A stretch of 64,000 bases of DNA. Origin: a virus. This document shows positions 1 through 64,000 of the stretch, piece by piece. How positions within the stretch are numbered: the stretch's first letter is position 1; each line of letters begins with the position of its first letter. The position numbers and the translations under genes were made by a program. Location: the IMG/VR virus record IMGVR_UViG_3300000970_000007, positions 25,311 to 89,310 of that record; one strand, written 5' to 3'. The notes under the pieces were generated by a model. That model had not been told where the DNA came from and did not search any database. It saw only the letters and a program-made list of their open reading frames with translations.

Positions 1-19
1 GAGTGAGAATTGTGCTCTA

Positions 20-487
20 ATGAATTATAAAGTAAAGGCATTATCAGTAAAAGGGTTGAATAATACTCCAGAAAACTTTAACAAAGAAGAGTTTCAAACA
101 AAATGGAAATCTATAGGAGTTGAAACAAAAGGTAAAACAGATCTAGATGTTTATTCTACTTCTACCTCAGTTGATACTATATATTTAGATTCAGATGGGT
201 CTAACTTCAACATACAACTAAAAAATACTTCTAAGAGTCTTATAGAGTTTGAACTAATTATTTCAAGAAAAGCAGGTTTAAAAATCAGTAGTGTTAAACC
301 AACTTGTTCTTGTACTGTTCCCGAACAAGAAGTCATTGATGAAAATACTGTAAGAATGTTAGTCAAGCTGAGTACTAGTAGTTTTACTAAAAATGCTAAA
401 TACGAGAGAACAATAGTATTGAATTATTATATAAATGAAAGATCAGTAAATAAAGTAAAATTACATTTAATAGGAAAAAAGGTATGA
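20..487 (+). CDS. DUF1573-like Ig-fold protein (putative)
   Basis: 155 aa ORF. VKPTCSCTVP resembles the xxSCGCT motif of the Bacteroidota DUF1573 family; recognised by eye only. Confidence 0.4.
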   Translation: MNYKVKALSVKGLNNTPENFNKEEFQTKWKSIGVETKGKTDLDVYSTSTSVDTIYLDSDGSNFNIQLKNTSKSLIEFELIISRKAGLKISSVKPTCSCTVPEQEVIDENTVRMLVKLSTSSFTKNAKYERTIVLNYYINERSVNKVKLHLIGKKV

Positions 488-708
488 ATTATACACCACT
501 AGCAATTAAAAAGTTGAAAGACTTTTCACAACAATTCCCAGATTATAGTTTTGGAGAATTAATTTATAGTATGTTAAGTACTATGAGTTTGGAGTCTAAG
601 GACTTGAAGTATGAATTAATAAAAATGGACTGCGAAGATGTTTTTGTAGCTTTAAATAGAGCCATGAGATTAGAACATGAACCTGAAGAAATTCAAGAAG
701 AAGTTTAA
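484..708 (+). CDS. hypothetical protein
   Basis: 74 aa ORF with ATGA overlap with the upstream gene. Confidence 0.6.
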   Translation: MNYTPLAIKKLKDFSQQFPDYSFGELIYSMLSTMSLESKDLKYELIKMDCEDVFVALNRAMRLEHEPEEIQEEV

Positions 709-711
709 GTT

Positions 712-1203
712 ATGAAAGGAATAATAGAAGGAAGGTTTAAGGAGTTATTAAAAGACACTAAATCATTTATGGAAAAGCAAGACTTTTTTAGAATGAAAAA
801 TGTTGAAATAACAAAGAAAATTAAGAAAAAATATGATGATAACAAAGACTTGAAAGCAAGTGAGGTTAAAGAGGAACTTATTAGTTTAGAGAAGTTCTTC
901 TTTTTTGATAATTTATTAGTTCAAAACACTTCCAAGTATACAATTCAATTGTCTCAACTTTACCAAATAATTAAGTTAGGTAAATTAGAAATTGATATAT
1001 CAGAGGAGGATAAATCCCTGTTGGAGGATATTGTTTCTAGCGATTTTGACCTGTTCAAAGTTGAAGGAAGCGAAGTTAAAACGGTGAGTAACGAATATAC
1101 TAAATCAATTATTCAAGGTATTGAAAGTAGAAAACCCACAGAATTAGAAGACCATTTTAACAGAATGATTTCAGACCCTGGATTCCAAAGTATAGAGGCT
1201 TAA
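712..1203 (+). CDS. hypothetical protein
   Basis: 163 aa ORF tightly packed in the operon. Confidence 0.7.
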   Translation: MKGIIEGRFKELLKDTKSFMEKQDFFRMKNVEITKKIKKKYDDNKDLKASEVKEELISLEKFFFFDNLLVQNTSKYTIQLSQLYQIIKLGKLEIDISEEDKSLLEDIVSSDFDLFKVEGSEVKTVSNEYTKSIIQGIESRKPTELEDHFNRMISDPGFQSIEA

Positions 1204-1766
1204 TGGCTATACCTAAAGAAGTAAAAACATACATAAGTGATTATACAGCTCCTTTAAAAAAGGAGCTTTCTTACGTTAAAGAAAATAATTGGATTGTCGA
1301 AAAGTCTAGGGTAAAACGAGTAAACAAACATAAAACAAATTACCTTTTAATAAATAGAGCTTTAGACAAGTTAAAATACTTCCATAAAATAGGTAAAGAT
1401 CATTTAAACTATAAATCTGTAAAAGACTTCGTTGCAATAATTGTAGAGTTTTTTACAGTATATAGTGAAAGATATGATAAGTATGTGGAAATAGAAGATT
1501 GGACCACTTACTCTAATATTTATGGAGATGACGAGAAAGGTCAAGAGCAGTTAATGAAAGAGATAGAAGCCGAAGTATCTTTTCAATCAGATCTTTTAAA
1601 GAATGTAAATGATTGTAGAATAATATTAGACAAACTTAACTTAGAAGGAGAGTCTAGAAGATTAGAATTACCTATTCATTCTGACATACCTGCTCCATTT
1701 TTATTAAGAAAGAAGTTGATAAAATTATTCCCAGAGATTAAAAACCATTTAGGAAATGAAGGATAA
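1203..1766 (+). CDS. hypothetical protein, positional candidate for terminase small subunit
   Basis: 187 aa ORF overlapping the TerL start. The TerS call is by position only. Confidence 0.3.
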   Translation: MAIPKEVKTYISDYTAPLKKELSYVKENNWIVEKSRVKRVNKHKTNYLLINRALDKLKYFHKIGKDHLNYKSVKDFVAIIVEFFTVYSERYDKYVEIEDWTTYSNIYGDDEKGQEQLMKEIEAEVSFQSDLLKNVNDCRIILDKLNLEGESRRLELPIHSDIPAPFLLRKKLIKLFPEIKNHLGNEG

Positions 1767-3792
1767 AGTTAAAAATAAAGAGTTTTATATATTAATGAAA
1801 AATCCTCCTCAATATGATAGGTCTAAACCTTTTTATGAGCAAGATGAGGAAGTACTTTCTTTTTATGAAGAAGAGTTTATAAAAATAACAGAAGGGTTTC
1901 ACATAGATGGTTTTTTTGTACACCCTTTCATGTATTGGCATTTGAATTATTTTATAACTCCTATTCCTCAACCTAATGGTGATGAGAAACTAATGCATCC
2001 TCCTTTAGACGACCATTTAATGTATTTCATAGAGAATTATATGAGATGTAAAGAGGAAAAACTAGGTTTAGTCTTATTCGGAAGCAGGGGGTGGAGTAAG
2101 TCAACTATCTTATCCTCAATACTTTGCTGGCTAAATACAACTAGGCAAAATGGAACATCAGAGGTTATTGGAGGAGATGATAATGACCTTAATGCTATCT
2201 CTAGATTATTAGACATAGGTTTTAACAATGTAAACCCTGCTTTTAAATTACCTAGAAATGTTTCAAATTGGAAGAAACACATTGAGTTTGGTATAAAAAC
2301 AAAAGGTAACGAAAGGATTAACTACTCTGATATATTTATTAAAAATGCAAACAAAGGGCAAAAAGGTAGTTCTGAAAAAGGAGCAGGAGGATCTCCTATC
2401 GGTTTCATTATAGATGAGATAGGTAAATTTAATCCAGTAGAGATTATACAATCAGCCCTACCTGCTTTTAGAACACAATATGGTTTAAAGTGTTATGCTA
2501 TTGCTTCGGGCACTGGAGGTTCACAAGTTCTCTCAAAAGGTGCTAAAAAAATATTAAAAAACCCTTCCAACTATGGTTTTTTAAATATGAAGTGGTCAAC
2601 GCTTAACGATAGAGTACCTAAAGAATATAGAACATGGGATAGTAGTAAGAAGTTTGGAATGTTTATACCAGGTCAGATGTCTTATAGATTACCTGTACCT
2701 AAGTTAGAAACTAACTTATCTGAATATTTAGATTTAAATAGCAAGTATTTATCTAAGTTAACTATGAAGGTTACAGATTGGAAAGGCTGTAAAGAATATA
2801 TAGAAACAGAAAGAAAAAAATTAGAAACAGATCAAGACGCTCTTAACAAATTTAAGATGTATCATCCTATAAGTACTAACGAATGTTTTCTAGAGAGTAC
2901 AAAGAATCCTTTTCCAGTAAGAGCAGCAAATAGGAAACTAGAAGAGTTAGAAGCAAGCGGTGATATAGGACAAGCAGTTAATTTAAATAGAGGAGGAGAG
3001 TGGTTAACTAAATCTTTCTCAGACAAAGATAGAGCAGAAGACCCTCATCCAGGAGGAGAGGCAGATGCACCTGTAATTATTTATAATAACCATGAGTTTC
3101 CCACTAAAAGACCTGAAGATCACACTTACGTGTCTGGTATGGATGGTTATAAAACAGATGTTTCAGACACAGACTCTGTAGGTGCACTCTATGTGCTCAA
3201 AAGACGTAATTTAGATCTTAACTCACCTTGTGAAGTAATAGTAGCTTCTTATGCAGCTAGACCACCCAGAATGATTGATTTTCATAATCAAAATGAAATA
3301 CTAGCAGAAGGGTATAACGCTCCTTGTTGTATGGAAAGTATTGATACAGGGTTTATACAACATTTAGATTTAAAGCAAAAAGCATTTGATTTACTTACAC
3401 CTGCTATAAGCTTTAGTGAGGCAGCGCAGAAGAGACCTAGTAGAGGTAATAGTAGATTTGGTATATACCCCACAAAGCAAAATCAAACCTATATGTTTAA
3501 TTTATTTCTAGATTATTGTAAAGAACCTCACGTTGTAGACATAAACGAAGATGGTACAGAAGTAGTTAAACTAGGTGTTGAATTTATAAATGACCCTGAT
3601 TTACTTAGAGAAATAATTAGGTATAAACCTGGAGGAAACCACGATAGAATTATTGCTTTTATGCATGCTTTAACATGGTGTAGAGAATTAGATAAAAAGG
3701 GATATAGACCTAAAGCAGAAGGATTAAGTAAAAAGAAAAAGAAAAGACAAGTCTATGGTACTTATGGTAGAATACGTACTAATCCATATTAA
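1756..3792 (+). CDS. terL: terminase large subunit
   Basis: Walker A-like GSRGWSKS, Walker B IIDE, coupling motif SGTGG, nuclease motifs SGMDGY and GNHDR; lies upstream of the portal-like gene. Confidence 0.92.
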   Translation: MKDKVKNKEFYILMKNPPQYDRSKPFYEQDEEVLSFYEEEFIKITEGFHIDGFFVHPFMYWHLNYFITPIPQPNGDEKLMHPPLDDHLMYFIENYMRCKEEKLGLVLFGSRGWSKSTILSSILCWLNTTRQNGTSEVIGGDDNDLNAISRLLDIGFNNVNPAFKLPRNVSNWKKHIEFGIKTKGNERINYSDIFIKNANKGQKGSSEKGAGGSPIGFIIDEIGKFNPVEIIQSALPAFRTQYGLKCYAIASGTGGSQVLSKGAKKILKNPSNYGFLNMKWSTLNDRVPKEYRTWDSSKKFGMFIPGQMSYRLPVPKLETNLSEYLDLNSKYLSKLTMKVTDWKGCKEYIETERKKLETDQDALNKFKMYHPISTNECFLESTKNPFPVRAANRKLEELEASGDIGQAVNLNRGGEWLTKSFSDKDRAEDPHPGGEADAPVIIYNNHEFPTKRPEDHTYVSGMDGYKTDVSDTDSVGALYVLKRRNLDLNSPCEVIVASYAARPPRMIDFHNQNEILAEGYNAPCCMESIDTGFIQHLDLKQKAFDLLTPAISFSEAAQKRPSRGNSRFGIYPTKQNQTYMFNLFLDYCKEPHVVDINEDGTEVVKLGVEFINDPDLLREIIRYKPGGNHDRIIAFMHALTWCRELDKKGYRPKAEGLSKKKKKRQVYGTYGRIRTNPY

Positions 3793-3831
3793 ATATTATT
3801 TTACTTATTTTAAAAAACCCCTAATTTTAGT

Positions 3832-3839
3832 TAGTTTTG
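3832..3839 (+). promoter_or_regulatory. Bacteroidota-type -7 promoter box (TAGTTTTG)
   Basis: Matches TAnnTTTG in the intergenic gap before the portal gene; no clear -33 TTTG. Confidence 0.5.
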
Positions 3840-3882
3840 CTGAATAAACAATCTAATTTTAATTTAAATTAAAACATACTAA

Positions 3883-6630
3883 ATGTTTAATAATCAATCG
3901 TATTGGTACGATAACATAAATTCATCTACTTATTTACCTCCCATCGCTGTAAAAAAGAGCGTAAGAGAAAGTAAGAAGTGGAAGAAGGCAATGTTAGATG
4001 GTTTAGAAAGAATAGCTATTGAACAGTTTGACGAAAATCAAAAGTTCGTAGATTATTATAGAATGGTTGATGGAGAAATGTCTTTCCAAGAGCTTAAAGA
4101 AGCTATACCTCAATTAAGTGATACTCAAGATCTTTTAGATGGCGTAGGAATACCTAGTTTTTTAAAACACTACGATTTAATTGGTATAATAGTTAACGCT
4201 TTAGTAGGTATCTTAATAGACCAAAAAGAAATATTCCATGTTATAGATACAGGGGAAGTTGCTGAAAGTGAGTACATAAGAGAAAAAACTAAAAAGTTAA
4301 GAGAGTTAATAACTGAAAAAATACAAGCAGGTATTAACATAGCTTTAGCAGAAGCAGGTATTGACCCAGAAAAAGCAGATTTTCAATCAGAAGAGGAGCA
4401 ACAACAATATATTGCAGAAATGCAAAAAGTCATTGATGGTAATACTCCTAAAGACTTACAAGAAGAATTAAATAAAAAATTCAAAACCAAAGGTGTACAA
4501 TGGGCTAATGCAACTTTAGACCAAGATGCTGAAAAGTTTGATGAAGATAAGTTAGATAAAGATAATTTTAAAGATTTATTACTTACAGGAAGGTGTTTTA
4601 GACATTATAAAGTAAATTTTGACAGTTATTACCCAGAAAATTGGAGTCCTATAAATACTTTCTTTTCTCAAACATTAGATGTGACCTATCCACAGAAAGG
4701 GCAATATGTAGGAAGAGTTCATTTCTTTTCACCAACAGATGTCATTAATAGATACGGTGAGTACTTGGACAGTAAACAACAAAAAGATTTATTATCAGGT
4801 AATGAGGATTGGCAAAACTTTGTTATGGAAGATAGACCAGGAGGTATCAGTTCTTCTATACAAAGTAACTTTAATACAAGATATACAGTACCTCACGCCA
4901 ACTATTTTGATTATAATTACGCTTTAAATCTGCAAGATACACTAGGAGTACCCCTAGGTGTTTATACAGATTATCGAACAGGTGAAGAGAGAGATAGATA
5001 TTTACCTCATAGGTTTAACGATCAAAATTATATAAACACTAGAAGACAACAATCTTTAAGGACAGATTTAAGACTAAGAGATGATCTTTGTCAAGTTTTA
5101 GAAGTTTACACAATTGTATATGAGCTTATAGGATTTCTTACCTATGAGAATGAGTTTGGAGGAGTAGAAACTGCTGAAGTAACAGAGGATATATTACCAG
5201 AGTTTATTAAAGAAAAAGGTATTAAACAATCTTTCACCCAAACATTAATGGACATCAAAGAAGGTTTTGAGGTTAATACTTTAAAGTGGTATTATAGACC
5301 AGTCTGTTATGAAGGTCTTAAAATTAAAAGCCCTAATTTAAATAAAGACATTTACGTTTATTTAAAACCTTGTGAATATCAGATAAAAGGAGACTCTAAT
5401 ATATTTGAAGTACAATTACCTGTTTCAGGTTATGTAGGTAAATCTTTTGCTAAGAAGATAGCACCTTATCAAGCAGGTTACAATTTAGCAATGAATCAGA
5501 CTTATTCTTTAATGGAGAAGGAGATGGGAAAATTGTTCTTACTAGATGTTGCTTTTATACCTAGTGAATTTGGAGAGTGGGGAGATGCAGAGGAAGCTTT
5601 GGTTCACTTAAAGAATGTAGCAAAAGATGTAGGTATTTTACCAGTCGCTACTACGGGAGATTCTAAAAGAGATCAAAACACCTTTAACCAGTTTGCTCAA
5701 TACGACTTAACTAATACAAGCCAAATAGCTACTAGGAGAGATATGGCAGAGTATTATAAAAATAAAGCTTATGAAGCTATCGGTATAAACGGATCATTAT
5801 TAGGAAGTCCTACTAAATATGAAACAGCAGAAGGTGTTAAAGTAAGTAACAATGCTTCTATGGCACAATTAGCTGAGATATTTAAAGAGTTTTCTTCTTA
5901 TAGAAAGCATACTCTTGCATTACATTTAAATATTGCACAATATTGTCAAGGAGATGGAAAAGACTTATCATTAATGTCTACTAAATCTGACTCTTCTATT
6001 CAATTTCTTAAATTAACGGATCCTGAATTCCCATTAAGAAGGTTAGGTTTGATACCATCAGCAGATAATAAGAAGAAAAAAGAATTAGAAACTCTCAAAC
6101 AGCAAATACTTCAAACCAATACGTTAGGTAATGATATTTTAGATTTAGCAGAGTTAGTAGGTTCTGATAGTTATTCAGAGGCTATAGAGATGGCTAGAAT
6201 ATCAAGAAAAAGAGCACAAGAAGCTGTTCAACAAAAACAACAAGCAGATAGACAGAATATAGAACTTCAAAATAAACTAGATGAAGAAAGAGCTGAGAAA
6301 GAATATCAACGTCAAGAAATTAGTAAAGATAAAGACAGACAAGTTAAACTAGAAGATGCTAGAATAGAAGCTTTAGGTAGAGCTTTAGATGAAGATGCTA
6401 CTGGAAGAACAACAGATGCTATAAATAAGGAAGCAGATAGAGCACAACGTCAGTTAAAAATGGATAGTGATATAGATGTTAACATTCAGAATATAAAATT
6501 AAAGGAAAAGAAAATAACAGAGGACTCTAAGTTAAGAGTAGAACAACTTAAATTAAAAGCTGAAGAGCTAAAACTAAAAAGAGAGAGAATGCAAGCTGAC
6601 AAGTATATAGCTACTATAAATAAAAATTAA
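3883..6630 (+). CDS. portal protein (crAss-like, with long C-terminal coiled coil)
   Basis: 915 aa, lies between TerL and the scaffold/MCP genes; segments DLLLTGRCFRHY and PENWSPINTFF; C-terminal charged helical barrel region. Confidence 0.85.
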   Translation: MFNNQSYWYDNINSSTYLPPIAVKKSVRESKKWKKAMLDGLERIAIEQFDENQKFVDYYRMVDGEMSFQELKEAIPQLSDTQDLLDGVGIPSFLKHYDLIGIIVNALVGILIDQKEIFHVIDTGEVAESEYIREKTKKLRELITEKIQAGINIALAEAGIDPEKADFQSEEEQQQYIAEMQKVIDGNTPKDLQEELNKKFKTKGVQWANATLDQDAEKFDEDKLDKDNFKDLLLTGRCFRHYKVNFDSYYPENWSPINTFFSQTLDVTYPQKGQYVGRVHFFSPTDVINRYGEYLDSKQQKDLLSGNEDWQNFVMEDRPGGISSSIQSNFNTRYTVPHANYFDYNYALNLQDTLGVPLGVYTDYRTGEERDRYLPHRFNDQNYINTRRQQSLRTDLRLRDDLCQVLEVYTIVYELIGFLTYENEFGGVETAEVTEDILPEFIKEKGIKQSFTQTLMDIKEGFEVNTLKWYYRPVCYEGLKIKSPNLNKDIYVYLKPCEYQIKGDSNIFEVQLPVSGYVGKSFAKKIAPYQAGYNLAMNQTYSLMEKEMGKLFLLDVAFIPSEFGEWGDAEEALVHLKNVAKDVGILPVATTGDSKRDQNTFNQFAQYDLTNTSQIATRRDMAEYYKNKAYEAIGINGSLLGSPTKYETAEGVKVSNNASMAQLAEIFKEFSSYRKHTLALHLNIAQYCQGDGKDLSLMSTKSDSSIQFLKLTDPEFPLRRLGLIPSADNKKKKELETLKQQILQTNTLGNDILDLAELVGSDSYSEAIEMARISRKRAQEAVQQKQQADRQNIELQNKLDEERAEKEYQRQEISKDKDRQVKLEDARIEALGRALDEDATGRTTDAINKEADRAQRQLKMDSDIDVNIQNIKLKEKKITEDSKLRVEQLKLKAEELKLKRERMQADKYIATINKN

Positions 6631-6690
6631 TTTTATTTAAAAATAAAATTTTTATTTACGCTTTTTACCAGTATTATAATTTTTAACTCT

Positions 6691-6722
6691 TTTGGAAAAT
6701 TAGAAACCAATAAATAAATTTG
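6691..6722 (+). promoter_or_regulatory. Bacteroidota sigma-A promoter TTTG-N20-TAAATTTG
   Basis: TTTG at 6691-6694 and TAAATTTG at 6715-6722, 2 nt before the ATG at 6725. Confidence 0.7.
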
Positions 6723-6724
6723 CA

Positions 6725-7867
6725 ATGGAAAATAACAAACGAGAGATTAATTTTGATCCAAGTGAAAACTCTTTTTCAGGAGTACAAGATTTAAACAGTA
6801 TTTTTACAGAAGATGAACCTGTGAAGCAACCTGAGAAATTAGAAGATATTTTTGAAAAGACAGAGGAAAAAGAACAACCTTCAGAAGTTAAGGAAGAAAG
6901 CTCTGATGAAATTGATGTAACTACTTTTTTAACAGAAGATAAAGTTGAAGAAGAGGAGCCTGAAGCTATAGAAGTTCTCAAAGAAGAATCTAACCCTTAC
7001 AGAGATTTAGCTAAAGATTTTTTTGGAGACACTTTTGATACTATTATAGTAGAAGAGGATGGAGAAGAAGTTGAGAAGTCTTTAGAAGATTTAGATCTAG
7101 ATAAAGATTCCTTCCTTGATTTAGTAAAAAGCCATATTGAAGAAATTAAAGCAGAAGCAAACGCTGATAAAATAGACGTAAAAGATACTTCTGATTTAAT
7201 AAAGAAGATAATAGACATAGACAAGAACGGAGGTAACGTTACTGAAGCTTTAAATGTACAAAAAGAATATCAAGATCCTTTTAATTCTTTAGACTTAACT
7301 GATGAAGATGATCAGAAAAGAGCTATTATACTTGGAGAAAGATTAGCAGGAACATCAGACGAAAAGATAGCTAAGAAGCTAAAGTTTTATGAGTTTGAAG
7401 GTATTTTGAGTGAAGAAGCCTTTGCTATTAAAGAACAAGCTGATATAATAGCTGAGGAAAGATTAGAACAAATAAAACAAGATTCTATACAACAAAGAGA
7501 GTATGAGAAACAAGCTCTTAAAAAGTATAGAGGAGATTTATCTAGTTCTTTAGATTCTTTTGAATTGAAACCTTCTTTCAAAAAGAAACTTTTAGATATA
7601 TCTAGTAGAAAAAATGAAGAAGGTAGATTTGAGTTAGATGATTTATATAGTAAAATGAGATCTAATCCTACCGAATCTGCTGAATTAATAATGTTTTTAG
7701 CTAATAAAGAAGAGTATTTAAAGCAAAAAATGTCTACTGAAATCACTAAAAAACAAGTAGATACTCAAAAAAAGCTAAGACTTACTAAAAGAGGAAGAGC
7801 AGATAATAAAATTAAAGCATCATCATCTAAAGATGAATTTTTAGATATGGATGATTTACCAAGATAA
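6725..7867 (+). CDS. acidic scaffold-like head assembly protein
   Basis: 380 aa, very D/E-rich and helical, lies between portal and MCP. Confidence 0.6.
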   Translation: MENNKREINFDPSENSFSGVQDLNSIFTEDEPVKQPEKLEDIFEKTEEKEQPSEVKEESSDEIDVTTFLTEDKVEEEEPEAIEVLKEESNPYRDLAKDFFGDTFDTIIVEEDGEEVEKSLEDLDLDKDSFLDLVKSHIEEIKAEANADKIDVKDTSDLIKKIIDIDKNGGNVTEALNVQKEYQDPFNSLDLTDEDDQKRAIILGERLAGTSDEKIAKKLKFYEFEGILSEEAFAIKEQADIIAEERLEQIKQDSIQQREYEKQALKKYRGDLSSSLDSFELKPSFKKKLLDISSRKNEEGRFELDDLYSKMRSNPTESAELIMFLANKEEYLKQKMSTEITKKQVDTQKKLRLTKRGRADNKIKASSSKDEFLDMDDLPR

Positions 7868-7893
7868 AAATAAATAATAAACAAATAGTAAAG

Positions 7894-9579
7894 ATGACAA
7901 ACAATAAATTTGACATTTTTGAAAGCATCAATGGTGACTCGGTTATTGGGTTTACTAGTGCAAAGGCTTTGAAGAATGTTACACATGCAGATTCTGCAAC
8001 AGTAGGTTCATGGTTAATGGACGATGAAAACTCTCACCGTAAGCATCTAGGCTTGATTGAATTATTCTCTCAAACTCACGGTGTAAATTTACCTTTCATG
8101 AAAGATTTGTTCAAAAACAATCAAGTAATGGAATTAGAAGGTGGACAAAGCATTACTTATGATTTACCTGTACAACGTACTATTAAGTGTGTAACTGCTG
8201 TAGATACTAGCGCACTTTATGAGACACCTGGAATTGACGGAGGTATTTTCGAAATCGTTTTAGATACTATGTATTCTAACGGTGATGTACTTTCTAATGA
8301 TCCTCAATATGGAGATCAAATTATTGTCTCAGAAGGACACGAGGTTGTAAGAGAAGGAGAAAACTATAGACACTTTGTAAAGTTAGTAAGTAATGACAGA
8401 GCAGAATGGTTTGACGCAGATAACCTTAAAGCAGGTATTGAATACTGTAAAGTAGGTCACGTAATGGGTGAGTATTCTACTCAATATTCTAAGATCAATA
8501 TGATGAACCTTCCAGTAGGAACAATTACGAATGAGTTCATCTTAGGCAATAAAAGAGGGGTAGAAACTGCTTACACAGAAGCTGCTGCAAGAATGACTTC
8601 GAATGTACTTAATCAAGCTTCAGTATCTATGGATTCTCTTAACGCACAGTTAGAATCTATGGGAGGAAGTAAAGAAAAAGGAATGTTCTACATTGCTCCT
8701 AAAGCTAGTAATGGAAAAGTATCTAAGAAAGGAATGATGGTAGGTAATACTTTAGAGTATTTAGCTATGATGGAGCTTTCTAAGATTGAAGCCCACCAAT
8801 TATTATTTCAGAAAGCAGGTGTTGTTAATGATGTTAACGGACATAAAGTATTAAATGAAGGTGTTTGGCATCAAATCAGAAGAGGTAAGGTTATTAAGTA
8901 TCCTAAACCAGGTGCAATGACTAAGCAACATATTCAAGAAGCAGCTTCTTACATCTTCAAAGGAAGAGGTGATCTACATCCTTCGAAAAGAAAGATTAAA
9001 TTTAAGGCAGGTTGGTATGCTTACCAAAATATTTTAGAAATATTCAGAGTAGAAATTGCTAATCAATTAAGTTCTTTAGCACCTTATTTAGGAACAGATT
9101 CTAGAATCCCTTCTCCTATTTCAGGTAAATTAGATGCTTTGAAAATGGATCCAGTTATTTTCAAAGAAGTTCACTTACCAGGTATCGGAATGGTTGAAAT
9201 TGAGTGGGACCCTAGTTTGGATTACATGCCTAACACTGACAGATTCTCTAGAGGAAACTTTGGTGAAGGATATGCTCATACATCTTACTCAATGGTTATT
9301 TGGGATTTAACAGATTCTGAATACTCAAATGCTTCTGAAAAAGTAAAAGGAGCAAAAGTAATTGAAGGAGGAAACAAAAGAGCTAATATGTACTATGTTA
9401 AGCCTGAAGGTTCTCATATTACTTATGGATACGAGCAAGGTCGTATGGCAAATGGTGCTAACTACCAAGATGTTCAATCAAGTTTGAAAACTGCATCTAG
9501 AACTTTCTGGTGTAATTCTCAATCAGCTGCTTTAGTACTAGATACCACTAGATATTTAGTAATTGAATTACAGCGATAA
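7894..9579 (+). CDS. major capsid protein (crAss-like HK97 fold)
   Basis: 561 aa, canonical position after portal and scaffold, followed by a strong hairpin. Confidence 0.8.
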   Translation: MTNNKFDIFESINGDSVIGFTSAKALKNVTHADSATVGSWLMDDENSHRKHLGLIELFSQTHGVNLPFMKDLFKNNQVMELEGGQSITYDLPVQRTIKCVTAVDTSALYETPGIDGGIFEIVLDTMYSNGDVLSNDPQYGDQIIVSEGHEVVREGENYRHFVKLVSNDRAEWFDADNLKAGIEYCKVGHVMGEYSTQYSKINMMNLPVGTITNEFILGNKRGVETAYTEAAARMTSNVLNQASVSMDSLNAQLESMGGSKEKGMFYIAPKASNGKVSKKGMMVGNTLEYLAMMELSKIEAHQLLFQKAGVVNDVNGHKVLNEGVWHQIRRGKVIKYPKPGAMTKQHIQEAASYIFKGRGDLHPSKRKIKFKAGWYAYQNILEIFRVEIANQLSSLAPYLGTDSRIPSPISGKLDALKMDPVIFKEVHLPGIGMVEIEWDPSLDYMPNTDRFSRGNFGEGYAHTSYSMVIWDLTDSEYSNASEKVKGAKVIEGGNKRANMYYVKPEGSHITYGYEQGRMANGANYQDVQSSLKTASRTFWCNSQSAALVLDTTRYLVIELQR

Positions 9580-9589
9580 TATAATATAA

Positions 9590-9629
9590 AATATTTAACG
9601 GATTCTAAACAAAGGGTCCGTTAAATATT
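9590..9629 (+). terminator. hairpin after MCP (terminator or processing stem)
   Basis: Perfect 13-bp inverted repeat AATATTTAACGGA / TCCGTTAAATATT with a 14-nt loop. Confidence 0.65.
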
Positions 9630-9663
9630 CCTTTACTTATTTTAGTTTTGGACGGTACTTTTG

Positions 9664-9671
9664 TATATTTG
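9664..9671 (+). promoter_or_regulatory. Bacteroidota-type -7 box (TATATTTG)
   Basis: TAnnTTTG match upstream of the gene at 9694. Confidence 0.55.
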
Positions 9672-9693
9672 AAGACCAAAGAAAACCAACAAA

Positions 9694-10644
9694 ATGAAAA
9701 GTGAATTAATTATAGAAATAGATGGTTTTAAATTAAAAACTAATTCTATTTATAAAGTAGTAAACAAACCTGATGCAGACGCTCCTTCTGGACTCAAAGC
9801 GTTAGGAACTACAAAAATACCTTCAGATGGTGTACAAGATGTAGCAGGATGTCGCTACGATGTTAAAAAGAATAAATGGGACCACGGTTTTAACACAAAT
9901 TGCCCCTGTTATAGTGGTAAAGAACCTAGAGAAGCCCAGGCATTAGTTGATATATTGAATGAAAAAATAGCTCAACCATATGCTAATACTTATGTTAACT
10001 CAGATCAATTAATAGTTACAAACTCCGCAGATGAGTTTTGGGAAAACTATAGTTATAACCTGGAAGACGGTAAAATTTTTAAAACATCTGATGTAAAAGA
10101 TTTATTTGACCTTTACATTGCTTTAAGAAGTTATTCATTAACTCCTTCAAATAAAAAAGGATCTCCTAAGTATAGAAATTCTGCATATATGATTGTTGAT
10201 AACAACTTAGCTGTAGAACATAAGAAATCTCAAAATACTCTGAAAATAGATGCTATAACTGAGTTTGGTATCTTATTAAAAACAGACAAAACAAAATTAC
10301 TCCATGTTTTATATTACATGGGTCATACATTCCAAGAAGACGCTTCGGATATTGATTTGAAGAACATTTTCGCAACACTTACAGATTCTCCTGAAAATGT
10401 AGAATACTTTATGAAGGTTGTAGAGCAGTCAGATAAGGAAGGAGGGGAAGAAAGACTTTATTTGTATAGAAAGCTAATGGATAGCTATAAGAGAGATACA
10501 GGAGTTAAGAAATTACCAAATGGATCTTTTGTTTATAAAGACACTGAAATTGGAGCAGAACTTAAAACAGCAGCTCAAAGGATAAGTATAGAAGAAGACT
10601 TCAGTTCAATCAAAAAAGAAATTTTATTAGGAAGTGACGATTAA
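9694..10644 (+). CDS. hypothetical protein of the capsid module
   Basis: 316 aa ORF directly after MCP. Confidence 0.65.
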   Translation: MKSELIIEIDGFKLKTNSIYKVVNKPDADAPSGLKALGTTKIPSDGVQDVAGCRYDVKKNKWDHGFNTNCPCYSGKEPREAQALVDILNEKIAQPYANTYVNSDQLIVTNSADEFWENYSYNLEDGKIFKTSDVKDLFDLYIALRSYSLTPSNKKGSPKYRNSAYMIVDNNLAVEHKKSQNTLKIDAITEFGILLKTDKTKLLHVLYYMGHTFQEDASDIDLKNIFATLTDSPENVEYFMKVVEQSDKEGGEERLYLYRKLMDSYKRDTGVKKLPNGSFVYKDTEIGAELKTAAQRISIEEDFSSIKKEILLGSDD

Positions 10645-11302
10645 TCAAGCTTATATAACTTTTTTACAGTTAGCTAATAGGAATCTAACAAATGATAATA
10701 TAAGTGTAGATAAACCTAGATTTGTATTACTTTTTAATAGAATACAAAATGCTTTTGTAGAATGGTTGTTAGAAAAGTCTAATCAAGATGATGTAAGAGA
10801 CATACAGAAGTTATTGGTTTTAGATAAAACGCTTATCAAGAATAGAACAGTAGATAACCATGTAGACTTTAAATTACCAGAAGATTATTTTAATTTTTCA
10901 AATCTTAAAATATATGCTTCTAAAGATAATTGCAAAGACATAAAGATATCTTCTTTTGAAATAAAGAATCAAGATGTAGAAGAGCTTTTATCTGATGAGT
11001 TTAATAAACCTTCTTTTGAATTTAGAGAAACTTTTTACACTGTATCTAGCGATAATATTTCAATATACCTTGATGATTTTACTATAGACAAATCTAAACT
11101 ATCTTATTACAGGTATCCTCAGCAAATAAATATGTCAGGTTATATAGACATAGAAGGTAATGCATCTGTAGACATTGACCCAGAATTTGATGATAAAGTA
11201 GTTAATAAAATATTACTAGCTTGTAGTAAAGATTATGCAAGTAATAATAGCGATAGTGCAAAATATCAATTAGATAAAGATAGACTTTTTAACGAGTTAT
11301 AA
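10634..11302 (+). CDS. putative head-tail connector / ring protein
   Basis: 222 aa; size, position and C-terminal YYRYP...DPEF pattern resemble crAss-like ring proteins. Confidence 0.55.
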   Translation: MTINQAYITFLQLANRNLTNDNISVDKPRFVLLFNRIQNAFVEWLLEKSNQDDVRDIQKLLVLDKTLIKNRTVDNHVDFKLPEDYFNFSNLKIYASKDNCKDIKISSFEIKNQDVEELLSDEFNKPSFEFRETFYTVSSDNISIYLDDFTIDKSKLSYYRYPQQINMSGYIDIEGNASVDIDPEFDDKVVNKILLACSKDYASNNSDSAKYQLDKDRLFNEL

Positions 11303-11332
11303 TTAAAAAATAAATAATAAAATAAACAACAA

Positions 11333-13312
11333 ATGATTCATAGACCTTATGACAGAGCCTTCGTTATTATCGGAGGAGCAGTTAAGCAAACAGGAGGATC
11401 TCTTAATTTAGCAAAGGGACAGTTGGCTTTAACTAACCTAAAGGAGACGAGTAAAGACGGTAGTAAAGTTATCAGCTCTTTATTAGGTTTTCCAAAAGAT
11501 TCAAAATCTTTAACTTTAAGAGCAGGTATTGATGCTAAAAAACCTAACAGAACTTATAGTAATAAAGCACAGGAAACTGAACTTTTCTCTTTAGATGAAG
11601 TAGTTTCTTTAACAGTTTCAGCTCCAGAAAAGAAAGAATTAACAAATGACGAAGTAATTTTAGGTTACAACGGAATTGATGATATTACTTCTTTTGATTT
11701 ACAAACAGGAGATATTTACAAAGCTGTTTCTATTGAACTTGAAGGAGATGTTATTTCATACTTAGGTGGAGGTAAATCTGTAGAAAGAATTACTCAACAT
11801 TTTGAAGTTCCAGATTGTAATACAATTGATAATTGTGTAGCATGTGATAACTGTGCTGACATTGATTGTAAAGAATGGACTATAAATGTAATAGAATCTT
11901 TAAAAAGACATCAGCTTACAGGCGGTAGAGAATTAAAAGATTTAGTAGACATTACTCCTATTTTCGAATGTGATACAGCAGCTGTATTGACAGAGATACC
12001 TTATGACTGGTCTTGTTTAGAATTATGCGACACAGGAGATGCAGAGGCTTTAGCTTTAGTACAAGCGCAATACCCTGCTTTAGACGTAAAGAGAGTTGAA
12101 AGAAATGGAGTTATTTCTAAGTATCAAGTATTAGCCCCTCAAGCAGATGGTTTACCAGCTGATTTTACTCAAAGTATTGCTTCTTTATTAAAAGGATGTG
12201 AGGCTTGTCCAACAGGGTATACTGAAGTACCAGGAGGTATTATCTATGCTATTTCTTTAGAAGATGATGGAGCTGATTCAACAGCTACTATTCAAGCTTT
12301 ACCAGGAGCAGTAGCAGGAACCGCTAAAAAAGCAGAAGGGCAAGATGCAGGTTTAAGTTTCTATACTGTTGTTTTAGACAATGAGTTGACAGAAGCTGAG
12401 GTAGTTACATTTGTAACCGCTAATCCAACAAGTACTGTTGAAAAAATTGGTGAAGCAGATTCTATTTGTAGTAATGCTACTGTAACTACTGAATCATGGG
12501 TTAATTGTGGAACATGTAACGTAATCGAAGAGTCTTACGAATTAACTTTACCAGATACAGAATGTGGTAATGATCGTCTTGCAGAAGTTCAAGCAGCATT
12601 CCCTGAATTAACAGTAGCTTTAGAAGGTACTACAGGAGGATGTCAGACTAGATATATTGCAACAGTTATTTCAGATATTGTTTGTGATGAATGTGATGAT
12701 ATTTTCAAAGCACTGTTTAAGACAGAAGCTCCTGAATCTTATGAAGGACGTCAGTGGAAATTTTCAGCAGTAAATGCTACAAACTCTCCATCTGGAAATT
12801 GTAAGTGTGGAATTAGATTTAAAGCTAAGCCTTTTACTTTAACAGCAGGAGAATGTTTCAGAGATGATATTAATTTTACTGAGGATTCAGTTAGAATTAG
12901 AGTTTCTGGAGGGTATCCAACTGAGATTAGAGAAGGTATTGGTAGAACAAGTAAAGATATTTTCCACATGGAATATGTAACACGTTACTCTCCAAGAACT
13001 CACGTAGGTGGACGTATCCAACATTTTGAAGAAAATGATAGATTACACTTTAGAGGAGAAACGGGACACGGAGGAGCATTAAAACGTTTATTGAGAGGTA
13101 CTGAGTCTAGTATTGATCAAAACAAACAATATGTCGATTATGCTTTAACAATTAGACCTACTAACTATGCTCAGTCTAATTCTTTACAACACAGTAATAC
13201 AACTACTTATCATTTTTATGTGGAAGTAGGTAGGCATGCAGATGTAGAAGCTTTATTAAATAAAGTTGCCGCGTCAGCAGGTGTTAGCGGAGTTCAAGCT
13301 TTCGGAGCTTAA
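11333..13312 (+). CDS. Cys-rich virion structural protein (possible auxiliary capsid protein)
   Basis: 659 aa with many CxxC-type clusters (CVACDNC, CEAC, CGTC, CDEC); followed by a terminator. Confidence 0.55.
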   Translation: MIHRPYDRAFVIIGGAVKQTGGSLNLAKGQLALTNLKETSKDGSKVISSLLGFPKDSKSLTLRAGIDAKKPNRTYSNKAQETELFSLDEVVSLTVSAPEKKELTNDEVILGYNGIDDITSFDLQTGDIYKAVSIELEGDVISYLGGGKSVERITQHFEVPDCNTIDNCVACDNCADIDCKEWTINVIESLKRHQLTGGRELKDLVDITPIFECDTAAVLTEIPYDWSCLELCDTGDAEALALVQAQYPALDVKRVERNGVISKYQVLAPQADGLPADFTQSIASLLKGCEACPTGYTEVPGGIIYAISLEDDGADSTATIQALPGAVAGTAKKAEGQDAGLSFYTVVLDNELTEAEVVTFVTANPTSTVEKIGEADSICSNATVTTESWVNCGTCNVIEESYELTLPDTECGNDRLAEVQAAFPELTVALEGTTGGCQTRYIATVISDIVCDECDDIFKALFKTEAPESYEGRQWKFSAVNATNSPSGNCKCGIRFKAKPFTLTAGECFRDDINFTEDSVRIRVSGGYPTEIREGIGRTSKDIFHMEYVTRYSPRTHVGGRIQHFEENDRLHFRGETGHGGALKRLLRGTESSIDQNKQYVDYALTIRPTNYAQSNSLQHSNTTTYHFYVEVGRHADVEALLNKVAASAGVSGVQAFGA

Positions 13313-13337
13313 TTAGATTTTAATAACCTTTAAATAA

Positions 13338-13374
13338 ATAGGGGAGGTGCTAAACGCTCTCCCCTTTATTTTTT
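13338..13374 (+). terminator. rho-independent terminator
   Basis: GGGGAG / CTCCCC stem followed by a T-run. Confidence 0.75.
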
Positions 13375-14841
13375 ATGAGTGATAGATACGAAAAAAGTAA
13401 TAATGCACTTCTTAAATGTATAAAGAAAAATACAGCTAATAGTGGCGAGGTAAATATAGATACTTCTTCTTTAGCAACAGAAGCAACGTTACAACAAGTA
13501 CTTACAGTACTAACTAATATTGAATTAAATACAGATGATTTAAAAACTGATTTTCAATCAGTAATAAATATTCTTACTGATATAGAGTTAGATACTACTG
13601 CTATTGAAACAGCTTTAGGTACAGTAATTACAGAAATACAAAATGGTAATACTGCTAACGCTACTAATCTTACTAATTTATTAGCTAGCTCTAATAATAT
13701 ATTAGGAGCTGTTACTACTAGTAATACTATATTAGGTAATTTAATTACAGCTGTACAAACTGCGGATACTAATAATGTAGATGCTATAAATGATTTACAA
13801 TTAGAATTAAGCCTTTTATTAAATGAAATTGCAGTATCTACTGATTCAATAGATATGAATACTGCAAACCTTGAAACAAGTCAATTAGATATTCAAGACG
13901 CAATTAATAATAACACAACTTTAACGGTATCTGAATTACAAGATATTGAAGTATTATTAACTACTATTTCTGGAGATTTAGTAGATATTGAAGTTATACT
14001 TACAGCTCAACAAACAGTTTTAGGTAATATATTAACAGCTATTCAGACAGCAGATGTTAATAATACTAATTCTTTATCCGCTTTACAAACAGCTTTACTT
14101 GCTGACATACAAGACTTATTAACTCAGTTAATAGCCATAAACGCAAATACAGATAGTCTTGAAGCAGGGCAAACAGTTATTGAAACAGCAATAAATAATA
14201 ATACTACTCTTACAGTTACAGAATTACAAGATATTGAAGCAGCTGTTAATAATTCTATAACAGAATTACAATCAATAAATACAACGTTAACAGCTCAACA
14301 AACTTTGTTAGGTAATGTAATTACAGAAATACAAGGAGTTACAACTGCAATAGTAGATTTACAAACTGCTATGCAAACTGATTTAGCAACAGTAATTACT
14401 TTACTAACTTCAGTAGACAGTAACACAGATGGTTTAGAAGCAGGACAAGTTACGATAACTAATGCTATAAATAATGGTACTACTCTTACTGTTACTGAAC
14501 TTCAAGATATTGAAACAATTCTTGGAAACTCATTAACTCAACAAACTGCTACTGTAACAGAATTAACAACTGCCAACACTACTTTAACTAGTATTTTAGC
14601 AGCACTTACAGGTACTCAAAACTTAGAAAAAACAGAAGAAAGAGCTACTGGTACAAATACTTACACAGCTCCTTTTAGAAGCCTTACAATTACTGCTATC
14701 AGTAGCGATGTAGTTGTAGATGGAGTAGCTTACCCAGAAGGATTTACTGCAACAAGAGGTTCTAATGAAAAAGAAGTTCATACGCAAAACGTCACAGTTA
14801 CAGGTACAGATTATATCATTACATTAATTAAAAACATATAA
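13375..14841 (+). CDS. coiled-coil repeat fibre or stalk protein
   Basis: 488 aa rich in T/L/N/I/D, with 92-96 aa internal repeats and a small beta-rich C-terminal domain. Confidence 0.6.
   Translation: MSDRYEKSNNALLKCIKKNTANSGEVNIDTSSLATEATLQQVLTVLTNIELNTDDLKTDFQSVINILTDIELDTTAIETALGTVITEIQNGNTANATNLTNLLASSNNILGAVTTSNTILGNLITAVQTADTNNVDAINDLQLELSLLLNEIAVSTDSIDMNTANLETSQLDIQDAINNNTTLTVSELQDIEVLLTTISGDLVDIEVILTAQQTVLGNILTAIQTADVNNTNSLSALQTALLADIQDLLTQLIAINANTDSLEAGQTVIETAINNNTTLTVTELQDIEAAVNNSITELQSINTTLTAQQTLLGNVITEIQGVTTAIVDLQTAMQTDLATVITLLTSVDSNTDGLEAGQVTITNAINNGTTLTVTELQDIETILGNSLTQQTATVTELTTANTTLTSILAALTGTQNLEKTEERATGTNTYTAPFRSLTITAISSDVVVDGVAYPEGFTATRGSNEKEVHTQNVTVTGTDYIITLIKNI
13840..14540 (+). 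repeat. three copies of a 92-96 aa repeat containing AINNxTTLTV(S/T)ELQDIE
   Basis: Motif copies start at 13906, 14194 and 14470 (spacings 288 and 276 nt). Confidence 0.85.
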
Positions 14842-14845
14842 TTAA

Positions 14846-16564
14846 ATGTTAACAGGACACGGTTTTAATAGAATACCTACTTGGGCAGAAACTCTTTTAA
14901 AAGGAGATGTTTCAGGAGGAACAAGTCCTAAATTATCAGATGGTGATAGATTAGAAGCTGTTAATGGTTTATCGTATTACGATCCAAGATACACAAACAC
15001 AGATGGTGTTGGTAGATTGCATGCTGACGAAATCCTTTATATAAGCACGAATTTTCGTAAAAAAATAATAATAGGTCATGATACTAATTCAGGCGCAGCT
15101 GATATACCACCTACTTGGCAAAGTGGGATATCCACATATAGTCAAGTTCAAATAAACAACGTTAATTTTAGAGGTCAATTTTCAATAGGTACAGGTATTC
15201 AAACAAGTTCAAATATAATAGGGATAGGTAGTGAATATATTGAAATTCGTTGGGGAAATTTTTGGTTGCAAAATAATGACACCACCAACGGAGGTCAAAC
15301 TATTCTATCAAGGAGTTCAAAATTTAATATAGCAGACATTAGAGGCGAGTCAATTTTGACTGCTAGATCAATATCAACGACGAGAGAAAGAATATTAGAA
15401 GTACCAATAACATTAGAAAGTACTTCAGATAATTCAAGTACAGCACAAACAATAAGCAGATTTATTTTAAATCATAATTACTGGAATAAATCAATTGGAG
15501 ATTCAACAGGAGCTGCAATAAGCTCTCCTTTTCAAATTGTAAGCACAAGGTTTGAAGACCCAAATAATTTAGGAAATTACAAAGGTCGAACAGACATATC
15601 TTATGCTGGAAACATTGCTTTGAAAATATTCGAAAATAGTGATATTCAAACAGAAAAACTTGGAGTGGGTATTACACCTTCAGTTTATCAATTGGATGTA
15701 ATTGGCAATTCAAGGTTTGATAGTCAAGTTTTATCAACAACTACTGATTCAATATATTTCGGAAAAACAATAGATGGTCACACAATAAACGAAACTGCTA
15801 TAGGACATAGAGCTGGTAATTTAAACACTGGTAATAATTGTGTTTTCATAGGTAAAGATGCTGGTCAAAATAACACTAGAGGAGAATCAACTTCTATAGG
15901 TACTTTAAGTGGAAAAAACAATATAGGTTCTAGCATAACCTCTATTGGTTATAACTCTGGTAACGGAAATTCAGGTGATCTAGTAACTGCAATAGGGTAC
16001 GCTTCTGGTTTAAATAATACAGGTCGTGACTGCGTGTTTGTAGGTCACGGAGCAGGAGTTAATAACTCAAATATCGCTGTCACAGCTATTGGAAAAGGAG
16101 CAGGTAATGGAAATTCTGGTTCTAATGTTGCCTTATTTGGATTTGAAACTGGAAGAAATAACTCTGGTGTGTCTGTTGACGGTTTTGGTTATAGAAGTTG
16201 TTCTAATAATACAGGAGAAAGAGCTTCTGGCTTTGGATATTCTACATTACAAGATAATCAAGGAGATAATATATTAGCAGCAGGATTTAATGCTGGTAAT
16301 ACAAATATAGGAGATCAATGTGTGTTTTTAGGTACGGAAAATGGTAAGGACAACTCTGGTTCAAACGTTGTTTCTATAGGACATCAAGGTGGTATTTTTA
16401 ACGCAAAAAGTAACGCTTTTATAGTGTCAAACCTAACTTTACCAGAATATGCTGATAGAACTACTGCATTAGCAGATTTAACATTAGCAAATGGATGTGT
16501 AGTTTCCAATACCTATTTATATTATAATCAATCAAATGGAGTAATAGAAAGCGTTAGATTTTAA
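14846..16564 (+). CDS. tail or head fibre protein with YadA-head-like beta-roll repeats
   Basis: 572 aa; C-terminal half is 16-aa Gly/Asn repeats such as VTAIGYASGLNNTGRD. Confidence 0.7.
   Translation: MLTGHGFNRIPTWAETLLKGDVSGGTSPKLSDGDRLEAVNGLSYYDPRYTNTDGVGRLHADEILYISTNFRKKIIIGHDTNSGAADIPPTWQSGISTYSQVQINNVNFRGQFSIGTGIQTSSNIIGIGSEYIEIRWGNFWLQNNDTTNGGQTILSRSSKFNIADIRGESILTARSISTTRERILEVPITLESTSDNSSTAQTISRFILNHNYWNKSIGDSTGAAISSPFQIVSTRFEDPNNLGNYKGRTDISYAGNIALKIFENSDIQTEKLGVGITPSVYQLDVIGNSRFDSQVLSTTTDSIYFGKTIDGHTINETAIGHRAGNLNTGNNCVFIGKDAGQNNTRGESTSIGTLSGKNNIGSSITSIGYNSGNGNSGDLVTAIGYASGLNNTGRDCVFVGHGAGVNNSNIAVTAIGKGAGNGNSGSNVALFGFETGRNNSGVSVDGFGYRSCSNNTGERASGFGYSTLQDNQGDNILAAGFNAGNTNIGDQCVFLGTENGKDNSGSNVVSIGHQGGIFNAKSNAFIVSNLTLPEYADRTTALADLTLANGCVVSNTYLYYNQSNGVIESVRF
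15791..16414 (+). repeat. 13 tandem 16-aa repeats (xxxIGxxAGxxNxGxx)
   Basis: 208 aa span, equal to 13 x 16, read directly from the translation. Confidence 0.85.
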
Positions 16565-16587
16565 AATAAATATTTAAACTAAAAGAT

Positions 16588-16992
16588 ATGAAAGTTATAC
16601 ACATTAATAAAGACGTTGTCGTTTCACCAGCTAAACCACTGTTGAAAATGAACATAATGATACATGCATATAAGATTTTTGATGCAGGATTACAAATGAA
16701 CTTCGTAACATTAGATGCATACACATTTGAAGAAATAGAAGATGGAACTATAAATTCTAAAAGAAAGATACCTACTCTTACTCCAATGACAAAATCTATA
16801 TCGAGAGAAGAATTGAACTCTTTATATTCCACAATAGAACTACCGCAAGATTTTGAAGGAGATTTTATAGAAATTGAAGAATATAAATTTTTAGAACTTG
16901 TAAAAAAAGCAATTCTAGAAGATGAAGGTGGAGCTTTATTCGGTGTTGAAAAAACTGATTTATTAATAAAAGAACATCCATTACCTATTTAA
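16588..16992 (+). CDS. hypothetical protein (fibre-associated)
   Basis: 134 aa ORF following the fibre gene. Confidence 0.6.
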   Translation: MKVIHINKDVVVSPAKPLLKMNIMIHAYKIFDAGLQMNFVTLDAYTFEEIEDGTINSKRKIPTLTPMTKSISREELNSLYSTIELPQDFEGDFIEIEEYKFLELVKKAILEDEGGALFGVEKTDLLIKEHPLPI

Positions 16993-17025
16993 TAAAAAAT
17001 AAATAACAAATAAATAAAACCAAAA

Positions 17026-17325
17026 ATGACAGTAAAATTAGACGAAAAGATTTTAGACCTTGAAGGAAAACCAATGTTTAAAGACGAAACTAAGGAATTG
17101 GTGACTTTTAAAGACATAGTTAGTGTATCAGTAGCTAATTTTAAGACTAAAGAAGACAGTAAAGAAACAAGTCTTTCAAAAGGACAGCTTTCAGTAAAAC
17201 TAGCTGTAAGTAAAGAAGAAATAGAACTAACTTCTGAAGAACAAGTAATTATTAAAGATTGTGTTCATGGCATGGGCTATAGTAATTTAATATATTTTAG
17301 AATTGTAGAAATATTAGAAAAATAA
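17026..17325 (+). CDS. putative tail-fibre assembly chaperone
   Basis: 99 aa; LDLEGKP...IELTSEEQVIIK pattern resembles small proteins that follow fibre genes in phages. Confidence 0.4.
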   Translation: MTVKLDEKILDLEGKPMFKDETKELVTFKDIVSVSVANFKTKEDSKETSLSKGQLSVKLAVSKEEIELTSEEQVIIKDCVHGMGYSNLIYFRIVEILEK

Positions 17326-17333
17326 TAAAATAA

Positions 17334-18242
17334 ATGAGTTTAACAGGACATTCATATAATAGAAAAGATACACTTGCTAATACAACAAATAGTGGTGATG
17401 TACCTGCTACAGGAGGTTCTGGAAACAACAGTGCTGTATTAATTGTAAAACCAGATGGTTCTGGGTACGAAACTAAATTTGGTTTAACTGGAATAACAGC
17501 AATACCACCTATTGGTTTACCTTTTGCTTTCCCTAATATTGATTTCGGACCTAGTTTAGGAGATAGAGTACCCAATACACCTATTATATATAGTATTATT
17601 GATAATGGGGTACAAAATACTGTAACGTTTGTAAACTCTGTTAGTACATTATTTCTTATAAAAAATGGTATAAGAAGTACTGTAACAAGTTATGTTGCTA
17701 ATTTAGGTGAAATTGTTATAGTATATGAAGATATAAATGGAGATATTGTATTACAACCTATTGATACTAATAAAAACACTGGATGGTGGAATATAACAGA
17801 TACAACTTTTATACCAACTAATCCACAAACAATACCTGCAAACACAAGAACTAAATTAATAATTAATTCTGACAATGTTATTGAAACATATTCACCAAAT
17901 GGATTACCCGTTAGTGATATATATGACGATATAACTAACAAAATAACACCTTTATTAAACGGTGATTCATATATTTTTAGATTGTCTTTAACTGCAAATC
18001 CTACATTAAACAATAGAAATTTTACAATAGATTTAGATATTGGTGGTACACAAGGTATTGTATTTCAACGTTCGACTAGATTAGCAAGAGGTGCAGGAAA
18101 CGACACACAAATAAGTGTAACTAACTCGATATTTACTTTAAATACATTTGTAGCAAACGGAGGTGAATTGTATATAACTTGTGATGGTGAAGTAGATTTA
18201 ACAGATATTAGTTTATTCATACAAAAAATAACTTCCGCATGA
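17334..18242 (+). CDS. fibre or spike protein with C-terminal beta-sandwich (C1q/TNF-like) domain
   Basis: 302 aa; N-terminus shares LTGHxxNR with the 572 aa fibre; beta-rich C-terminal domain. Confidence 0.5.
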   Translation: MSLTGHSYNRKDTLANTTNSGDVPATGGSGNNSAVLIVKPDGSGYETKFGLTGITAIPPIGLPFAFPNIDFGPSLGDRVPNTPIIYSIIDNGVQNTVTFVNSVSTLFLIKNGIRSTVTSYVANLGEIVIVYEDINGDIVLQPIDTNKNTGWWNITDTTFIPTNPQTIPANTRTKLIINSDNVIETYSPNGLPVSDIYDDITNKITPLLNGDSYIFRLSLTANPTLNNRNFTIDLDIGGTQGIVFQRSTRLARGAGNDTQISVTNSIFTLNTFVANGGELYITCDGEVDLTDISLFIQKITSA

Positions 18243-19036
18243 TAAATATATATAAAAGTCCACAAAGTCAAATACTTTATATAGAAACTGTAACAGAAGG
18301 TCACGCAGAAGATTTTCAATATACCAGAGATACTGTTGACACTGATAAATTTACAATTGATAGAAAAAATACTAATATTATTGAAGTCAATAAAGCGTTG
18401 TATTCTACTTTTACAGGTAAAGATGTAAATGGTAATATTATAACATTTGCAGATGCTGATGAGTTTGAAACTTACTTAATAGCACAACTACAAATCGACC
18501 CAATTGGAGGTAATATTGCTTATGTAAATGCTACACACACTTATAAAGCATTTTCAAATTCACAAACTAATATAAACAATTCTACTAATTATGAACCTGC
18601 GCTATATAAAGCAGCTGTAGCAGGTACCTACGATATCTCTGTTTTTAGTCCAGTTGCAAATGGAGTACAGTTACTCAAAGATTTAGAAGACCTTACTATA
18701 ATTGCTAGTATATTTGTAATAGATAATGTAGGACAAAGAACAAGTTTAGGGGTTTCAATAACTATTGACGGAGTTGTTTCTACAATTGAAGATACAGGTT
18801 ATATAAGAAGAATATCAGGTTCAAATGAAGATTTACATCAAGTAATAGAAACATTTCCTAGTTTATCAGCAGGAACAGTAATAACAGTAAGTAAACGTAG
18901 ACAAGGAGTAGCATCTACTAACGCTAATGGTATAGAAGATAAAGGTATACTTTCTATACAAGGAGTTGAACCAGATCAAGGAACAGTAATAACAGGACTA
19001 CCTGCTCCAGTAATAACATCAATAAGTTTAGCATAA
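18239..19036 (+). CDS. putative virion protein (beta-rich)
   Basis: 265 aa; ends PAPVITSISLA, in frame with the next ORF. Confidence 0.55.
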   Translation: MINIYKSPQSQILYIETVTEGHAEDFQYTRDTVDTDKFTIDRKNTNIIEVNKALYSTFTGKDVNGNIITFADADEFETYLIAQLQIDPIGGNIAYVNATHTYKAFSNSQTNINNSTNYEPALYKAAVAGTYDISVFSPVANGVQLLKDLEDLTIIASIFVIDNVGQRTSLGVSITIDGVVSTIEDTGYIRRISGSNEDLHQVIETFPSLSAGTVITVSKRRQGVASTNANGIEDKGILSIQGVEPDQGTVITGLPAPVITSISLA

Positions 19037-19900
19037 ATGAATATAACATTAAATCATAACGTAACAGTTGATATTAAAATAGAAGGAGGTTATATGACAA
19101 ATGCATCTACTGTAACTATAGTAGGTCAAATGGCAGGTAACCCTAATTTAACTGTAAATAATATTTATGAAATAGATGACGACTATTTATTATGTAATAT
19201 TACAACAAACGCTATTGATGGTTTGTATGATGTGATTGTTACAAATGAAACAGGAACTACTACTTTTACAGGAGGTATTGAAGTAGAACTTTCAGTGTGG
19301 GAAGATTTAAGGTTAGGAGGAACAACTTTAACTGTTGGTACAGATGTTAGAATGCAAAGTGCTTTAACAATGCAACGAGACACATCAGGAATATCATTTA
19401 CTGGAGCTAATCCTTGGGAAAGTTGGGTAAAAATGGAAAAGTACCAATTTAGCAGAGCCAGTAACAGTACTTTACAATGGATTTTTACAGGACCTACTAC
19501 TAATATGATGATAGGTATAGGTTCTACAGCAACAAATGAAGCTAGTACATTGCAGTTTTCTCAAGCTGAAAATGAAGCTTACTTTAACTCAGCTACTTCT
19601 TTTTGGGGGTTATATGGTAACAACGGAACTATTGGTACTGCTGGAAATCAAAATCAAACTACAGGAATTACAAATGGAGCAGTATATAAAATAAAATTTA
19701 CAAATAGCGGTTCAGTTGGAGGAGAGTTTACACTTTACCAGTTACCAAGTGCTAATCAAGGTGATTGGGATGATGAAAGTAATATTATAGTATCTATGAC
19801 TATTGGAGGAACTCTAAACCCTGATGAACCTACCTTAATGCCTTTTATTATTCCTAGAAGTGCTTCTACTCAACGTTTTATAGCTTTAAAAATTGAATAA
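19037..19900 (+). CDS. putative virion protein with IPT/TIG-like and lectin-like domains
   Basis: 287 aa; N-terminal Ig-like strands (YDVIVTNETG) followed by a Trp/Gly/Asn-rich beta domain. Confidence 0.5.
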   Translation: MNITLNHNVTVDIKIEGGYMTNASTVTIVGQMAGNPNLTVNNIYEIDDDYLLCNITTNAIDGLYDVIVTNETGTTTFTGGIEVELSVWEDLRLGGTTLTVGTDVRMQSALTMQRDTSGISFTGANPWESWVKMEKYQFSRASNSTLQWIFTGPTTNMMIGIGSTATNEASTLQFSQAENEAYFNSATSFWGLYGNNGTIGTAGNQNQTTGITNGAVYKIKFTNSGSVGGEFTLYQLPSANQGDWDDESNIIVSMTIGGTLNPDEPTLMPFIIPRSASTQRFIALKIE

Positions 19901-20757
19901 TGAACAGATCAGAAAAATATATAGATAATCTATTAGACTCAGGAGATTTAGATCAATTAGAAGTAGTCAGTAATGGAGTACATTACTTAAAAACACTTGT
20001 TACTAAAGGAGCACAAACTAAAGATATAACTTCAATAAATTATAAAACAGAATTAAAATCTGGTATAAGATTAAATCCTGTTTTCGACTTTAGTAATGAT
20101 GGGTTATTAGAACAAACAATTTATTACTTTGAAGATAAACCTGTTCTTAAAGCTAGTGAGTTTTATACTTATAATCAAAAAGATCTAGAAAACGATCAAA
20201 TGATGTTAAGTAAAAAAGGAATTCATAGCAGAAATAAACTATGGGAGTACTACTTTGAAGATGGTACTTTAGATACTTCAGATACAGACGCTGGAAGAAC
20301 AGGTGAAGATAGACTAACATCTAAAGAAAAACCTAAAGTATATGAAACAGTTATACAAGGTTTAAAAGTAGGTAATAAAAGAAGAGAAGTAATACAAATG
20401 GCTTTGTCAGAAAGAGCAGGTATATGTATGATTCTTTTAGGTATATTTCCGTCAGCTAAAGAAGTTCAAGAAGAAATGAGGTTACTATCAGCTAAATATT
20501 CTGCAGGGTTTCAAGAATATCAAAAATACGGTACAGAAGGTATTATAGATAGTATATTAAATGATAATACATTTTCATGGATGAATACAATGTTTCCTAC
20601 TAATGTACAATTAGATCAAATGGAACAAGCTCAAATGATTAGTACAACTCAAAAAACTGTTATATTATCTATGATAGATTTATATGAGTTACAAGATATA
20701 CAAGGAATGACTATTAGAAACTATATGATTGAAAAATTAAAAGGAAATATTAACTAA
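19900..20757 (+). CDS. hypothetical protein
   Basis: 285 aa ORF coupled to the upstream gene. Confidence 0.6.
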   Translation: MNRSEKYIDNLLDSGDLDQLEVVSNGVHYLKTLVTKGAQTKDITSINYKTELKSGIRLNPVFDFSNDGLLEQTIYYFEDKPVLKASEFYTYNQKDLENDQMMLSKKGIHSRNKLWEYYFEDGTLDTSDTDAGRTGEDRLTSKEKPKVYETVIQGLKVGNKRREVIQMALSERAGICMILLGIFPSAKEVQEEMRLLSAKYSAGFQEYQKYGTEGIIDSILNDNTFSWMNTMFPTNVQLDQMEQAQMISTTQKTVILSMIDLYELQDIQGMTIRNYMIEKLKGNIN

Positions 20758-20781
20758 ATTAAAACATAAAAATAAAAATTA

Positions 20782-21231
20782 ATGCAAAATATAATTTTAA
20801 GTTTAAAGACCCACTGTTTATCTATATTAACCGTTTTTTTAACTTTTATATCTCCTATATATGGGTTATTTTTAATAGTAGGGATTGCTGTGATCTTAGA
20901 CACAACCTTTGGTATATATAAAACATTAAAATTAGAGGGGTATAAAGGAATAGAAAGTAATAAACTATTCAACATAGCTGTTAAAACATTTTTTTATATG
21001 GGGTCAATGTTGTTAGGGTACGTTGTGAGCATATATATAACAGAAGGGATTTTATTCGGAATTGATTTTTTTGTTCCAAAATTTCTTTGTGTGTTGTGGA
21101 CATCCATAGAATGTAAAAGCATGGATGAGACAAATATTAAACTTGGAAACAAGTCAATAATAGAGCATATAAAAAAAATGATTAAAGGGTTTAAAAACTT
21201 TAAAAAAGACATAAACGAAATTAAATCTTAA
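20782..21231 (+). CDS. holin (phage holin family 4_1-like)
   Basis: 149 aa with several hydrophobic helices, ILDTTFGIYK...IESNKL motif and a basic C-terminus. Confidence 0.7.
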   Translation: MQNIILSLKTHCLSILTVFLTFISPIYGLFLIVGIAVILDTTFGIYKTLKLEGYKGIESNKLFNIAVKTFFYMGSMLLGYVVSIYITEGILFGIDFFVPKFLCVLWTSIECKSMDETNIKLGNKSIIEHIKKMIKGFKNFKKDINEIKS

Positions 21232-21242
21232 AGTAAATAAAA

Positions 21243-24200
21243 ATGAAACAAGTAACACAATATTTATATGGAAACGAGGCTAACAGACCTCCTAAAGCAC
21301 GACCTGGAACTGTTTATTTCAGTGAAGATACAGGACTGATGTTTATTTACGGAGCCACTGGTACTCCTACTGAAAGAGGCGATCAAAACACTAATTTAAA
21401 TATTATAGATAACCTTACTACAGGAGGGGTAGGTGTCAGTTTATCTGCCGAGCAAGGGGTAGTTTTAAAAAATCTATTCGATTCAATAAATATAAATTCA
21501 AAATTAGAAGATTCTGATATTAATACACTTTCTAAAATAAATAGTATTTTAACAGATGCTACTTTATTAGATAAATCACAAACAAATTTATCAGGATTAG
21601 GTTTTGTTATTGATGAAGATAATATGAGTTCTAATTCAGATAGTAAGTTACCTACGCAACAATCTGTAAAAGCATATGTAGATAGTATTATAGCAGGGTT
21701 AACTGCACTAGAGTCAGAAGATATAGATACTTTTGTAGAAATAAATACAATATTAGGAGACGCTACTTTAATTAGAGCTGAAGATGCAGACACTAGCTCT
21801 TTTCAATTTGTAGTAGATGAAGATGATTTTAGCAGTAATTCTTCAAGTAAAGTTCCTACACAACAAAGTGTTAAAGCTTATGTTGACAATATAAGTCTTT
21901 ATAAAGGATTAATACCGTCTGGAAATTATGACTTCACAGTATTTCCACCATCAGTAACAGGTAATGTTTACATAGATTCAGCACCAACTGATATAAAAGC
22001 AGGTACTCAATTTATTGCAGAAGGAGATGGTTCTTTTACTTTAGATCCTAGTGCAAATCCTTTTTTAGTTTACGAATTTACAAAAGGTGATTTAATTACA
22101 GTCATAGAAGATGCTGCGAATTGGTCAGTAACTAAGTTGAATATAAACGAAAATAATAAGGTAAAAGAAGTAAATTCTTTTACTGCTAATGTTAATATTA
22201 TTCCCCTTTCAAGTGACGTTGCAAGAAAATTTATTACAGTATCTAATTCTAGTCAAAATGGGTTTGGTATATCTACTTATAAATTTCATTTATCTGATGA
22301 CCCAAATACAGTAGGGACTCTTCAAGGCACAGTTATTCAATTAGAACAAGGTATTGCAAAAGATTTTTATTTAGTTGGTCCTAGTACAGCAGGTCTACCT
22401 AATGATGGTGACATAGAGAACAACGGTACAGTTTTTGGAGTACATTTTACAGCTACTTGGAATGGTGGAACAGATATAACTTACACTGAAATTGAAGTTG
22501 TAAGGCATCACCCAGGTCCAGGAGATTATGAAACAAGAACTTATAATAGCGTCGTTGCTAATCAAACAGTTGCTTTAAATTTTTTAGAGAAAAATTATGA
22601 GTTACTTTTCGATGGTATTTCTTTTACTGCAATACAATCAGACAATTTACGAATATCAAAATTAGAATGTTATTCAATTTACGCAGAAGAATTTATAGCA
22701 GGATCAACAAATAATGGGGGTGGAGGAATTGGACAAAACTTTTTAGAAGTTACTACGTTCACTGTACCTGAAGATGGAAATTACGATTTAGTTCATACAG
22801 TTTCTTCTAATAACTCTGGAAGTAATGCATTCACTATTTCAACAGGTCAACCAACAGCACCAAATACAGCAACAGGAATTATATACAGTTCTGCTGGAGA
22901 CAGAGTTACTTCAGCTAATCCAAGCAAGACATATACAACAGCTTTAATTTCTGGTACAACTTATTATCTTTCTGTATGGTCAGGTGGTGGAAGTAATGCA
23001 GATGAACATACTGTTTTTGTCTCATCTTCTTTAGGAGAAATAAAAGTATTTACTAATGAAGATGGGACAAAATATGCATTCGATTCATTAAACAATGAAA
23101 TAGATATTATAGGAGGTATACCAACAACATGGTTACCATGTTCAGATGACCAAGGAACAGTAGTAAGTGCAACTGAAGCATTAATTACAACTAATGGAGT
23201 TAATATTGCAATAGGGGATAAGTATATTTTATTTTCAGATGGAACTACATATACACATCAAGAAATAAATGACCCATGTGCAATTAATGAATATATTCAC
23301 AATATAAAAGATTTTCATTTAGCAATAGCTCATGAAGGAGATGGAGGCACATCCATGAATATTACTTTTAATGGTGTACCTGTTACTTACAATAATCTAT
23401 TAAATGCTACAGACAGTGGTACAGGTCAAGTTAATTTCAGTAGTGGCACAAATGGTAATTTTAATAGACGTGCTACTACAGTACAATCTCTAAGAAAAGT
23501 GGGAGATTACTTTGAAATTACAAAGCCAGCAACACCTCAATTTGATAGTGAATGGATTGAAATCACAACAACGCCTGAGACTTCTCAACCAGAAGTGTTT
23601 AGTAATTTATATCGTCTACAATTCACTGATTCAGAATTTAATCTTAGAGATAAAGATAATCAGTTAGTAAATTCATCAACACCTGAAAATGGAATTTATA
23701 GGATTACTCGAACTCTTAGTGGGATTGAAACACAAAAAAACGGAGTCGTAGTGTATGAATCACCAGTAGTTTGTAATGACTATAGTAGTACATTTATATC
23801 AAAGACATTACATTTTGGTAGAATGTCTAATAATGGAAGTACAACTAGTGCATTAGACATTACAACTTCTCCAGTAGCAAGGACATTTGTTGATTACGTT
23901 GGAGAAGGTATTACTGCTGATCCAGCAACTGCTACTTATACGATAGTAAATGACGGAGCTTATGATTTTAGTTATTTTCAATCTTATGAAGATAGAAATG
24001 ATGATTTAGCTTTTGAGCTATGGATTGATGGTTCGTCAGTAGAGAGATTGGTAATGCAAGTTCAATCAGGAGGGCTTAATTTTCAAGGGGATTTTGCTAG
24101 AGTAAATTTAACTTCAGGACAAACCGCACAAATCAGAGTTTTAAGCATAAATGGAACTGCTGAAAACATAGGAGACCAAAACAGAAATGGGATTGTAGAA

Positions 24201-24539
24201 TATTTCGATGTTAGACAATCTCCAAGTTCAACAATAATAAATGCTAATGATATATTAGTAAACGATCAATCTGTTTCTGGTTATATGGATATAGGTAATA
24301 TGCGTATGCAGTGGGGTATAGCTAACGGAGGGAGTGACACTCTAATTACATTACCAGCACCGTTTGCAAATACTGACTATTCAATTACAGCAAATGCCAA
24401 AAATACTAATCAGTCTATTAATATAACTATAGATGCAGGGATAACAACTACATCTTTTGTAGCTGACAGAAGAGTTAGTACAACAAGTACTATCGCAATA
24501 GGTGATTTTTCTTGGCAAGCAATAGGTTTAAAACCATAA
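21243..24539 (+). CDS. long tail fibre / receptor-binding protein
   Basis: 1098 aa; IIDNLT...LSAEQGVVLK fibre motif, duplicated DEDxxSSNS..K.PTQQSVKAYVD module, and C-terminal gp53-like tip (GYMDIGNMRMQWG...ITLPAPF...FSWQAIG). Confidence 0.8.
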   Translation: MKQVTQYLYGNEANRPPKARPGTVYFSEDTGLMFIYGATGTPTERGDQNTNLNIIDNLTTGGVGVSLSAEQGVVLKNLFDSININSKLEDSDINTLSKINSILTDATLLDKSQTNLSGLGFVIDEDNMSSNSDSKLPTQQSVKAYVDSIIAGLTALESEDIDTFVEINTILGDATLIRAEDADTSSFQFVVDEDDFSSNSSSKVPTQQSVKAYVDNISLYKGLIPSGNYDFTVFPPSVTGNVYIDSAPTDIKAGTQFIAEGDGSFTLDPSANPFLVYEFTKGDLITVIEDAANWSVTKLNINENNKVKEVNSFTANVNIIPLSSDVARKFITVSNSSQNGFGISTYKFHLSDDPNTVGTLQGTVIQLEQGIAKDFYLVGPSTAGLPNDGDIENNGTVFGVHFTATWNGGTDITYTEIEVVRHHPGPGDYETRTYNSVVANQTVALNFLEKNYELLFDGISFTAIQSDNLRISKLECYSIYAEEFIAGSTNNGGGGIGQNFLEVTTFTVPEDGNYDLVHTVSSNNSGSNAFTISTGQPTAPNTATGIIYSSAGDRVTSANPSKTYTTALISGTTYYLSVWSGGGSNADEHTVFVSSSLGEIKVFTNEDGTKYAFDSLNNEIDIIGGIPTTWLPCSDDQGTVVSATEALITTNGVNIAIGDKYILFSDGTTYTHQEINDPCAINEYIHNIKDFHLAIAHEGDGGTSMNITFNGVPVTYNNLLNATDSGTGQVNFSSGTNGNFNRRATTVQSLRKVGDYFEITKPATPQFDSEWIEITTTPETSQPEVFSNLYRLQFTDSEFNLRDKDNQLVNSSTPENGIYRITRTLSGIETQKNGVVVYESPVVCNDYSSTFISKTLHFGRMSNNGSTTSALDITTSPVARTFVDYVGEGITADPATATYTIVNDGAYDFSYFQSYEDRNDDLAFELWIDGSSVERLVMQVQSGGLNFQGDFARVNLTSGQTAQIRVLSINGTAENIGDQNRNGIVEYFDVRQSPSSTIINANDILVNDQSVSGYMDIGNMRMQWGIANGGSDTLITLPAPFANTDYSITANAKNTNQSINITIDAGITTTSFVADRRVSTTSTIAIGDFSWQAIGLKP
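21507..21888 (+). repeat. tandem duplication of a 68-aa fibre module
   Basis: PTQQSVKAYVD copies start at 21651 and 21855 (204 nt apart). Confidence 0.85.
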
Positions 24540-24548
24540 ATAAAATAA

Positions 24549-24576
24549 CAGAGAGTTTGAAAGATAACTCTTTTAT
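24549..24576 (+). terminator. possible weak terminator after the tail fibre gene
   Basis: GAGAGTT / AACTCTT stem followed by T residues. Confidence 0.4.
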
Positions 24577-24587
24577 AAACTAAAATT

Positions 24588-25445
24588 ATGAAAAAAGGTA
24601 TAGTTATATCTGGAGGAGGAAGTAAAGGTGCATTTGCAGCAGGTGTATTAGAAGTTATAGAAAATGATTTTGATATATATGGTGGAAGCAGTACTGGTTC
24701 TTTATTAGTCGCTTTATTAGCAGCAGGTAAGGTAGATTTAGCTGTTAAACTATATACAGTATTATTAAAAGTAGAAAAAATTTATAAAGATAATCCTTAT
24801 AATAAAGAAAATAAAATAAAGATATTAAGGGTAATTCGTAGATTTTTTTTTACAAATACTAATTCTTTGGGTAGTACTAGACCTTTATTAGATTTAATTA
24901 GAGAAAGTTATACAGAAAAAGATCACAGAAGAGTATTGAATAGAGGTAAAGAAATAATCGTAACTGTTACAGATATGAGCACCCCTCGATGTATCTATAT
25001 ATCTAATAAAAAATACGATTGGGAACAATTTACTGAGTACTTATGGATTAGTACATTAGCTTTTCCTATTACTGAGTATTTTGTAAAAGATGGTATTACC
25101 TATGCTGATGGTGGACACACTGTACCTATACCTTTAAAAGAAATGTCTCAAAGATGCGATGACTTAACAGCTATATTTTTAAATCCTAAAAAATTATATA
25201 AAAAGTTTAATCCTAAAAATATTTTATCAGGGTTTTTAGATACGTTTTTAATGAAAATGAGGTATGATACTATTCAACAAGTTGAAGCAATGCAAGAAGT
25301 AATTAATATTAAGAAAGCATGGAATATACCTTTTAAGTTAACTTCTTATTATCCTGAAGAATTTTTAACAGAAAATGAAATGAATTTTAATAAAGAAGAA
25401 ATGATTAAATTTAAAGAATTAGGAAATAAAGCTAAACCATCATGA
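24588..25445 (+). CDS. patatin-like phospholipase
   Basis: All three patatin motifs are present: SGGGSKG oxyanion loop, GSSTG nucleophile elbow, DGG catalytic Asp. Confidence 0.9.
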   Translation: MKKGIVISGGGSKGAFAAGVLEVIENDFDIYGGSSTGSLLVALLAAGKVDLAVKLYTVLLKVEKIYKDNPYNKENKIKILRVIRRFFFTNTNSLGSTRPLLDLIRESYTEKDHRRVLNRGKEIIVTVTDMSTPRCIYISNKKYDWEQFTEYLWISTLAFPITEYFVKDGITYADGGHTVPIPLKEMSQRCDDLTAIFLNPKKLYKKFNPKNILSGFLDTFLMKMRYDTIQQVEAMQEVINIKKAWNIPFKLTSYYPEEFLTENEMNFNKEEMIKFKELGNKAKPS

Positions 25446-26023
25446 AAACAAACGTAAAATCATATACAGACGAAGAGTTATTAACTAAAGCTGCTCAATT
25501 AGATTCTTTTGAAGGTTTTCCAACTGACTACTGGATATTAGGAGTACAGTCTAATGAAGACTCTTATAATAAACCAGACGATAAATTTTATATATTTAAA
25601 GGTATTAAATTCATAATGGTTACTAGCGGTACTACTAACAGCGGTGCTTATGGAATCAAAAACTTTTTTAAATGGAATAGAAAAGGAGTTTTTGTAGCTA
25701 AAACAAACGAATGGTATCAAGACTTATGGGCTAATGGTAAACATAAAAGAAAAATGAAAGCCTTAGTACAAGTAAATGATATATTAGGTTATAGAGATGG
25801 AAATAAAAACGAAAAAATAGAAGAGATTGGAGAAGTTATAAAAGGTAAGTTTGGTATTAATTTTCATGGAATGTCTTACAAAACTAAGTCATTTATTAAA
25901 TGGTTAATAGGAGGGTGGTCAGTAGGTTGTCAAGTTTGTAATATTGGAAAAGATTACTATAAAATATTAGATTTAGTAAAGAATCAAAAAAGAATTACTT
26001 ACTGCTTATTGAAAGAGTTTTAA
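25442..26023 (+). CDS. putative endolysin, L,D-transpeptidase (YkuD)-like catalytic domain
   Basis: 193 aa; GINFH...IGGWSVGCQV gives the H...S-x-G-C catalytic signature; lies near the holin gene. Confidence 0.6.
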   Translation: MKTNVKSYTDEELLTKAAQLDSFEGFPTDYWILGVQSNEDSYNKPDDKFYIFKGIKFIMVTSGTTNSGAYGIKNFFKWNRKGVFVAKTNEWYQDLWANGKHKRKMKALVQVNDILGYRDGNKNEKIEEIGEVIKGKFGINFHGMSYKTKSFIKWLIGGWSVGCQVCNIGKDYYKILDLVKNQKRITYCLLKEF

Positions 26024-26076
26024 TATTTTTAATATATTTTAATATTAAGTAAAATATATTTACTTTTACAAGAATA

Positions 26077-26613
26077 ATGGCTAAGATAAGACTAGATTTT
26101 GATATAATTAATACAGGTAATCCTTATTATTTAAGTTTATACGATACTTCTAATTGGGGTGTTATAAAAGATAAAGTTGCTATTATAGAAATAGTAAGAC
26201 CTGGAGAAGATAATCCTTTAATTTTTACTTTCGAAAAAAACAAATTAAATATTTTTAATTCTAATTTATTAGAGGAAGTTTGTTTAGAAGAAGGTTGTGA
26301 TGTACCAGATTTAGTAATGTTATCAGATGGTTTATATTCTATCACACTAAAAGGATCTCCAGATAAGTTTTTTAAATGCAAGTTGTACCTAAAAACAGAT
26401 AGTTTTGAGTTAGAGTTGTCTAAACTTTTTATAAAATATTTCTCAGACTGTAAAGCAGATATGAAAATATTAGAAAAGATAACAGAAATAAAGTATTTAA
26501 TACAAGGAGCTAAATCAGCAGTAAGATTTTCCAACATTACGTTAGCTAATTCTTTGTGGGAAAAGGCAACAAATAAATTAGATGATTTAAAGGACTGTAT
26601 AGAATCAAATTAA
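26077..26613 (+). CDS. putative virion (tail ring or hub) protein
   Basis: 178 aa ORF at the start of the Cys-rich tail cluster. Confidence 0.5.
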   Translation: MAKIRLDFDIINTGNPYYLSLYDTSNWGVIKDKVAIIEIVRPGEDNPLIFTFEKNKLNIFNSNLLEEVCLEEGCDVPDLVMLSDGLYSITLKGSPDKFFKCKLYLKTDSFELELSKLFIKYFSDCKADMKILEKITEIKYLIQGAKSAVRFSNITLANSLWEKATNKLDDLKDCIESN

Positions 26614-26876
26614 TGAGTGTTCAAAGTATAATATCAAATAATAACTATTCCTTAGTTAATTTATTAGATGAGAGTATAATAAAAGATTCTTCTAAATTAA
26701 TTAAAAAATTAAGATTTGAAATAGGGAAAGGTATAACTAAAGAAAAACAATTTAACACGTTGTTTTTAAGGCAGATTTTATGTGAAGGAGTTTGTGGTCT
26801 AAATAAAGAAGATTTCAGAAGTTTGATAGATAAAGTACAAGGAGAGAATATTTTAAACACAGAAGATTATTTATAA
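26613..26876 (+). CDS. hypothetical protein
   Basis: 87 aa ORF, coupled to the upstream gene. Confidence 0.6.
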   Translation: MSVQSIISNNNYSLVNLLDESIIKDSSKLIKKLRFEIGKGITKEKQFNTLFLRQILCEGVCGLNKEDFRSLIDKVQGENILNTEDYL

Positions 26877-26877
26877 T

Positions 26878-27822
26878 ATGAGAAATTGTTCCGATAAAGT
26901 AACAACTATATGTTCCAAGAAAGTTAATGCTAAATGTGTTAAGTACACAGGTTTAATATCTGAAAAAAGTTCTTTACCTATAGATAGTTGTAATACAAGT
27001 TTTGAGTCTTTTGAAGATATATATACTCAATTAAATGAGTTATTTTCAAATTTGAATTTTGAAAATTTAGGAAACTTATGTTTACAGTATGAAGGTGAAA
27101 ACACTAGTGAACATTTATCAAATATTTTACTAAAGTTTGAAGAGTCTATCTGTGAATTAAAAGAGATTGTATCTAAAAAAGGATTAGACTTATCTGCATT
27201 AGATACCAAATGTTTAAAAGATGCTTGTGACACATCTCCTACTGAATTATTAGATGTTTTACAACTATTAATAGACAGAAGTTGTGAAGACACTTCTACA
27301 AATGATATTTGTGAATGTTGTCCTAAGAATGTAATGTATTATGAGAATGAAGGGACACCTTCTTCTTTTGCAATAACTGATGCAGCTGTGGAATTTATAT
27401 CAGATTTTGCAAGTATACAAGGTTTAAATCCTTTAGAATTTATAGCTACAGAACCAGGTAGATATAAAGTTAGATGGACAGGAGAATTAAAAGTTAACGA
27501 TGCTAATATTTCTACAATTAATTTTAATTTTCCTTCCATAGTAACAATAAACTCTTATAAAGGGGTTGGGACACAAGTGAATAATTTTACAAACTCATCT
27601 TTAATAGAAAATGCAGGAAGTAGAAAGAATGTGATGCATACTTATAACATCTCTAGCAATTCTTACAGAAATATAGATGATTTCGGATTTGAGTTTACGT
27701 TTGAAGTTTTACTTGAACAAGGAGAGAGTGTCGCTGTTTGCGCCCAAGAAGGTAGTAATGTACACTATATAGGTAAGAACTTATTTTCAGTAGATAAGAT
27801 TTGTAATCCAATAGTAACTTAA
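26878..27822 (+). CDS. Cys-rich virion protein
   Basis: 314 aa; N-terminal C..KCVKYTG module, CECC linker, C-terminal beta domain. Confidence 0.6.
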   Translation: MRNCSDKVTTICSKKVNAKCVKYTGLISEKSSLPIDSCNTSFESFEDIYTQLNELFSNLNFENLGNLCLQYEGENTSEHLSNILLKFEESICELKEIVSKKGLDLSALDTKCLKDACDTSPTELLDVLQLLIDRSCEDTSTNDICECCPKNVMYYENEGTPSSFAITDAAVEFISDFASIQGLNPLEFIATEPGRYKVRWTGELKVNDANISTINFNFPSIVTINSYKGVGTQVNNFTNSSLIENAGSRKNVMHTYNISSNSYRNIDDFGFEFTFEVLLEQGESVAVCAQEGSNVHYIGKNLFSVDKICNPIVT

Positions 27823-27828
27823 TTTAAA

Positions 27829-28197
27829 ATGAGAGATTGTAATCAAGAAAATATACCAGTAACAGATAACACCTCTGTTGAGTGTGAGGAGTTAATAAGT
27901 ACTAAATGCCTGATACACGAAGATGCATTACCTTTATTAAGTTTACCAAGTGGTTCAACAGCTAAGGATGTAGTAAATAAAATAAATAGTATATTAACTA
28001 CTTTTAGCTTAAGACAAGTTGTGAATTTAGAATTTGATAATGAAATAACTTTAACAGTGAACCACAATAGAGGTTACTACCCTATTATACAGTTTAAAAC
28101 TTTACAAGACAACGAGTGGTCAGTATCTCACTCTTCTAAAAATTCATTTGTTGTAACTTTTATAGCAGGTTCGACAGATACTTTAATATATATTTAA
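27829..28197 (+). CDS. Cys-containing virion protein
   Basis: 122 aa; N-terminal CEELISTKCLIHED module. Confidence 0.55.
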   Translation: MRDCNQENIPVTDNTSVECEELISTKCLIHEDALPLLSLPSGSTAKDVVNKINSILTTFSLRQVVNLEFDNEITLTVNHNRGYYPIIQFKTLQDNEWSVSHSSKNSFVVTFIAGSTDTLIYI

Positions 28198-28199
28198 AA

Positions 28200-29032
28200 A
28201 TGAGTAATTATTCAGGATGTAATGATTGTAACAGTTGTAATAACTGTAATAAGTGTAATACTACTTGTGGCTGTAAAATACAATTATCAGCTAATTGTGT
28301 GAAATACGAAGGTGAAGATACCTTATGCACTAATATCAAAAAAGGAGATAGATTAGAAGCAATTTTACCTAAGCTAGACTTCGCTTTTTGTCAATTACAG
28401 GCTAGTGTCTCTAATACAAGTGCAGGTCAAGACGGAGCTGACGGAGCTGACGGAACCCTTCTAATGTTGATAATTTATTATTTACATATGATGATGATGT
28501 ACAGATTTCTACTCCTTACCCTTATAGACCTAATATAATACTGAATAAGTTTTCAGACCCCTTAGCTCCAAAATGGCAAGGAGTTGATTTATTGCAAGTA
28601 ACTGTAGACAGTAGTATAATCCCTGCTAACACTCTCGAAAATATAGGAGATTATATTAGGATTACTTATACTATCAGAACAGATATAACTGACGGACCTG
28701 TACCTAATGGTACTATATTACACGGTGCTTTTATAGGAAGTGAATCTATTTCTCGTGGAACTTCTACAACACCTTACGAATATGCACAACACACTATAGA
28801 AATGTCATACAAAGGTTTAAATTCTGTATTTGTAAGCTCTTCTAGTTATGCAATACAAAACGTAACAGGTAATAATATTGCTCCTACTAATGCATTAGTA
28901 AACCCCAATGTAACATTTAACCCAGGCGTTGATAATACTTTAGATTTTAGTGTAACTTACGCACTGTTCTCTCCCGAATTAGATGGAGAGGTGTATTTAG
29001 AAAATTTAAAAATAGAAAAACTTAGAATATAA
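28200..29032 (+). CDS. Cys-rich, collagen-linker virion protein interrupted by a -1 frameshift near 28452-28460
   Basis: Frame of 28200 turns into implausible sequence after GQDGADGADG. The -1 frame is open from 28451 (NPSNVDNLLFTYDDDVQ...) straight into ORF 28592-29032. Confidence 0.7.
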
Positions 29033-29847
29033 TGGCATTAGGAGATTTTAAAGTAGGAAACGGATTAAATAGAACAGAAACTACCAAAGTTATAGATTTA
29101 GCACAAGGAGGTTTATCTCCTTTAGTAGTAGAACCCGTACCTTTGGAAAATGGAGATATACCAGAGTTAGAATTATCTCAAGATTTTTTGGTTACTGTAA
29201 ATCAAACTCCTATTGAAGGGCAGACTTTAACTTACATTAATAAAGTTAAAATGAAAGGAGCGGATATGAATTTTTTAGGTACTATTATACCAGAAAAGTT
29301 CTTATCGAATGACCTAGAAATAAAAGCTACATACACCAAAGGAGAATGGTTGGTTAAAGCTAATGTCGATAGTTTAGTGCCTGTTAATACAAAATTAGAT
29401 ACTAGCGTAAAAGAAGAATCAGTCTCTTCAAAAGATTCATCAAAAGAAACATTATTTTCAAGGATTTTAAAAACTAGTACTTTGCTAAGAACTGGAGATG
29501 AAATAGAAATAATACTGTTTGGTAACTTTAAACCAAATGGGAGTAATTCTACTTTAGACCTTGAAATTTACGATTCGGAAGGAAGGTCTAGTACTCTATT
29601 TTCTTTTGAAAACCCTATATTAATAGAGGGAAATTACATTATAAGGAGTATGATAGAGAAGAAAGAAAATAATGACTTTAAAATCACAAGTACTTTTATG
29701 TCTAATAATAACATAGTAAGGGTATATACAAATGATATAAACATTGATACTACAAAAAATGTTTCAATAGGTTTGGAGTTAGATCAAGATGGTACACCTT
29801 CTCCAGGAGATGTAACTGTTGAAAATTTTAAATTATTAAATATATAA
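29032..29847 (+). CDS. putative virion protein
   Basis: 271 aa beta-rich ORF, last gene before a terminator. Confidence 0.6.
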   Translation: MALGDFKVGNGLNRTETTKVIDLAQGGLSPLVVEPVPLENGDIPELELSQDFLVTVNQTPIEGQTLTYINKVKMKGADMNFLGTIIPEKFLSNDLEIKATYTKGEWLVKANVDSLVPVNTKLDTSVKEESVSSKDSSKETLFSRILKTSTLLRTGDEIEIILFGNFKPNGSNSTLDLEIYDSEGRSSTLFSFENPILIEGNYIIRSMIEKKENNDFKITSTFMSNNNIVRVYTNDINIDTTKNVSIGLELDQDGTPSPGDVTVENFKLLNI

Positions 29848-29874
29848 AAGAGGTTTGTTGGTTTTTACTCTTTT

Positions 29875-29898
29875 ACCCCCTACATCAAGGGGGTTTTT
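29875..29898 (+). terminator. rho-independent terminator
   Basis: ACCCCCT / AGGGGGT stem, 6-nt loop, T-run; preceded by a second AAAAGAG / CTCTTTT hairpin. Confidence 0.75.
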
Positions 29899-29957
29899 CG
29901 TGTAAAATAATATTTTATTTTTTATAGAAATTATCTTTAAAATATTATATTAGCAGT

Positions 29958-30218
29958 GTGTTAGAAGCAACTACTACATATAAAAACTACCCCTTAACTG
30001 GTACTCTTAAGTTTAGAGAGTCAGAAGGGTACTATATATTTTTAGCCTATGAACTCAGTGGAGCTCTAAATAAAAAGTTAAAAATAAGCACCAACCATGT
30101 TTTGACTTTCTTACAAGAAAAAGAAACAGAGTTAGCTAATAAAGAGGAGTATGAATTAGCACATATAATGAAAAACCTTAAAGAACAAATAATAAATAAA
30201 TTAGATGATTACAAATAA
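29958..30218 (+). CDS. hypothetical protein (GTG start)
   Basis: 86 aa; the start lies 4 nt after a TATATTAG box. Confidence 0.5.
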   Translation: MLEATTTYKNYPLTGTLKFRESEGYYIFLAYELSGALNKKLKISTNHVLTFLQEKETELANKEEYELAHIMKNLKEQIINKLDDYK

Positions 30219-30894
30219 AGATTTTGTATCCAGGGTGGTTAATAGTATAAAAGCTTTGACAAAAGATGGTAGAATTAGTAAACGTTATATACTAAATATA
30301 GGAAAAACTAAAGCTAAATTTTTTATAGCTCAGAAACTCGGCGATTTAAGTCTTAGTAGAGAAACTAGTTTAATTAAAACAATTCCTTGTGTACCATTGA
30401 TCCCTATAAATATAAAGGACTGTTCTATAGTTGAGTTTAAGACATGTAAAAACTTAATGAGAACTAGAAACAAAATAGAAGATTTGGTTACTTCTAAAAT
30501 GAGTTCGGGTATAGTTTCTGTTCTAAGTATAGACGAAGGTATAGAGTATAAGGAGGTTACATCTAGTCAGTATAGGAGAAATAAAAAAAGAAAAACAACC
30601 ACTAAACATCATTATTTTTATTTTAAAGATGGTTATATATATTTACCAGACTCTCAAAATGAACTGATAGATATAGATATGATTAGTGTAAATGAAGATT
30701 CAAATAAGAATTTGTCAACTTGTTTAGAAAAAAATTGTAATTCAACATGGGATTCAGATTTTGTTTTACCAGACCGACTATTAGATGTTGTTATAAAAGA
30801 TACTATACAAGAAGTTGCTTCAATATATAGAACTTCTATTAAAGATGAAAATCCTAACTTAGATTCTAATATTAAATCTCAAACTATAAATTGA
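30205..30894 (+). CDS. putative tail ring / tubular protein
   Basis: 229 aa; size and context upstream of the IHF-like, tubular and muzzle genes. Confidence 0.55.
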   Translation: MITNKDFVSRVVNSIKALTKDGRISKRYILNIGKTKAKFFIAQKLGDLSLSRETSLIKTIPCVPLIPINIKDCSIVEFKTCKNLMRTRNKIEDLVTSKMSSGIVSVLSIDEGIEYKEVTSSQYRRNKKRKTTTKHHYFYFKDGYIYLPDSQNELIDIDMISVNEDSNKNLSTCLEKNCNSTWDSDFVLPDRLLDVVIKDTIQEVASIYRTSIKDENPNLDSNIKSQTIN

Positions 30895-31364
30895 AAAAAT
30901 TAACTGGTACATATAGATTATTAGATGATGAAATTTATACGCACTATAGGAAATATAGGTTACCTAAGAAAATAAAATGCAGAGATAGACGAGAGTTGAA
31001 AACCATTGTTAAAACTATTTTTGAAGTGATAGCGGAACACCTTGTTGAAAAGAGTCACGGAGTAATATTAAGAAATTTTGGTTATTTATTTATATGGAAA
31101 ATACCAAGAAAAACCTCTTATAATATTATGACCAACGGAGGAAAAGTAAAAGAGAAGTTCAATTATAAAACAGACAATCATATATACTCTCCTGTACTTA
31201 TACCATCATTACCGTTTAAAGGTTGGTCAATGGATAATACTTTTAATAAAACTTTGAAGCTAAAATTAAAGGATAAGCTAGTAGCAGGTAAGAAGTATTT
31301 TACTTACATACATAGTTTAAAGAATATAATTAACACTAGAAAAAAAGATGAGTTCAATAAGTAA
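30891..31364 (+). CDS. HU/IHF-like DNA-binding protein
   Basis: Basic 157 aa protein; IVKTIFEVIAEHL...VILRNFGYLFI resembles the HU/IHF helix and beta-arm; matches the known crAss-like IHF, Ttub, Tstab order. Confidence 0.65.
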   Translation: MKKLTGTYRLLDDEIYTHYRKYRLPKKIKCRDRRELKTIVKTIFEVIAEHLVEKSHGVILRNFGYLFIWKIPRKTSYNIMTNGGKVKEKFNYKTDNHIYSPVLIPSLPFKGWSMDNTFNKTLKLKLKDKLVAGKKYFTYIHSLKNIINTRKKDEFNK

Positions 31365-32229
31365 AGAAGAGTTTATAGCTGAAATAAAATCAGACTTTAG
31401 TAAACTAGATGATGCAAATTTAATTGATGAAATATCAATAGAGAGGGATATTTACTTGGCTCTGAAAAATTTCGGTAACGATGTCATGCAACTTCAAGAC
31501 ACAGTACTAGAAATAAACAATGGTAAAGCTTTACTACCAGAAGGGTTTTTCTCTTTAGATGTTGCTTTCAAGTGTGAACCTAAAGGTTACAGTTCAAAAT
31601 CTACAGTAGAACATAATGTTTTACAAGAGTCAAATTTTTTTGTAAGAAAAACACAAAGAGACAAAGAGTGGTCTAGTTGTGAACCTTGCTGTACAACAGA
31701 AAAAGAAACAATAATAGAAGAGAAGTTATATTTTAAAGATAATCCTATTAGTTTTTATTATAACAGACCTCAAATATTAAGACTTGGTAAATCTTTCAAA
31801 AAGTCTAAATGTACATTCAATTGCAGAAACAAATTTGTTAAAGAAAGTCCTTTTGAAATTGTAATAGTAGGTAACACATTACAAGCTAATTTTGATAAAG
31901 GGTATATATACATGAAGTATTCTGGATTACCTACCAACGAGGATGGTGAGTTAGAAATACCAGATTCAGGTAACGGAAATTTAGTTCTATACTTAGAATA
32001 TTTTATTAAGAAAAGATTAGCAGAAAGATTAATTGCCAACGGAGACGGGGTAGGAATATCTAACTTATACCAAACTTATGCTTCAGAGGAGAGAAGGTAT
32101 TTGAAAAATGCTTCAAATGAGTTAAAGATGAGTAAAATAACCCCCAGATCAATGAAAAGATTAAGGACTTTAAGTAGATTAGAGTCTTTACAATATGTTG
32201 TACCTATGGATTTAACTACTGTTTACTAA
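31348..32229 (+). CDS. tail tubular protein (P22 gp4-like ring)
   Basis: 293 aa, lies immediately before the stabilisation/muzzle gene. Confidence 0.65.
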   Translation: MSSISKEEFIAEIKSDFSKLDDANLIDEISIERDIYLALKNFGNDVMQLQDTVLEINNGKALLPEGFFSLDVAFKCEPKGYSSKSTVEHNVLQESNFFVRKTQRDKEWSSCEPCCTTEKETIIEEKLYFKDNPISFYYNRPQILRLGKSFKKSKCTFNCRNKFVKESPFEIVIVGNTLQANFDKGYIYMKYSGLPTNEDGELEIPDSGNGNLVLYLEYFIKKRLAERLIANGDGVGISNLYQTYASEERRYLKNASNELKMSKITPRSMKRLRTLSRLESLQYVVPMDLTTVY

Positions 32230-35200
32230 ATGTCAGGAAATAAGGAAAATATAAATAAGCCTATTAAAGGTATGAATAGAGATACTGCTAAGTATAACTT
32301 ACAAGGAGACTCTTATACTTTTGCTTATAATTCAAACGTAGAAAGCCTAAATGGAGAAGGTCCTTTACAACACACTAATGAACATTCTAATTTATTATGC
32401 TCCAACTTTAAAGAAGGTTACAAGGTAGTAGGACATTTCAATGATTACAATAGTGATAAAACTTATTTCTTTATAACTAATAAAGAAACGGGTCTTTCTG
32501 AAATTGGTGAAATTAGTAGTATAAGTACTTTCATGGACATTAAGGATTTAGAGTCTGAATGTGGTTGTGAGATAACTGTAAATTTAAATGAACCTTTAGA
32601 AAATCAAAATCAAAGTCAAATATGTAATTACACGACTTTAATAACAGATTGCGATGGTAATAGTTGTTTAAATTTCGATGTAGACTTTCCTATACAAAGT
32701 ATAGAAATGATTTATGAAGATAATGATAGAGTTTTATATTTCACGGACAATAAAAACCCTGTTAGAAAGATAAATCTAGATGATTTAGATAGTTACTACT
32801 ATTTGGGAGAAGTTAGTGACTGCGAAGAAGATGTTTCTACTTGTTTAGATTGTGAAAAACTTTTAGTATTCCCACATTTTGAAAAACCTTGTTTAAAAGC
32901 TTCATCTGTTATATTAGGGGGTAATCTGAATGCAGGTAGCTACGAGTTCTTAGTTGCCTACTGCTCTAGTACAGGAGATGAAATATCTAATTACTACTCT
33001 ATAACGAACCCTGTTTATATTTACAATTTAAATAACAACATATTAGTACAACCAGAATTAGACTACCGAACTAATTTAGCAATTAAATTAGAAGTTGAAA
33101 ACCTAGATGATTCTTTTTCTCACTTCAAAATAGTTTCCTTACAGAAAGAAGCCTTAAACCAACAATCTTCTTTCTTTGAGGTAGGTGTTTACCCTATTGA
33201 TAGTAACGTAGTTATTTATAGTACTGACGATAATAAAATAAGAATACCTTTAGCAAGTATCTTACAAAAAAGAATAAGTTACACAAAAGCAAAAGGTTTG
33301 ACAAGTTCTGACGATAGACTTTTTCAATACGGTTTGACAAAACAAAAAGAATTAAATTTACAACCTGTAGTTAATTTAATGGGTGCATTTGCTAAGTGGA
33401 GCACTAATGTAGCAAAAGAAGACTTATACACTAATCCTATATTAACTTCAGAAACTAAAGGTTATATGAGAGATGAAGTATATCCTTTTGGTATTAAATT
33501 CTTTACTAAACAAGGGTACGAAACACCCTTATTTCCTTTAATCCACCGACCAGCTATAGAAGGAGAAAGAGATACCGTAGACTTAAACAATAAAGAAATT
33601 AGGTCAATAAATTCATATGGGGTAAACTGCAACGAGATAGGTAGAACTGAACATTGGCAGTATTACAATACTGCGACAGTAGACCCTGATAAATGTACAA
33701 CACCAGGGAGTGCTGGATCTAATGATGTAAATATAGTTGAAACAAGAAAATGTACTGTAAAAGAAGCAGGGGAAATAAAAGTTGTAGATTCTATATCAAG
33801 TGGTAACTTAATCCTTGAAGGAAATATTGAAGTAAATGATTTAGAGAATTATATAAATGGAGGGGGTGAATTTACAGGAGGTTTGTCAAACTCGGCTCTT
33901 CAGAATATACTTAGTAATTCTTACCCTAGTGATATTTGCAATCCTTTCGAAGGAGAGAGCTGTAGTCAACCAGTAGAGGAAAGCACTGAGATTAGAGTGT
34001 TGGATGTAGAAAATTTTACTAGCAATGTTCAAGAAAAAATATTTCCATTAGAGTATGATAGGTTAATAAAACCTTCTAGCTGCGATAGAGTTTCTAGTTT
34101 ACTACCAGATATTGACAAAGTGGACTTTGATTTTATAGATAACTATATGTTGGGAACAGAAACTGTTAATAAAATTTCAGCACCTTTATCCAATATAAAT
34201 TGTACAAATAAAGAAACATTACCGTTGATTACAGACCCGAACGTTTCTCCAAGTAGTAATTTTTACTTTGATAATATAGGGGCTTTGAGTTTGTCGGGAG
34301 TACTTGATTCTACAAAAACTATATCAGACAGTTCTGACATTAATTCTATCTTTTTAAACAATGTACACAAAGGGTCATTATTTTTTGAAGTGGATTTCAA
34401 TGGTAAACAAGAAATAATCTTTGAAGTATCTGAGTCAAGTGACTGTAGTGAAACAGATGATAATGCAATAGCCACTCAATTAAGGTTTAGTACATTTAAC
34501 TCGTGTAACTCTAACACCTCCGTAGAAAGTTCTATATTTAATGTAAATCAAGGTTTCATAACAACATTGCAAAGAGTTAACTATGCCTCAGATAAAGTTT
34601 TAGTAATATTAGAGTCACCTTTTAGGTTTAGAAACATAATAACTAATAATTCAGGAGGTAATAGCGTGGATGTTTATACTATTACACCCCCTTGTTCATG
34701 CGTTCATGTGGTTCAAAGAGATATTGAGATAGCCAGAACAATTTTCACATTTTCATTATTAACTTTTTATAAAATAGGGGAGTATAGTTCTAGTTGCTCT
34801 TATACTTTACCTGAGTTAGGAAACTGTAATTCAATACCTTATGAAAAAGGTAATTTCTCTTTTTGGGAGTCAGAAAGTAAATACCCTTGTAATAATGACT
34901 TATTTAATTCTCAACTTTTAGATAAAATAGACAGTAATACTATTCCAGAATCTATAAGGCAAGATTTTGAGAAGTATTATGTTGATAGTATAGATGTAAA
35001 CAATAATTACGTATTAAATGACAATGCTAACTTTACAGATAAACCTATAAGGCATTTTAAGTTTCCTTGTAATAGCATTGCACCTTTTATGGACAGTCAG
35101 TTTAAAGTAGATAGTGGTAGAACCTTTATATTTCCAATTGGATTTTCATTGTCCGAGGAGGTTATAAGTTATTTTTTAGATGTGGCGGTAGAAAATGATA

Positions 35201-38136
35201 TAATAGATGCTAAAACTAGAAATGACATAGATTCTTATGAAATATACAGAGGAGATAGGAGAATAAATAAGTCAGTACTTTCAAAAGGTATTGCTTTTGA
35301 CATGTACAGTTACAAAGATGAAATAAATCAAACCAAATGGTATCCCAATTTTCCTTATAATTCTTTAGGTAAAGATGTATTACATAATAATGAACATCCT
35401 CAAGATAGTTTAGGTAATAATAATTATACTTACCACTCCCCTGACACTCATATAAGATCTTCAGACATAGGTAGTGAAATAAAGATAGAAGGTTACGTAT
35501 ATGGTAATTCTTTAGGAAGGTTTGCTCCTGTGGATAGTCACCCTGAATGGGTGATAATGGGTCAACCAGCATACGATTTAGCGAATACCTTAGCAGGTTT
35601 ACAGATAGCTTTTGAAACAGCACAGTTTGTAGGGGATATATCTACTAAAGGAGCTGCTGGAGGAGTTTCAGCAGGAGTCTCTGTTGCAGCAGCAGCAGCA
35701 GCTGTAATATCTTATGGGGCTGCCGCTACATACAGAGCAGGTGAATACAGATATGAATGGTTAGAAATATTTAGAAATTTGGCAACTATTCAAAACTATG
35801 CTTATTTTTACACCTCTCATGGAGAGTACACCTATTTTAAACCTAATAAAGAAGTAAACAGTATAATAAGAGGAATTGGAACAGGTAAGTATATAAAATC
35901 TGGGGACCTAAGAGTTAATCAAGAGTTCAATAATTCTACAATAGATATAAATAACTTAGACAGAGAGCGTTCGGTATACCTAGGATTAGGCGACTTTTCA
36001 GTAGATTATCCTACTGAATATATAAATTATGACAATTTCACAAGTAATGAATTTAACGCTAGTAGGACTATAAGTAGTAAGGATTTAATTTCTTGTTCAG
36101 AAGGTATAAGTACAGAAAATAGGAAACATATAGCTTCACCACTTTTCTCAGTAAAAAACTATTTTCCAGATCAGTATGGTGAAATAAATTCTATCCAGTG
36201 GTTGAGTACAGGTAAATGTGGAAAATTCGATGATTTAAACAATGACTGTAACACTTTTTTTGGAGGAGATATTTTCATAAGTAGATTTTCATTAAAAAGA
36301 AAAATACCATTGTTTAGTGTCAACGCAATGGATCAAGCAGATTTGACCCCTTTTTCATATAGTAGATATAAAAACATAACTACTTTACAATATTATGTTG
36401 ATTACGAAGTTAATGAAGATGGTGCTAGTTTTAGTTCAGTTGTTTTTCCAGATAAGAGAACAAGAATAGACAACATGGATTGTCAAAAGGATGAGTTTTA
36501 TATAAAACCTTCTACAAAATTCTATTTATTTTATTACGGAATACCTAACTTTTTAATAGAAAGCGAGATAAATTGTAATTTAAGGCATGGAAAGCCACAA
36601 CCTAAAGATAATTTTTACCCTAACACTACTGATTATGTAAAGTTTACCCAAGAAGATAACGTATCTATAAGAGAGCCTAATACCTTTTTTTATAATGAGG
36701 TGTACTCAAGTGCTAAGTCATTAATGGGTGTAGATAAATTACCTATTAATTTCAGCAATTCTGATTCTGAAAAAAATACTTTTGTAAACAATTCTGTAAT
36801 TTATTCTAGCAGTAATGGTTGGAGCAGTTATCGTCCTTTGAATTATTATGAGTTCCCTTTAAAGTACGGAGATTTAGTTAGTTTAGATGGTATAGAATCT
36901 TCTCAATTAATAGGTAGATTTGTAAATCAAACAATCCTGTATAATAAATTAAACAGTTTTTCAGATGCTACTACTGTTAATAACAATTTATTAGGAGATG
37001 GTTCTTTATTCTCACAAAGACCTTATGAGTTTAATACAACAGACATTGGTTTTTCAGGAAGTCAACATAAAGCAATGGTCAGTTGTGAATTCGGGCATTT
37101 TTGGGTTGACTCTAAGAGAGGAGACGTTTTTCATTTGAAACCAAATGCTTCTGGAAAATCTAATATAACATTAGGTTTAAAACATTGGTTTAAAGAGCAT
37201 TTACCTTTCAAAATACTTAAAGGAAGCGTAGAGGGTCTGTCAGCATTAGATTTAGATAATACTTATAAAGGATTAGGTATTACACTAGGTTGGGATAGTA
37301 GATTTAAAAGGTTATTTTTAACAAAGTTAGATTATGAAATAGCTGAAGATAAGAAAGGATCTCTAAGGTTTTCAGAAGGTAAATTTTTAGATGGTTCTTT
37401 AGAGATAGACTTCTCAAACGAAGACTACTTCAAACCGTGTCATTTTACAATAGCTTATAAACCTGAATATCAATCTTGGATATCTTACTATTCATTTCAT
37501 CCTAATTTTTATAATAGTTTTGATAATTACTTCCAAACAGGTTATAATAACGGAAGCGGATCCTTATGGTCTCATTTACTTACTAATCAGTCTTACCAAG
37601 TTTTTAATGGTATAAAACAACCTTGGATAGTAGAGTATGCTTTGGCTAACTCTATGAATAATTCTAATCTAAATAACATACATTATTGGTTAGATACTAA
37701 GAGGTATAGTGGTAGATATGATTTTTCAGAAAAAAGAGGTTTAGGTTTTAACAAAGCTGTTGTGTACAACAAGAGTAATAATTCAGGTAATTTAAACTTG
37801 GTCAAAGCCGAAAAAAATAACTTATTCCAACAAACTCAATACCCTAAACATAATAACACTAGCTTGGATATTTTAGCTACTGAGGACGATAAGAAATGGA
37901 GCTTTAATCATACATATAACTTAGTAAAAGACGAAACAAACAACATCCCTATATGGCTTAATGATTGTAATGAAATATTGAAACAAATTAATATTAAATC
38001 CGTATCTTACACAAGTAATTGGAAAGACCGATTAAGAGGTGATTATTTCTTAGTCAGATTAATACAAGATTTGAAAACAAATTTCAGTATGACTTTAAAG
38101 TGGACTACTGATAATAGAAATTATTATGAACAATAA
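32230..38136 (+). CDS. tail stabilisation / muzzle protein (P22 gp10-like)
   Basis: 1968 aa; N-terminal KGMNRD, beta-propeller-like FTDNKNPVRKINL, YMRDEVYPFGI, and C-terminal SWISYYSFHP. Confidence 0.75.
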   Translation: MSGNKENINKPIKGMNRDTAKYNLQGDSYTFAYNSNVESLNGEGPLQHTNEHSNLLCSNFKEGYKVVGHFNDYNSDKTYFFITNKETGLSEIGEISSISTFMDIKDLESECGCEITVNLNEPLENQNQSQICNYTTLITDCDGNSCLNFDVDFPIQSIEMIYEDNDRVLYFTDNKNPVRKINLDDLDSYYYLGEVSDCEEDVSTCLDCEKLLVFPHFEKPCLKASSVILGGNLNAGSYEFLVAYCSSTGDEISNYYSITNPVYIYNLNNNILVQPELDYRTNLAIKLEVENLDDSFSHFKIVSLQKEALNQQSSFFEVGVYPIDSNVVIYSTDDNKIRIPLASILQKRISYTKAKGLTSSDDRLFQYGLTKQKELNLQPVVNLMGAFAKWSTNVAKEDLYTNPILTSETKGYMRDEVYPFGIKFFTKQGYETPLFPLIHRPAIEGERDTVDLNNKEIRSINSYGVNCNEIGRTEHWQYYNTATVDPDKCTTPGSAGSNDVNIVETRKCTVKEAGEIKVVDSISSGNLILEGNIEVNDLENYINGGGEFTGGLSNSALQNILSNSYPSDICNPFEGESCSQPVEESTEIRVLDVENFTSNVQEKIFPLEYDRLIKPSSCDRVSSLLPDIDKVDFDFIDNYMLGTETVNKISAPLSNINCTNKETLPLITDPNVSPSSNFYFDNIGALSLSGVLDSTKTISDSSDINSIFLNNVHKGSLFFEVDFNGKQEIIFEVSESSDCSETDDNAIATQLRFSTFNSCNSNTSVESSIFNVNQGFITTLQRVNYASDKVLVILESPFRFRNIITNNSGGNSVDVYTITPPCSCVHVVQRDIEIARTIFTFSLLTFYKIGEYSSSCSYTLPELGNCNSIPYEKGNFSFWESESKYPCNNDLFNSQLLDKIDSNTIPESIRQDFEKYYVDSIDVNNNYVLNDNANFTDKPIRHFKFPCNSIAPFMDSQFKVDSGRTFIFPIGFSLSEEVISYFLDVAVENDIIDAKTRNDIDSYEIYRGDRRINKSVLSKGIAFDMYSYKDEINQTKWYPNFPYNSLGKDVLHNNEHPQDSLGNNNYTYHSPDTHIRSSDIGSEIKIEGYVYGNSLGRFAPVDSHPEWVIMGQPAYDLANTLAGLQIAFETAQFVGDISTKGAAGGVSAGVSVAAAAAAVISYGAAATYRAGEYRYEWLEIFRNLATIQNYAYFYTSHGEYTYFKPNKEVNSIIRGIGTGKYIKSGDLRVNQEFNNSTIDINNLDRERSVYLGLGDFSVDYPTEYINYDNFTSNEFNASRTISSKDLISCSEGISTENRKHIASPLFSVKNYFPDQYGEINSIQWLSTGKCGKFDDLNNDCNTFFGGDIFISRFSLKRKIPLFSVNAMDQADLTPFSYSRYKNITTLQYYVDYEVNEDGASFSSVVFPDKRTRIDNMDCQKDEFYIKPSTKFYLFYYGIPNFLIESEINCNLRHGKPQPKDNFYPNTTDYVKFTQEDNVSIREPNTFFYNEVYSSAKSLMGVDKLPINFSNSDSEKNTFVNNSVIYSSSNGWSSYRPLNYYEFPLKYGDLVSLDGIESSQLIGRFVNQTILYNKLNSFSDATTVNNNLLGDGSLFSQRPYEFNTTDIGFSGSQHKAMVSCEFGHFWVDSKRGDVFHLKPNASGKSNITLGLKHWFKEHLPFKILKGSVEGLSALDLDNTYKGLGITLGWDSRFKRLFLTKLDYEIAEDKKGSLRFSEGKFLDGSLEIDFSNEDYFKPCHFTIAYKPEYQSWISYYSFHPNFYNSFDNYFQTGYNNGSGSLWSHLLTNQSYQVFNGIKQPWIVEYALANSMNNSNLNNIHYWLDTKRYSGRYDFSEKRGLGFNKAVVYNKSNNSGNLNLVKAEKNNLFQQTQYPKHNNTSLDILATEDDKKWSFNHTYNLVKDETNNIPIWLNDCNEILKQINIKSVSYTSNWKDRLRGDYFLVRLIQDLKTNFSMTLKWTTDNRNYYEQ

Positions 38137-38138
38137 TT

Positions 38139-39038
38139 ATGGTGACAGAAGATAAAATACCAGGAATTGATATAATACCTGAACAAAAGGAAACTGTAAA
38201 ATTACCAACAAGAAGTTCTTTACAGAAAGAATTAGGAGAAAACGCTTATATATTTGAAAGAGATGGTAAGACCTATGGTATTAGAACTAAAGGTGATAAT
38301 GTTAACTTAGATAATATGTCTGATAAGATGCAGAACCTTATTATAGACCTTACTGAGAAAACAGGAGTTAATGGTTTAGTACCAGATGTAGATCTAATTA
38401 TAACTTCTGCTAATGACGGTAAACATGTAAAAGGTAGTAAGCATTATTCAGGAATGGCTTTAGATTTTAGAATACCCATAGAAGATAGAAAAAACAGAGC
38501 TTCTGTATATAAATCATCTGTTTATAAGTTTTTCAGTGAGGGAGAAGGAGCTAAGGTTTTAGAAAAAAATGGTGCAAGATTTCTAGACCCTTTACATTAT
38601 AAATTAGATACTGAGGAAAAGACAGTAGCCAACGCACATATGCATATAGAATTTTTAGGAGGAGGGCATTATATAGGAGATGGACACAATCACTCGCAAG
38701 ATGAGATTGTAAAAGAAGCAGAAGAACCTATTGACGTAGATAGTAAGATAGTTAATATACCAGAAGGGTCTTTTGAGGGGTCTATAGCATACGAGATGGC
38801 TCTAAATAGAAAAGAAGAATTGTTGAAAAAAAAAGAAGGTCAAGAAGCATTGAAAACAGAAAAAGATACTGTAAAACAAAATATCTTAAATAGAATAAAA
38901 AGTCTGAATAAAGTTGTTGAACCGACTTCTTCTGAACAAAACCAAAATAGTATAAACCCTGTTGTTAATAGACAAAACCTACCAGGTTTAATAGATGGTG
39001 TTTCTATAATTGATAAGTCTTTATACTCAGCTAGTTAA
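38139..39038 (+). CDS. virion-associated peptidase M15-family (Hedgehog/DD-peptidase fold) protein
   Basis: SKHYSGMALD matches SxHxxGxAxD, with a downstream HMH motif. Confidence 0.75.
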   Translation: MVTEDKIPGIDIIPEQKETVKLPTRSSLQKELGENAYIFERDGKTYGIRTKGDNVNLDNMSDKMQNLIIDLTEKTGVNGLVPDVDLIITSANDGKHVKGSKHYSGMALDFRIPIEDRKNRASVYKSSVYKFFSEGEGAKVLEKNGARFLDPLHYKLDTEEKTVANAHMHIEFLGGGHYIGDGHNHSQDEIVKEAEEPIDVDSKIVNIPEGSFEGSIAYEMALNRKEELLKKKEGQEALKTEKDTVKQNILNRIKSLNKVVEPTSSEQNQNSINPVVNRQNLPGLIDGVSIIDKSLYSAS

Positions 39039-39077
39039 ATCTTTATTAACTTTTTTTAAAATAACCTTATAAAACAC

Positions 39078-39085
39078 TATATTTG
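39078..39085 (+). promoter_or_regulatory. Bacteroidota-type -7 box (TATATTTG)
   Basis: 4 nt upstream of the ATG at 39090. Confidence 0.55.
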
Positions 39086-39089
39086 AAGC

Positions 39090-40265
39090 ATGAATAATGA
39101 TATGAGTTACTTTTCTAAATTCTTTTTAGGAGGACCTGTAGGAGGACCTGAAAATAAAGGAATGTTAGATGCTGAAAACCTTCTGAACGAAGATATATAC
39201 CAACAAGCTGTAGATAGTGGACAAAGAACGCAGTCTCAATTTGACCAATTTAAGTTAGAACAACAGCCAGAATCTATCAATTCTCTTGTTGGAAAAAGTA
39301 GAAGTGAGGTGGAAGACATGTTTTTTAGGCAAGAAATAACTCAACAAGAATATGACAACTACTTTTCTAATTTACCAGAAGAAAAAAATCAGGGGGAGAA
39401 CCTAGGTAGTGGAGTAGAAAAAGACCCTAAAAAAGGAGAAGTAATGGATGCTGCTATGAGAGGTTTTTCAAAAGGACAGCAAGGTTATGGTATGGAAGAG
39501 TCTTTATTTAAAATAGGTCAAGCTATCGGAGGTGGTGGAGGTGGTGCAGTAGGTACTATCGGTGCTGTAGGGACAGCTCTATTAAGCGGTGCTAAAGCTG
39601 TGGCAGGAGGTATAGGGTTTCAAAGAAGAAGTCAAGCTACTATGGATAAAGCAAGAGAGCAAGAAGCAGAAGATAGACGTAATAACCTTATTTATGGAGA
39701 AGATGGAGGTCCGATACTAGGCGATCCTCTTAAAGATTCAACTAGCGTAACATCACCTTTCGGGCAAGATACTTTTGAATCAATAGAAATTGAAAATAGA
39801 GACTATGTCCCTACTAAAATAGAAGTAGATAACTTTTTAATGGAGTTAGATGAGCCTACAGCGAACTATGATTCTAAATCTAGTTACAAAGATACTGTAA
39901 ACATAAGGGATAAAGCTGTTTACATGAATGGAGGAATTTCAGAGGAAGATTTAGCAAACATGTTTGACATAGACGTAGATTTATTCAAAGAAGGTGGCAT
40001 TACCTACAGAGGAGAGTCTTTTAGAGGATATAATAAACCTAAAAGAACAGCTAGTCACCCTACTAAGTCACATGCTGTATTGGCAAAAGAAGGAGATAAA
40101 GTGAAGTTAATAAGGTTTGGGCAACAAGGAGTTAAAGGAGCAGGTTCAAACCCTAAAACTGCCAAAGAAAAAGCACGTAGGAAGTCTTTCAAAGCTAGAC
40201 ATGCTAAGAACATAAAGAAAGGTAAGATGAGCGCAGCCTTTTGGGCTAATAAAAGCAAGTGGTAG
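39090..40265 (+). CDS. putative internal virion protein with Gly-rich hydrophobic segment and basic C-terminal domain
   Basis: 391 aa; GGGGGAVGTIGAVGTALLSG segment; C-terminal YNKPKRT...IRFGQQG...SFKARH...AFWANKSKW domain. Confidence 0.65.
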   Translation: MNNDMSYFSKFFLGGPVGGPENKGMLDAENLLNEDIYQQAVDSGQRTQSQFDQFKLEQQPESINSLVGKSRSEVEDMFFRQEITQQEYDNYFSNLPEEKNQGENLGSGVEKDPKKGEVMDAAMRGFSKGQQGYGMEESLFKIGQAIGGGGGGAVGTIGAVGTALLSGAKAVAGGIGFQRRSQATMDKAREQEAEDRRNNLIYGEDGGPILGDPLKDSTSVTSPFGQDTFESIEIENRDYVPTKIEVDNFLMELDEPTANYDSKSSYKDTVNIRDKAVYMNGGISEEDLANMFDIDVDLFKEGGITYRGESFRGYNKPKRTASHPTKSHAVLAKEGDKVKLIRFGQQGVKGAGSNPKTAKEKARRKSFKARHAKNIKKGKMSAAFWANKSKW

Positions 40266-40276
40266 ATAAAATACAT

Positions 40277-40393
40277 ATGAAAGTTAAGAAAAAGAAAAGT
40301 ACAGCTAAGAAGTGTTGGAAAGGTTACACTAAGAAAGGTATAAAATTAAAAGGTGGTAAAAAAGTAAATAACTGCGTTAAAAAGAAAAAGTAA
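40277..40393 (+). CDS. 38-aa basic peptide missed by the ORF track
   Basis: Manual translation: MKVKKKKSTAKKCWKGYTKKGIKLKGGKKVNNCVKKKK; it fills the gap between two + strand genes. Confidence 0.7.
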   Translation: MKVKKKKSTAKKCWKGYTKKGIKLKGGKKVNNCVKKKK

Positions 40394-40404
40394 ATATTCT
40401 TATT

Positions 40405-42702
40405 ATGGATAATTTTAAAAATATGGATGAAGCAATCAAACATGCTTTCAAACATAATTTACCACATATAAATTTCAAAGGTCAAGATTTATATTTCGAA
40501 GATGTGAAAGATGACGAGTATAAAGATGTTGACACTTTTGAAGTAGGAGGAGAGATATCTTTCCAAGAAGTTTTTGAAAACTTAACTTATGAAGATGGTG
40601 GAGAGTTTTTAGATGAGGAAACGAACCTAATGGTTGATCCTGTATCTGAAATGGAGAGACTTCTATTAGAAAGTAAAGGTACACCAAAACCCAAAGAAGA
40701 AAAACAATTATCTTTAGAAGAAGCACTAGTTAGTGAAAAAATAGAAGGTAATGACCGAAAACCTGCTAATGCTGAATTAGAAGATGGAGAATATATGCTT
40801 TATCCAAATGGTGAGATACAAGAGGTTGTAGGGAAAGACCATGAGGAAGGAGGGGAGAAGTTTAACTTACCAAAAGGAACTTTAATATTGTCTAATAACT
40901 TAAAAATAGATAAGGACATAGTTAAAACTTTAAAAGAGGACTATGATGTTAAGGTTAATACTAAAAACACTTATGCAGAAGCAGTATCTAAACTTACAGA
41001 TAAAATAGGTTTAACAACTTTGACAAAAGATCAAGAGTTCTTAATTAAAAAATTAAAAGACTTGAATATTGAATCTCCTAGTTATGAAACAAACTCTAAA
41101 TATATTAAAGAGAAGTTAACTCAACTAGAAAAAAGAAGAGAAGATCTTAATGCAACTAGACAACAAGTTTTTGGATTACTTTATAGTGAACAAGAGAATT
41201 CAAAAAAAAGTACTGAAAATACTAAAAACACTAGTAAATTCGATGATGGAGGGGAAACAGGAGAAGAGGAAAAACCTGCAAACTTCTTTGGGTTAGATTT
41301 TAATTCTAATTCTTTTAGTAATAAAGAGGAGTTTGAAAGACGTAAACAAGGTGCTACAAAATCAGGTTTTGGTAAAATAACCAAAGACAATATCGAAGAT
41401 GTGATGAAAGCTCTTTATAGAAACTTCCCTAATATAGTTTCTAGAGAAGATGTTTTTAATGCAGGTTATGATGAAGATGGAAATTTCACTTATAATAAAG
41501 ACATTGATTTTTCTAAGAAAAACAAGTTTGTTGAAAAATTTCAAACTTTAGAAAAAGAAAGAATGGCTTCTGTTATAAAAGACATCAAAGATAATCCAGA
41601 AGTTTATGGAGAAGATGCTGTAAAGGAAGCAGAGAATTATAGATTAAACCAAACATTTGATGATTCAGTTGCTAGAGCTGTGGATTCAAAACTCGGTAAT
41701 TTTACAGCAGGTAGATTTAGCATTAAAACAAACATAGTAAAACCAGAAGAGTTAGAACTTCTAAGATCAAAAAATATTAGAACAGTTAAAGATTTAATGA
41801 AAGCTGTGAATAATGGAGAAGTTGATTTATCAGATGAAACCATAGAAAAAGCTAAGAAAATAAACTCAACTCTTAGTGAAAACTCTGACCTAGGATTTTC
41901 TGATATAGTAGAAACTAACACCTCTGAGGGACCAGGTGCTAAAGACAAAACTCAAGAAAATAAAGAGACGCAAAACTTAGATTCAGAAGTAGTGGATAAT
42001 ACTGGAAAACTAGTAGCTAAAAAAAGAGATAAAGGAGATTTTTATTATATAGCCCCTGATCAATCAATGTTACCACCCTCTGCTATTGAACCACATCTTA
42101 AAGTTAAGAATAGATTTGGCAGATTAGATCCTGTTAAGATAACAAACGAAGCTAATTTACAAGAGCTGTTTAGACAACAAAACTTTGCTGAAAGTCAAGC
42201 ACCTGGAGGAGGGCAAAGAGCTGCTTTCATAGCAAATGTAACTGCAAACACACAAAGAGCAGCAAATAACTCTATAACTCAAGTAAACATAGCTAATGCA
42301 CAGAATCAACAACGTGCTGACCAATTTAATATCAACCAGGCTGATAGAGAAAACATAGCTGAGGGCAACAATGCTTTAGATTTCGAAAGAAGACAACTTA
42401 CAGCAAAAGCTAAAACTGAAAAAGATTTAAGAGATTACTTTGAGTTTAACAGGAAAGTTAGATTGAATAATATTCTTAAGCAACAAGAGCTCAGTGCTAT
42501 AAATGCTATGTCAGAAGACTATTCAATAGATCCTTTCGGAAATACTTATTTTGATCCTCAATATGAATTTGTACCTACAAGTAACAACTCTTCAAACAGC
42601 CTTGAAGCAGAAGAAGATATTGATTCTAAACTAAAAAAAGCTAACTTAGAGATAAAAAGGCTAGAATTACAAAGAAGACAGAATAAATTAAACAAAGGTT
42701 AA
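40405..42702 (+). CDS. putative internal virion (cargo) protein
   Basis: 765 aa; NAELEDGEY...GKDHEEGG segment; Gln/Asn/Ala-rich helical C-terminus; no Cys. Confidence 0.65.
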   Translation: MDNFKNMDEAIKHAFKHNLPHINFKGQDLYFEDVKDDEYKDVDTFEVGGEISFQEVFENLTYEDGGEFLDEETNLMVDPVSEMERLLLESKGTPKPKEEKQLSLEEALVSEKIEGNDRKPANAELEDGEYMLYPNGEIQEVVGKDHEEGGEKFNLPKGTLILSNNLKIDKDIVKTLKEDYDVKVNTKNTYAEAVSKLTDKIGLTTLTKDQEFLIKKLKDLNIESPSYETNSKYIKEKLTQLEKRREDLNATRQQVFGLLYSEQENSKKSTENTKNTSKFDDGGETGEEEKPANFFGLDFNSNSFSNKEEFERRKQGATKSGFGKITKDNIEDVMKALYRNFPNIVSREDVFNAGYDEDGNFTYNKDIDFSKKNKFVEKFQTLEKERMASVIKDIKDNPEVYGEDAVKEAENYRLNQTFDDSVARAVDSKLGNFTAGRFSIKTNIVKPEELELLRSKNIRTVKDLMKAVNNGEVDLSDETIEKAKKINSTLSENSDLGFSDIVETNTSEGPGAKDKTQENKETQNLDSEVVDNTGKLVAKKRDKGDFYYIAPDQSMLPPSAIEPHLKVKNRFGRLDPVKITNEANLQELFRQQNFAESQAPGGGQRAAFIANVTANTQRAANNSITQVNIANAQNQQRADQFNINQADRENIAEGNNALDFERRQLTAKAKTEKDLRDYFEFNRKVRLNNILKQQELSAINAMSEDYSIDPFGNTYFDPQYEFVPTSNNSSNSLEAEEDIDSKLKKANLEIKRLELQRRQNKLNKG

Positions 42703-42722
42703 TAAATATTTTCTTAATTTCT

Positions 42723-42753
42723 TTTGATATATGTAAAACTATTGCTATATTTG
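42723..42753 (+). promoter_or_regulatory. Bacteroidota sigma-A promoter TTTG-N19-TATATTTG
   Basis: TTTG at 42723-42726 and TATATTTG at 42746-42753: consensus match with canonical spacing. Confidence 0.8.
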
Positions 42754-42778
42754 AAAGTTATATAATTTTACAAAACAA

Positions 42779-45700
42779 ATGGCAAACGCTTATTCATTAA
42801 ATAATAATTACGACGCTGATATATTCTCTCCCAATATCAACCTGATAAATCAAGTATTACAGACTAAACAAACAAAGTTAGATAATAATAGATTAAGAGT
42901 AGAACAAGCATTAAGTCAAGTTGAAAATCTTGATCTTATTAGAGGAGTAGATAAAGAATACGCTGCTAATAGGTTACAAAAAGTAAACGAAATTGTAGAC
43001 AGATATGCTAATTTAGACTTATCTTCTAATAACCTAACACGTTCTTTAACAGGGGACATTGCTCAAGTAGTAGATGACAAAGTAAAGAACGCTTTAGTTT
43101 CCACTAAAATATATAGAGCAGAACAAGATAAATGGGCTAAGTTTTCAGAGAAGAATCCAGACAAGTATTTAGACAGAAATAAAGCATACTCGATGAGAGC
43201 TGCTAACGCTTGGTTACAATCAGATCAACTAGATAAATCTTATAACGGAGGTGCTGGAATTATTCAAGCAAGTGATTACCGTTCTAAATTAGCAGAAGCG
43301 TTACCTAAAGCTTTAAAAGATGTAGGTTTTACAACAGAGATAGATGATTTCGGTCAAACTGTTTATAGAGATAAAGGTAAAGGAGGACCATTAACCTTAC
43401 AAGAAGCTACTGTTAAGTACAGAGAGATAACTAAAAATAAAGTAGGAGATTTAGCAAAAACTTTATTGTCACAACAAGATTATCAACAGATGCAAATAGA
43501 TGCATGGGATAGCTTTGGTAGAGGAACTCAAGAAGATTTAGTTAGAGAACAATATGTTCAGTCAAAGAAGAAAAATAAAAATTATTATAGTAAATTAATA
43601 AAAGATACTCAAGAATATATAGAGACTAATAACTTAACAGAAGATCAAGAACGACCTTTAAAAGAAAGAATAAAAGCTTTTAAATCAGCTATAAACAATC
43701 AAGATAACGCAATAACTAACAGTTTACAAAAAAGTAACGATGCTTTATCTTTTGAGTTATATAGTCAAGATTACCTAGACAATGTTTCCAATGCTTATAA
43801 GGTTGAAAAAACAATGGTTGAAAGAAAGATAGAAGATAACAAAGCTGCTATCATGAGTTATAGACATATACTCGATCTTAACAAAGAAGAGTTTAAAGCT
43901 TCTTTAAAAAATCAAGGTTCTACAAAAGGTAATGTAGAAGTAAAAGGTAAAGAATTCGGGGGCAACCCTGTTGAATTAGAACCGAGTGATTTACCTACTT
44001 ATGAAAGTGCTGTTAATTCAGGGAAAACAGTTACTACTCCAGATGGTAATTATACTATTACTCCTTCTGGTTTGAAATTAAAGGTAAATAAAAATGCTGG
44101 TATAATATCTACTGGTAACGAAGATGATAAATTATCTAAAGAAGATGCCTTTAATAAAAAAGTTTTTGATTTGTATGAAGGAGACATATCTGATTTTTTT
44201 CAAGGAGAACCTCTTACAGGTGAAGTATTGGTTAAACTTGTAAACTATGACTATGGAGGTACTATAAAAGTAGGAGGGGAAGTTAAAGAGGTAACCCCAG
44301 CTCTAGAAGAAAAAATATTCAAATTAAAGAACCATGCTTCTCAATTAAAAGAAGAGTTCAATATGATATATAGTTCTTCAAATAAAGGTGCTGAAAAAAT
44401 ACAAGAATCAATTATAGAAAGTACAGATGTCGATATAAACAATCTCGATGACTTTAGAGTTACATTAGTACAAGGAGAAGACGGTGAGTTTAAAGCAGTG
44501 AGTAGTGCTATAAACCAGTTTGAAGCAAAAGATGATTATTCTTTACTTTTAAGTAAAGCAAAGTCTAATAGAGATTCATTAACACCCTCTGAAGAAGAGA
44601 CTCTTCTTTTAAAGTCAAAATTACATTATGCAAAAGCAATGTTCGATAGTTCAAGGTTTTCAGAAAAACAAGTAAACTCATACTTACGTTCTATTTCTGA
44701 TAAATATGATCCTGAAAGAAGTATTTTACCTACTGATGTAGCAGGTTTAAAAAGTTATGATGGAGATTTCAGATATGATAAACCTCGATTTGGAGACAAG
44801 GATTTCCTTGCTTTAGGAAGAGGAGATCTAGAAAAACCTGGAAAAAGCTTTTTTAAAGATGAAAATACCCTACTTGACAAAGACGGTAACGGTATAGGAG
44901 TCTTAGATTATCTAAAAAACCAAAAAACATCTTTAAAAGCTGATTTTGAAAATTTATTTTCAGATAATATAAAACAAAATTCATCTGATTCTTTTACTTT
45001 AAATAATGCTAGTCAAGTATTAGGAGATAATAATTTAGATTTTATATCAAGAATTCAGTTAAAATCTAAGAGTGAGTTGAATAATTTAAAAATAGTTGAT
45101 AAAGAGAGTTTGACTTTTTCAAAAATACCAGGAACAAATGAGTATGCTGTGAAAGGTAAGTTTCAATATACAACTCCTAAAAAAAATAAGGATGGGGAAA
45201 TTACTGGAGAATCAAAAATAACTTTAAATTCTACTTTTAATCCTGAAGACGCAGATAAAAAAGACGAAGGAAGAGCTTACATTAAAATATCAGAAAATGA
45301 TTTAAATAACATAACTTCATTTAAAGTTAGTGAAGGAGGTTACAATCAATATTCTATGAAGCAGAGAGGTATGAATGCAGAGTCTTTTACTCCTAGAGCA
45401 CCTAAAATTATCTCTACCTTTGGATATAATAATGGTTTGAATGTAACACAAGTAGAGGGAGTAGAACCTGCTTTTAATGATAAAGTTAAACAAGCATATG
45501 AAACCTTAAAAACAAATGAGCTTTTAAAAGGAGTGAGATTACCTGAATTACAAGAGCAAGATCTTCTAAATGTCATTAAAAAAGCACCTATTAGTGTAAC
45601 TTATACACCTAGTAAAGAAGGTTACACTCAAATTATACATTCTGAATTAGTAAATCGCAAACAAGTGTTACCTATTTCTGAATTAAGTTATGAAACTATA

Positions 45701-45805
45701 AAAGGTTTTAATAAAGATAATGAAGATTTAATGGCAATGTCTTATGCAACTGCTATGTATAACTTGTATATGGTACAATTAGAAGAAGCTAATAAAAGTA
45801 AATAA
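42779..45805 (+). CDS. putative internal virion (ejection) protein
   Basis: 1008 aa, Cys-free, within the cargo block. Confidence 0.6.
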   Translation: MANAYSLNNNYDADIFSPNINLINQVLQTKQTKLDNNRLRVEQALSQVENLDLIRGVDKEYAANRLQKVNEIVDRYANLDLSSNNLTRSLTGDIAQVVDDKVKNALVSTKIYRAEQDKWAKFSEKNPDKYLDRNKAYSMRAANAWLQSDQLDKSYNGGAGIIQASDYRSKLAEALPKALKDVGFTTEIDDFGQTVYRDKGKGGPLTLQEATVKYREITKNKVGDLAKTLLSQQDYQQMQIDAWDSFGRGTQEDLVREQYVQSKKKNKNYYSKLIKDTQEYIETNNLTEDQERPLKERIKAFKSAINNQDNAITNSLQKSNDALSFELYSQDYLDNVSNAYKVEKTMVERKIEDNKAAIMSYRHILDLNKEEFKASLKNQGSTKGNVEVKGKEFGGNPVELEPSDLPTYESAVNSGKTVTTPDGNYTITPSGLKLKVNKNAGIISTGNEDDKLSKEDAFNKKVFDLYEGDISDFFQGEPLTGEVLVKLVNYDYGGTIKVGGEVKEVTPALEEKIFKLKNHASQLKEEFNMIYSSSNKGAEKIQESIIESTDVDINNLDDFRVTLVQGEDGEFKAVSSAINQFEAKDDYSLLLSKAKSNRDSLTPSEEETLLLKSKLHYAKAMFDSSRFSEKQVNSYLRSISDKYDPERSILPTDVAGLKSYDGDFRYDKPRFGDKDFLALGRGDLEKPGKSFFKDENTLLDKDGNGIGVLDYLKNQKTSLKADFENLFSDNIKQNSSDSFTLNNASQVLGDNNLDFISRIQLKSKSELNNLKIVDKESLTFSKIPGTNEYAVKGKFQYTTPKKNKDGEITGESKITLNSTFNPEDADKKDEGRAYIKISENDLNNITSFKVSEGGYNQYSMKQRGMNAESFTPRAPKIISTFGYNNGLNVTQVEGVEPAFNDKVKQAYETLKTNELLKGVRLPELQEQDLLNVIKKAPISVTYTPSKEGYTQIIHSELVNRKQVLPISELSYETIKGFNKDNEDLMAMSYATAMYNLYMVQLEEANKSK

Positions 45806-45822
45806 TTACAAAACCAACTAAA

Positions 45823-48800
45823 ATGGATAATCCACCTATTCTATTGTCTGAAATACTTAGAGAAGTAGAGACTAACAAGGTTAATCAAAATAACATAAGC
45901 GGAAACATAGGTAGTGTTTCACCACTTAATAATCAAAGTATACCAGAATTAGATTTATTATCATTAAACAATTTTCAGTCCACTCGTTCCCTTGCGGAAG
46001 AAACTAAACCAGGAGATTTCGGTTTTGATATAAGAGATTATGGTAATGAATTAAACGACGGGTCTTTCTCATTTAAGGATCAAACTTTCAAAGCGTTTGA
46101 AAGTCCTGCTCAAGTAGATGAACGTTATGCTCAAAATCAAACAGGTTGGGAGCAATTTAAAAATGGTATAGGAAAAGCTGTTGTAAAAGCAGGTGTATAT
46201 GCAATAGATGGAACTATAGGTACAGCTTATGGAATAGCTAGTGCAATAGGAGAAGGTAGTTTTGAAGCATTGTATAATAATGATTTTGCAAAAAGTCTAG
46301 ATGATTTCAATGCAGAGTTGGATAATGATTTACCTAATTATTATACAGAGCATGAAAAAGAAATGGGGTTTTTATCTTCATTAGGTACTGCTAACTTCTG
46401 GGCAAATGATTTTGCTGGAGGACTATCTTTTCTAGCAGGAACTGTTTTAAGTGAAGGTGCGTTAGTACTAGCTACAGGAGGAGGAAGTGCTGCAACTACT
46501 TTAGGTAAATTTGCTCTAAGAAACTCTGCTAAGAAATTAGGAAAAGAAGTAGCTGAGCAGACTTTTAAGAAAGGAGGTAAGAAATTACTAAATGCTGGAA
46601 GAGTAGGGAGAGCAGTTGATTTGTCATCTTTTGCAATACGTTCAAGTGTTTACGAAGCAGGTATGGAGGCTAGACTTTCTATCAAAGAAGCTACTGATAA
46701 TTATATAAATAATTATAAGTTAGATAACAGTGGAAAAAGTCCCTCTGGAGATGAGTTATTGACTTTTATAGGAGATGCTAAATCAGCAGCCAATGGTGTT
46801 TTTGCAGCTAATATGGCAATACTTGCTCCTTCTAACTTACTAATGTTTGGTAAATTAGGCACAAAAGGTATTAAGGAGACTTCTAACAGTTTCTTGAATA
46901 GAAAATTTTTAGGTTTAGGTTACAAACCTATTAAACAAGAGGGTAAAGAGCTAGTAGGAGAAGTTATTAAAGCTAATGTAATACAGAAAACAATAGGTAG
47001 AACATCTAACTTCTTAGCTAAACCTTTAACAGAGGGTATATGGGAAGAAGGGTTACAAGGAGTAGCTACTAAAACCATGATGAATTACTTAGATACTAAA
47101 TATGACCCTAATGCAAATTTAGAAACATTAAGTGTCACAAATAGTTTCTACGAAGCCTTGTCAGAACAATATGGTACTAAAGAAGGATGGAAAGAAAATC
47201 TATTAGGAAGCATGATTGGTATGGTAGGAGGTTCATTTACTTCTTTTACAAAGAATTTAAAAGGAGGTTTAGGAAACGCTGTATCTAACACAGAGGCTTT
47301 ACCTGGTTTTGGTAAAGAAAGTTATAGTTATAAGGTGGCTCAGAATGAAAAGCAAGTTCAAGCTATGAATAAGCGAAATAAGGCTTTATTCGAAAGAGTT
47401 AACAACACTGCTTTCATGTCTAATAATATAAAAAGGCAAGAAGCTCAAGAACAAGAGGGTATAAGTTATACCGAATCTTCTACTATAGACATGAATGAAG
47501 ATTGGGCTTATATTAACTCAATGGCTTCTATGAAAAGTTCATCTGAATTAAAAGAAGATTATAGTTACGCTATAGACAATATAAAAGTTTCAGAAGAATA
47601 TGTTAAGGAAAACAATATAACAGAGGAACAATTAAATCAATTCAGAGAGAACAAAAAACAAAAATTCAATAATAGAGTTGATGCTGCTTTGCAGGCAAAA
47701 CAAGCTATAAAATACCTAAACGTTGATCTAGGGGTATCAGAAGCTAATAAATCAGTAGTAGAAGATGCATTAGCTTACAATTTGTATAGTGGTAAAGAGA
47801 GTTTAACGAACGCAGAAGAGTTAGGTACTCAATTGAATGAGTTAGTAGGTAAAGATAAAGTATTCGAAAGTGTTAAGTACTTTGAAAGTTTGACTAGTGA
47901 ACAAGCTAAAGTAGTAGATGAAATAAGAACGCTTGATAAGGATATAAAAGACTTGCAGGAAAAAAGTATGCGTTTTGCTAAGTTTCCCAATCTTAGAACT
48001 TTTAATAAAGCTAAAAATACATCAGAGTCTTTTAGAGAGAAAGAAATTGCTAAAAACATAGAGATAACAAAACTTAATGATGAGTTATTAGATAAACAAT
48101 CTAAAAAAGATAAGTTAACAGAGCAGTTAGAAAATCAAAAAACTAATCAGTCTTTCTATTCGGCAGAAACAAAAGACTTAGCTAGTAATTTCTCAGAAAC
48201 AAATGTATTAGAAGCCATAGAGCAATTAGATAATTTAGATAATTATGTAGATGCTTTAGAAGCTGATGGACGAGTACAAGATGCTGCTGTAATAAACAAT
48301 GTTTTAAGAGAGTTGAAATTTAATTTAGCTTCTTCTAGAGAAACTAATAACCAGTTTAAAGCAATGGCTTCATCTGATTATTTTAAAACAAAGTCTCTTA
48401 GAAAGTTGATTAGTAAGATAACAGGTCCTAAGTATGTAATGTCAGAAGATGTTAAAACAAAAATAAGAGATAATAATAGTATTGTAGACAAAGCTCTTAA
48501 ATCAACAGGTATAGAAAGCAACATTGATAATGCTGATTTTTTAGAAAAACTAATCCAAGATAGTCCAGAACTTTCAGATAAAAATAAGTTTCATTTAGAA
48601 CTTATGATTAGAAACATTATTCAAAGTAGCGTATCTAATGAACAGTTGAATATAGAAGTACCTAGCACTAAGGTACAAAAAGAAGAGGTTAAAAAAGTAA
48701 ATGATATACCTCGATCAGGAGCTAGATTGAAAGATGTAAAAGTTGATATAAGTAATAACCCAACATTAGATTATATTAAAAAAACAATAGATACTATTAT

Positions 48801-51261
48801 AGATAGTAGCGATCAGCTAGGAGATTTAATTTATCTTAGAAATCCTGAAAATCTAAAAACCCAAAAAGAAATAAAGGATTTACAACAAAAACAAGAAGAG
48901 TCTGATGCTAAAAAAAATTCTTTAGAAATAAACTTAGAAACCGAAAAAGGCTTAGAAGAAAAAGATGAGGAAGCTATAAAAAACCTTGAAAAAGAAATAA
49001 GTGAGTTACCTGATTATACACAAGAGATAGAAAAATTAAAATCTTCTTTACAAGAAGAAGGTTCTGATGAAATAAGACCAACGAAAGCCAACTATGAAAG
49101 GTTGGAAACCTTACTAGGTAAAAGCAATCTTACTGAAAAAGAGAAATTAGAGCTGGAAAACCTATCCAACTTTGTAGAACAGTGGATAACTCTTGATGGA
49201 ACAGTTGCTGACGGTGTATCTCTTACAGATTTGATACAACAAAAAGTAGATTTAGAGAAATTACCTGAAAACTTTGAAAATACTACTGAAAACCAAGAAC
49301 CAGATGAGTTGTTTGAGTCTAGTAATAGTGTAGCTATAAATGGTTCCCAAAGTTTTACCATTAGTGTAAATAAATTATACAAGGATACTTTAGATATAAC
49401 AGGGGTTACTTTTAAAGAGTTTGTGAGAATAACTAATCCTAATAACAAAACTGATCTATTAAGTAAAGAAGTGGAACCAGGGGATACTTTAGAATTAGAA
49501 TTAAACGACGGGATTTTACCAATAAAAATAGGAGAATTAGGAGGTATAGAGGTTGTAAAAGATAATATATCTTTATTGAATACTACTCCTATTAAAATCA
49601 TAAATACCTCTAAAAACCAATCAACACACTATAACGTAACTTTAATAGAAGAAAATGGAATTATTCGACCTTTACAATCTGATTATGCAAGTCAGATGGA
49701 TGGTAACAGAGAAGTTAATGAAGTTGCAATATATGAGACAAAAGAAAAAGAACCTTTAAGTTTAAGAATTAATTTAAATGATAGTTATAATCAAAAACTA
49801 CTAGAAAGTATACCTGACTCTGAGACTTTAACAGAAGAAGATAGAAACGCAGTAGCTACTTACAACATTGAAAAAAATAAATTAGATAACTTAGAAAGAA
49901 AAGAAGAAGAATTATCTTTAAAACCTCAATCAAAATTCAAAACGGAAGAAGAAGCGTTAGACAGCGTGGAAACAAATGATAAGGTTTTAGAATTAGAACA
50001 AGAAATAGAGGTCTTATCTGAAAAAATAGAATTACTAGAGTCTTCTATTAGTAAGGAAAACTTAGAAAAGTCTGAATTAGAGTTGAGAGAATTAGCTTTA
50101 GATAAATTAAATTCAGAGTTAGAGGTTAAAGATAAAGAGTTGACATCTTTGATAGTTTCTTTAGAAGCACAAGTTGTTAAAGAATTTAAAGAGACATCTG
50201 ATATTAAAGAAAAGTTAAAGGCTATAAGGAGTGAAAGAACAGAACAAGGTCGTAAAGTTTCTTCCTTGAAAAGAGTACTCCCAAAAAACACTGTTAATAA
50301 TAAATTATCTTCATCAGAATTAGCAGACTTAAAAGAGAATTTAAAGCAAGGTTTAGTTATATCTATTTATACAAATAGAGGAGAAGGTGATTATGTAGGT
50401 ACTTTAAAAAGCCAAAGAAACCCTGAAAATTTATCAGTAGGTATAGAGAACTTCAATGCATTTAGAGATAGCATTATTGAAAAATATTTCGATGAAATAA
50501 TAAGTTCAAAAGGACAAGAGCTTAGACTTAACGAAGAAGTAAGTAATCAAAGTGTTTATTTAGGACATCCTAATTATAAATATGTAAGAGAAGGTGGTAA
50601 GATAACTACTGAGTATATTGAACTAACTCCTAATCAAGCTAAAGACGTTGTTGACGTAGGTTATGTAGAAAATGGTAAGTTACAAACTAGAAATGAAGTT
50701 GAAAATATAGATGTAACTTTTACGAAACCTATTAAAACAAAAGGTAAAACAGGAGTAGTAGTTATAAATAGATTTGGTAAAAACATAGCAATACCTGTTA
50801 ATGCAAAAAACTCTAACGAAAATTATGGTAAAAGATTAGAAGATATTTACAGAAAGGGGACTAAATCTCCAGAAATGGCTTTAGAATTGAACAAAGTTTT
50901 ATTAGAAGCAGGTGTTAACCCTAAAAAAGAAGGTTTTATATTCATAAGTGCTAAGAAAGATGGTAATAATATAAATGATAAAGAAATATTAAATAAAGTT
51001 GCTGAATTAAGTAATAAAGACTACTTTTACAACGTAGAAGACTGGGCTAAAAAAGATTCTGATTTAGAACTAATAGCTAATAGCCAAGTTGTTACTAATA
51101 TAGATATGAACAGACCTTTTATTTCACCAAAACTAATGTTAGATATACCTACTATGACTGTACCTTCACAAGTAAACTCGTCTAAAGTAAGTAAACAAAG
51201 TAAATTAAGCCAAGGAGGTAGTTCAAAACTTTCTTCTATATTAAGTCAAAAAGGTTGTTAA
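45823..51261 (+). CDS. large ejection / DNA-delivery protein
   Basis: 1812 aa; Gly/Ala hydrophobic segments, EGIWEEGLQ motif, long coiled coils; the only Cys is the last residue. Confidence 0.65.
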   Translation: MDNPPILLSEILREVETNKVNQNNISGNIGSVSPLNNQSIPELDLLSLNNFQSTRSLAEETKPGDFGFDIRDYGNELNDGSFSFKDQTFKAFESPAQVDERYAQNQTGWEQFKNGIGKAVVKAGVYAIDGTIGTAYGIASAIGEGSFEALYNNDFAKSLDDFNAELDNDLPNYYTEHEKEMGFLSSLGTANFWANDFAGGLSFLAGTVLSEGALVLATGGGSAATTLGKFALRNSAKKLGKEVAEQTFKKGGKKLLNAGRVGRAVDLSSFAIRSSVYEAGMEARLSIKEATDNYINNYKLDNSGKSPSGDELLTFIGDAKSAANGVFAANMAILAPSNLLMFGKLGTKGIKETSNSFLNRKFLGLGYKPIKQEGKELVGEVIKANVIQKTIGRTSNFLAKPLTEGIWEEGLQGVATKTMMNYLDTKYDPNANLETLSVTNSFYEALSEQYGTKEGWKENLLGSMIGMVGGSFTSFTKNLKGGLGNAVSNTEALPGFGKESYSYKVAQNEKQVQAMNKRNKALFERVNNTAFMSNNIKRQEAQEQEGISYTESSTIDMNEDWAYINSMASMKSSSELKEDYSYAIDNIKVSEEYVKENNITEEQLNQFRENKKQKFNNRVDAALQAKQAIKYLNVDLGVSEANKSVVEDALAYNLYSGKESLTNAEELGTQLNELVGKDKVFESVKYFESLTSEQAKVVDEIRTLDKDIKDLQEKSMRFAKFPNLRTFNKAKNTSESFREKEIAKNIEITKLNDELLDKQSKKDKLTEQLENQKTNQSFYSAETKDLASNFSETNVLEAIEQLDNLDNYVDALEADGRVQDAAVINNVLRELKFNLASSRETNNQFKAMASSDYFKTKSLRKLISKITGPKYVMSEDVKTKIRDNNSIVDKALKSTGIESNIDNADFLEKLIQDSPELSDKNKFHLELMIRNIIQSSVSNEQLNIEVPSTKVQKEEVKKVNDIPRSGARLKDVKVDISNNPTLDYIKKTIDTIIDSSDQLGDLIYLRNPENLKTQKEIKDLQQKQEESDAKKNSLEINLETEKGLEEKDEEAIKNLEKEISELPDYTQEIEKLKSSLQEEGSDEIRPTKANYERLETLLGKSNLTEKEKLELENLSNFVEQWITLDGTVADGVSLTDLIQQKVDLEKLPENFENTTENQEPDELFESSNSVAINGSQSFTISVNKLYKDTLDITGVTFKEFVRITNPNNKTDLLSKEVEPGDTLELELNDGILPIKIGELGGIEVVKDNISLLNTTPIKIINTSKNQSTHYNVTLIEENGIIRPLQSDYASQMDGNREVNEVAIYETKEKEPLSLRINLNDSYNQKLLESIPDSETLTEEDRNAVATYNIEKNKLDNLERKEEELSLKPQSKFKTEEEALDSVETNDKVLELEQEIEVLSEKIELLESSISKENLEKSELELRELALDKLNSELEVKDKELTSLIVSLEAQVVKEFKETSDIKEKLKAIRSERTEQGRKVSSLKRVLPKNTVNNKLSSSELADLKENLKQGLVISIYTNRGEGDYVGTLKSQRNPENLSVGIENFNAFRDSIIEKYFDEIISSKGQELRLNEEVSNQSVYLGHPNYKYVREGGKITTEYIELTPNQAKDVVDVGYVENGKLQTRNEVENIDVTFTKPIKTKGKTGVVVINRFGKNIAIPVNAKNSNENYGKRLEDIYRKGTKSPEMALELNKVLLEAGVNPKKEGFIFISAKKDGNNINDKEILNKVAELSNKDYFYNVEDWAKKDSDLELIANSQVVTNIDMNRPFISPKLMLDIPTMTVPSQVNSSKVSKQSKLSQGGSSKLSSILSQKGC

Positions 51262-51267
51262 AGAATT

Positions 51268-54200
51268 ATGAGTTGTAGTTTAAATTTTAAAGGGGTAGAA
51301 ATAGCTAGTGTAGATAACTCTAAACTTTTTAAAGAGTTAGAAACTTACTTTGAAGGAGATATTAACAAAGCTACTCAAACATGGTTGAATAGTTTCCAAG
51401 AAGATTCTGGTTTTATAAATGAAAAAACAAATGTACCTTCTAATGAATTAATGAAAGACTTCAAAGGAAAAGAGATAATATCTTCCGCACAGAAGTTAGT
51501 TAAAGGTGTAAGTGGTAAATTCAAGTCAGATGGAAGTAGGTTAAATGTTCATGAGGGAACCAATGGTATTTTCGCCACTCATGATGTTTCTTTAGCTGAA
51601 CAATATCAAGGGGAGTTACCTTTAAAAGAGTTTACTATTCCTCCAGGCTCTACTATTGAATATTTAACAGCAATAGGAAAAGGTCTTACAATAGAAGAAA
51701 CAAGAAAATTAGAAGTAGAACTAATCAATAATTCTACGTCTGATATAGTTAAACTAGATCTTATAGATAAGTCAGGTAGAGAAACACAATTTATAATAAA
51801 AGATGAGGCTATAATAAAGTCTTCTAAAGATTTTGAAAAATATACACTTGTTGAACCTACTTTAGAGGAGTCTTTAATACTTTCTGAGATATATAATACT
51901 AATGAAGCAGTTTTAGATATAAACACTAAGGTAAGTGTTATTAGCAGTATGCGCCATCTTGGTATAGAAGACTCAAAAGATTTATTAGATAAATTAAACA
52001 AAACGTTTAGAAGTAAAGGTTATTTTGAACTAGATGTAAATAAAATTAAAAAAAGTGGGTTATATTCTGTACAAGAAGTTAACAGTATAGTCTCAAATCC
52101 TAATGTATCAAGTAAAATTGCAAAAACTATAAGAGAACTTGATAATTCAGAATCTTTTAAGGTAAACATAAATAATTCAAACAATGTGTTGAAACTTAAA
52201 AATCCTAATAAAAAAGGAGTTTTGGGAAATAATGAAATAATACCTATTAGTAAAATAGAAAAAGATTTAAAGTTAATAGGAGCTAATACTGATACTAAAG
52301 AGGATTTTATAAGTGAATTAAGAAGTTTAGAGTATAGTGGGTTAATAATGGAGATGGAGAAATCTTCTGAACTGTCTGAAGCCATATATAATGATTTTGG
52401 TAATTATACTAAAATACCAGCTTATGAGTTTGTAAGAGGGAGATTACAACCTGTTGAACAAGGGATAAGTAAAACAACTTTAGCATTATCAATGTTAGAA
52501 GGAGTTTCTAGCAAAGAAATAATAGAAGATATTGATTTTGTAAAAAGTATAAATCAAGAGGCTTGGATAGAAGTTCAAGAAGATCTTTCAACAATACTAA
52601 AAGAAATAGAAAAAGAAGCAACTGATTTTAACATTGATATTGTAGGACTATCTGAAAAAACACAAGATAGAGAAGGTGTTATAAAAATGCTAGAAGATTT
52701 AGCAGATGTAACACTTTTGTTAGATAAAAAAGCATTAGACGATTCTACTTTGTCAAAGTATGTTGAAAGTTACAATGAGCTTTTTAAAGAAACAGACCAA
52801 AGTTTTGAATTACAAAAATTAGACAAGTATCCAGAGAATACTGTTTATGTAAGAACAACGGCTACAGATACTAAGATGTTTGATGAATTCGGACTGGTTA
52901 ATCTAGGAGATGGTTATTATCACGCAGTTGATATGGAGATACCAGTGGAAGAGTTAGAATCCTTTTTAGACGCTAATATACAGGAAGAAAGACTGACTCA
53001 TGTAAAAGATCAAAACAAAAGATTACAACGTTATATAAAAATAAAAGAAAAAGAATCCTTTTCTAAAAAAGGAAGTACAGACTATTATGATGAAACTGGG
53101 TTATCTTTTAGGTTAGGGGACCTCAAAGTAACTCCTGAAAAATTAGGAAAGTTCAGAGGAGGCAGAGGAACAGGACATTACGGAACAGGTTTTTATTTCA
53201 CAGGATACGAGCAAACTTTAAATGAACCCTCTGATAACTATCAAAGAGAACTCAATACTGTTGATTTTAGAGCTTATAATTTACTTAGAGTTAAAAATAA
53301 TAGTATAGGTTTAAAACTACACGATGTTTTAAAAAGTTTCCAAGGTCTTAGTATTAATTCTTTAGATAATGTAACTGAAGATGAAAAAATGTTGGCTACA
53401 TTGAAAACAAACGGAGAAATAGATAATTACAAAGTAAAAGTTTTAATAGAAAATTTAGTACTCTCTATTAAATCAGAAATAGAGGTTGATTATAATACAG
53501 GAAACCTTAAAGGTTATTATAAAGAGGATGATTATAGTCAAGATGACATAGATTTTGAAATTAGCAGAGTTAATTTTAATGAAGACAATATATTATACCA
53601 ACTAGAAAAATTAGATAAAGGTTATACCGCCTTTGACAAAAGATATTCTTTTAAAGAAATCTTTCAAAACAATAAAACTTTTCCTAAAGAATATTTAGAA
53701 AAGGTTTTAGATTCTTACTATAAAAACTTACCTTCTAAAAAAGAAGTGTTTAAAGAAAGTCTTGTTGAAAAATTAAAACCTTTAGCTAAAATAGTATCTT
53801 TAGTAGATATTAATACTAATTTTAAAGATAATTTACAGCTTTTAAAAGAAGGAATTGTAAGTAAATTAAGAAGAGACTCTTATCAAGAGTCTCATATGAG
53901 AAAAACTACATTAGGTACTGAATTAATTAAACTTCTAGGTTATAACGGAATAGACGTAAGAGGTGTAGGTGAACAAAATGGAATGACAGGATTGGATAAT
54001 TTTTCGTATGGTTCGGTAATATACGATTTGGAAAATACCATACAAGGCAAAAAACCAGACATTCAAACATTTGGTGACGAAGTAATTTTAAATAAAACAT
54101 TAGAAGAAGTAAAAACAAAAGAATTACCTTTTGAAACAATAAATGCAGTTAAGTATAACTTATATTCTGAGATGTATGGTTATTCTAACTATAAATCTAC

Positions 54201-54837
54201 TTCTAACTTAGTTTTACCCACTAAGGCAAAGGTTAGTGTAGAGTATTTAAAAGAGGGTTTTAAAGACGATTTATACAACTATATACTAAAAGAAAAGGTA
54301 AAAGATTCAGAGTTATATAATTCTGTACTTTCCAATATTTCAATAGCAGCGGATGGGATAAATATAAGTGAAGATAATTTAGACTTATTAGATTTAGTTG
54401 AAGATAATGAAATATTGGAAAACTTAAAAATATACGGAGCCATTCGTAAAAACTCTGGTTTTGACTTTCTCAACATAGAAGGGCAGACAAATCCTTACAG
54501 TCATCTTTTCGAAGAGTTAAACACTAACCCTAAAAAAATAGAAGACCAGTATATACAAGAAGGAGATTTTATTATCACAAATGAGTTTGAAAATTTCATA
54601 CAAGTAGGTAATGATTTATATCAAAACCTAGGAGATAGTTTATTTTTTAAATTAGGAGAGAAAAACCCTATATTTAACACATTACCTCTGACAAAAAATA
54701 TAGAAGTACCAACAGAAGTATTAAATAAAGTTTTAGAATTTAACAATACTAAACCGACTTCTGATATTACTATTGAGAAATTAACATCAGATTTTGTACT
54801 TAAAGAAACTGAAAAAGAATTAAACTGTAATGGATAA
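51268..54837 (+). CDS. large polyvalent-type virion protein with two ADP-ribosyltransferase-like domains
   Basis: 1189 aa; GIFATHDVSLAEQY...TQFIIKDEAIIKS and GTGHYGTGFYF...LGYNGIDVR...YGSVIYDL resemble ART-PolyVal signatures. Confidence 0.55.
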   Translation: MSCSLNFKGVEIASVDNSKLFKELETYFEGDINKATQTWLNSFQEDSGFINEKTNVPSNELMKDFKGKEIISSAQKLVKGVSGKFKSDGSRLNVHEGTNGIFATHDVSLAEQYQGELPLKEFTIPPGSTIEYLTAIGKGLTIEETRKLEVELINNSTSDIVKLDLIDKSGRETQFIIKDEAIIKSSKDFEKYTLVEPTLEESLILSEIYNTNEAVLDINTKVSVISSMRHLGIEDSKDLLDKLNKTFRSKGYFELDVNKIKKSGLYSVQEVNSIVSNPNVSSKIAKTIRELDNSESFKVNINNSNNVLKLKNPNKKGVLGNNEIIPISKIEKDLKLIGANTDTKEDFISELRSLEYSGLIMEMEKSSELSEAIYNDFGNYTKIPAYEFVRGRLQPVEQGISKTTLALSMLEGVSSKEIIEDIDFVKSINQEAWIEVQEDLSTILKEIEKEATDFNIDIVGLSEKTQDREGVIKMLEDLADVTLLLDKKALDDSTLSKYVESYNELFKETDQSFELQKLDKYPENTVYVRTTATDTKMFDEFGLVNLGDGYYHAVDMEIPVEELESFLDANIQEERLTHVKDQNKRLQRYIKIKEKESFSKKGSTDYYDETGLSFRLGDLKVTPEKLGKFRGGRGTGHYGTGFYFTGYEQTLNEPSDNYQRELNTVDFRAYNLLRVKNNSIGLKLHDVLKSFQGLSINSLDNVTEDEKMLATLKTNGEIDNYKVKVLIENLVLSIKSEIEVDYNTGNLKGYYKEDDYSQDDIDFEISRVNFNEDNILYQLEKLDKGYTAFDKRYSFKEIFQNNKTFPKEYLEKVLDSYYKNLPSKKEVFKESLVEKLKPLAKIVSLVDINTNFKDNLQLLKEGIVSKLRRDSYQESHMRKTTLGTELIKLLGYNGIDVRGVGEQNGMTGLDNFSYGSVIYDLENTIQGKKPDIQTFGDEVILNKTLEEVKTKELPFETINAVKYNLYSEMYGYSNYKSTSNLVLPTKAKVSVEYLKEGFKDDLYNYILKEKVKDSELYNSVLSNISIAADGINISEDNLDLLDLVEDNEILENLKIYGAIRKNSGFDFLNIEGQTNPYSHLFEELNTNPKKIEDQYIQEGDFIITNEFENFIQVGNDLYQNLGDSLFFKLGEKNPIFNTLPLTKNIEVPTEVLNKVLEFNNTKPTSDITIEKLTSDFVLKETEKELNCNG

Positions 54838-55186
54838 AACACAAGTATATCACGATGGTACTCCTCAACAATTACCTTTTTCAACTTCTTATTTATTTTC
54901 AACAATTAAAAATTATAAAGTTGAAATATTAAAAAAAGCTTGGAAGAATAAATTAAATACGTATATTGTACTAAATTTAGGAGTAGAGGTAGGTGACATA
55001 ATAAAATTCAAAGGTTATAAGACCAAATTCTATGTAAAAAAATGGATAAGTTATGATGCCACAGGAGGATCTGTTTATCAAATAGCAAGGTTAGACAGGT
55101 GTAGAGTATCACAATTTGATTTAGATAATTTAAAACCAAAGGTAACTGGATTAATAAAAGGTTACGTTAACAAACCAAAAAGATAA
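54830..55186 (+). CDS. small basic hypothetical protein
   Basis: 118 aa ORF overlapping the upstream stop, between two giant genes. Confidence 0.55.
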   Translation: MDKTQVYHDGTPQQLPFSTSYLFSTIKNYKVEILKKAWKNKLNTYIVLNLGVEVGDIIKFKGYKTKFYVKKWISYDATGGSVYQIARLDRCRVSQFDLDNLKPKVTGLIKGYVNKPKR

Positions 55187-55189
55187 GTT

Positions 55190-58100
55190 TTGAGCTGTAC
55201 AATTAAAAGAAACGAGTTAGGGAAAGCAGTAGAGATAAACCCTCAATCAGAAAAAGAATCTCAGTTTATAAAAGATGTTTCTAATATCCCTTCTATAACA
55301 GAAGTAGAGGAAGTTGCTAACATTTATATAAATAAGGTAGCATCTGATATTAATCTGGAAGACTATGAAGGTATTTCATATAAATTAGGAGACAAGGAAT
55401 TTACTGATTATTCAGAAATGTTATTTGAAAATCAAGGTAAACCCTACCAAGTTGTTTTAAAAACAAACAGTCAAGAAATAGTTATTATAGAAGATGTTTT
55501 AGAAACAGATTCGAACTCTAGTAAAGGTAGGGTTAATCAAGCTATACTAAAAGGTTTAATAAAAGGTAAGTCGTTAATAAAAAATGGAAACATTCATTTT
55601 GAACCCTCTGGTACAACAGTATTGGAGAAAGTAAATAATACTAAAGAAGCGAAAAGAGTTTTTGGTAAGCACACTGTTTCAATAAGAGAAGGTAATACTT
55701 TAGTATTTAAAGAAGAAAAAGGGTTAGAGACTCCAGAAAGTAAGTTAGTTGCAGAAGCTTTTACTACAAGTGAACCTTTAGAAAAAGTAGATTTAAATAA
55801 TGTAGAAAGTTCTTTTACAAATTTTTTAAGAAACTTAGGTATATCTATAACAACTCTAGACAGTTATAAAAAAAGCTACGGCATAAAGAATTCAGGTTCT
55901 AAGGTTGTAACCGCTTTAGCAGATGTAAGTAGAGGTATTATAGCATTGTCTAAAGGAGATAAAGTTGATTTTCATGAAGAATTAGCACACGTTGCTGTAT
56001 CTCATTATAAAGACAGAGAAAGTCTTGAAGAAGCTTTAGTAGATGTTGCTGAAACATCTGAATATGTAAAATACAGTCAAGAATACAGAGATGCATACAG
56101 CGATTTAAAAGGTATCGAACTAGAGACTAAAGTAAGAACGGAAGTACTAGGTAAGATATTATCTGAGAAGTTAAAAAATACATCCAAACATCCTTTTGCT
56201 AGAATAGAAAGAGCTTTAAATAATATTTTAAACTTATTTAGAAAAGATGTCATAGGTAATGTAAAATCATACCATTCTGAAACAATAGAAAAGCTAGTAG
56301 ATAAAATGGAAAAAGGAATTAGATCGAATAATATGGGTCTTTTTTCTAAAACTTCTTTTGATGAGGGTACTTTTTTTAAGATAAATACTAATAAGTCATC
56401 TCTAAACCTTGATATTGACCGTTTGATAAAATCATTTAATGGTGCTTTTATGAAAATGAGTAAAGATATATCTAAAGTTAGTTTTCAGCAAGCTAAAGAT
56501 ATAGACGAAGAATTTGAAGTATTAAGAGGTATGGTTTCCTTAGAGACTTCTCTAGCTGCTTTAGAGCATATAAGTAAAGAAGTGACTAAAAAAAGAAATT
56601 CTATCAATAATAAACTTGAAGAAAGTACTCTTCTTAGTTATGTAAGGTTTGCTAGAGCTTTAGAAATTACTACTTCAAATGTAAGACTTAACATAGAAAT
56701 ACCTCTATCTGCCCCTAATGCTAATCAATTGAAACAATCTTTAGAAACCTTAGAATCTAGATTAGCAAATGAGTTCGATAAATTAAAAAAATTAGAAGAA
56801 GAGTTACGTAAAGAATCTTCTGTAACAGGGAGAAGTACAACTTTGGATTATGCACAAAAAGCAGGGCGTGACGTAAAAAAAGTAGAAGCGTTGTTTGACA
56901 AAGTTACCAATGACGTTTCTGTATTTTTCAAATGGTTGATACCACCTTCATATGCAAAGAATTATTTACTCTCTTTAATGCCTAAGCTTTTTTCAGATAT
57001 GTTTAATGAGGCTGACGTAAAGGCTCAGAAAAGTCTTAATTCTTACATACAAAAGATAGAAGATAATGGTTGGCAAAAATATCAAGATGAGTTAATAAAA
57101 AAAGATAAGGACGGTGTAGCAACTCCATATATGCTAGCTCCTACTAATAAGTTTGAGCAAACCCAAAAAAGGAGAGATTTTAACATCCTTACTCTATCTA
57201 AATTATCAGGCAAGACTATAAAAGAAGTTAGTGATATATACGACAGTAAAAACCCTTTAGAAGGTTTAGATCTTACTCCAGACCAAGTAAAAGAGTTTGA
57301 GAAAGCTAAGTATAAAAATGATAGAGAAACTAGAGAAAACCCTAAAGACAGTTCTTACTATGAAGAAAGAGAGCAAGAGTTAGATAACTTGAATATTTCT
57401 GACATCTCTAGAAACCTACTTTCAGATTATAGTGCCCAAAGAGCTTCAATAACAAGACACGCTTTTGAGAACGGTAAAATGGATAAGTCTAAACTATCTG
57501 AAACTGATAAAGCTAGATTGATAGAATTAGCTATTGATAAAAAGAAAAAGAAAAGTGCTTACACAATAGCAGAATACTCTGGAAGATCTATTTTAAAAGA
57601 AGGTTTAAAAGTTTCTAAATTATCAGATATAACGACAAAAGAATTAGACACTTTTCCTCAAGAAATAAAAGAGTTTTTAGAAAAAGAAAGAGTAGAAAAC
57701 CCTAACAGAGAAATTGTATTTAAGGATCCTAATGCTTCAGTAGTTTTAGAAGATTCTATAATAGCTGCTGAATTAAATCTATTAGATTATTCTTACCAAG
57801 CTAAAAATGCTAAAAACCCTAGTGCAAATAAAAACTTAGGGTCAGATTTTCTTCAAGCATTAGAAGAAGCAGAGAACAGGGGTGAAGGTTTTAAATGGTT
57901 AATGGATAATGGTGGTTTTGAGTTATCTGAAAACGCAATAGCAGATTTAAAAGAGAATGTATCTTATTCAGATAATGTAGAAAAATACATTGAATCGTTG
58001 CAAGGAGATAGGAAAAAAGATGTAAAGGAAAACTTAGAAATTCTAGAAACTCTTGTATCTCAAAAAAAAGCTATTTTAAGACCTTTTAAAAACGCCAATC

Positions 58101-60829
58101 CTTTAGAAGAGTTTCACTATGCTCAACTAAGCGATAATGTAAAGGAAAACCTTATTGAAATAGAAGAAGACATAGCAGCTTTAAAAAGAAGTATAAGACT
58201 ACCTAATGAGTTTAATAACTCTGACTTTAAAGATATGAATGTCACTCTTAATACTGAGGTATTAGAAGATTCTGTTAGTAAGGGGTATAATGATATAACA
58301 GAGTACATAACTGATAACACTACAAGAGATAATAAAGCAGACATATTAAACTTTAAAAAAGAATATGAAAGATATGAAAGAGACTTTGAAGCAGGTAATC
58401 CTACTAGAATGTCTAAGAAATATGTAGAGTTTATAGACGAGATGTCTTCAACTGATTCTAAAACAGGTCGACTTTTAACACCCGAACAGTTTAAAAATAG
58501 GGTTTTTAAAGAATATGCTATTAGGAAAGCTCCTTCTTTTATGAAAGAATACAGGCAAGAAGGTTTTGAGAATTTTAAAAGAGACTTACTAACAAATGAT
58601 ATAGATTTAATTCAATTGGCAACAAACAAACAGTCTTTATTGAATAAATATCCTTTGTTGGAAAACTATGAAGTTAAGTCAGATTATAATTGGAAAGAGG
58701 AAAACGTTATAGACGATGTGATTAATCCTAGGTACAAACCTGATGCTACTTTTGATACATATAATAAAGTTGACATGGATTTTTTCAATAAGTTTTTTAA
58801 TAACCCTACTGACGCTGTAAAAAAATGGCATGATTTAAAAACAGATGATATATCTCAATTAACCCCTGATAAAAATAAAGAAGCTTTTGGTTTGTTAGTG
58901 CATTTAACAGAATTTAATAAGGAAAACTTAGAAAAGTTTGATTCTGCTGAGAAGACTAGTAAGTATATGATTCCTCAGTTTTCAAAAACTAGATTAGAAA
59001 ACACAGAAGCAGTACTTAAAAGTAAAGACAAGTTAGCAAACTTAAAAGATAGCTTTACAGATATTTTTAAAAACAATACCGATGAATTATTAGAAGGACA
59101 AACTGTAAATGAATTGACCGATATACCAGATGCTTTAGTTATACCTAAATATGGCGTAACGCTTCTCCCTAATAGGAAAACAATGAGTACTGACCTAATC
59201 GGTAATATCGCCAGATTTAGAGCAAACGCTGAAATATACGATGCAAGAGTTAAGTACAAAAATAGAGCAGAAGGTATTGTACAAGCAATAGGTCAACAGA
59301 GTTTTAAAGATAGACTTGGAGGATCTAGAGCTGTTAAAAAAGGAGTAGAGTCTAATACTTACGCTATGTCTGTAAAAAAGATGAATGAAATGATCTATGG
59401 AGTAAAAGAGACTTATTCTGTAAAACCTGTTATTTTTGGCAAAGAAAGAGATATTACTTCAATGGTCAATGGTATTACAAGTATAATACAAAGAATAAAC
59501 TTAGCCTTCTCACCAATAACTGATTTTACATCTTTAGCATCAGGTTATATAAATATAAAGGTGCAAGCGTTAGTAGAAGAACATTTTAGTAAAAAGTCTT
59601 CTTTAAGAGGAGAGAAATTACTTTATGGAATGTTGGGTTCATATACTAAAGAAGTAGGTAAAGTAAATAAAAACTCTAAACTGAATAAGTTGGGAGAACA
59701 TTTTGGCTTGTTCAATATATCTGAAAGATTTGAAAATACTAAATTCAGTAGAGCAACTAAAACTTTACATCCTTCTAAAAGTGCCTTCTTAGGATCAGAA
59801 ATGGCTAATCTACCTGTAGGAGGGAATGTAATGGCTACGGTATTAGTGGATATTAAATTAGTAGATGGTAAGTTTAGAAACTTCAATCAATATAAAACTT
59901 ACATGAAGTTGAATAGTAAGAACTCTATTTCTAGAAAAGAATTAACTAAAAAGTGGGACAATATTAAAGGTTCTTCTATTATTGATTTTTTAGATACTGA
60001 TTCTGAAATCATACAACCTAACACTAAATTTAAGCAAGAATTTCCTAACAACACTGAACAAGAATTTATGGATATGACTACTAAAGCATCCTCTATGATT
60101 TCAAAGATTAATAGTGAGGCAGACGGTATGATGTCACAAACAGATAAGTCAGAAGCAAAAAGAAATTTCTTATTCAATATGGCAATGACCCATAAGAGCT
60201 GGTTCTATTTAACTTTAGCAAACAGATTTAAACCAAGAGGAATGGACTGGATGCTAGGAAAAGAAACACAAGGGTCTTATAGTAATTTATTAGATATGAC
60301 TAGTTATTTAATAAAGAACTCTAAGAAACTAACTTCTATGGAAGGTTTTAAAGAACTGAGACAAGAGTTAGGGAAAGATGAGATAAATGCTACTAGTATA
60401 AGAAGAATAAAAGTAGATGCTTTAATTCTAGCAGCTTTACTAGCCATCGGAGAGATGATACAAGCAGGTGATGAACCAGATGATAGTTGGTTAGAAAATT
60501 TTGGACAATTGATTTACTTAAGATCTACAGCAGAATTCAATTCAACAAATGCTTATGGTATCCAACATAACTTGATGGAAATAGTTGAAACACCTTTTGT
60601 AGGAACTAGTAATATAGATGATATTAATCCAGTTGGAATAGTTAGAGATTTATTTAAAGATTCTGAAGAAGGTAAAACTCCTTTATATGATAGAATTAAG
60701 AGGAACTTACCTTTATTAAAGAGAAGTTACCAAATGATAAACATAGATAAAACAACTAAAGATTATATTAAATACAATAAAGACTTGTTATTTAATTTAG
60801 TTCCAGATAAAGACGAAAGTAAAAAATAA
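55190..60829 (+). CDS. large polyvalent-type virion protein with zincin-like metallopeptidase motif (TTG start)
   Basis: 1879 aa; FHEELAH plus downstream EVLGK. The MSC N-terminus matches that of the 51268 protein, which supports the TTG start. Confidence 0.6.
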   Translation: MSCTIKRNELGKAVEINPQSEKESQFIKDVSNIPSITEVEEVANIYINKVASDINLEDYEGISYKLGDKEFTDYSEMLFENQGKPYQVVLKTNSQEIVIIEDVLETDSNSSKGRVNQAILKGLIKGKSLIKNGNIHFEPSGTTVLEKVNNTKEAKRVFGKHTVSIREGNTLVFKEEKGLETPESKLVAEAFTTSEPLEKVDLNNVESSFTNFLRNLGISITTLDSYKKSYGIKNSGSKVVTALADVSRGIIALSKGDKVDFHEELAHVAVSHYKDRESLEEALVDVAETSEYVKYSQEYRDAYSDLKGIELETKVRTEVLGKILSEKLKNTSKHPFARIERALNNILNLFRKDVIGNVKSYHSETIEKLVDKMEKGIRSNNMGLFSKTSFDEGTFFKINTNKSSLNLDIDRLIKSFNGAFMKMSKDISKVSFQQAKDIDEEFEVLRGMVSLETSLAALEHISKEVTKKRNSINNKLEESTLLSYVRFARALEITTSNVRLNIEIPLSAPNANQLKQSLETLESRLANEFDKLKKLEEELRKESSVTGRSTTLDYAQKAGRDVKKVEALFDKVTNDVSVFFKWLIPPSYAKNYLLSLMPKLFSDMFNEADVKAQKSLNSYIQKIEDNGWQKYQDELIKKDKDGVATPYMLAPTNKFEQTQKRRDFNILTLSKLSGKTIKEVSDIYDSKNPLEGLDLTPDQVKEFEKAKYKNDRETRENPKDSSYYEEREQELDNLNISDISRNLLSDYSAQRASITRHAFENGKMDKSKLSETDKARLIELAIDKKKKKSAYTIAEYSGRSILKEGLKVSKLSDITTKELDTFPQEIKEFLEKERVENPNREIVFKDPNASVVLEDSIIAAELNLLDYSYQAKNAKNPSANKNLGSDFLQALEEAENRGEGFKWLMDNGGFELSENAIADLKENVSYSDNVEKYIESLQGDRKKDVKENLEILETLVSQKKAILRPFKNANPLEEFHYAQLSDNVKENLIEIEEDIAALKRSIRLPNEFNNSDFKDMNVTLNTEVLEDSVSKGYNDITEYITDNTTRDNKADILNFKKEYERYERDFEAGNPTRMSKKYVEFIDEMSSTDSKTGRLLTPEQFKNRVFKEYAIRKAPSFMKEYRQEGFENFKRDLLTNDIDLIQLATNKQSLLNKYPLLENYEVKSDYNWKEENVIDDVINPRYKPDATFDTYNKVDMDFFNKFFNNPTDAVKKWHDLKTDDISQLTPDKNKEAFGLLVHLTEFNKENLEKFDSAEKTSKYMIPQFSKTRLENTEAVLKSKDKLANLKDSFTDIFKNNTDELLEGQTVNELTDIPDALVIPKYGVTLLPNRKTMSTDLIGNIARFRANAEIYDARVKYKNRAEGIVQAIGQQSFKDRLGGSRAVKKGVESNTYAMSVKKMNEMIYGVKETYSVKPVIFGKERDITSMVNGITSIIQRINLAFSPITDFTSLASGYINIKVQALVEEHFSKKSSLRGEKLLYGMLGSYTKEVGKVNKNSKLNKLGEHFGLFNISERFENTKFSRATKTLHPSKSAFLGSEMANLPVGGNVMATVLVDIKLVDGKFRNFNQYKTYMKLNSKNSISRKELTKKWDNIKGSSIIDFLDTDSEIIQPNTKFKQEFPNNTEQEFMDMTTKASSMISKINSEADGMMSQTDKSEAKRNFLFNMAMTHKSWFYLTLANRFKPRGMDWMLGKETQGSYSNLLDMTSYLIKNSKKLTSMEGFKELRQELGKDEINATSIRRIKVDALILAALLAIGEMIQAGDEPDDSWLENFGQLIYLRSTAEFNSTNAYGIQHNLMEIVETPFVGTSNIDDINPVGIVRDLFKDSEEGKTPLYDRIKRNLPLLKRSYQMINIDKTTKDYIKYNKDLLFNLVPDKDESKK

Positions 60830-60847
60830 ATTATTATATTTGAGGAT

Positions 60848-61591
60848 ATGGGTAGACATAAGAAACTAAAAAAGGAAGATATGGAAGAAGTAAATGATTA
60901 TCAAGCTAGTAAAAGAATAAAAGATAATAGAGAAATATTAAACATACTTGAAAGAAATTTTAAACCTAGAAAAAAGCAATTAGAATATTTAAATAAGTTA
61001 GATACTTCTACTATAGCCATTTGTTCAGGATCAGCAGGTAGTGGTAAGACAATTACATCTTTGTATTTTGCATTAGGAAAAGCATTAAGGGAAAATAAAA
61101 AGTTAGTACTAATTAGACCTATATTCGAATCTGCTAGTCAGAAAATAGGATTTCTAAAGGGAAGTTTAGAAGAAAAAATAGAACCTCATTTTCAGGCTTT
61201 TAAGTATATTTTAAATGATTTAATAGGTAATAAATTAACTGAACAACTTATAAACCAAGGAATTATAAGATTTGAAATACTAAACTTTTTAAGAGGTGCT
61301 ACTTTATCAAATTCAGTAATTGTATGTGATGAGTCACAAAATATGATGGTTGAAGAAATGATATTAGCAACTACAAGAATAGGAAAAAGTTCTTCCATAA
61401 TATTTACAGGAGATTTCTATCAATCTGATTTAAGACAAGCAAAAGGGTCTATTTTAGAATTTGCAGAAATGATTAAAGATGTTAAAGGAGTTGAGAAATT
61501 TACTTTCACTTCTAAAGATGTTGTTAGAAATAAAATTTTAGTAGAAGTCACTAAAAAGTGGGAAGAATATAAAGATCAGAAAGGAATTTAA
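60848..61591 (+). CDS. phoH: PhoH-family ATPase
   Basis: GSAGSGKT Walker A, IGFLKGSLEEK, LRGATL, CDESQN, TRIG and TGDFYQSD motifs. Confidence 0.95.
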   Translation: MGRHKKLKKEDMEEVNDYQASKRIKDNREILNILERNFKPRKKQLEYLNKLDTSTIAICSGSAGSGKTITSLYFALGKALRENKKLVLIRPIFESASQKIGFLKGSLEEKIEPHFQAFKYILNDLIGNKLTEQLINQGIIRFEILNFLRGATLSNSVIVCDESQNMMVEEMILATTRIGKSSSIIFTGDFYQSDLRQAKGSILEFAEMIKDVKGVEKFTFTSKDVVRNKILVEVTKKWEEYKDQKGI

Positions 61592-61655
61592 ATATTAAAA
61601 AACGTCTGCTACCATAGGACGGTTGGTCGCTTTTGAGGAAGGGTGTCAACAAAAT

Positions 61656-61688
61656 AAAGCCTCTATATTAATTTATAGAGGCTTTTTT
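61656..61688 (+). terminator. rho-independent terminator
   Basis: Perfect 12-bp stem AAAGCCTCTATA / TATAGAGGCTTT, 6-nt loop, T-run. Confidence 0.85.
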
Positions 61689-61689
61689 C

Positions 61690-61720
61690 TTGCGTAAAAG
61701 AATTATTTAATTTACATTTA
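61690..61720 (+). promoter_or_regulatory. variant Bacteroidota promoter TTG-N20-TACATTTA
   Basis: Correct spacing with one mismatch in the -7 box; upstream of the small-gene cluster. Confidence 0.45.
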
Positions 61721-61735
61721 CAAAAAACATTAATC

Positions 61736-62017
61736 ATGATAACAATAACAGGACAGGCTTTTATAAATAAAATAGATCCTAAGTGGTACAAAGAACAAGG
61801 ATTGTTCATTCAACATTTACAAGAAGAACTAATAGAACTGAACTCTAACGCAACAATTCAAGTATGGGAGAATCATTTAGTTTTAACATTTAGAAATTAC
61901 AAGAAAATAGATTCTGAAGTAAATAAGACAATAGAAAATAGGTGGTCCATTACTGAAAGTAAAACAGATGTTGGAGAAGGTCAGTTTAATTATTCATACG
62001 AGGTGAAATTTAAGTAG
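61736..62017 (+). CDS. hypothetical protein
   Basis: 93 aa ORF. Confidence 0.65.
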   Translation: MITITGQAFINKIDPKWYKEQGLFIQHLQEELIELNSNATIQVWENHLVLTFRNYKKIDSEVNKTIENRWSITESKTDVGEGQFNYSYEVKFK

Positions 62018-62019
62018 AT

Positions 62020-62301
62020 ATGAAAAACTACACAAAAGAAATAAACGAATGTTATCACAGGTTGTTCCAAGCATCTACTCCTAAAGGAGACTTTTATAAA
62101 ATGTTAGAAAAAGCTGAACTAAACGATCAAGGTCAAAAAATAATACCTTTCGAAAAATATGAACTAGATTATGTAACTTTTAATGAGATACTTGAAAATT
62201 GTATTAAGGAATTTAAAATTCCTAAAGTAGATAGAGAACCTTTTAGTACAGCTATTTACTTAGGTTGTTCTCCAAAATATAAATTAAGTACAATACCTTA
62301 A
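62020..62301 (+). CDS. hypothetical protein
   Basis: 93 aa ORF ending in YLGCSPK. Confidence 0.65.
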   Translation: MKNYTKEINECYHRLFQASTPKGDFYKMLEKAELNDQGQKIIPFEKYELDYVTFNEILENCIKEFKIPKVDREPFSTAIYLGCSPKYKLSTIP

Positions 62302-62311
62302 GTAATTTAAT

Positions 62312-62683
62312 ATGAAAAACTTTAAATTTAAACATTATGATACCAGAAATAAAGAATGGATATTTTCTGAAAAACACTATACAGATGGCTGTTTCTATAT
62401 AAACCCAAAAGGAGTACTATTTTTATATGGATATAGAAATAAAAAAGGTGAGTACAAAGAATACCGATCCTATAATGTAAAGATTTATATAGGTAAAGAT
62501 ATGAATGAGAAAGATGTGTATTCCGATGATACAATAAGACATGATATTTATGGAGCAGGTATTGTAAAATATTGTATTAAAAACCTTGGTTTTTATATAG
62601 ATTTTGGAGGAGAAGATTGGGACATGCATGTAAAAGAATTAGAGAATTGTGAATTAATAACAAATAGTTATGTTAACAGGTAA
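62312..62683 (+). CDS. YopX-family protein
   Basis: FKFKHYD...GKDMNEKDVYSDD...ELITNSY mirrors the YopX pattern KFRAWD...KDKNGKEIYEGD...EVIGNIYE. Confidence 0.6.
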   Translation: MKNFKFKHYDTRNKEWIFSEKHYTDGCFYINPKGVLFLYGYRNKKGEYKEYRSYNVKIYIGKDMNEKDVYSDDTIRHDIYGAGIVKYCIKNLGFYIDFGGEDWDMHVKELENCELITNSYVNR

Positions 62684-62827
62684 AGTAAAAGATCAATTTG
62701 AGTAGTGGTTAATAAGTATTTTCTAAGATTCGGCAAAATATTTAAATCATAGCCGAATCTTAATAATCCGCCAAAAACTCAATTATATAAAAAATTAATG
62801 ATATCTTTACTATTAAAAAACTAAAAT

Positions 62828-63121
62828 ATGAAAAATAAAGAACTAAAATACAACTACGATCAACTAGAACAAGCCTACAACCAAGGTCTATCAGACGGAG
62901 TTTATCAACCAAACTCTCACACATTTGAAGAATTTTTTGCCAAAAACTTCGTTGAGAAAGAACCAGAACCTATTTCAGAAGTCAGACAACGTCTTTTAAG
63001 CTCATTTAAGGTAAGTTTAAAACATAAACATATAAGCATACCAAATAGAACTATTCTAAGCGAAGAAGAGCTAAATGAGATTAAATTAATGGGATTAGGA
63101 ATACAATATATGGGGTTTTAG
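62828..63121 (+). CDS. hypothetical protein
   Basis: 97 aa ORF. Confidence 0.6.
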   Translation: MKNKELKYNYDQLEQAYNQGLSDGVYQPNSHTFEEFFAKNFVEKEPEPISEVRQRLLSSFKVSLKHKHISIPNRTILSEEELNEIKLMGLGIQYMGF

Positions 63122-63124
63122 GAG

Positions 63125-64000
63125 ATGAATTATATAATAACAAACAATAGAGAGTTTTTTGACAAAATAGGTGACTATAATTTCTGTAACTTAGAAGACA
63201 TGAAATTGGGTAATACTATTGCAGTGGATACGGAAACAACAGGTTTGAATCCAAGGGAGGGTAGAATGTTCGCTATTCAAATAGGTACTGGAAAGGACAA
63301 TTATCTGGTGGATATGCAGGATCACAACAATGGATTACAATTTAGCCAGGTGGTCCCCTTTATCAAGGGTAAGACAATGGTGCTCCATAATGCTACCTTT
63401 GATTTAACTTTTATGTTTTCTGAAGGTTTTTATCCTAAAAAAATAATGGACACTTTTTTATGTAGTAAATTGTTATATAATGGGTATCCTCCAAGCTACA
63501 GACACGGATTTGGCTATGTAATGGAACGAGAACTAGGAGTAGTTTACGATAAGACAGAACAAAAAAATATACACAATACTCAATTAAGGACTCATAAAAC
63601 TATTCAATACTCCTTTAATGATGTTGATAGATTATTAGAGTTAATGGCAGTGTTATGGAAGAAAACTAAAGCGGAAGGTATGGAGGTAACTAATAGGTTA
63701 CATTTCTCTTTTGCTCGTACCTTAGCTTACATGGAAAACTCTGGTATGCCCTTTAATAGAGAACTCTGGTTGAAAAAAATGGAGGTAGATGAAAAAGAAG
63801 CAGTTAAAGCTTCAAATAAGGTTATTCATTATATTTATGAAAATTTACCAAAATTTAGAGATAATCAAATTGATTTATTTAGTTCAGAGATTAAGATTTT
63901 ACCTGAGCTGTCTTCAGTAAAACAGATGATTCCAGTTTTTGAAGAACTTGGTATAAACATTATAACTGACAAGGGTAAGAAATCTATTAAGGAAGACGTA
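63125..64000 (+). CDS. DNA polymerase family A, N-terminal 3'-5' exonuclease domain (truncated by window end)
   Basis: Manual translation from ATG 63125 gives ExoI AVDTETTGL, ExoII HNATFD, ExoIII YSFNDV, then LAYMENSGM; open to the window edge. Confidence 0.88.
   Translation, partial: MNYIITNNREFFDKIGDYNFCNLEDMKLGNTIAVDTETTGLNPREGRMFAIQIGTGKDNYLVDMQDHNNGLQFSQVVPFIKGKTMVLHNATFDLTFMFSEGFYPKKIMDTFLCSKLLYNGYPPSYRHGFGYVMERELGVVYDKTEQKNIHNTQLRTHKTIQYSFNDVDRLLELMAVLWKKTKAEGMEVTNRLHFSFARTLAYMENSGMPFNRELWLKKMEVDEKEAVKASNKVIHYIYENLPKFRDNQIDLFSSEIKILPELSSVKQMIPVFEELGINIITDKGKKSIKEDV

Follow-up and report, generated by a model that had tools for sequence, protein, structure and literature searches.

In a viral DNA window of 64,000 nucleotides, three giant proteins carry Cys only at the termini that face one another in gene order, and this arrangement follows a rule that holds in all 19 genomes that can be read clearly: the first protein bears a C-terminal Cys only, an inner protein has one at both ends, and the last has an N-terminal Cys only. 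IAS virus and cr108_1 were left out of this scoring because of ambiguous bases and interrupted open reading frames. From these sequence comparisons, the rule supports the pairing of each C-end with the N-end of the next protein. We further infer, with reasonable rather than strong confidence, that the partners form disulfides and thereby an end-to-end chain of cargo proteins, in which the bond, its timing, and its roles in packaging, ejection and release would be as outlined below. The relevant features of the window are collected in Table 1.

Table 1. Coordinates of the cargo proteins, their cysteine codons and related features in the window.
Feature	Position	Strand	Remarks
Four Cys-free upstream proteins	38139..45805	+	299, 391, 765 and 1008 aa
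Protein 1, first link	45823..51261	+	1812 aa; homologue of crAss001 gp47 and phi17:2 gp039
Protein 1 C-terminal Cys codon	51256..51258	+	TGT; last residue, sole Cys of protein 1
Protein 2, inner link	51268..54837	+	1189 aa; Cys at residues 3 and 1187 only
N-terminal Cys module of protein 2	51268..51417	+	about 50 aa; Cys 3, beta-hairpin, two helices (AF2 secondary structure)
Protein 2 C-terminal Cys codon	54826..54828	+	TGT; residue 1187/1189, within unstructured tail
ORF between proteins 2 and 3	54830..55186	+	118 aa; single Cys, residue 91
Protein 3, last link	55190..60829	+	1879 aa; homologue of crAss001 gp49, phi14:2 gp65 and phi17:2 gp036
N-terminal Cys module of protein 3	55190..55345	+	homologous to the protein 2 module

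The three large open reading frames described in the earlier note are all present where it had placed them, and a computed count agrees with its claim of four Cys in total, all at facing termini. All four codons are TGT, including those for residue 3 of protein 2 (51274-51276) and for residue 3 of protein 3 (55196-55198), which is the sole Cys of that protein. Protein 3 begins at a TTG codon, and an in-frame TAA lies two codons upstream. The two outer termini had likewise been described as devoid of Cys, and indeed neither the N-end of protein 1 nor the C-end of protein 3 contains any. The extent of the Cys-poor stretch, however, had been set too small: the three proteins do belong to it, but the four proteins encoded upstream are also free of Cys, and the interval 38139-60829 as a whole encodes 7461 aa with 5 Cys. 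The upstream proteins of 765 and 1008 aa are homologues of the phi17:2 virion proteins gp041 and gp040, and all four are likely to be further cargo or ejection proteins.

Sequence relationships place the three giant proteins in the RNA-polymerase-associated block of virion cargo known from crAss-like phages, and the phage itself is a relative of Cellulophaga phage phi17:2. Protein 1 yields tblastn matches to genes titled 'putative RNA-polymerase subunit', and aligns with crAss001 gp47 (jackhmmer E 1.5e-129) and phi17:2 gp039 (phmmer 4e-69); for protein 3, the corresponding matches are to crAss001 gp49 (jackhmmer E 8e-248) and phi17:2 gp036 (5.6e-57). The cargo blocks of crAss001 (gp47/gp50/gp49), phi14:2 (gp67/gp66/gp65) and phi17:2 (gp039/gp038/gp036) occupy the same place, downstream of Cys-free cargo proteins, and show the same terminal-Cys pattern, whereas the middle protein of the window is short by comparison and has no detectable vRNAP homology. 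In the records of phi17:2 and phi14:2 the orthologues are annotated as virion proteins by MS/MS, and those of crAss001 were identified as virion proteins by mass spectrometry (PMC10172136), from which we infer that the window proteins would likewise be packaged in the virion. In crAss001, gp47, gp49 and gp50 form capsid cargo that must partly unfold in order to exit (PMC10172136).

Protein 2 occupies the place held in other phages by the catalytic vRNAP (gp50 or gp66). Attempts to identify it as a two-barrel virion RNAP nevertheless gave no support: it lacks both the DFDxD motif and a sequence match, and shows only weak fold matches (to 6VR4, with E 0.07, Z 5.9 and an rmsd of 10 Å). A D-x-D-x-D motif of the DFDxD type is absent from proteins 1-3, protein 2 has no match among PDB sequences, and phi14:2 gp66 used as a query found no match in the 121-kb phage record, which is itself approximately 80% complete, so that the phage may encode an RNAP outside it. 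The DFDKD present in phi17:2 gp039 was ruled out as a catalytic motif because it is not conserved. Pfam searches assigned no family to the eight proteins of the block, nor to the two inserted domains of protein 2. Relatives of proteins 1-3 do carry PF18760 ART-PolyVal or LPD23 matches, but the window proteins have no Pfam match. Polyvalent virion proteins are large multidomain proteins with variable effector domains that are delivered together with the DNA (Iyer et al. 2017, PMC5512222); the paper describing them makes no mention of cysteines (PMC5512222).

The scarcity and the placement of the Cys in the three proteins are both extreme. At the Cys content of 1.16% found across the 142 other open reading frames of the same 121-kb record, about 57 Cys would be expected in their 4880 aa, and the Poisson probability of four or fewer is approximately 1e-19. 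Four randomly placed residues would all land in the four facing 3-residue zones with a probability of approximately 4e-11. Among those 142 other open reading frames, six have a Cys within residues 2-5 and four have one within the last four residues. The window's codons, all TGT and all adjoining start or stop codons, might suggest that the pattern has no function at the protein level and is a product of chance, of translational coupling through nucleotide motifs where genes meet, or of faulty annotation. We consider this explanation barely credible and contradicted by the comparisons, as the probability of a chance origin is already about 4e-11 for the window alone and the rule is kept where genes are not adjacent. 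In crAss001 the rule holds although gp47 is encoded on one strand and gp50-gp49 on the other, which makes it independent of gene adjacency; in csAssE-Sib it is kept by genes 8 kb apart. The rule furthermore persists across gene overlaps or gaps of 3 to 130 nt, with TGT as well as TGC codons, and at less than 25% identity.

Conservation in homologues, which the earlier note had named as a check, extends for the terminal Cys down to approximately 22-25% identity, while internal Cys, whose abundance there it had named as a refutation, are almost absent; the idea thus withstood the note's checks at the sequence level. In each of the 53 protein-1 homologues (1600-2700 aa, 25-36% identity) a Cys lies 0-3 residues away from the C-end, and in 50 of them it is the sole Cys. 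Among protein-3 homologues, six of seven have their sole Cys at residue 3-5. For protein 2, 110 of 148 cluster representatives have a Cys no more than 8 residues from both ends, and 101 of these 110 have no Cys elsewhere. The terminal Cys are encoded by TGT in 46 cases and TGC in 8, and the flanking residues vary; the use of both codons in variable surroundings therefore places selection at the amino acid level. Neither megablast of the 15-kb region nor tblastn of protein 2 against a phage collection gave a match, and viral contigs scanned with protein 2 yielded no relative. Several internal Cys are tolerated in some gut lineages, as in crAss002 gp33 and cr7_1.

Among the genomes that obey the chain rule are those of the cultured phages phi17:2, crAss001 and phi14:2; in phi14:2, Cys is the last residue of gp67, occupies positions 3 and 2179/2180 of gp66, and is found at position 3 of gp65. 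Gene fusions bear most directly on which ends are partners. Where proteins 2 and 3 are fused (Lbo-JY46, crAss002, cr3_1 and p-crAssphage gp44), the Cys of the protein 2 C-end and the protein 3 N-end are lost and those of the protein 1 C-end and the protein 2 N-end are retained; where proteins 1 and 2 are fused (Fpv1 gp33, cr7_1, cr60_1, cr1_1 and cr118_1), the reverse is seen, and Fpv1 gp33, at 4401 aa, has one Cys, at position -1. The labels '1+2 fusion' for Fpv1 gp33 and 'protein 1' for p-crAssphage gp45 rest on position, size and where the RNAP region lies; the protein-1 family profile has no match in the N-terminal halves of these two proteins. No fusion of all three proteins was found among the genomes surveyed. 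One metagenomic relative has a four-protein chain with six Cys overall, in which an extra link of 141 aa carries Cys 3 and Cys 140/141. The pairing put forward in the earlier note, C-end 1 with N-end 2 and C-end 2 with N-end 3, is thus supported by fusions that drop exactly the junction pair and by the existence of a four-protein chain.

A different pairing, in which the two Cys of protein 2 close it into a ring while protein 1 is bound to protein 3, would fit the Cys counts of three-protein systems equally well. Yet the 2+3 fusions keep the Cys of C-end 1 and N-end 2, and the 1+2 fusions keep those of C-end 2 and N-end 3, even though their supposed partners are gone, and the four-link chain suits a linear order; we regard this pairing as highly improbable. 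Alternatively, the terminal Cys might form no bond with one another and instead serve separate roles, as anchors to the portal, capsid or another partner, or as nucleophiles or modification sites of the N-terminal module, such ends being needed by every separately made cargo protein. The N-terminal Cys does lie within a conserved folded module, and lone terminal Cys for which no partner was identified occur in a few upstream cargo proteins elsewhere, such as p-crAssphage gp47 (Cys 856/857) and a 674-aa protein of Lbo-JY46 (Cys 5). However, separate roles leave unexplained why the first protein lacks an N-terminal Cys and the last a C-terminal one in 19 of 19 genomes, and why junction Cys are lost jointly in fusions that keep the other pair. 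Furthermore, neither a signal peptide nor a lipobox lies ahead of the N-terminal Cys, and no Pfam domain is detected. This explanation appears unlikely.

Three further categories were rejected on the number and setting of the Cys. A single Zn(Cys)4 or Fe-S site built from all four termini is disfavoured by the fused lineages (Lbo-JY46, Fpv1, cr1_1 and others), which keep just two Cys, and a Zn(Cys)4 site whose four ligands always occur together is at odds with the six Cys of one phage. Split inteins consist of two Hint-fold halves: one of about 100 aa, with Cys as its first residue, closes the N-precursor, and the other, at the start of the C-precursor, has Asn as its last residue ahead of a Cys. 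Too few residues lie beyond the Cys of the cargo proteins for such halves, and no Pfam domain was detected, which eliminates split inteins and protein trans-splicing. Likewise, bacterial lipoproteins were dismissed, as the Cys at residue 3-5 stands right behind Met and 1-3 further residues, with no hydrophobic leader.

The N-terminal Cys is part of a module common to the protein-2 and protein-3 families (hhalign probability 95.5%, E 1.6e-8), and the extra 141-aa link bears the same module. Cys 3 is nearly invariant in the alignment of the protein-2 family, and the position +2 after the N-terminal Cys is Ile, Val or Leu in 112 of 117 sequences. The N-ends are basic (+1.4) and the C-ends of protein 2 acidic (-1.3), with Asp or Glu at -1 and -2 of the C-terminal Cys in most of the 117 sequences. 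Between 2 and 4 residues precede the N-terminal Cys, and 0-3 follow the C-terminal one, or as many as 8 in crAss001 gp50. In fused proteins, no copy of the module was detected where the parts join, which says little, as the module may have been lost or have diverged there. No C-terminal domain common to the protein-1 and protein-2 families was found, only a short tail motif. Co-folding of the last 250 aa of protein 1 with the first 250 aa of protein 2 gave a score of 0.01 and low pLDDT, which counts neither for nor against the pairing.

These acidic residues at -1 and -2 could also be taken to suggest that the same facing termini are joined by a bridging metal or another non-disulfide link, such as thiolate-metal-thiolate with nearby carboxylates. 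Such a link would need no oxidant and would work in anoxic habitats, many hosts being strict anaerobes, and the pairwise loss of Cys in fusions suits any link between two partners. Conversely, no conserved His or second Cys lies near either terminus, and the distance of the Cys from the end varies by several residues, which accords better with a flexible disulfide than with a defined metal site. We therefore consider such a link improbable. A point against the disulfide is that many of these phages inhabit the anoxic gut, and that their particles are put together in a cytoplasm that is itself reducing, so that the timing and manner of thiol oxidation would still need an explanation.

In the disulfide chain that we favour, the N-terminal module of the downstream protein (approximately 50 aa, with its Cys at residue 3-5) would dock the Cys tail of the preceding protein, and the two thiols would become a disulfide after the particle has left the reducing cytoplasm. 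This would make the cargo one linear concatemer without branches, joined head to tail and here composed of 1812, 1189 and 1879 aa; it would be the counterpart, assembled after translation, of the single giant polyprotein of other crAss-like lineages. Such a thread would fix a 1:1:1 stoichiometry, could travel in the unfolded state along the portal and tail channel as one chain, and would come apart again when its thiols are reduced in the cytoplasm of the host. With no other Cys present, the proteins would be spared wrong cross-links and any branched loops unable to thread. The giant fused RNAP polyproteins (p-crAssphage gp44, crAss002 gp33, Fpv1 gp33 and the 4500-5400-aa proteins of the Suoliviridae) contain the same modules in the same N-to-C order in one chain; there, the peptide bond is the link and junction Cys are absent, whereas the window has separate genes with Cys at the junctions.

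The ejection proteins of podoviruses (N4 gp50/51/52, T7 gp14/15/16 and P22 gp7/16/20) are also large internal virion proteins, which leave the particle in unfolded form, either before the DNA or together with it. Like the bulk of the three giant proteins, N4 gp50/51/52 are devoid of Cys throughout their 4294 aa, the termini included. By this analogy, a Cys-free composition is the baseline for ejected proteins, on top of which the terminal Cys would have been added. The N4 paper describes no covalent link between ejection proteins (PMC13434306). Intermolecular disulfides do exist in the crAss001 virion, in the gp57 dimer, the tail hub and the ring proteins (PMC10172136), but these are lateral bonds in ordered tail or capsid proteins rather than terminal links between cargo proteins. 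The working principle of the proposed thread resembles that of AB toxins, although these have one bond in a nicked single precursor rather than separately translated proteins chained end to end, and no homology to the cargo proteins. In diphtheria toxin and the clostridial neurotoxins, an interchain disulfide keeps the translocated cargo attached to its partner as long as both are outside the cell; reduction in the cytosol then releases it.

The conserved terminal-Cys rule is apparently new to the literature: no published description was found, and accessible papers on crAss-like phages do not mention it. It is a feature of the most abundant human gut phages, and bears on the way in which a crassvirus packs and expels its cargo of more than 600 kDa, the virion RNA polymerase among it; the 2023 structural atlas (PMC10172136) and the 2026 N4 paper (PMC13434306) both describe such proteins as unresolved. 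If the ends are linked as proposed, the link would offer a concrete mechanism for stoichiometry, exit order and release, would explain why a single giant gene and a set of separate genes replace each other so readily between lineages, and would account for the extreme scarcity of Cys in ejected proteins. More tentatively, the N-terminal module and the C-terminal Cys tail might constitute a portable coupler, such that any carrier protein could join a 'train' held together by disulfides, to be packaged and injected as a single thread and taken apart in the reducing cytoplasm of the host. A coupler of this kind would let crAss-like phages split, fuse, shuffle and add cargo while keeping delivery, as exemplified by the extra 141-aa link and by the great variability of the middle protein, and could act as a redox switch that turns on the injected polymerase inside the cell only. 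Such a coupler might also serve to load phage particles with foreign proteins.

The earlier description of the region was accurate as to the three giant open reading frames and missed the 118-aa one, with its one Cys, between proteins 2 and 3. This small protein has no Pfam family and a poor Atlas structure model, and probably stands outside the chain. At the same place phi17:2 encodes gp037, which is unrelated and has no structural annotation. Cys 91 of the 118-aa protein is kept in two relatives.

The three giant cargo proteins, encoded in this 121-kb IMG/VR phage record (approximately 30% G+C, with nearly all genes on the + strand), contain only four Cys in 4880 residues by script count. 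The sole Cys of protein 1 is its last residue, protein 2 carries Cys at residues 3 and 1187 of 1189, and the sole Cys of protein 3 is residue 3, while the two outer termini (the N-end of protein 1 and the C-end of protein 3) have none, just as the earlier note had read them. From the Cys content of the remaining 142 ORFs of the genome (1.16%), approximately 57 would be expected; a Poisson model gives four or fewer a probability of approximately 1e-19, and the chance that four random positions would all fall inside the four facing terminal zones is approximately 4e-11. The TTG start of protein 3 is credible, since an in-frame stop lies two codons upstream and residues 1-52 correspond to a conserved N-terminal module.

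Coordinates of the cargo block, its neighbours and selected comparison genes (window numbering unless a genome is named)
Feature	Coordinates	Strand	Description
1968-aa ORF	32230-38136	+	homologue of phi17:2 gp043 (E 0)
Whole block	38139-60829		7461 aa encoded, five Cys
Protein 1	45823-51261	+	ORF, 1812 aa
Protein 2	51268-54837	+	ORF, 1189 aa
First inserted domain of protein 2	51493-51825		residues ~76-186
Second inserted domain of protein 2	53098-54030		residues ~611-921
118-aa ORF	54830-55186	+	between proteins 2 and 3; ATG inside the CNG-stop codons ending protein 2, whose end it overlaps
Protein 3	55190-60829	+	ORF, 1879 aa, TTG start
crAss002 gp33	NC_055828, 9270-22007		2+3 fusion
csAssE-Sib chain genes	31086-37488		annotated as two ORFs that overlap or leave a gap

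While the earlier note had placed the three ORFs and their Cys exactly, it overlooked the 118-aa ORF and four proteins further upstream, of 299 to 1008 aa, that have no Cys at all. The 118-aa ORF, which has no family match in Pfam or PHROG, is kept in two relatives (L002, at 55% identity, and L003), its single Cys included; phi17:2 has an unrelated 119-aa ORF at this position. Adjoining the Cys-free block upstream, the 1968-aa protein contains 34 Cys, in sharp contrast to the cargo block; it is presumably a tail or muzzle-type protein on the outside of the particle.

PHROGs and tblastn searches relate protein 1 to crAss-like phage genes labelled 'putative RNA-polymerase subunit' and to a structural protein found in Cellulophaga phages phi17:2 and phi4:1, and protein 3 to a second phi17:2 virion protein. 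Synteny with phi17:2 is complete by phmmer, the 1968-, 765- and 1008-aa proteins, protein 1 and protein 3 corresponding to gp043, gp041, gp040, gp039 and gp036, respectively. In iterated searches, crAss001 gp47 matches protein 1 (E = 1.5e-129) and gp49 matches protein 3 (E = 8e-248). The region hit by gp49 in crAss001 itself and in Lbo-JY46 is also the one hit by phi14:2 gp65. The crAss001 proteins gp47, gp49 and gp50, seen by mass spectrometry, are cargo stored in the capsid, whose exit via the tail requires partial unfolding (PMC10172136).

Protein 2 sits where other phages have their catalytic virion RNA polymerase (gp50/gp66), but could not be identified as one. It lacks a DFDxD motif, no PDB entry matches its sequence, and phi14:2 gp66 as query finds no match within the 121-kb record. 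The best fold match of its AlphaFold2 model (mean pLDDT 73.7) is 6VR4, a weak one (E 0.07, Z 5.9), and among relatives the middle protein ranges from 517 to more than 3000 aa. The modeled first inserted domain weakly resembles the catalytic ADP-ribosyltransferase domain of diphtheria toxin (Z 4.4-4.9, 12-15% identity); numerous further giant phage proteins also contain it, and PF18760 (ART-PolyVal) is present in some relatives. A role as an injected effector directed against the host is possible, the match being too weak for a firm call. The second inserted domain has no Pfam family and also occurs as stand-alone metagenomic proteins of 280-360 aa (35-42% identity).

The earlier note had staked its proposal on terminal Cys being conserved in orthologues and internal Cys being rare, and both expectations were borne out. 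All 53 protein-1 homologues recovered from 5.8 billion proteins (1600-2700 aa, 25-36% identity) carry a Cys within 0-3 residues of the C-terminus, with no further Cys in 50. In six of seven protein-3 homologues, the sole Cys lies at residue 3-5. An exhaustive HMMER search with protein 2 as query listed 148 cluster representatives, 110 of which carry Cys no more than eight residues from each end (101 of these without any other), the remainder being mostly fragments or single-domain matches. The N-end motif is M-G-L-K-C-[RKQ]-[IVL] (mean net charge +1.4), with a hydrophobic residue at +2 after the Cys in 112/117 sequences, and the C-end motif of protein 2 is [DE]-K-I-D-E-C-G (mean net charge -1.3). 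The terminal Cys are encoded by TGT (46 times) or TGC (8 times).

The block was examined in 21 genomes, of which 19 give an unambiguous score. Every one of the 19 carries Cys on the first protein at the C-end only, on inner proteins at both ends, and on the last at the N-end only. Cultured model phages are among these genomes. In phi14:2, the Cys are the last residue of gp67, Cys 3 and Cys 2179 of 2180 in gp66 (the crystallised RNA polymerase), and Cys 3 of gp65; in crAss001, Cys 2339 of 2341 in gp47, Cys 5 and Cys 2404 of 2412 in gp50 (which has one internal Cys), and Cys 5 of gp49. The same arrangement is found in gp039, gp038 and gp036 of phi17:2. Since crAss001 gp47 lies on the opposite strand from gp50-gp49, and 8 kb separate the second and third genes of csAssE-Sib, the pattern is not a product of gene-junction sequences. 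IAS virus and cr108_1 were left out of the scoring for interrupted ORFs or ambiguous bases. In csAssE-Sib, IAS virus (gp055/gp056) and cr108_1 (gp054/gp053), the annotation splits chain genes into a pair of ORFs that overlap or leave a gap. A frameshift, an element lying in between or ambiguous bases could be the cause, so these loci do not score cleanly.

Natural fusions bear on which ends belong together. Where proteins 2 and 3 are fused (cyanophage Lbo-JY46, crAss002, cr3_1, p-crAssphage gp45/gp44), the Cys pair at their junction is lost and that between proteins 1 and 2 is retained. Conversely, 1+2 fusions (Flavobacterium phage Fpv1, cr7_1, cr60_1, cr1_1, cr118_1) have lost the pair between proteins 1 and 2 and retained that between proteins 2 and 3; Fpv1 gp33 has a single, penultimate Cys in 4401 aa. 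In crAss002 gp33, the conserved M-S-C N-terminus starts at residue 33, the annotated start probably being 32 codons too far upstream. In addition, one metagenomic phage has four links, one of them a 141-aa protein whose Cys are residues 3 and 140. The fusions and the four-link phage therefore argue, at the sequence level, in favour of each C-end being paired with the N-end of the following protein, as originally proposed, and against both cyclisation of protein 2 via its own two Cys and a single four-Cys metal site. That the ends instead have independent roles seems improbable beside this pairwise loss.

By profile comparison, the protein-2 and protein-3 families share homology over their first ~50 residues (probability 95.5%, E 1.6e-8), and the 141-aa link bears the same module (95.9%). 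In the AlphaFold2 model of protein 2, residues 4-14 of the module make a beta-hairpin and residues 19-42 two helices after it; the last five residues of the protein, including Cys 1187, are unstructured. Toward their C-termini, proteins 1 and 2 have no domain in common by profile comparison, and a search of the fused proteins turned up no further copy of the module inside them.

The most likely interpretation of these patterns together, and a reasonably probable one, is a chain of disulfides joining the proteins end to end. The N-terminal module would dock the tail of the upstream protein, and the thiols would oxidise once the particle is released from the cell. The cargo could then act as one linear thread, packaged in fixed proportion and threaded through portal and tail, until the host cytoplasm reduced the links and the parts separated. 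Consistent with a disulfide chain, other lineages encode the same chain as one polypeptide, crAss001 virions contain structural disulfides (PMC10172136), and the N4 ejection proteins gp50 (3500 aa), gp51 and gp52 are entirely Cys-free. The oxidant that gut phages would need for it speaks against such a chain. Bridging of the facing ends by a metal is an unlikely alternative form of the same link.

The terminal Cys go unmentioned in the crAss001 structural atlas (PMC10172136), the phi14:2 RNA polymerase preprint, the polyvalent-protein survey (PMC5512222), a Crassvirales review from 2023 and the N4 ejection paper of 2026 (PMC13434306), and full-text searches of other open-access papers found nothing relevant. 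The crystals of phi14:2 gp66 were grown from the recombinant protein by itself and in DTT/TCEP, which would hide any such link. The proteins belong to a block already known, while the linking rule appears undescribed.

In some lineages, the terminal-Cys device may reach beyond the three giant proteins. Lone terminal Cys, with no partner identified, occur in upstream cargo of p-crAssphage (BK010471; gp47, Cys 856 of 857) and Lbo-JY46 (674-aa protein XAI97385, Cys 5). Cargo protein 1 of crAss001-like phages has a close internal pair as its only Cys (390/398 in crAss001 gp45, 369/378 in phi14:2 g069 and 256/264 in CARG1 of the phage L019), and the sequence of the N4 tail tube protein gp54 starts M-S-C.
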